Shown here: piece after piece, positions 1 through 34,302 of the stretch
Layout: every line of letters begins with the position of its first letter
Numbering within the stretch: position 1 is the first letter of the stretch
NCBI GenBank assembly: GCA_900617105.1
Contig: UYFQ01000320.1
Span: forward strand, 1 to 34,302
DNA: 34,302 nt
Reading direction: 5' to 3'
From: Hydrurus foetidus
Taxonomy: Eukaryota
Notes under the pieces: generated by a model
Databases searched by the model: none
What the model saw: only the letters and a program-made list of their open reading frames with translations
Told to the model about the DNA's origin: nothing
Program-made: the position numbers and the translations under genes

Positions 1-112
1 TTTTTCCTTTGTACCCGCGGTCTTTGATGTCGCGAGTATCGCGGTTTTCGTTGCGATCGGTGTCGCGATTGTCTTTGCGGTCGTTGTCGCGGTTGGACCG
101 GTCGTTGTTGCG

Positions 113-146
<34 letters not shown>

Positions 147-2158
147 TGCTTTGGCTTTGTTGTTCTTGCTGTTGTTGTTGTTGTTCTTGCGAGGGTCGTC
201 TTTTGCAGCGGGACCCATGTCAGTTTCGACGTCGTCGGTTGGGTAGACGTATGTTGCCGCGCCAGGATTGTTGGTTGTCCTGGTCATTTCGCCATTGAGT
301 AGGACGTTTGGGACGAAATGGTCGTGGCCAATTCTCCTGAACTCCGTTGCCAACGTGGATTGACTCCACGTGGTATACGAGTTGTTGCAATGAGGATTCA
401 TGAAATTGCGACAATCGTAGCGATTGTGTCCTTGGCGACCGCAGGTGTGGCAATTATCGATTGTTTTGCTCAGACCTGGGTAGGCGTCGGATTCGCGTTT
501 GGGTATCGTGCGGTAGGAGGCGGAGAGCTGCGTTGTGTTGCTGGACGACAATGAGTCGGGCGTGATTTTGGTCTCGAAGTCGTAACGAAGACCACCCATG
601 TTGGACGCGTTGATAACTGTTTGCCGAGCTTCACTGAGGCAGAGATTCATTCGGCACAACATGTTTGGGATGGAATCCTTTTGTTGTTTCTTGTTTTGTC
701 CTTTGTAATGTTCATGAAGTTTTCAGTGAACTTATTATCAAGAGGGAGCTTTTTGTAGATGATCTTACAGATCTCATGTTGGCGGTCTGCAGGTATATTG
801 TCGTAGCTGCCGTAGTATCCGAAGAGGATGTCTCGGAGTCGTGCAATTGCCGCCAACTCTACGTTTGGGTTTTGCCATTTGATCTTCATTTGCCAGTTTT
901 TCAGGGCAAGGTCCAAGTCATAGGTAGACTCTGTGGCGCGATCACTGAAGAAGAGTTTCTTGAGATCGGTGGCCATGTCGCGAATGGACAGGAGTTTGTC
1001 GTCGATGATGGGCCAGGTTTGACACATTTTGATTGTGTATCCGAGAGTCTTTCGATTTTGAAGGAGACTGTCTCGGATCACATGGACAGCTTCGTCTTCG
1101 ATGAGATCCTTCCAAGGTGCATTAAACTGAGGGCGGTGCGCCTGTGTATAGAACTTTCGGGCTGTGCCGTCCATGTCCTTCAGTAATGTCTCACGTGTTA
1201 CATAGAACACTTCCTTCATGTTGATGAGGGAGGTTGTGAGTGCTTGGGGTGTTCGTTGTTGTTCGAAGACTGTGTCAGCCTCGTCGGTTTTGCGCTTGCG
1301 GTTTGAAGTGGCAGCCGCTTTCGTGGAAGCTGTCGCTGACTTCTTTGCAGCCGCTACCGTTGCTTTCGACGTTTTGGACCTGGTGGCACGCGTGGGTTTG
1401 TCTTCAGATTGGGCGGCAGAGAGTGGTTTTGCTTCCCTTGTTTTGGCAAGGGGTTTGATTGGCATAGCCCTCTTCTTTTTTGGTTTTGGTGACGGTGGGG
1501 TTGACGCCTCCGACTCACTTTGATCTTCCTCGTCCGATTTGGTCTTGGTATCGTCGGGGTTGTTGTCTTTCTCTTCGTCCTCGTCGTTGGTTTGTTCGTC
1601 TTCCGCCTCTTCCGAGGCGTTGTCAGACACCGAGGCGTTATCATCGTCGGAGAGAATTTCCTTCGGAGATTTTTTGGTACCGATTTTGTCGTCGCCCTCT
1701 TCCGTTTGAGAAGGATTGATATCCTCTTCTTCGGTTTGGGGTCGGATTGGAGAGCCATCCTCATCTGACTGAGGGTTTAGACTGTGTAAGTCATTTGTCT
1801 CTTGCATCCAGGCTGACAAGTCTTTCAGTTCTTGATCTTCGAGATCAGATCTGTTGTCAGCCTGTTCCTGCAGCACTTCAAGTCGCACGCGATTGCGTTC
1901 ACGTTCTTGTTGTAGCTGCAGGAAGCGTGCTTCGTTTGCCGCCAATTCATCGGATACGCGCGTATGGGTGCTCGAGGCTTTGATAGCCGATTTGCCCAGC
2001 GTCTTCATGGAGTTGGCTATATTGTCTTCTCGAGCGAGACGCTCGAGTTTAGCCTTCTCTTTATCCGATAGGAAGAGGATATTTTGGGGTTTGGGGCGTT
2101 TGGAAGACGAGCTAGCTTCGCTAGAGCTCTCTTTCTTGGTTTTTTGGGCCTTAACCAT
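1..2158 (-). pseudogene. gag: Gag-like protein of element A with one frameshift near 680
   Basis: 503-aa ORF 647-2158 continues in another frame (KDSIPNMLCRMNLCLSEARQ...) to the zinc knuckle CHTCGRQGHNRYDC at 411-452, then N/Q-rich sequence. Confidence 0.75.
113..146. repeat. (TTG)n/(CAA)n microsatellite in the gag C-terminal region
   Basis: Run of ttg triplets, read directly. Confidence 0.85.
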
Positions 2159-2711
2159 CGTGGAAATTTGGTCGCCGTTATCTCACTGGAACTCTGCGTC
2201 TTGGACAGCGACGGGACTCGGACGCGGTGATGTAGGGAAAAGAGGAGTAGGTTGTTCGAGGGTGAGGACTAGTAGGTAAAGGATGTGGTAGTAGGAGTCA
2301 GAGGGATTGGAATGGTTTGGTGCGATTTCGGGAGGAAATCGCAACAAAATTTGGACGTGGGCGGTGGCTTCGTAAGGAACGAAGCTGGGCGTGGGCGCGT
2401 TGGATTTCGTTCGTGAACGAGTTTGGGAGGTGTTACTTGCTTGCAAGTTCCTTTCCTTCGTAAGCCTTCGCGTAGAAGAGCTGCACGATATTTTGGGAAT
2501 AAATCGCCAATATTTGAGGTCGCGAACGACTACGATTCAGAGGCTGTCGCGTTGACGAGACCTTTGTAGTATCGTTTGGGGTGGTTTTCACTCTTAGAGA
2601 GTTACTCAACTTGTTTGCGCAGACTCTTTTACGGTCGTTGCGGGGTTTTTGATTTGGACGTTTGGTCAACTTGGATCTTAGAGATCGCTAGTTGGTTCCA
2701 AATACCGGTAT

Positions 2712-2928
2712 TGTGGCCTCACTAGGATCTGGGCACTGGGAGCGGGACGGCAGGGAGCGGGAGCAAGGGAAAGGGTGCTGGAAGAGCTATTGCTATGGAA
2801 ACAATATGGTTAGCTTACAGGTAAACACAGCAGGTATCATGGCAATGAATCGGATGGATCGGATCGTCCTCGATCCGGTCCGAACGTACGCCTGTACCCG
2901 TACAGCCCGTACGGGTGTGCGGGTCACA
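2712..2928 (-). repeat. 5' LTR of gypsy element A (217 bp)
   Basis: TGTG...CACA termini. Clear similarity to 4603-4827, including the shared block atcggatggatcggatcgtcctcgatccg. Confidence 0.75.
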
Positions 2929-4827
2929 GTGGGCAGGTATGTGTCGAGAAAGTAGGCAGGTTGGCTTGATCGTGGAATGCTTGGATGGTGGCGGGACCGT
3001 GTGTCAAGAGTTTCTCGGCATTGAGCATGAATACCTAATTCATGTTGATGAGTGTACGTCGCTGCTGGTAATTCTCGTCTGATAAGACTGAGGTATCACT
3101 CTGCTCATTGTCGATATCCTCTTCCACCTTCCGCCTGCGTGCTGACGCTGTTGTTTTTGATTTCAACGCGGTGCTTGCAGTCGTAGACGTCTTTGGTTTC
3201 GACTTAGGAGTAGGGATGGTCTTTTTGGACACCTCTTCTTTAGACTCCTTTGCTGTAGCAGATTTAGGCTGCTCAGACTTCTTAATCTTTGATGGCACTG
3301 TGATCTTCTTCCTTGTGGAAAGCTTTTTGATTTGTTTGGGTGGAGACTGAGCCTTGCGCTTTTTAGGAGCGGCTGACTAAACTGACCCGTCTGACGATCG
3401 ATTGTCCTTATCCGAGATTGACTCGGCGTCTTTGACGTTGTTGTCGTCGTCGTCATTGTAACCCTCGTCCCCTTCTTCCTCTTCCGACTCCAAGTCCACC
3501 TCCATGGAGGTTTGGACTCTGATCGTTCGAGATGATTTTCTCACTGGGACGGGCTCACTCTCGATTGATTTTACATCGTCGTGGATGTCTTCGTTTTGAG
3601 ACTGCTTGTCTTTCTCGTTGCCTCCTCTTCTTCGTTTCAGTTTCCCTTTGAGGCTTTCTCCACATCGATGGTTTTGGCTACTGAGGTACTAGAGCACGGA
3701 CAAGATCGAGTACAGAGCTCTCGCCCTCTTCTCACTTCTTAGTCCGTTGCTTCCAGGAGATATGCGATCATTGCCACGTCTTCTACAGTTTCTGTGTCTG
3801 ATGCTGTCCGAGCATTTTGGATTCGCTTGTGCTCAGAAGAGCATTCGGAGTTGCGGGCTGCAATCTCGTCGGGAATGCGTGTAGCGGTGGCTGAGGCCTT
3901 TATGGCTTGTCTGGCCATAGTGGCGTTGCTTCTGGCAATGTTATCGGCTTTAATTTTCTCATCAGCCTTTCGCGCCTTGCGAATGCTAAGCACAGGTGTG
4001 CTTGCTGGGCCGAAGGAGCTCAAACTTGCCCCTGTGGAGGCTGACCTGTCATGAATATCTTGAGCTTCCACTGTCTTCGTCTTCGCTACGATTATGGTAG
4101 GTAATTTATTGAAGGGACCGCGACGGAACTCGGACGCGGTGGATTTAGAAAGAAGGATAGGTTGAACTTTTGTGAAGACAGGCGGGTATAGAGTGGAGTA
4201 GTAGGAAAAGGAGGATTGGAATGGTTTCATCGGAAATTGACGAGAATTTCTAGAGGAAATTTCTCGGCGAAGCCTGCCGAGCGAGCAATCCCACGAATGG
4301 AGCGTTGCTTCTGGGTCGTTGGGCAGCGCTTTCAACGATGAAAGCTACTGTTCGAGCTTCGGCTTTCGTGTAACGAAAGTTTTCGATGCAAATTTGGGAT
4401 TTCTTGAGGAATCACTGGAATCGAGCTTCATCAAGACGAAGGGATAGAAGCTGTCGCTTTGCGAATCAACTCTCTATATAGTCTAATAGTCGTTTCTGTT
4501 TAAGAAAGCTATTGACAAAGAGAGTCTGCTAGCAGTTTGGGCAATCTTAAATTGGTAATCGGCTTTCTTTGAGGAAGGTTTACTGATTCCAAGTAAGCTT
4601 ACTGTGGTCTCAGAAGAGCCTTGACAGGAACAGGGAACTGGACGGCGGATGTCGAAGAGAAAGTGGCTATGGAACGATGCTAAAAGGATAGCAATGTGAT
4701 TAGTTTACAGATAAGCACAGCAAGTATCATGCAACAAATCGGATGGATCGGATCGTCCTCGATCCGAACCGTGAGTACGTCTGTGCCCGCACACGGTATA
4801 CACGGCACACGTGGTGTACGGGTCACA
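2929..4827 (-). mobile_element. Ty3/gypsy element B, 5' part (LTR + degraded gag N-terminus), inserted into the RT of element C
   Basis: ORF 3739-4335 (KADNIARSNATMARQAIKASATATRIPDEIAA) is homologous to gag A (REDNIANSMKTLGKSAIKASSTHTRVSDELAA). Its LTR abuts the RT motif RFCIDY at 4828. Confidence 0.75.
4603..4827 (-). repeat. 5' LTR of gypsy element B (225 bp)
   Basis: Minus strand TGTGACCCG...GACCACA; homologous to 2712-2928. Confidence 0.75.
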
Positions 4828-5802
4828 CCGATTCTGTATTGACTATCGTCACCTCAACGATACAACGGAGTCAGCAAGTTGGCTAATCCCTAATAACAAA
4901 CAAATATTAGAGATTGAGTTCACAAAAAGCAGACACATTCTGTGCAATAGACCCCACTGCAGGATATCACCAAGCACTGTTAACACTAAGTACTCGTGTG
5001 TACACAGCGTTTATAACCTTTATGGGCATTTACCATTTAGCCCGACTACCTTTCGGACCCAGAACAGCCCCCTCATGTTTCCAAGAAATGATGGCCACAA
5101 TAGTCCTTTTGGGACTAATATACCAAATCTGTGAAGTATACCTCGACGATATCATCGTTTATGGTAATGGATTTGAACAATTCTGTGAACGATAAGAAAT
5201 TGTTTTTCAACGTCTCGAAGAGAAAAACAATTCACTAAAAGCAGCAAAGCTTAAACAAAACGTAAAATTAGTTGAATATGTTGGTAAACAAATATCTAAA
5301 GAAGGTATAACTACAGTTCCAAAAAAATAAGAGGAGTGACCGACTTTCCTATGCCAAGAAAGACGACCGAACTAAGATTGTTCTCGGACTCACCAATTAT
5401 TTTCGGGATCATGTACCAAAGCGCACTAATGTGGTAGCACCACTGCATAAAATGATAGATCACGCCGCAAAAAAGCAATCAATGCTAATCTGGACAGACG
5501 CCGCCGCTAATTCTTTCCAAATGGTCAAAGATCTAATTGCACAGAGTCCTTTACTATATTTCATACACGATACAACGCCCATAACCCTTATGACCAATGC
5601 GCCGGATTACGGTACAGGCGGCTATTTACTATTTTTCATGCACAATGCAGTGCCAATAACTCTCAAGATCGATCCGTCGGATTGCGGCATAGGCGGCTAC
5701 TTGTATCGAGAAGTCGACGGGGAAAAACAACTCGTCGCTCTTGTCAGCAAGTCTCTTACCAAGACTGAACTAAAATGGTCAGATATATCATCGCTGAACT
5801 TA
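4828..5802 (+). pseudogene. pol: Gypsy element C pol: reverse transcriptase and RNase H N-terminus (frameshifts, stops)
   Basis: RFCIDYRHLN, AGYHQ, TAFIT, RLPFG, YLDDIIVYG, then DPSDCGIGGYL...SKSLTKTELKWS. Confidence 0.92.
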
Positions 5803-6179
5803 CCGTCGAGTGCCATATGTTTTGTATTTGACTTGTATGGTGTGGGGTAAAAAAAGGTCGTTAGAGCACCTCTGTTACTACATCACAGTAATCACTGACA
5901 GAAACAGCATTACTACTCTCCATACATCACAACTTCATCAATAATTGACCTCGATAGCTGATTTTTCTCCGCGCTTCATCTTTGACATCTGTGTTTTGGT
6001 GGCAGGCGCTGTCGACGTGCCTCGTAAATTTTAGCCAACGTCCTATCAAGGTTTGAAAGGCTCCTTTATTTCTGCCATGGACATGTGTTTTCCTCCATAC
6101 ACCACTATGCCGATCGAAGTGAAGATTGACGATTTGCAGGCATCTCGGCAAAATACTTTAATATCCCGCCAGGTTGTGG

Positions 6180-6193
6180 AATTCAGACGCCCC
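6180..6193 (+). repeat. Inner 14-bp inverted repeat of element 1 (AATTCAGACGCCCC), partner at 9552-9565
   Basis: Exact reverse complement of GGGGCGTCTGAATT at 9552-9565. Confidence 0.85.
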
Positions 6194-6225
6194 TAAATCA
6201 AAAAGAAGCAGCAACAAATTTTGTG

Positions 6226-6833
6226 ATGAGAGAAGTTTTATAATTTTGAACACGCGGAAGAGGAACTTTTGCGCTGAGGAAAGACCTGAAAGCTGTCAAA
6301 GGACTGGTTTGCGATCTACGGAGGAATCCAGATAATCTTCACGGTGCGGCTTTGTCGAGATATACCTTTAAGTCAGCATTAGCTTCACGGATGATCTGTC
6401 AGCATACAACTCACTTCGTGAGTACATAACTTTGATGGCATTTCAATGACAACACCCTTCAATTCACCATTATGCAGATACGAATTGCGTACAAATTATA
6501 GCTCCAGATGATACAGCTGCAGTACATCCTGCAACATACTATCCAGGAGAGCGACTTGGAAATATCAGCCGTGATGCCGCTTCTGTACTCTCGGAGCCAA
6601 TGGACGCACCAAGTCCGCAATTAGATGAGTGCAATGTGTACAGTGTGGGTTACACATTTGTTTGTATACTTCTTGAGGATTCTAGCCATCGCCCTGCAGG
6701 TTTTCTAGTTAAAATAATGGTATACTCTATAAATTCTGATTTATGGACACAAAAACTTTTCGACATTCTAAAAGAGAAAGAGATGAAACCAACAAAGATG
6801 AAACCAACAAAACTAATCAAAATCGAAGTGTAA
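6226..6833 (+). pseudogene. HIRAN-like domain gene of element 1 (predicted intron 6344-6477; 5' part degraded, start approximate)
   Basis: Spliced translation DLRRNPDNLH-D-TNCVQII...PGERLGNISRDAASVLSEPMD fits the HIRAN pattern LxREPxNxxDxNAIxV...GxxxGxIPRxxAxxLAxxxD. A homolog is present in element 2. Confidence 0.7.
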
Positions 6834-6876
6834 AAGTATAATTACAATATACAACTTGCAATATGCAATATATACA

Positions 6877-9500
6877 TTAATTATCGTTTTCATCATCACT
6901 ATCATCAACGTCATCGGTTATTTCTACAACATCGTTATTTTTTGCATAATGTTCTAGAATTGCTCTCTCTAAATATTCGATATTATCAAAATCTTCTTCT
7001 TTTTCTTTTTCTTTTTCATCATCTGAACAGATATCAATCGTACCTTCTGGAACTACAGATAGAGTTCCACATAATTGCTCCTTTTTGTATTTTACGAATG
7101 AGGAAGGTTCAGTATTGGTCTCCGAGGGTATTGGAAATGTTCCCGTCTTGATGAAAGTTCTGTGGATACATTCTTTGAAATTTTTCTCTGTCATCTGTTC
7201 GTTGAACAATCGGATTAAGTCTTGGATACCTTCCAACATTGTAGGCTTTGGCGGATTAAAGTCCAATAATTTACGCTGCACTCGGGGGAGCTTGTTATTG
7301 ATAGCTCTCTCTTCTTTGTACTCGTGGAAGCTTCTGTACAATCTATTCGCTCTATTTGTTCGTATATGAGCCTTTAATGGACCATTTACCACTAGGTCCA
7401 GGACCTGCAGCTCTCCAGTCATATTTTTGGGTAAAAATACAACATCCACCCCGATTTCTCGTATGACATCCATTACACAGGTAGTCTTGTGGCTACCACA
7501 ATTATCACACCAGAGTATCATTTTTCCAATGCTGTCTTTTATTGGTTTTATTAAAACTTCAAACCATAAGATCATTCGCACCGTGTCGTTCCAAGCTTTC
7601 ACCTGACTTGTGATTACATGACCCGTTTCTTCATGTATAATGTAGAGTACCTTGTGCATTGCTGTCACACCATTTATAATAAGCTCACGACTCCATTCCT
7701 TTAGCTTCCAACCATCATTAATAGTAAATCCGTCTTTTTTGTTCAATTCACGGATCACTGTCATAGTGGTCTGATCAGGTTTCTTCTCTGAGCAGACGGA
7801 GTGCTTTATGATGAGCATTAGAGGGGCGAAATTACCCTCGGCACTAACTGCAATTACAGCTGTGATTCTCAACTTTGTATTGGAGATTCCTATATTTGTA
7901 GCTCGCGCTTGATTTATCGGACAGTAGACATGTGTGGGACCTATTGCCCACGTAAAGGCAGTTTCATCGAAATTGTAACACGATCTAGCTGTGTGCTCAT
8001 TCTCGATTAACTTTTTCTGACCGATTCTCAATACGGCAGCAATTTCTTCATCCGAAGGTACTACCTTGTCCTCTCTCGTTATTTTTCTTCGTGTTACTCC
8101 TCCGCGCAGAAGGAATGATTTAACCCATTTACTTGTAAACTTCATATTTTTTATTTCCTCATTGCATAATCAAACTTCTCTAGCTTGAACATCTTTTGTA
8201 ACATTATCGTCTCTACTATCGAATATGAGTATGTAACATTAACAATGACTCTAACATCCTTTTTTATTTCCTGTAGAATATGAAAAAACAATATCGTTAC
8301 TCGTGTACAAAACATATGGTGAACACGGAATACAGTTTTTTTACATACCTCATCTGTGCTTTGTTCCATAACACACATCATCAAATTGCCCCAAATTTCT
8401 GACTCAAATGATTCGTTGATTTTGCGACCAGGTTTCTTCTCGACATGAGCTTTTAAGGAATACCAGCGCCTCATGGTTCGATCAGAAATTTGAGAATAAT
8501 ACGGTATTTGAGATAGCAATTGTACTACAGCTAAAGATGACACATAGTCGGCGTCCTTGTAATCACGAGTATATGCAACTTCGCGCACAATTTCGAAGAG
8601 AGCAATTACGTTTTTACGATCTTCATCACCGAACACTACATATTTTCTTGGGAGGTCAGTATATGCTCGGATTATTTTTTCATCATTTTCGAAATCTTTA
8701 GTAATCATATTCACTACTTCTTCTTTTTCTTTTTCCTCTTCTTCTTCATTTTCATTATCTTCTTCATTGTCACTATCATTTTCATTTTCATCTTCAATTT
8801 CATTATGCATGCTATTTGTAAGCATTTCATCATATTTTATTTTCCTTACAACTGCTACTTTGATTGCAGACTGTAAATAGAATAATGAATCCTTCTCACC
8901 GAATTTCTCTTCTATTGAAGTAACGAGTTTATTTGTACTTAGACTGATCGCTTTCTGTCGGAGTTTGGAGGGTGATTTCCGTACACGAGTTTTTTTTTCA
9001 GGTTTTTTTTTTAGCAATTTTAACAGCACTGGGTAGAACAAATTGCCGAACACAGAAGATGGAGATGAGTGAGAAGAAGGCTCGTAATTATTCTTTAAAA
9101 AAAGACAATTTCTGATGTGAACTATTCTGGCCATCAGATCCGAAAACGCTTCCAACTCAGGACGGCTACTACAATCGTAATTACTAAATTTTATTTCTAT
9201 TGTTCGCTGCGCACCAGTGAGGTCGAAGAAGTCAGGAACAGACTTCGATTTGGTTGATACTACAACAGTATCCATGCCCATTTTATTGAGTTGCTTCTGG
9301 AATAATGATAACCCATGAGACAAGGCAACTGGATCAATAAAAAGATCAGCCTTCGTAGGAGAGTTTTTGGGGAGAAGTTTATTCATTTTCTCGCTAAGTC
9401 CAGTTGCCGTCCATTGAATATCACTTTGTATCATCCTTGAGTCATATCTAGCTAGAATGTTAGCGACCGAAGGCGCAATAGTCAGCAGATAGCTGATAGT
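6877..9500 (-). pseudogene. DDE_1/pogo-like DD35D transposase with long N-terminal extension (intron 8271-8348; frameshift near 8150-8200; start approximate)
   Basis: CENP-B-like FTSKWVKSFLLR, then NFDETA, WCDNCGSHK and LQVLD with 35 aa between D2 and D3. GTATGT donor and CTACAG acceptor; the same intron position occurs in element 2. Confidence 0.88.
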
Positions 9501-9918
9501 CCTTTGTTTTCCCCTTCTTTTTGCCTGGACATTATGGACGCTTAATGTTAGGGGGCGTCTGAATTGCAGTAATAAAACATTTTTTAAGCACTTTTATCCT
9601 TTAACTCCAATGCTCAAAACTTACTCATAGTTTGTGGTTCCATCGATACCGACCGCAAAGATGATGATGAAGTATGAGATGCAAATCTGTGAGCGTGGAG
9701 TTTGTGAGCTATGCTGCCATCATCCAAATAAAAATTGGCCAGTGCGCTAGCTCCTAATGACTCGAAGCAGCAATGCTGCGCAGAATTGATGGTCGTGCAA
9801 TATTGACTGAGTTGTGATGGAGGACATTCATCAGTATATTATGTCCTATTATGTGCAGGATCGACGAAAAAATGTCAAACGACCGTTTCAAATACAAAAC
9901 ATATGGCACTCGACGGTA

Positions 9919-10671
9919 TGTCAATGGACTGCTACGAGATCGTACATTCGCTATCCTGACAGACCACGAAAATTTTACGCTCCTGGAAAAGGATAATGAC
10001 GAGATGGTGGGCAGATGGCGTATGGCCCTGCAGGAACTAGAATACACGATAGGGTATATCCCGGGGAAAAAAAAAAATTGCTGACGCAATGTCTCGCCTA
10101 TGTTTTAACAGAATGCTACCTAAAACAGGGGTAATAGCAGCAATTCTAACAGACAAACCAGTGACGACAGAGCAATATAATCTAATTGCAACATGTTATA
10201 ACACGATTGTAAGACATGGTAGTGTACAACGCACGCTGCATAGTTTAAATAAAACAAACAAGATATGGCTGGGAATGCGCGACGCAGTAAAAACATTCAT
10301 TAAAAATTGTCCTTGTTGCCAAAAGATGTCGGCAATGAAATATCCCATCAAGGCATACAGGTACACGACATCAACATATAAACCAATGAAATGTCTCAAC
10401 ATTGACTTCATTGATCCATTCCCAGATAAAGGATATATCCTTGTTATGATCGACACCTTTTCATGGTTTTTCGAACTCTACGCAAAAGCTGGTGCCACAG
10501 CTAAATCAGCGTGCACAGCACTCGTAGAACACGTGTGGCGATGCGGCTCACCGTGTATTCTTCGATCAGATAATGGACCACACTGTGCAAGCCGCATCAT
10601 TGATAAGTTTGTGAAAATTGTTGGAACAACACACAACAAAATCTTACCATACCGTTTGGATGAAAATGCTA
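9919..10671 (+). pseudogene. pol: Gypsy element C pol: RNase H C-terminus and integrase core
   Basis: LLRDRTFAILTDH...RWRMALQE; Zn-binding region HGSV...CPCCQK; LNIDFI, MIDTFS, RSDNG. Confidence 0.92.
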
Positions 10672-11033
10672 CCGTCTCCCTTCCTTTTATTTATTTCATT
10701 TTCGGTAATCCGGTCACTTCTGGTCTCCATTCTGAGCACAGGAAGTAGTAGTTGACACTGCATCTCACAATCTAAGAAGTACAGCAGTTTAGTGAATATT
10801 CCAAGCTATCTCACGCTGTTCAGCGTTCTGGACGACCGCAACCTTTAATCGCAGATATCTCGAAGGATTCGTCTTTCACTGTGAAAATCAATTCTATTTT
10901 CTCTTTGGCGCAGCAACAGCTTTATTACAAGAAGATATCAGGTTGTAGGACATTTCAAATGACTGCACGAAGTTTGATTCAAACGTGACATGCAATCAAG
11001 TTACCATCGCATATAAGAGTGCATTCTAAATTT

Positions 11034-11047
11034 TGTCCGGAGATTTC
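11034..11047 (+). repeat. Inner 14-bp inverted repeat of element 2 (TGTCCGGAGATTTC), partner at 22058-22071
   Basis: Exact reverse complement of GAAATCTCCGGACA at 22058-22071. Confidence 0.85.
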
Positions 11048-11104
11048 TGAGATGTTTATCGTTTCTAATTTTACGCCACTGAATGCTGTCTCCTTAGGAG
11101 TGAG

Positions 11105-11411
11105 ATGGAATCTTTAGCGAGAGAGTATTGTGCGCACACTGTTGCAATTGTCATTGTTCTACATCCGATAGGGTTAGGTCAACTTTCGCCGAATGACTTG
11201 TCTGTTGAAGTAAATAACTCGGAGTATGGTGTATCGCCGGATTTTACAGTCAATCCCTTAGCGTTGCATCAGGGATTTCATGTTCAAAAAATCTATTCGT
11301 AAGCTGGGACATACTATGATTCAAATGGGTTGTAAAGGGATACCTTCTGTTGCAGAGTTCATGGATCTTCCGGAGGCTGAAATTGGATGGGATATAGTTT
11401 TCTTCCATAGT
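11105..11411 (+). pseudogene. Element 2 transposase, N-terminal fragment 1
   Basis: NPLALHQGF/MFKKSIRKLG...SVAEFMDL aligns by eye to element 1 DPVALSHGLSLFQKQLNKMG...SVPDFFDL. Confidence 0.75.
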
Positions 11412-11669
11412 AGAGTGTTTGCGCAAACGGAAATATCCCGGATATTTGGAATTTCGTCTTTTAGACTTTTCCGAGATTTTGGGGGGTAAAAGCCGTTTCG
11501 GACATTTAGAAAAATCGTCTTGCGCTTTCGGACATTCGATATATCTGGAATGACGAGTTCAAAGTCTTTTTTTTTGAAAATTCGAATTTTATTCTCTATC
11601 GTGGAGTGAAGTACTGGAGCGCTATTCTCGCAAGATGCGTTACAACATGCATCAGTAGATATCCCAACT

Positions 11670-13045
11670 ATGGGAGACGAGTTTGAGACCGTTCTAGTGG
11701 ACCGAGCTCTAATTGGCTCACTGTCTCTGAAACACCGTTGCGCCGGCATCTCTGCTGAAGAGGTTTTGCGGCGAAAGAAGTACCTGCGAGTATCTGCCAT
11801 GATAGTTGCAGGTCTTCTCGATGATGGCTACAACAGTGTCGATAGTGATGACAGTGTCGAGGAGGAGGAAGAGAATCGTTGTGTTCCAGAGGATGACTCT
11901 TTAGAACTAGTCAGTTATTCTCTGTTGAAGGAAGTCATTTCAATTGATGAACCTATCAATATCACAATGTCGAAGCTGACGAAGATAGTGATAACGACTG
12001 ATAGTTATTCCGATGAGCAGTGCTGGTCGTTGCTTCGCTTTCGCAAGCCTGATATAGTTAAGCTCATTGGTCAGCTCGTTATGCCGCCGTTTCTATTTTC
12101 TCCCTCACGTCATCGTTACTCGAAGGAATTTTCTATCCTACTCTTGTTAAGGCGGATGGCTTATCCAGGGAGACTTCACGACCTTGAGATTGAGTTTGGC
12201 AGAGAGCACACCTCCTTGAGCCGATCTCTGGGCCTGACTGTGGATTGGATGCTCGCAAATCATGGTTTTCGCATAACCGACAACTTAGGCTTTTGGATGC
12301 CTTATCAGGAAACTTTTGCAAGAGCTGTTTCATCGAAGACAAACGTTCCTCTGGAATTCGCAAACGTAAACTCTTTTTTAGATGGCACGCAGAAGTCTAT
12401 ATGCCGTCCTAGCGATGGTGAAGGAAGGGTGGAAGATATTCAAAAGACTTATTATTCTGGATACTATAGGAAGCATGGTTTTAAGATGCAATCCTTAATG
12501 TACCCTAACGGTGAGATCGTAGATTTTCTTCATTTTAAATTGATTATGGTTTAAATTGTATTACAAACTTACTTTTCATTGCAGGTATGATTGGTGATCT
12601 CTACGGCCCTGTTTCATGTCGCCGTCACGACTCCTACCTATTGAGAAAGAGTACGTTACATGACAGATTGACTGCCTTGCTTTCGAACTTCCCTGTAGAT
12701 TATTTGTGTTACGGTGATTCAGCTTATCCTAAACTGCGTTTCATCACAAGAGGTGCGAAGAGGCACAAAGTTCCTAATCCCTTAAATATAGTCGCATTAG
12801 AAAATAGTAGAAGAATGTCAAAAGTTAGAGAATGTGTTGAGTGGGGATTCGACAAAATTATCAATCTTTGGGCCTTTTTAGACTTCTCAAAAAATCTTCA
12901 GATGTTCTCTTCGCCAATTTCTACGTATTACACCGTCATGGCGTTCCTCACTAATTGTCACACTTGTTTGTACGCCGGGCAAACATCACAATTTTTCGAA
13001 TGCGCCCCACCAACACTAGAAGAATATCTTTGTCCAATTGTCTGA
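11670..13045 (+). CDS. Harbinger/HARBI1-like DDE_Tnp_4 transposase, apparently intact (intron 12511-12584)
   Basis: LRFRK, LRRMAYP, FLDGT, YYSGY..KHGFK, NG|MIGDLYGP...RRHD, YGDSAY, RECVEWGF. A GT-AG intron joins the two ORFs in frame. Confidence 0.92.
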
Positions 13046-13369
13046 ATCTAACTTAATTGGAGCTCATTCTTGAGTTATGTTTTTTTTTCCTTAGTGTAAA
13101 AATTTGATGAAAAAAGATATTGATCAAAATTTATCGTCACAGAAATGATCAAAATTACTTTTTCCCAAAATGCAGCTAGGTAAATTAATAAAGTTTGGAA
13201 ACATTTGCAAAAGCACAGAGTTTGAATCTTTTATTTTGGCGTTCGTTTTTGAAGGAACGACGTCAAAAACTGCTGTGACAGACACCTATTTAAAAAAAAA
13301 ACGGAAACGGTAAATTTCCCAATTATTTCTAGCTGTCACATGGAAGAATCACAATTAAACTAAATCAGC

Positions 13370-14197
13370 ATGGTCATCTGTAATTACAGATTCGGTTCGA
13401 ATGTTTGTCTGGATGAATGCCATAAAACAGACGGTGGCAGAGTTACTTCAAAATGCAAGAAGCATCTTAATCAAGCTGCCAAAAAGTCGAGAAAGAAGTT
13501 GATTAGGAAGATTGAATTCACCTCTCCGAGAGATGCCCTCATAGCTAAAGCCACAGAAAATTCGGAAGCGAAGAAGCGCACTCAAAGATCTAGAGCAGGG
13601 AGACAAGACGCCATAGAGACCATTCAGAATGACAACGTCAGGAGAATAGCGACTATCCTTAACAGAATGAAGGATAGCAGAAAATACGTTATTGTGGCTA
13701 ATGCAGTTGCCAGTACTTTGAAGCCTGAGGACTTTAAATTGACTGGTGTAGCTGAGCCAATCACTTTCTCCAACACGCTTCCTCCATTCCTTCGAACAAT
13801 GCAAGCTCTGGAGGATCCCTCAGTACATTTATCTGATGTTTTGGAAGCCATCAATTCTGTATTTGGCGGATGTTGCAACATTAAAGCTAAACTTCTGAAT
13901 TCCAAAGCAGGCGACACAGCACAGAAAAATCACACTGACAACGTGCCAGACAAGACAGCACCGCTGAAAACCTTGTCTTCTTTTCATTACTCTGCACTAA
14001 TTAGCTTAGAAGAAAACACGACGCTGCTTGTTGGCAAAGGCCGCAAGACAGTAAGCATTCCTCTGCATTCCATGATATTTTTCAGAGGTGACATGACTCA
14101 TGCAGGGGCTGGATACACAGAAGAGAACTCAAGGCTGTTCATTTCAGTGTCATCTGCTGCATTTCCGGCTACTGAGGATGTTTCATTGGTAAACTAA
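13370..14197 (+). CDS. 2OG-Fe(II) dioxygenase-fold protein with N-terminal Cys/His Zn-finger-like motif (transposon cargo)
   Basis: Intact 275 aa. QKNHTD (HxD), FFRGDMTHAG (distal His) and NSRLF (2OG-binding Arg) occur in DSBH order; N-terminal CNY..C..C..CKKH plus a basic tract. Confidence 0.8.
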   Translation: MVICNYRFGSNVCLDECHKTDGGRVTSKCKKHLNQAAKKSRKKLIRKIEFTSPRDALIAKATENSEAKKRTQRSRAGRQDAIETIQNDNVRRIATILNRMKDSRKYVIVANAVASTLKPEDFKLTGVAEPITFSNTLPPFLRTMQALEDPSVHLSDVLEAINSVFGGCCNIKAKLLNSKAGDTAQKNHTDNVPDKTAPLKTLSSFHYSALISLEENTTLLVGKGRKTVSIPLHSMIFFRGDMTHAGAGYTEENSRLFISVSSAAFPATEDVSLVN

Positions 14198-14257
14198 ATA
14201 ACTTTTTGAGGCTCTATAATTTAATTAATAGAGATCACTTAGCAAGATAAGACAAGT

Positions 14258-15010
14258 TTACTTCTTCGCTAAAGATTCCATGGCAATTTTTAACATGGCT
14301 TTAGACATCTCGTCTCTTCTAATAGAATCCTCTCGTGCTTCTTGGCGAATCAAGCGGGCCTCTTCGACTGCTTCTTGACGAACTCTCTTTGCCTCCTGGA
14401 ATTCCTCCTCTCGCAGCAGCATCTTACGATCCTCCAGGGAATGCTTTCTGTCCCTGTCGACAGATGTGTCTTCGTCGGCTTTCTTGGAGAGGACCTTGAT
14501 AAGCATGGAGTCCAAGGTGTCTTTCTGCTTGATCGGTTCTCCATCAGGAGTGGGGCGGACGAAAGGCTTTTTGTTCGCCTTCGGAGTCACTCTTCCCTTT
14601 GTCAATTCCAGATCTTGAGCCGCGGATAGAGCTACCACTCCTTCTTTTGCCTCACGATCCAGATCGGCGTGGTCCGCTTCCTCCTCCATTTCTGCAATGA
14701 TCTCCTCTAAACCCGACGCTATCTCGCCTATATCTTCAGTTCCGCCAGATTTCCACTAGTGGTCCTTCTTGTTAGCTTTCTGGATGGTATGAAGTTTTTC
14801 GAATTGAGTCAGGCAAGTTTTGCCGCTGGGAAACGAGTTACCGAGGAAAGTTTCCGTCCTCTCTTTTAAAGCAGCTGCAACTCCATCCCAAAACGCGTTC
14901 TTCTGACCGTGGCCGATCTTTGCATAGTTGCAAATTCTGACTGGGTGGCCAATAGCTACCTCACTCACTAAAAACTCATTGGCCTCCTTCGTCCAAACTG
15001 TATTTACCAT
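14258..15010 (-). pseudogene. Myb/SANT-like accessory protein of the Pangu-like element, one in-frame TAG at 14756-14758
   Basis: WTKEANEFL...FWDGVAAAL...KTCLTQFEKL...*WKSGGTED continues in frame into the coiled-coil ORF 14258-14689. Confidence 0.78.
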
Positions 15011-15181
15011 CTTGTTTTCAGGTTTATTTGATCTCGGATATATCTCGGATATATCCGAGATCAAATCTCCGAGACTCGGCGATTCTCGGAGGAAATTCTC
15101 GGAGATTTGACGAAAGAGGGGGGTAAATCTCCGAACCCTGGGGTTTGAGCCGGATATTTCCGTTTGCGCAAACACTTTAGT

Positions 15182-15924
15182 GATCAAGAACTTCTCACGA
15201 ATTCAGAGATTATGTTGAAAGTGACAACAAACGCGCATTACTTCATGAGGCAGAAGGGATCAGTAGCACAATATTCATCACTATCTGAGATTGGTGCTAC
15301 ACTTTGGCAGAGACAGCTTCCTACATGCAGGCCTCCACCGATCGTCTCACTGATAATCCAAAAGACACCGGACATCGTTCATCACAAAGGGAGAAAGTGC
15401 AGCAATGAATTAGCCGGTAGACAACTGAGTAATTGCGGTAAAAAAGTCATAAAAATGGTGTCAAGCCAACTGTGCGTAAATAATGAAGATCCATTGGGAT
15501 ATCTAATCGCTGCAATTAAGGAAACAAGAAATCCATACGACTCAGTCTGCAAAGCTATATTTACAGGAATGGAAATTGACGACGATTTTGAACCAACGTA
15601 TGAGAAGGTTTCCAACGAATTACATCGGTATCTGCAATACCTAAAAAGTACATAACGTTCAGTTCCGAGGAGAAAGATGCGCTGCTTAAGATATTTGACA
15701 TTACTCGCGAAGCGTTCTTGGAAATTCATGGCCAATACCAAGCGAAAATCAACGTTCACGCCAGTATGATAACTAAATATATATACTGAGCTCCTTAGCA
15801 GGCTTCTCTGAGTTGGTCCCTTCATCAATAGAAAGGTGGAACCGTAATAGGGAAAAAGTATTAAAAAAAACAGGACACAAAATAAATTCGGATTTTGAAG
15901 CATCAGTCTGGGGTAAATTGATGA
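15182..15924 (+). pseudogene. Element 2 transposase, N-terminal fragment 2
   Basis: LGYLIAAIK and KKTGHKINSDFEASVWGKLM match element 1 LFYLQSAIK and KKPGRKINESFESEIWGNLM. Confidence 0.8.
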
Positions 15925-16164
15925 GGCCAATCCTTAACGTAACCAAAAAAGTCATAATTTGTTCTTTTTTTGGATGAGAATTGACCGGGGGACATTTCGT
16001 AACCATACAAAATGACGTGTCCTGAAAATTGAAATTTCATTTTATTTTCGGATGACGAAATCCTACTAGGAAACGGCTCTCTTTCCTAGTCGGATTTGAC
16101 CATCCAAAATCACAAATCCCTTAGAATCCTCGTCAGACATAGATCACAATATCATCAACCAAAA

Positions 16165-18092
16165 ATGGTGAAAGTGAAACCTGAGAGTGCGAAGCAACCG
16201 AAGAAGGGTAAGCCTAGAGGCGCTAAAGTTTCTGCCAAGCAGCCAACTCGTTCATCGCCTCGTTCGCCTACGGCGCGGTCGAACACGGCGTCAAATCGTG
16301 ATGGTTTATCAATCCTTGACGCCCAGCAGCAGAAATCCTTCAAGGCGTGGATTGCGGAGATCAAGCAAATCCAAGGATTATTGATCTGTCAATGTGGTCT
16401 CTCTATTCAGTCGAAGAGCTACTGCACGCAAACTGCCCAAGACGAATTGTTCGTCATCAACTTTCCTCTTTTCTACGATATATGGTGCAAAGATCCTGTT
16501 CTCGGAAGCCGTGTCAGTAAAATTCCCTTGCTATATTTGACCGTCGGTACCAGCAAAGCAATGGAGACAATCACTGGAGAGAAAATGCGCAAGAAATATA
16601 GCTCTATGAAAACCTACATCAACAATACTCTAACTCCCATCTACAAAAGGTTAGTGATTTGTTAAGCAAAAGTTGTCTACCGTTTTCTGATTCTCTGCTG
16701 TAATCATAGGCTTACAAGGAATGGCATTCCTTCAGGGAAGAACGAAGGAGACGTCCTAAATGAGGTTCGCAAGGAAGCTCATTCCGTGAGAGGGAAGTCG
16801 GCAAATGATGATCCACAGGAGGAAGCTGATGATCCACTCAACTCATCACTTAGTTCAGTGACAACGTCAAACGCCGCCATATCTGCCAGTTCATCTTCTA
16901 GCTCATCCTCCAGCTCGGCATATATTTTTATAAAAGCGAAGGAAGATTGGGAGAATTGGTATCCCATGGAGTGGATTGCATGGACCACTTTTGGAGTACC
17001 TTCTGATGAACCTACTGTGCATTGGGTAAACGAGGCAATTGAAGATGGTCCTGAAGTTACAGAGGGAAGGAAGAAGCCTCTTGGCAGAGTTGACCAAAGA
17101 AGAAAAGAGAATGAACTCAAAGCAACCACCAAAGCAACAACAGAAATCAATGCTCTAAGAATTACTGAAACCACTCTCCACCAGAGGGAAGTCACTATGG
17201 CTGAGAGAGATAATGATCTCAATCGGATATCCTTCTTCATGACATTTTCGAAGACTCCTGCAGCGATCGTAAGTACATTTTTTGTCACTTTCGTTTTGGT
17301 ATTTTCATCAATTATTTATCGTAACAACATATGAGTATTTTTTGAAAGCTGACTGATGTCGTTGACAATATCCTAAACGTGAACAAGGCGAAGCCCTGGC
17401 AAAAAAAATCTAATTAAAATGTCTTGTGTACATTTTAGGAAAGAGCGGAAAAACTACTGGAAATATACATGGTCCATGAAAATGATCGTCTTAGCAGCAA
17501 ATTCAGTCAACAACCAACTAGCAGCTCCAATATACTTACTCAGCCACTTTCTACAATGACAATACAAGTTGCAGAGCAACTTCCATCTGTATCAGTTAAA
17601 GAATCGTATGTTGAAGAGGAGGACGCAGATGAGGAAGATGCCTTCGAAAATTTATCTTCCTACTCTCCTAATTATGAGGATGGAAACCCCTTCTCTCTAG
17701 ATGACGATACCCAGATGCCTCCTGAATCCCCCAAATTTGCTGCGTCTCCTATTGTTTTAGTTGAATCACCCCTGGTCAGTAATATTCCGATTGTCGAACT
17801 TAGAGTAGTTACAAGGCGTGCTGCCAAAGTGATGAAAAAAAACAAATATGACAATCTGACTTTTGAGGAAATTGATGTATTCTTACTCAGAAGGTATCCA
17901 TTCACATCTGAACCTGGTATATTATGTATTCAAAAATTTGATCCCGTTTCTGCTACTATAGATTATCAATTACTGCTCGAAATTGATGAGAAAAATGACC
18001 CAAAATTACGGTTTGTTAAGGCATGGCTTCAAAGACTAAAAATTGCTTTAATTAAGACAAGAGCTGACTCAGACGATGATTTAGATCTTTAA
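16165..18092 (+). CDS. Harbinger accessory (Myb/SANT or NAM-associated-like) protein; introns 16650-16709 and 17269-17438
   Basis: Three ORFs are joined in frame by GT-AG introns. TGEKMRKKY...GIPSGKNEGDVL resembles Harbinger partner proteins. Confidence 0.65.
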
Positions 18093-18122
18093 ATTTTACA
18101 TAAATTTTTATTATTTAATAAA

Positions 18123-19635
18123 TTAAGCGTGTATATATAAATAAATTTGAATCCATTTTAATTTACCTTCAAGGTATTGGTTGGTGAGATGCTTAACAAG
18201 TTTACTACGAAGATCAATAAATTTATCAGAAGTCTCTATGTCTTCCACATCTAAGCGATTAGCAAAATTAATATTATTAATATTTCTATCATATGTTCCG
18301 ACTGATGAATGGTCTACATTATTCTCTACAGTTCTAACTACCCTTCTCCTAATTTTGTCTAAAACAACTTGTTCCTCTTTGTCATTATGTGCATTATATA
18401 ATTCATTTTCCCATTTTTCATCATACCCATCAAATTCATGCAACATATTGTGAAGTATGACACATGAAAAAACAGCTTTATCAATATCATTTTTGTTGTG
18501 CCAATTAATTCCAATTTTTAGAGTAATTGAAATCTTTTTTTTAAAATACCAAAAGAACATTCAACATCTTTTCGAATACTCTCCGCAAATTCTGACCATC
18601 TAATCTCATCAATATCAGGAGTGTGTTTAATAGGGCATTGCATAATACGCCATTTGTGATAACCACCATATACACCTTTTTCTGTAATCCATTCATTAGG
18701 ACTTATTTGAAGCTCATACTGTGCATTAGTGAAACGTTTCTTGGTTCTAATATCCTGAACAAATCCATCAAATTTGACGATTGTTTTATCTGAAGTGGTC
18801 CCATAATGTCCTATAGTCGTAGCTTGAAATTTTTTAGAATGAGTTACTGTCATCTCGTAGGCAATTGACGTAAAGGTATGTTTCCCATTACGATATGTTG
18901 TTGCCTCTACTGAAGGACACTTTTCCCACCTAATGTGAACACAATCAGTAGATCCAATACACCCTGGAAATCCACTCGCCGCATAGAGTCCAGAGACACT
19001 TTCCATTTCTGAATTATTACGAGGACCATGAACATAAGAGGGGTACATTTCCTTAGCAAATCTTGCAATGAAGGCTAATGTCCATCTTCTATGAACTTCC
19101 GCTGAAACACCAGAAAGTTCATACAAAAGGTCCCAACTACAACCTTTACCAAGAATTCGAAGAGTTCCCAGTAACTTAAGCTCTATTGGTGAAACCTCCT
19201 TTCCATACGCATCAGACAATCTTTGAGGGAACCATGCATTTGCCATTAACAATAACTCTTGAAATAATTGAAATGGTACTGTAAAGCGATTGCGGAATGG
19301 TTTTCCCATCACGACTAGTCAAATCGGATAAATTGTCCCTCTGAAAAAAAATTCCACCAACAGCTTTCTCTGTAATTCTCCCTAATATATGATTTTCTTT
19401 TAGTTGGCTGCTTTGCTTCCATTTCACCATCTTCATCGACTTCTTCTCCTTCATCATCTACTTCCCCAGCCTTCTCAACATCGCTGGTAGCATCACTTTC
19501 GGCATTAAGCTTCCTTCTAGCTCGACCACTTTTCAGGAGATCAGTTAACGAAGGGACATTATCCTTTATCCATTGTTCCATGTTTAAATTGTGATGTTGA
19601 CGATGAAATGCACGATGTAAAATGGAGTCTTCCAT
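18123..19635 (-). pseudogene. Plant_tran-type Harbinger transposase, frameshifted, second catalytic Asp region deleted
   Basis: FRNRF, GFPGCIGSTDCVHIRWEKCP, RKDVECSFGILKKRF, CVILHNML. KGVY-GGYHKW lacks the expected Asp. Split across three ORFs. Confidence 0.9.
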
Positions 19636-19854
19636 AAAATAAACATCTTTTTAGATGAAAAAATATTTTGATATGGATGAACATTACGGCACAATCTATC
19701 CGGAAAAATCAAAAAATATCCAAAAAAATGGTAAAGTATAATTTTGGATAAAGATAACCATACGGCACACTATCTAAATGCATTTTATCCAGAAAAAGTT
19801 GTCCAGAATTTTAAATTCGGATTTTTTTTTGGATAATGTTAAGGAATGGCCTGA

Positions 19855-21365
19855 TCTGTGAACATGAGACAAAAACGGTAAATTTATGTTGCTGTTTCAT
19901 TCGACATATTCATAAGTATGTCATCTTTATTTGTTTTTTATTTCAATTGAGATTTATTTTAGTTAATCAATCTAAATTCAATTATTCAAAATTGTTTATT
20001 GCTGCAGGATGAAGATGGAGATGAAATAAGTGAAACACGCATTTTGGTTAGTGTTGTTTACTCTTACGCTGTTATAATTGAGGCTGCAAAATCCGTGCAA
20101 CAATTATACCATTATGAGGATGAGTGGGGTATAAGTGATCTGAAGTTCAGTTCAGCCTGGGTACGAGGTTTCCTGAACCGAGCAAATCTAAGACGGAGAA
20201 AAATAACAACCGATGATAAGAAGATTCCTTCCATAGGAGAAATTGTAGCAATTATGAGCATTGGACAAAATTTGATAAAAGAGTTCGGATATGGACCCGA
20301 CAATATATTGAACATGGACGAGACCTTTTTACGTACGCCATCGGACCGGAGTACATGTACGTTCCGGGGGACCAACATAGGGCACAGAATATCGGTGTCC
20401 CCAATGCGAAACTACGTATCACAGCAGTTGTTGCTGTCTTTGGTTCCGGTGTATTCGCGCCACTCTTTATCATCATCAAACACACTGTCAGTTCACTTGA
20501 CAGACCTGATCAATCAGGTATGAAAGTGATTAAAACATTGTACAATAAAAATGACGGATTTGGTGTTAGTGATGGGTGGAAGTTAGTATTGTGGGAGAAA
20601 GAGTTGACTATAGGAGATGTTACAGCCATTCATAAATGTTATTACATTATCAATTATGTGACTGGTGCAGTCATAACTAGCCAGTTTAAGGCTTGGAATG
20701 ACACTGTTAGAATGATAATGTGGCTTAAAACCATTGTAGCACCATTGAAAGAAAGATTAGGAAAGTTATTGATATGGTTTGATAATTGTGGATGCCATAA
20801 AACAGCATTAGTTGATTCTGTCATAAAGAGTCTACAGGTACGTGTTGCTTGCTTACCTCCTAACATGACTGGTGTACTGCAAGTCTTAGATTTAGTAGTG
20901 ATTGGTCCTCTTAAAGCTCACAGTAGAAAGCTCCGAGGATCGCGCATTGTTGCATCCTTTCAAAAATTTGCTGAGCTTCATCACTTAGAGTCATTAAAAC
21001 CTGCTGCAGAACGCAACGTTCTTGAGTTTGAGCCCCCCAAACCTGATATGTTAGAGGGAATTCAAGATTTATTTAATTTGTTTGCTTATGGCTTCAAAGA
21101 GAAGAAATTCACTGATGGAGTTAATAGATCATTTATAAGTACTGGATGTTTGCAAGAATTGCATGATGATCCCACTGTCATTAATTTTTTACCTTTCATA
21201 AAGCACAAAAATAGCGGTACAATGAAAATTACTCTAATCGGGACAACGAACTATAGCGATACTTCAGTAATTGATGAGAACTTGAACATTGTTCAAGCTA
21301 TGAATATTTTTCTAGATTATGACAGCGAGGATGAGTCTGCTATGAATGCAATACTAAATCTTTGA
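19855..21365 (+). pseudogene. Element 2 DD35D transposase, HTH and catalytic part (intron 19878-20007; frameshift near 20325)
   Basis: FSSAWVRGFLNR, NMDET, WFDNCGCHK, LQVLD; strongly similar to 6877-8145. Confidence 0.9.
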
Positions 21366-21480
21366 TCTTTATGCTGGTATCATTTTGTAAATATTAATTA
21401 TAATTCATTAAAATCAAAATGAGAGATTTGATAATACAACAGAGGCAAGCAAAAAAAAGAGCGAAAACATGAATAAATTT

Positions 21481-22020
21481 TTATAAACGCTCACAATTGA
21501 TTAGAATTCTAGTAGGGTTCGATTCCATCTCGCAGAATTTCTGATACATATCATGATTGAATTCTTCAGTGTTATTACTCAGCACTATGATATCGATGTC
21601 GTAACCTAGTCTAGTATGCTTTATTTCGTTGTGTGCAAGATGACCTTGGAAAGATACAGTAAAGTGATGTCTATCTATAACAGATGCAAGAACTTTTGCG
21701 AAGTTCCTCGAGATGTGACCGATGCGCTCCCCAGGAATGAAGCTTCCCTGAGGATCCAAGAAATTGTGGGCGCTACCAACTCAGTGTAATTGGCATCTGT
21801 GAATCAGATCATAGGCAGCTGTTGAGTACGTTATTCAAATCGGACATGTGCGCAACAGTATTATAGCATACTAAACAGATAAAATTAGCTATGCAGCTGA
21901 CCATGCAATTTATTCGCGTTCCTCCGCAATCCATAGTACTCTCCAGTCCTAACTTTGATCGATTTGTCAAGCGCAAACAGGCCGCTAGCGTGGCTCCGGA
22001 ATCGCATGACAGGAACCATC
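21481..22020 (-). pseudogene. HIRAN-like domain gene of element 2 (predicted intron 21797-21901; frameshift near 21765; start approximate)
   Basis: GLFALDKSIKVRTGEYYGLRRNANKLH-D-ANYTELVAP...PGERIGHISRNFAKVLASVID; same intron position and phase as element 1. Confidence 0.7.
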
Positions 22021-22468
22021 TTTTTGAAATAACGAATGAATCGACAAGGTTAGCTTCGAAATCTCCGGACATCACGGAATCATGTTGTAAGCACCGATCG
22101 CCAACTAGAAATATCTGATACTTGACGAAATGATCCGCATTCGAGTTCAACTCGGACGATTTCAGGAAAAACAGTTGAGAACGTTTCTTTCCTCCTCGCT
22201 GAAGAGAAGAACGTCCGAATCGCAATTTTTTTGTATAGAATTGGATTAGATGACACGAGCGTTCCAAATATACGAAGGTTTCCTGTGACATTCGCTACCC
22301 TCAACTCAGTATTGTATCAATTCTGCAGTGATCTCTAAAATATGAGAGCATAGTGATGACGGGGAAAATAAAGTGGATTACACAACACACCACCCAAATG
22401 AAATAAATAAAAGGAAGGGAGGCGGTATGCGTATGCGGTTATGTGGCAATTGGTTTCTTTGTCGATAC

Positions 22469-22984
22469 GTGAAAATTGTTGGAACAACACACAACAAAAT
22501 CTTACCATACCGTTTGGAAGAAAACGCTATTGTCGAACGTATCGACAAAGAAACCAATTGCCACATAACCGCATACGCATATACTACCGTTCGTACAAAG
22601 AATACTGAATTCAACCGTCAGGCACAACTTACCTGCGGCAACGCGATCGACCTTCAGAGAGATGATCTGGTAACGCACAAAGAAAAAAAGTGCTACATGA
22701 CCCAACTAAAACCGTTTCAATTTGACCCTACGCATGTCGACCCAACCGACATTGCTCGTAGAGAATATCTGGAATTCTTTATAGAAGATAGACTAGAAAT
22801 GAAAGGAAACATAAGAGCATACAAATCACTCACGATTCATGTTAAATGGCTCAACTATACCCATGAGCACAACACATTGGAACCGTGGACACACATACAC
22901 AAAGTGCAGAAAGTACATGAGTTCTTGATTAAAAAGACCCTCAAACACTTAATCCCACGCAAATTTATCACAAACTACCGTTAA
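22469..22984 (+). pseudogene. pol: Gypsy element C integrase C-terminus with chromodomain
   Basis: ENAIVERIDKE (third catalytic E), LKPFQFDP, then EFFIE...HVKWLNY..EHNTLEPW chromodomain. Confidence 0.85.
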
Positions 22985-24486
22985 CCGGTCAAAAAAAATT
23001 GATTAACTAAATCATGAAGATTTCTCCTGAATTGGATCCTCTGGGATCATTTAAGTCGGACAAAATCTATTGACAAGCTGAAATAGCAAGCTAAAAATAA
23101 ATATATCTTATGTTGCAAGTATCTCTATTCACCGTAGTTACTTTCACCCTAACTATTTACAATTATCATAATCAATTCTGATGCGCCAGTTTGTCTTTCG
23201 CCGTTAAACCGAGTTCCGACAGCTCAAGATTACTCTGTGCATTAGGAATCGATGACAGGTCAGGGCAATGTACCTTTGTGTCATCAATCAGCCGCTTATA
23301 ATAATTTGAAGGGAAGGGACAGATAACCAGCCAGGACTCCATTGCCATCATCTAGCATCCTTGTTTCAAAGCCAGAAAAATTCCAGAGTTACTGATCAAC
23401 ATCGTAAAAAAGGCAATCTATGCCAGAATCGCAAATTGCTGAATGGACATTAAAAGTGGTAAAATAGTGACACTTTGCCTTCACAGAAAGGCTAGGGTAA
23501 TGCACCCAGAGTCCTACAACGAAATAACCTTTAGCAGGGCTGCAAGTAACATATAATAAGCAAGTTGAGCATCAGAATCTCGATTTGATACAGTGGCGAA
23601 AGAGCTGATCTCTACGAGGAACACCAAGAGCATCACGAGCTTGAGTGTAAAAGAATGAGTGAGATCTGGATTGAAAATGTCTTTCATGAAGTAAATTTCG
23701 ATTATAATTTACAAACCATTTCTCGTTCAAATTGGCAATTAAAAAGCAAAACTATACACCCGATGTCATGTACTATTCACTGGGCCGTTAGCCTGTCAAT
23801 CACGTGAAAGACGTCCTGTCAGCGACAGTATGTAGTTCGGCTTCCTTCGAAGAGGAATAGAAGTAATGTTCAAGTCCCAATTACCCGTGCAGAAAAAATA
23901 GATGTGACTTCTCCACTACACTGCACTGTGTTGTACAATACTGCTGCCTATCTCAGTGACAGCCCTGCTGCATTAGCCACAAGTCACTCTATCTGTCACT
24001 CTGCCTGAGACTTGACCACATTGACAGTCAGAGTACGCACCCAAGAGAGCTCGATGACAAGGGGCTTCTAGCCTCACGCATCTCATCTAGTGCTCAAGAA
24101 GTGGTGTGGTGTCATCCCTGACAGTTAAGTCAGTGTGTGTCGTGCCTTATATATCAACCATTTAATGATGAGAGTAGGAGAGATAAGACCCCTCTGACGT
24201 ACGTACTGCACTAGTGCGTCATCCATCTGACTAGAGAGGCGAGACGAGACAGTGTGCACCTCTTCACTTAGCAGTGCCAAGTTATGTGTGCTGTGCCTTA
24301 TAGTGCTGCTCGTAATTTCTGACGTTTTTGAATCAAACGGATCATTCCTTGACTCTGAGAACCTCCATGATGTCTTCGGTATTAGCGATTGAGATGGATC
24401 GGCGATTGGGTAAAATTCATCGTAGATGCTGAAAGCTTTCTCTGTTCTGTGGCTTTTGCAAGCATCGTAGGTGGTAGTCAGCGTGT

Positions 24487-27400
24487 TCATATTAGGTCAT
24501 CGTCTCTGCGGCGGTGGTACCGACTGTTCATGTCCGCGAACAGAGCGGAAGATGAGGGAGCTGGAAGAAACAAATACAACAGGATTCGTTAGTATGAGAT
24601 TTGAATGAATGGGTTATTTTCAGTCGCTCAGATGTTCTCCTGACGCACCTCTGCCTGACTTGGCCGGTACCGCAACTGCTGCACTATCGTACGGCTCACA
24701 CGACACAGACACGCTTTCTGCGGACTGACTGAGTGCAAAGATTACAGAAAAGCAGAAGGGTTAGTGGCTGCCAGAGGAATAAGGGAAAATATAGCGAAGG
24801 GGCAGGGACGCATCACCTGTAGTCCAGATAGTCGATCGCAACGTCTGCCGCCTTCTCGCCCCAAGTAGCTTCAGCGAGCAGCAGAGACGCCCTGCCTGCC
24901 AGAAGAGCTTCCTGAGAGAGTGCGTGTATAGGCGTGGGGTGCGGATGAGATGTGCGGGTAAGTGTGATTTTTAGGGACGACCATCTCAAATGTGATCATC
25001 TATTTTACAATTTATATGGTCGGAGGGACTTAAAGGCAAAAAGAGATCGAATAATAGGAGCAAGGATGGCACTGGACTAGACTTGCCTGTTCAGCTCCGT
25101 CGAACGGCTGGGCGATGGTTTTCATCCGAGGTAGAGCCTTCCACAGCTCGGGCAGAGACTCAGCTCTAAACGATCTAAGAGTAAGAGTATGAGCATGTGA
25201 GGTGTTTCGGATGGAATGACAATGGCGATAGGTAGAATTTGATATGTCATGTACTGCACCGTAGACTGACCTCAGCAGCACAGGACCAAGAGTCAGAGGC
25301 ACGATGTACAAGAGGGCGGGCTGACCAGTCTGCAAGGAAGATTACGTTGCGTGAGAAATCTATCACCTTTCTCGCAACAGATGATTCGCATGAAATAAAA
25401 TCGACAGCAGTAGATTGAGCGACCTCGAAGTAAGACACTGCGAAGTTCGCCACCATGAGGCCGATGGCGTACCCGAACACGACCATTGGGAAGTGCCCTC
25501 TGCTCGCATAGTGGGAGGAGAGCGAGCCGTACCTCCTGATGTCCAGCCTGAGGGGTCATCAAGACGGTTAGTCAGTCAGTCAGTCATGACTGTTGAAGCA
25601 TCGTAGCAAAGTGTGATGTGAAGTGCTTACCGAGCGGCCCACACAAGCAGCAGTCCGGGCAACACGATGTCCCCCAGGCCCAATAGGCTTTCGCTGCTCA
25701 GGTAACCGCTGAAGGTGGGCACAACGAGCAGCATGGGTAGAGAGTTCAAGTCACAGTCGCTGTCAGTGGGGTACTTCTCGCAGTAGTTCTCATCTGTGTG
25801 GACGGTGCCTGACGATCCTGTGGCCACCGTCACCATCACGGAAGAACCAAACACATAGGGTGAGATGAAGACGAAGAACACATCGTAGCAGAAGGCCAGA
25901 CCTGCAGAGTGATGGCACGGTGGTAAGAACAGAGCGGATGAAACTTAGGTGAGAGAGTCGCATGGTACTGCGGAGCCATCGGAATATACAGGGGATTGAC
26001 AAGGTTGCCAAGATGCTTTATTTTTATTCGGATTCGATGCCGTGCTGCCAAAATAGACACAGCCTTTTCTGACTGCAAAACGTTGATGAGGATAGCAATA
26101 TTTTTTTCCATCCATCAAGCTAGTACGATGAATGCTGTCACCATCGGTCAAACATACAGACATACATGCAGATGAGAAGGAGCAGTGCTGACCTAGTAGA
26201 ATTGTGGCTGCTTTGAGGTTGGGGAGGTGCACCGAGGAGAGGAAAAGCATACACACGGACACAGCCAAGAAGTCCTGCACCAGCCATATCCAGTTCAGGT
26301 CCTCTCGGTAGAAGAACCACAGCACACACAGACCAGTGGACAGACAGCCTGAGGGATGGAGGGAGCAGTAGCAGAGTAGCAGAGATGGTTAGTCGGTTGT
26401 TTAATGTTATTACCCTAGATCTGCCTGCTCATCCACTATTCTTTATGGTTTGTCTCCGCATGCGTTGTGTCGGCTGTTACCTACCTGAACATATCATGGG
26501 GAGAGTGGCACCGCATATGTCGTCCTCCTTATCTAGATCCGGTACTTCCTCTATCTCTACGTTGAGTCTGATGGCGGTGTACGTGCGCTGCAGCCGTACG
26601 AAGAAGGGATGGAAAAAGACCTTGGAACTCGCGAAAGCTGCGGACATCAAGTAGAGCAGGCTGACAAAGAAGTAGATATCTATGAAATACATGATCAGCA
26701 GGAAGGAGGAGGACAGCAAGATGAACCCGAGGGCGTGGTGCGGGGTGATCTGCAACGCATCCGTCTCCACGTCATCGTTGTCGTTGAGCCCTTGAGGAGA
26801 GTAGGACTTCGATGCAGCTGAACGACCTTTCCCTTTCAAGCTGTCCGTCTCGAACCTTCCATATGAATCCCTCCGCCTATCCCTGTTCCTCTCTCTGTCT
26901 ATTCCCCAATATCTGTCTTCTCTGCTAGTGCTGCTGCTGCCTGATTCGACGCTTGGCAGTCGATCTAGGCGCAGACCTCTTCTGCTATTGCTATTGCTGC
27001 TTCTGCCCTCTAGAATTCTTGCACCGCTACTAGTGTCTGCGTGTGTGCGCACATCATATATGTATATGTATATAGAGAGAGGGATGCAAGTGTGTGATAT
27101 ATTCAATGAGTAGGGGGGACGAATGGCATTATGAGAGAAAACGCTTTAGAAAGGGACAAGGCCATGCAGAAAAGATAGTCGCTGCTGAAAGTAGATCAGT
27201 GGCAAGGGAGGGATAGCCAGCAAACATGTACTACGAGCACTGTAGCAAATTAAATCAGGGCGAAGTCAAGATGCGAATGATAGCGTAGAAAAGAATGATG
27301 GGAGACACGACAAATACGATAAATCAGTTTATAGCACAACGCTACGCACTTGACGGGGAGTGAGTTTGAGAAGAGACTTTCTCCTCGTGGGCGATGCTGG

Positions 27401-28886
27401 CACTGGTGAACAAGCTGCTGAAGGGCGAGAAGGTGGACATGTCCTCTATGACTCCGGTGCCCAGTGAGGGTCCCGTCTCTGTCTCTACCTCAACAGCTGC
27501 ACTGCTATCCGATCCGATGAGCTGTCCTGGGCCCTTGGACAGACCCGTCTTTACGAGAGACCTGTCGTCCCTGCTGAAGTCCGCTTCATTCTCGATGCCT
27601 CTGTCTCTAGAGGAGTCCCTCGGGTCCACGCTCCCTTCGGCTGTGTCCAAGTGAGAGTCCTCTCTCCTATCCCTGCGATCCCTCCTTGCCTTGAAGTCGC
27701 CTCCCTGCTGGTGCAACTTGTCCTCTTCTGCTGCCATCGAGGCGCCTGTAATACGTCCCAATTAGTCACTCTTAATGTACACAGCGAAAAGAAGCGGGGT
27801 AAAAGAGGACAGCGTGAAGCATTTCGACAATGACACGAAGGGGTCTGACTCGACCTGCGGTAACTGTCATGACTGCGATGAACCAGACAAGAATAGACGC
27901 GAAGTCGAAAATTGATGAAGGGCGCTGGAAGAGAGCTACCTCTAGAGTAAGACTCTCAAGTTCGTCGAAGGCCTTCGCAGTTAAGCACAGTGAGTTGAAT
28001 GTTGTTAGGTCACGAAGGTGGCGTGTGTGTCGCAGTGAACACGATAAACGTACGAAATAGACGTGTCAAAATGATTCCAGGGCTCTGAAGCTGACGAACC
28101 TCGAGAGTCCGAGAATCCTCCATTCTAACAAAAATCGAAGGTATTTTAGGATAGAAGACACTATCGTCCTCATCAGCGGCACTGGTAGCCATGGTGGTGT
28201 ACAAATCCCATGCGCAGCACACCTGAACGCGATTATCATAGAGGTCATTGGAAGGGTGTGTAATAAGATGAAGGCTTTGCGGCGATAAATACTCAACGCC
28301 TTATGAAGTGTGGGGAGTGTTAAGATACCTGACTGCCAAGATCACTTCTAGTAGTGTTGGTAAAAACGCATCGTCCAGATGAGCATTTGCTATCAGAGGT
28401 GCAAGAGGTCGGCATTGATACAGTCATCTCATCGCTGTAAACAGGTGAAATGACTGTATCCACATATCCTGATCCATTGCCACATTCATAATCCTCGCTG
28501 GAGGCAACCTCATTGCCCTGATAAATCCCCTCCAAGGAGTTGAAAACAACTATTCCCGACGCTCCTATATTGTACGCCGCTATAGCCTTGTCAAGAAAAG
28601 TGCAATTACCTCTACCAACAAGAAGATAGAAAGTTTGGAGGCCTCTTAGCACTGGGGCAACTGGATCACAACCATCAAAACCACTTGTGGGCTTCACAAG
28701 CCTCATAAAAACCGCATCCTTTTCCTCAGACAGGGCACCGCTAAAAGAGCCTGGGGCGCCATAGATAATAGTAGTAGATCCAAGGACTTTTCTCGTAGTA
28801 AGCTCTGCGAGAGGGATTACTGCTCGAGTTCCCCAGAATGTGTATCCAAGGAGAATGGCGAATTGAATAGCACGAGCCACGATCAT
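24487..28886 (-). CDS. Signal peptide peptidase-like (SPPL2-type, A22B) aspartyl protease with PA domain; multi-exon host gene, 3' end approximate
   Basis: Signal peptide and PA domain (LVGRGNCTFLDKA) in exon 1 (28329-28886). Catalytic CYDVFFVF and LGLGDIVLPG motifs (25630-25900); QPALLYIVP near 25300. Confidence 0.9.
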
Positions 28887-29258
28887 TACAGTGATGATAT
28901 CTTCATCTTTCCGTATTCAGTTATCAAATTATGAGAGACCGCAGTTGATCATATTCTCTATATCTCACAGCCACATCCCTTCAAACCAATGCAGACACGC
29001 AGATACTCCTCTATCCTCTGTGCACTGCAGTGGGTGCTAGAGGCACAATGCACGTATTGCATGCTGTAGACTGTAGATCGTAGAGACAGAGCTGAAATTT
29101 TCAGTGCTTTTTGCTTTTTGGCTTTTTGGAGTATATAAAAGATAAAAGGAGCCTACTGTCGGAATAACTGTATGTTAAAATGTCTATTCTCCAGCAAATT
29201 GTCCTACCGGTGGACATGCTGTTGTCCCACCGGTAGAACAAAACGTTTCAGGCACATA

Positions 29259-29710
29259 CTAAGGCACTTTTTCCCCAAAAACTGTTGAATCTTTATATTT
29301 TGAGTTGTTATTAGGCATTTGCATGTCCACAATGTTGTCTATAACAAGTGGTTCCTCTTTAATTGAATGGGTTACACACACATACATACTTACACATACA
29401 TACTTAATTGGGTGTACTAGGCTACTGCATTGCTCACAAAGGTAAGCAGTTTTCTTTCCGCAACCTTTGATGTGGCATCTTCTGACAGCTCTTTTTTTCT
29501 TATTTACTTCGTCCTTGAGGCTCAAATAGTATGACGTTTGACTAAGCGGTATCAGGTTGTGCTTCTGACGAAGTCCGTCATCATCATCATCATCATCATC
29601 GCTCGAATCCTCAACACCCCTCTTTCTTCTTCTCAAATTTCTTTCTTCTTTCGGTGGGTAGATAAGTTGATATGCTAGGCGGCAGAGAAACACTTTGTAA
29701 GTGACTGGGT
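29259..29710 (-). pseudogene. piggyBac-like transposase C-terminal remnant (cysteine-rich domain)
   Basis: YKVFLCRLAYQLI...H.LIP...RRCHIKGCGKKTAYLCEQC...YVC. No catalytic core or canonical TIR seen. Confidence 0.55.
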
Positions 29711-29718
29711 CAATATTT

Positions 29719-29830
29719 GGAGCTAGGACACCATGGAGCGAGATATTGGAGCGAGGAGCACCATGGAGCAAGAGCCATGGAGCAAGCATCAGGAGCGAGG
29801 ACCCTGGATCGGAATTATATGGAGCGAGGA
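29719..29830. repeat. Degenerate short tandem repeat (atggagc/ggagcgagga units)
   Basis: Several spaced ggagc cores, read directly. Confidence 0.6.
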
Positions 29831-30176
29831 CTCTGGACTGGACCCCGGATCGAAATTCGGATTCGATCACTTTATTCAATCAGAAAGCTGAGAGGATTTT
29901 TATAGCATGCTATTGTTTGACTATAAAATCACTTTCGCATTGTTTAACTCTACTGCTCGTACGGTTTCAGCCAGAACGTACGATACTAATATTACCCTGT
30001 GTGTACTAACGTATCTACCTTCACCCTAAAGGTCAACCTCACCACTACCTTAACTCCCTATCCTAAAACATCATGTTGTGATACACGACTCCTAGTCAAA
30101 GGAGCAATTTTGAATTTTATCTTTGCGTTTTAATCATCCGCATAGCCCCTACCCGACGACTCACGCCATAGGGGTG

Positions 30177-32480
30177 TGTCGGAATAACTGTATGTTAAGT
30201 AACCGTATAAGTCATTACGTATGTACGCTTGATGACATTTCACCGTCGCGTGCTGTGTGGGGGTCGCTACTCCACACGGTCCAAGTTCTTTTTAACCCAG
30301 GAACATCGAAAGCAATTAATGTACACCATGTTTGACTGTGTGGGACAGCGCGATCTTTTCGGCTAACTCCATGAACAATGTAAGACACGTTGCATTGTTA
30401 ATTACCTTTAACCTCACAAACAGCAGAACTTTCTCTTCGAGCCGAGTCAGTTGCTAGCTACTGTGCAGAAGTTGCAGAAGGAGAGCGTACGCAGGAAGAT
30501 CTAGTGCGACATTCAGTGAGACTGAACGCCAACCGTACGACATAATTAACAATAGCTTTCGAACTTGCAACTTGCAATGAAAGGCAGAGGCAGAGGCCAA
30601 GAGCACAATCCCGCAGGCGGTCGAGCAAACCCTGCCAACCCTGCCAACAGTGGCAGAGGGAATGCTGGCCGCGGTGCGAAGTCTCCACCAAGAACAGGAA
30701 CGGTAGCCGCGATCGGCGCATTCCTGGATCTTGGAAGAGAGATGAACCATGGTAGCGTAAGCGCATGGATGAGAAAGTTCCTACAATACACACGCGCAAA
30801 CTACAAGTCCGATATCTGCGAGATATTCGGCAATGAGGGCATACTGGGTACTTACCCGCAATATGTCGCTCCGGTAGACATACCTCTAGATGCTGGATTT
30901 ATGGTCGCTACTAAATGGAAGAGAGCACTAGAGCTCTACGACAAGCTAGTCCTGACACTAAGGGAAGACCGAAAACAAGTTTTCGGTCTCATGCTGGGAC
31001 AGATTAGTGAGCAATCAAAGTCGACAATAAGAGAGACGGAATCCGGCATTACGGCTATGCTAGAGGAGGACCCGCTATTGCTACTCCAAGCAATCATTCT
31101 GACCCACCTGTCAGACCCGAGACTAGGTGCGGATCAGAATTTGCTGAGAGTACGCATGGCGTACGAGACCGTGAGAATGGAGCCGAACGACGCGTTAAAA
31201 TTCTACTACCAGCGCTTCAAAGCGCTGAAGACCGGTTACGAGGACACCATGCGTGGCCTAGGGGTCATGCCCGAACACAACGAGGCCATGACCGCCCACA
31301 ACGAAATACTATCTGGGATGAAGTTCATGAACGGGTTAAATTCGGGGTACCGTCATTATGTAGAGTACTACGAGCACAGGCTCAAAGACTGGCCAGACAC
31401 TCTCGAGGATGGGTACCTCGAGATGGCCAAGGTAACACCGAAGAAAGCAGCTGCTGCTGCAACACCACCCAACCAGACCAATGTTTTCTCGACGAAAACG
31501 GCTGGAAGTGAGAAACCAGCAGAGAGAGGTAAAGTCAATGGGAACGGGGGCAGAGGGAAGGGTGGGCGTACGTCGTACGGCACCCGTCCCGGGAACTGTA
31601 ATCAGTGTGGTGTAGCCGGACACTACTCTTACGAGTGCACGGCCAAGGATAGCCAAGCGGGTGCACCAGCACCCAGTGGAAAGTCGGTAAACTAACCGAG
31701 ATACATTATTCCTCACCTGTACACTCACCCACACCTACACCCGTACATACCCACGCACTTACATTCCCGCACACACTTATACACACACGCACCGATCCTC
31801 CATGTTTGGCTGATTCCACTAGCGGAATTGAAACATGTGATCATATTGTTTTTAGTGCTAATACATGTAACATATATAACACGATTAGAAGTAGACACAT
31901 ACTGCTTGATACATGTGCCGGTGAGTCGGTATTCAACGACTCATCCCTGCTGTACAGCGTCGAACACGCACCCACACCCATGATTGTTAGCGGGGTGAAT
32001 CCGAAAGGGAAACCGCTAATAATTAAGAAACGTGTAGTGTCGGCGTTCGGCAATGTGTATTATAGTCCTGACTGTGCTGGTAATATACTATCTTTTGGTA
32101 ATGCTGTACGTGACTGTACTGATGTTAAGTACTTACATGACTATGATTGTTACATAGTGCAAGGTGTCAGCGGACAATATTTTTATAGATTCTCAAGAGA
32201 TGAAACTATGAATATATACCAATGAAATCTTGACACTATGGTAACAGAATGCATGCCAATATTAGTATCGACAGTAGAACAGAAGAAGAAGAAGTATACG
32301 GTGAGAGAAGTTAGAGACGCATCGTTAGCTAGAGACTATCAGCGTAGATTAGGATACGCTAGCGCAGCACAGACTATTAAGTTGATATCCCAAGGGAATT
32401 TGACTAATAGCAAAGTGACTGTGCGAGACTTACATAGAGCCATTGATATATGGGGACCGGACGTGGGATCCCTTAAGGGG
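30177..32480 (+). mobile_element. Ty1/copia element, 5' part (putative LTR from TGTCGG, gag, protease, pre-integrase), truncated
   Basis: Order gag(CCHC), protease, GAG-pre-integrase; breaks after WGPDVGSLKG. LTR limits uncertain. Confidence 0.75.
30577..31695 (+). CDS. gag: Copia Gag with CCHC zinc knuckle
   Basis: Intact ORF; CNQCGVAGHYSYEC. Confidence 0.85.
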   Translation: MKGRGRGQEHNPAGGRANPANPANSGRGNAGRGAKSPPRTGTVAAIGAFLDLGREMNHGSVSAWMRKFLQYTRANYKSDICEIFGNEGILGTYPQYVAPVDIPLDAGFMVATKWKRALELYDKLVLTLREDRKQVFGLMLGQISEQSKSTIRETESGITAMLEEDPLLLLQAIILTHLSDPRLGADQNLLRVRMAYETVRMEPNDALKFYYQRFKALKTGYEDTMRGLGVMPEHNEAMTAHNEILSGMKFMNGLNSGYRHYVEYYEHRLKDWPDTLEDGYLEMAKVTPKKAAAAATPPNQTNVFSTKTAGSEKPAERGKVNGNGGRGKGGRTSYGTRPGNCNQCGVAGHYSYECTAKDSQAGAPAPSGKSVN

Positions 32481-32483
32481 TAG
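31683..32483 (+). pseudogene. pol: Copia pol N-terminus: aspartic protease and GAG-pre-integrase region (internal stop at 32223-25)
   Basis: ILLDTCAGESVF, GNILSFG, ARDYQRRLGYAS; in the -1 frame relative to gag. Confidence 0.78.
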
Positions 32484-33228
32484 TGAAACTACCTTGAGAC
32501 AAAGTTCACAGCGAGATGTGTTGTTCATAGCATGTGCTTGAGGAACGTTGCATGAATGCTTATAGTAACGAAGTGTTTTGGCGATACTGAAGAATCATGA
32601 AAGGCGAACGTTCATTTGCGTGAGGTCAGAGGGTTCGTACTAGCTGATACATGGCGATAGTACAGGGGTACGTATGCGTGTATATGTATATGAACGTACA
32701 TGCGTGAGTACTAACTGCTATATGGCGATATTATAGGAGTACGTATGCATGTGTATGTATAAGAACGTACATGCGTAAGTACAGTGGTACTTACGTATGT
32801 GCGCCTATACATCTATGTCCTACGCTATTGGCGATCGTACATACGTACATATTATATATGTACATACATGTAAGTACGTGTGTGTACATATGCATATAAT
32901 AATTTGTAATTTGTACTAACATGTGCACGTACGTATGTAAGTGTGTGCGTGACCATACAAGTATACGCTATGCTATGTGCGTACGTACGTACGTACGTAC
33001 ATATTGACTATGTACGTACATGTGTAAGTACATGTGTGTATGCGGTGCATAAATGAGTATGCACTAACATGTGTAAGTACGTGTACGTGTGCATGTTATC
33101 ATATCTGCAATTGTACTTACGTACGTACGTGTCGCATAACGTACATGTATATATTTGAACTATATTTGCAACTATATTTGCAACTATATTACTACAGACA
33201 TATCTTGATATAATCAAGTGGTCTGACA
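32484..33228 (-). repeat. Probable 3' LTR of the minus-strand copia, rich in (GTAC)/(ATGT) purine-pyrimidine repeats; left limit uncertain
   Basis: Minus strand PPT-like ACTACGGGGAG is immediately followed by TGTCAGA at 33228, about 130 bp after the pol stop. Confidence 0.55.
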
Positions 33229-33360
33229 CTCCCCGTAGTGAAGATGTAGTGTAAAATAATGCATGTTTACTTATGAGCTACCTTTATAATATTAGAATTA
33301 ACATAGTATATGTGTGATCAAGACAAATACAATATTAAAACATAATTAGTATAGTGCTAT

Positions 33361-34302
33361 TTAAAGATTTCGTCTCTGAGACTGATCTATAATTTGATTT
33401 AGAAGTTTATTAAATATTGGTAAAGAAACTCTTTTTGTACCAATATCTGAATTATTATCGCACGATTTAACTTTAACAACTACGCAAGTACCATCAGCAA
33501 CCTTCTCTTTGACCCAGTTTTCGGTGAGGTCGAGGTGCCTTAGGTTGCGTGTCATGTGTGCTGCCTTAGAATGGTATATACAGGCTTGGTTGTCTTCTTC
33601 AATAGAGGTTGGACCTTGGACCCATCCCATCATGTTTAGGATGCCTCTGTTGGCTATGACCTCTGCTTTGAGTGTGTGGTTGACAGCCTTGATTTCCGAC
33701 TCTGCCGTTGATGTTGATATGCTGCCTTGGTCGGTGGAACACCAGCAGATAAGGTTACGGCCGAGGTATCCAAGGTATGCAGTCTGGGAGTGGCTATTGT
33801 CGGGATTACCACCCAAATCTGCATCGCATTGAAACCGGAGTTGAAGTAGCGTTGTCATAGTCTCGATGTCTCTGGGTCCATCGTGTCCATGGAACACTAG
33901 TCGATCACTTCGTGCGTACTTGCAGTACTGCAGTAAGTGTTTGAGGAATTTGATATGTCTGGGACCTGGGTTGTTACCATAACGGGATAGTACATTGAGT
34001 GCATACAGAATGCCGACCATGGTATGTACCATACCGTACATTAGTTGACCCACGACCCTCCTGTATGGGTATTTCATACACTGCATACGTTCCTCAGGGG
34101 TAGAAGCGTTATCTAGTTTTGACAATGCAGGTTCTTGGTCCCCAGTTGGGTATGGTAAGTACATGTCCTTCGCACCAGATGTATTAGCCTCTTTTATTAT
34201 TGAATCAATCATGCGATGTTGATCCATATAATATGTGCCATCTTCATCACGCTGAATACGAATACCAACGAACTCCTTGTCAGTTGCATCAGTGACTTCA
34301 TA
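33361..34302 (-). CDS. pol: Ty1/copia pol C-terminus: RT end and RNase H (partial, runs off the window)
   Basis: YPYRRVVGQLMY, CDADLGG..D..SQTAY, STSTAESE, EDNQACI, SDIGTK. Confidence 0.93.
   Translation of the reverse strand, partial: YEVTDATDKEFVGIRIQRDEDGTYYMDQHRMIDSIIKEANTSGAKDMYLPYPTGDQEPALSKLDNASTPEERMQCMKYPYRRVVGQLMYGMVHTMVGILYALNVLSRYGNNPGPRHIKFLKHLLQYCKYARSDRLVFHGHDGPRDIETMTTLLQLRFQCDADLGGNPDNSHSQTAYLGYLGRNLICWCSTDQGSISTSTAESEIKAVNHTLKAEVIANRGILNMMGWVQGPTSIEEDNQACIYHSKAAHMTRNLRHLDLTENWVKEKVADGTCVVVKVKSCDNNSDIGTKRVSLPIFNKLLNQIIDQSQRRNL

What the first reader, a model, noticed from the sequence alone, without database searches (positions are those of the whole stretch)
5803..9916. pogo-like DD35D transposon family carrying a dedicated HIRAN-like gene (two independent members here)
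Seen: two elements (5803-9916 and 10672-22425) have unrelated TIRs apart from the terminal CCGTC but nearly the same un-nested size (4114 vs ~4054 bp). Each has a second gene convergent on the transposase. It is largely hidden from the ORF track because a phase-1 intron splits it at the same position in both (LRRNPDNLH^DTNCVQII...GERLGNISRDAASVL; LRRNANKLH^DANYTELV...GERIGHISRNFAKVL). Known: HIRAN domains (HLTF/Rad5) bind free 3'-OH ssDNA ends at stalled forks, and pogo elements usually encode only a transposase. Inference: conserved position and intron in two diverged elements indicate an ancestral module, not chance capture. It might target insertion to forks, or protect 3' ends during excision or repair. 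I do not know of a described HIRAN-bearing pogo family.
Basis: partly seen in the sequence, partly recalled or inferred. Interest (0 to 1): 0.88.

Follow-up and report, generated by a model that had tools for sequence, protein, structure and literature searches.

The report
Pogo transposons carrying a HIRAN gene
Two decayed cut-and-paste jumping genes here each carry, beside their transposase, a second conserved gene whose product is predicted to fold like the HIRAN DNA-repair domain and likely caps the short DNA ends left when the element is cut out, a helper gene that one branch of the family has and its sister branches lack.

Summary
Confirmed. A (5803-9916) and B (10672-22425; 4,054 bp un-nested) are DD35D pogo-type elements with TA duplications, each with a convergent second gene split by a phase-1 intron at the same codon. 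RNA contigs of 2 of 2 studies splice A's intron; B's has no RNA test. A natural relative of B's protein models onto HLTF HIRAN (Z 13.9, rmsd 2.4 A, 117 of 121 aligned), though Pfam stays below cut-off. Of 51 loci picked by the transposase alone, the 2 closest carry the same gene and intron under purifying selection; the 49 more distant ones, 9 of them complete elements, do not. So the module is ancestral to one subclade and dispensable in sister lineages. Both window copies are broken. HLTF pocket positions N91, D94, H110 and K113 are mostly kept, Y93 becomes His/Phe and Y72 is unmapped, so 3'-end binding is likely but untested. I found no description in 8 answered paper searches; Repbase and Dfam were not available. 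This scan has reported pogo or mariner elements with a HIRAN-like gene on other DNA at least 8 times.

The parts
5803..9916 (.). Element A, pogo-type DD35D TIR transposon, 4,114 bp, TA at 5801-5802 and 9917-9918
5803..5831 (+). Left TIR of A (29 bp)
9888..9916 (-). Right TIR of A (29 bp, perfect match)
5957..6050 (+). Upstream non-coding exon of the HIRAN-like gene of A (5' end not defined; in-frame stop upstream of the start codon)
   Evidence: RNA contig X18 record 6; frame check
6051..6172 (+). 5' UTR intron, GT..AG, 122 bp
   Evidence: joint in X17 and X18, absent from DNA runs X3 and X7
6226..6343 (+). First coding exon (118 nt, N-terminal half of the HIRAN fold); stops at 6241-43 and 6247-49 in the window
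   Evidence: same 118-nt length in B, L050 and L051
6344..6477 (+). Conserved phase-1 intron, GT..AG, 134 bp
   Evidence: spliced in X17 and X18
6478..6833 (+). Second coding exon (C-terminal part of the HIRAN fold)
6877..9593 (-). Transposase of A: about 200-aa N-terminal extension of unknown fold, acidic linker, HTH region, predicted intron 8271-8348, DD35D domain; frameshift near 8200 and a stop at about 8170 in the window
7481..7766 (+). GT..AG skip in an RNA contig, antisense to the transposase
   Evidence: X17 record 3; splice ends fit only the + strand; one run
8058..8431 (+). GT..AG skip in RNA contigs, antisense to the transposase
   Evidence: X17 record 4 and an X18 loose end at 8059
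10672..22425 (.). Element B, pogo-type DD35D TIR transposon, 4,054 bp un-nested, TA at both ends
10672..10701 (+). Left TIR of B
22396..22425 (-). Right TIR of B (one mismatch, reads CCGCC)
11412..15178 (.). Nested Harbinger-type element 1 (DDE_Tnp_4 transposase, 3-bp duplication) in B's transposase gene
15925..19851 (.). Nested Harbinger-type element 2 (Plant_tran/DDE_Tnp_4, 3-bp duplication) in B's transposase gene
19963..21365 (+). HTH and DD35D part of the transposase of B (frameshifted near 20280)
21481..21796 (-). Second coding exon of the HIRAN-like gene of B (frameshift near 21768)
   Evidence: Pfam HIRAN E 0.004, 17.4 bits, cut-off 24.7
21797..21901 (-). Phase-1 intron of B, GT..AG, 105 bp; no RNA test
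   Evidence: no RNA contig laid
21902..22019 (-). First coding exon of the HIRAN-like gene of B (118 nt)
   Evidence: 33 of 39 residues identical to P0190

Best explanation
One subclade of pogo-type DD35D transposons carries an inherited second gene, tail to tail with the transposase inside the TIRs, for a stand-alone protein of about 140-155 residues that is predicted to have the HIRAN fold and likely caps the short 3'-OH overhangs made when the element is cut out. Shown here: the architecture, the splicing of A's gene, the conserved intron, selection on the protein and restriction to one subclade. Predicted: the fold. Inferred: (1) excision leaves 2-3-nt 3' overhangs on the element ends and donor flanks, as in Sleeping Beauty and mariner; (2) the HIRAN pocket, sized for a single-stranded dinucleotide, binds them; (3) lacking a motor, the protein would act as a cap or decoy, shielding the post-cleavage complex or the donor break from host HLTF/Rad5-type translocases and resection, and so raise the chance of a successful jump. 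It would be a helper, not a requirement, since sister lineages lack it.
For: Fold: the model of P0190 (mean pLDDT 82.8; 54-64 in three 10-residue blocks of the intron-derived stretch) matches HLTF HIRAN at Z 13.9, rmsd 2.4, 117 of 121 aligned, Lp_0118 at Z 11.1 and Rad5 at Z 10.3; the next row is Z 5.7. Foldseek top ten are all HLTF HIRAN (E 2-6e-4). Family profiles hit HLTF at E 0.002-0.003. Pocket, by the alignments: in the 8 sequences with both halves, the D94 and R87 positions are kept in 8 of 8, N91 in 7 of 8 and an aromatic at Y93 in 7 of 8; the H110 position is His/Asn in 75 of 82 rows and K113 is Arg/Lys in 79 of 81. Co-occurrence: L050 and L051, picked on the transposase alone, both carry the gene with the same intron, and in L051 a TIR lies beyond it. 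Selection: pN 0.33-0.44 against saturated pS 0.79-0.92 in 3 of 3 pairs, introns no more alike than shuffles. Tree: 4 carriers against 14 non-carriers need one change, support 93. Literature: SB/mariner excision leaves 3-nt 3' overhangs (PMC7827188 passages); the HLTF cavity holds one dinucleotide (PMC4666394 section 16); isolated HLTF HIRAN blocks Cas9 removal and resection as a dominant negative (PMC11237066 passages).
Against: No binding or transposition assay. Pfam HIRAN never reached its cut-off: best 18.9 bits against 24.7, with a sub-threshold hit in 22 of 37 split proteins. Y93 is replaced, Y72 could not be mapped and no Tyr is evident there; B itself has Lys at N91. An earlier scan note describes a similar protein as lacking the pocket (e1-9951805, unchecked). 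49 of 49 distant loci lack the gene, 9 of them with both TIRs. Both window copies are broken, and the spliced RNA contig of X17 keeps the stop at 6247-49, so RNA shows splicing, not a functional protein. Cleavage geometry is borrowed from SB and mariner, not measured for pogo. The model is of one relative with its intron read through.
Confidence: 0.4

Rival explanations
1. The protein keeps the HIRAN fold but no longer binds 3' ends; it is a protein adaptor or regulator of the transposase, perhaps metal-binding through conserved Cys and His residues.
For: Y93 is His/Phe and Y72 is not evident; conserved Cys43 (32 of 39 rows), Cys102 (75 of 93) and His110 (78 of 93) in A numbering; earlier scan notes call similar proteins Cys/His and pocket-less (unchecked).
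Against: The N91, D94, H110 and K113 positions are mostly kept; the Cys and His residues are not invariant (B lacks two).
Confidence: 0.22
2. Targeting tether: the protein binds nascent 3' ends at stalled forks or repair sites and brings the transpososome there, coupling jumps to replication.
For: HLTF HIRAN binds the primer 3' end at stalled forks (PMC5773155 passages); the transposases of A, B and L050 share an extra N-terminal region that could be a docking surface.
Against: No interaction evidence; the two insertions here are ordinary TA sites in a retrotransposon; no insertion-site data set was available.
Confidence: 0.18
3. The convergent gene matters mainly as a transcription unit: its RNA runs on antisense through the transposase gene and limits the element's own activity.
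For: RNA contigs skip 7481-7766 and 8058-8431 with GT..AG on the + strand, antisense to the transposase; the two stop codons in A are only 43 bp apart.
Against: Protein-level purifying selection and a conserved fold are not needed for antisense control; contigs do not show strand or that these pieces are one transcript. It could be a second effect on top of a protein function.
Confidence: 0.08
4. The protein acts on the host rather than on the element's own ends, for example by dampening fork reversal or damage tolerance so that breaks are repaired by copying, which favours element spread.
For: An isolated HIRAN domain is dominant negative over HLTF in vitro (PMC11237066 passages).
Against: No host phenotype data; a global effect would likely be costly to the host (inference).
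Confidence: 0.09
5. Neutral passenger: a host gene fragment captured by chance, separately in each element.
For: Both window copies are broken; sister lineages do without it.
Against: Same orientation, start, 118-nt first coding exon and intron site in 4 of 4 carriers whose transposases are 46-63% alike; synonymous sites saturated while the protein is kept; among 79 representatives at 50% identity none carries helicase or other host context.
Confidence: 0.03

Closest known systems
pogo superfamily of IS630-Tc1-mariner transposons (Gao et al. 2020, PMC7386202; section 8, passages and supplement searches seen)
   Same: DDE_1 transposase, DD35D as in Passer and Fot/Fot-like, TA duplication, TIR of 40 bp or less, length within 1.2-5.2 kb; CCGTC termini occur in PasserA-SAR, FotD and Fot-like rows of Table S1.
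   Different: The paper describes one or two ORFs encoding transposase; 'HIRAN' occurs 0 times in the text and in the 8 supplements held. Here a second, non-transposase, spliced gene lies inside the TIRs, and the transposase has an extra N-terminal region.
Passer family (Wang et al. 2023, PMC9976928; passages seen)
   Same: DD35D, TA duplication, short TIRs, total length near the top of its 1.6-4.0 kb range.
   Different: Passer has a single ORF of 400-500 aa; these have two genes and a predicted transposase of roughly 800 aa. No tree with Passer or Fot references was built.
HIRAN domain of HLTF and Rad5, and bacterial stand-alone HIRAN (Lp_0118, PDB 3k2y)
   Same: Predicted fold (Z 13.9, 10.3, 11.1); N91, D94, H110 and K113 positions mostly kept; stand-alone like the bacterial forms.
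   Different: About 20% identity; below Pfam cut-off; Y93 is His/Phe, Y72 unmapped; no helicase or RING; variable insert after the helix; encoded by a eukaryotic transposon.
Two-gene DNA transposons: KolobokP with a His-Me endonuclease (PMC9587614), TET/JBP carriers (PMC12730594), Fanzor carriers (PMC10530073) (search listings with abstract starts only); Harbinger Myb/SANT partner (recalled)
   Same: A DDE transposase plus a conserved accessory gene inside the element.
   Different: Those accessories are enzymes or transposase-loading factors; none is a repair-type DNA-end-binding domain.

Membership tests
pogo superfamily | DDE_1 (PF03184) catalytic domain | tested here: met
   E 2.2e-10 (A) and 6.8e-10 (B), above cut-off
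pogo superfamily | DDxD triad, DD35D as in Passer and Fot/Fot-like | tested here: met
   35 residues between second and third Asp in A and B
pogo superfamily | TA target duplication and short TIRs; 1.2-5.2 kb | tested here: met
   TA on both sides, 29-30-bp TIRs, 4,114 and 4,054 bp
pogo superfamily | N-terminal HTH_Tnp_Tc5, BrkDBD or HTH_psq DNA-binding motif | tested here: inconclusive
   HTH_Tnp_Tc5 E 0.043, below cut-off, in B; none in A's broken pieces
pogo superfamily | Phylogenetic placement among reference pogo transposases | not tested
   The trees held no named references
Passer family | Single ORF of about 400-500 aa | tested here: not met
   Second gene present; transposase gene spans 6877-9593 with an intron; not filed as Passer
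Passer family | DD35D, TA duplication, TIR mostly under 30 bp | tested here: met
   (29 and 30 bp); shared with Fot-like elements, so not diagnostic
HIRAN domain | Pfam PF08797 gathering score 24.7 | tested here: inconclusive
   Best 18.9 bits; only intron-split halves or intron read-throughs could be scanned; sub-threshold hit in 22 of 37
HIRAN domain | Six-stranded barrel with two helices | tested here: met
   Predicted model matches HLTF HIRAN at Z 13.9, rmsd 2.4, 117 of 121
HIRAN domain | 3'-end pocket residues Y72, N90/N91, Y93, D94, H110 | tested here: inconclusive
   N91 7 of 8, D94 8 of 8, aromatic at 93 7 of 8, His/Asn at 110 75 of 82; Y72 not mapped
HIRAN domain | Binds free 3'-OH ssDNA ends | not testable with these tools
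   needs a binding assay

The most novel reading that the evidence does not exclude
A pogo lineage has turned the host's DNA-end sensor into its own tool: a transposon-encoded, motor-less HIRAN that caps the 3'-OH overhangs made by excision and outcompetes HLTF/Rad5, steering repair in the element's favour. If the pocket-less Cys/His HIRAN-like genes that the scan noted in other pogo and mariner elements are separate captures, the trick has evolved more than once.
Probability: 0.3. Interest if true: 0.82.

Novelty: new variant of a known kind. Interest (0 to 1): 0.62.

Why it matters
Pogo and Passer elements are described as transposase-only and are used as gene-transfer tools. A conserved helper with a DNA-end-binding fold suggests that these elements can act on how their own breaks are handled by host repair. 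That is directly testable: L050 holds an intact gene, and 3'-end binding and transposition assays are standard. A small end-capping factor could also be useful for steering repair after transposase or Cas9 cleavage. The gene is hidden from ORF finders and Pfam by an intron that splits the domain, so such genes may be under-reported.

Tried and rejected
No whole genome is held, so copy number, age and intact copies in this genome could not be counted. Viral-contig scans with the HIRAN-like and the transposase alignments found nothing. The one metagenome scan, made with the transposase, returned only distant relatives, so close-relative co-occurrence rests on L050, L051, the X5 contig (1,278 nt, 47 differences, across B's transposase end and second gene) and three pairs of proteins with equal contig lengths (P0130/P0143 11,483; P0132/P0145 2,325; P0008/P0068 1,932), which is circumstantial. 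A suspected divergent HIRAN in L011/L036 was not supported: no HIRAN hit among 105 downstream frames of 15 loci. RNA runs X17 and X19 gave no contig on B (not evidence of silence). P0190 alone finds no HIRAN in the PDB by phmmer. The N-terminal extension of A's transposase has a PD-(D/E)xK-looking motif, but B does not keep it, Pfam and PDB give nothing and a single-sequence model had pLDDT 38; not pursued. The ESM Atlas gave no answer. The tree held a wrong-frame N-terminal piece for B; one search repeated it with the right frame and gave the same split. The D94 column count (38 of 40) is biased because rows were trimmed at that motif, so only the 8 two-half sequences are counted for it. TGA read as a residue was considered and dropped: P0193 has Arg at that position. 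Papers PMC4475461 and PMC4505575 are not held. Small-share runs X19 and X20 were not used as habitat evidence.
Full report
Setting. The window is eukaryotic: it holds spliceosomal introns and a multi-exon PA-domain gene (a signal-peptide-peptidase-like reading is from recalled motifs). No genome is held. Runs laid on element A are labelled biofilm and freshwater metagenomes, so the host is likely a freshwater protist (inference). Both elements sit in the pol region of a Ty3/gypsy-type retrotransposon: RT-RNaseH lies left of A, integrase between A and B, and a chromodomain right of B.

Observation. A is 5803-9916 with perfect 29-bp TIRs; B is 10672-22425 with 30-bp TIRs and one mismatch (the right end reads CCGCC); both are flanked by TA. 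Two Harbinger-type elements with 3-bp duplications are nested in B; without them B is 4,054 bp against 4,114 for A. The transposases hit DDE_1, are DD35D and are 45-51% identical in the catalytic region. Each element has a second gene, tail to tail with the transposase (stop codons 43 bp apart in A, 115 bp in B). The spliced peptides align far above chance (score 168; 1,000 shuffles, mean 26, maximum 43).

Splicing. Contigs of both RNA runs laid on A (X17, X18; two studies) skip 6344-6477 and also 6051-6172, both GT..AG; neither DNA run (X3, X7) does. The upstream exon is non-coding. The X17 contig differs from the window at 6242 and 6297 only, so the first stop is open there but the stop at 6247-49 is kept: the RNA comes from a decayed copy. 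For B, 0 of 2 RNA runs gave contigs. Indirect support: B matches P0190 at 33 of 39 and 61 of 82 residues in the exons but at 19 of 35, with four stops, in the intron frame.

The protein family. Searches with the second coding exon gave 40 proteins and 79 representatives at 50% identity. None of 119 family proteins holds the spliced junction: gene callers see only the halves. Four (P0190, P0193, P0244, P0249) read through an insertion at the same site. Pfam HIRAN is hit below cut-off by B's exon (E 0.004) and by 22 of 37 relatives, always on the same stretch. Family profiles find HLTF HIRAN as the top PDB rows (E 0.002-0.003). An AlphaFold2 model of P0190 with a 71-row alignment has pLDDT 82.8, lowest in the intron-derived stretch. 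It matches HLTF HIRAN at Z 13.9, rmsd 2.4, 117 of 121 aligned, then Lp_0118 (11.1) and Rad5 (10.3), with unrelated rows from 5.7 down; Foldseek agrees. The whole protein is thus predicted to be a stand-alone HIRAN domain.

The pocket. In HLTF, D94 reads the 3'-OH and Y72 and Y93 pinch two bases (PMC5773155 passages); the cavity fits one dinucleotide and the N90/N91 double mutant kills function (PMC4666394 section 16). The alignments place these positions. Among the 8 sequences with both halves (A, B, L050, L051, P0190, P0193, P0244, P0249), R87 and D94 are kept in 8, N91 in 7 (Lys in B) and an aromatic at 93 in 7 (six His, one Phe). His/Asn stands at 110 in 75 of 82 rows and Arg/Lys at 113 in 79 of 81 (the role of K113 is recalled). 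The conserved intron splits the codon of the D94 residue. No tool aligned the Y72 loop and no Tyr is evident there. The pocket is therefore partly kept.

Co-occurrence. I fetched 51 loci by the transposase alone (49, 2). A family profile finds the gene in L050 and L051 (E 4e-39, 1e-50) and in none of the other 49 (best E 5). L050 and L051 are the closest to A (63% and 57%). Both have the convergent orientation, a 118-nt first coding exon and the same intron; L050's gene is intact and L051's has one stop; in L051 a TIR like A's lies beyond the gene. Nine non-carriers have both TIRs (L003, L007, L009, L010, L011, L016, L018, L034, L037), six of them with under 500 bp behind the transposase match. 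Many others are cut short and are not informative, including L022 and L006. On a FastTree of 54 rows, 4 carriers and 14 non-carriers (loci with a TIR behind the transposase and at least 200 residues covered) fall on two sides of one branch (support 93; 0 of 500 shuffles as low). An IQ-TREE quick tree gave 84 but held a frame error for B. The trees are midpoint-rooted and have no named references, so one gain is not ruled out rather than shown.

Selection. For A, L050 and L051, pN is 0.33-0.44 while pS is saturated at 0.79-0.92, and the introns are no more alike than shuffles (3 of 3 pairs). A ratio cannot be given, but the protein is clearly conserved.

Mechanism. SB and mariner excision leaves 3-nt 3' overhangs on the element and the donor flanks (PMC7827188 passages). 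HLTF uses HIRAN to grip such an end and strip Cas9 from its post-cleavage complex, and the isolated domain blocks this and blocks resection (PMC11237066 abstract and passages). A motor-less HIRAN made by the element would fit as a cap or decoy on its own cut ends (0.40). Rivals: pocket-less adaptor (0.22), fork tether (0.18), host repair modulator (0.09), antisense unit (0.08), neutral passenger (0.03). All functional steps are inferred.

What is known. Gao 2020 (PMC7386202; section 8, passages, searches of the 8 supplements held) and Wang 2023 (PMC9976928; passages; supplements not searched) describe pogo and Passer ORFs as transposase only and have 0 hits for HIRAN. Five paper searches aimed at the pairing and one on second genes listed no such element; I saw only listings for those, plus passages of PMC3417536, which link HIRAN to phage replication. 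The library lacks most subscription papers, and Repbase and Dfam were not available. The scan itself lists 8 earlier notes of pogo or mariner elements with a HIRAN-like gene in other genomes. Sequence look-ups with this exon and this transposase found no look-alike among them, so this may be a separate lineage; I could not compare them.

Verdict. Real, conserved and not found in print: a new variant of pogo-type elements, with a well-supported architecture and fold and an untested function. Interest 0.62.

Noticed in passing
window 7481-7766 and 8058-8431 (+): RNA contigs skip these stretches with GT..AG ends on the strand opposite to the transposase, suggesting a spliced antisense RNA across the transposase gene, perhaps read-through of the HIRAN-like gene.
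   Followed up: partly
window 8808-9473 (-); B pieces near 11100-11411 and 15182-15650; L050 6-104: Carriers' transposases have an extra N-terminal region of about 200 aa with no Pfam or PDB match; part of it is conserved in L050, and A and B share a short motif by eye. No clear hit in the 49 non-carrier loci (L001 E 0.33).
   Followed up: partly
P0213: A database protein joins a fragment of this transposase clade in frame to the C-terminal half of the HIRAN-like protein, in the same direction; probably a rearranged copy.
   Followed up: no
window 13364-14197 (+), inside nested element 11412-15178: The first Harbinger-type element holds a 277-aa ORF with an HTD...H spacing that by eye recalls a 2-oxoglutarate/Fe(II) dioxygenase (recalled motif; Pfam gave no such hit), plus a convergent ORF pair at 14258-15202.
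   Followed up: no
window 16090-18092 (+), inside nested element 15925-19851: The second Harbinger-type element has three ORFs without Pfam hits converging on its transposase, probably exons of its partner gene.
   Followed up: no
window 22426-22581 and 10611-10676: Right of B a 45-bp perfect inverted repeat surrounds a 66-bp duplication of the integrase sequence just left of B: a rearranged flank at the insertion site.
   Followed up: partly
L050, L051: These contigs come from an assembly titled as a bacterial MAG but carry spliceosomal introns and eukaryotic transposons, so they are probably misbinned eukaryotic DNA.
   Followed up: no
window 5802 and 9918: Contigs of X17, X18 and X7 run from A's TIR into other flanks, so this TIR family sits at further sites.
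   Followed up: no
window 24125-28934 (-): Multi-exon host gene with a PA domain, resembling a signal peptide peptidase-like protease (recalled motifs).
   Followed up: no
window 30556-32483 (+): Gag-like ORF with a zinc knuckle followed by pol-like pieces of another retrotransposon.
   Followed up: no
window 5550-5699: 75-bp tandem duplication inside the RT-RNaseH region of the retrotransposon.
   Followed up: no
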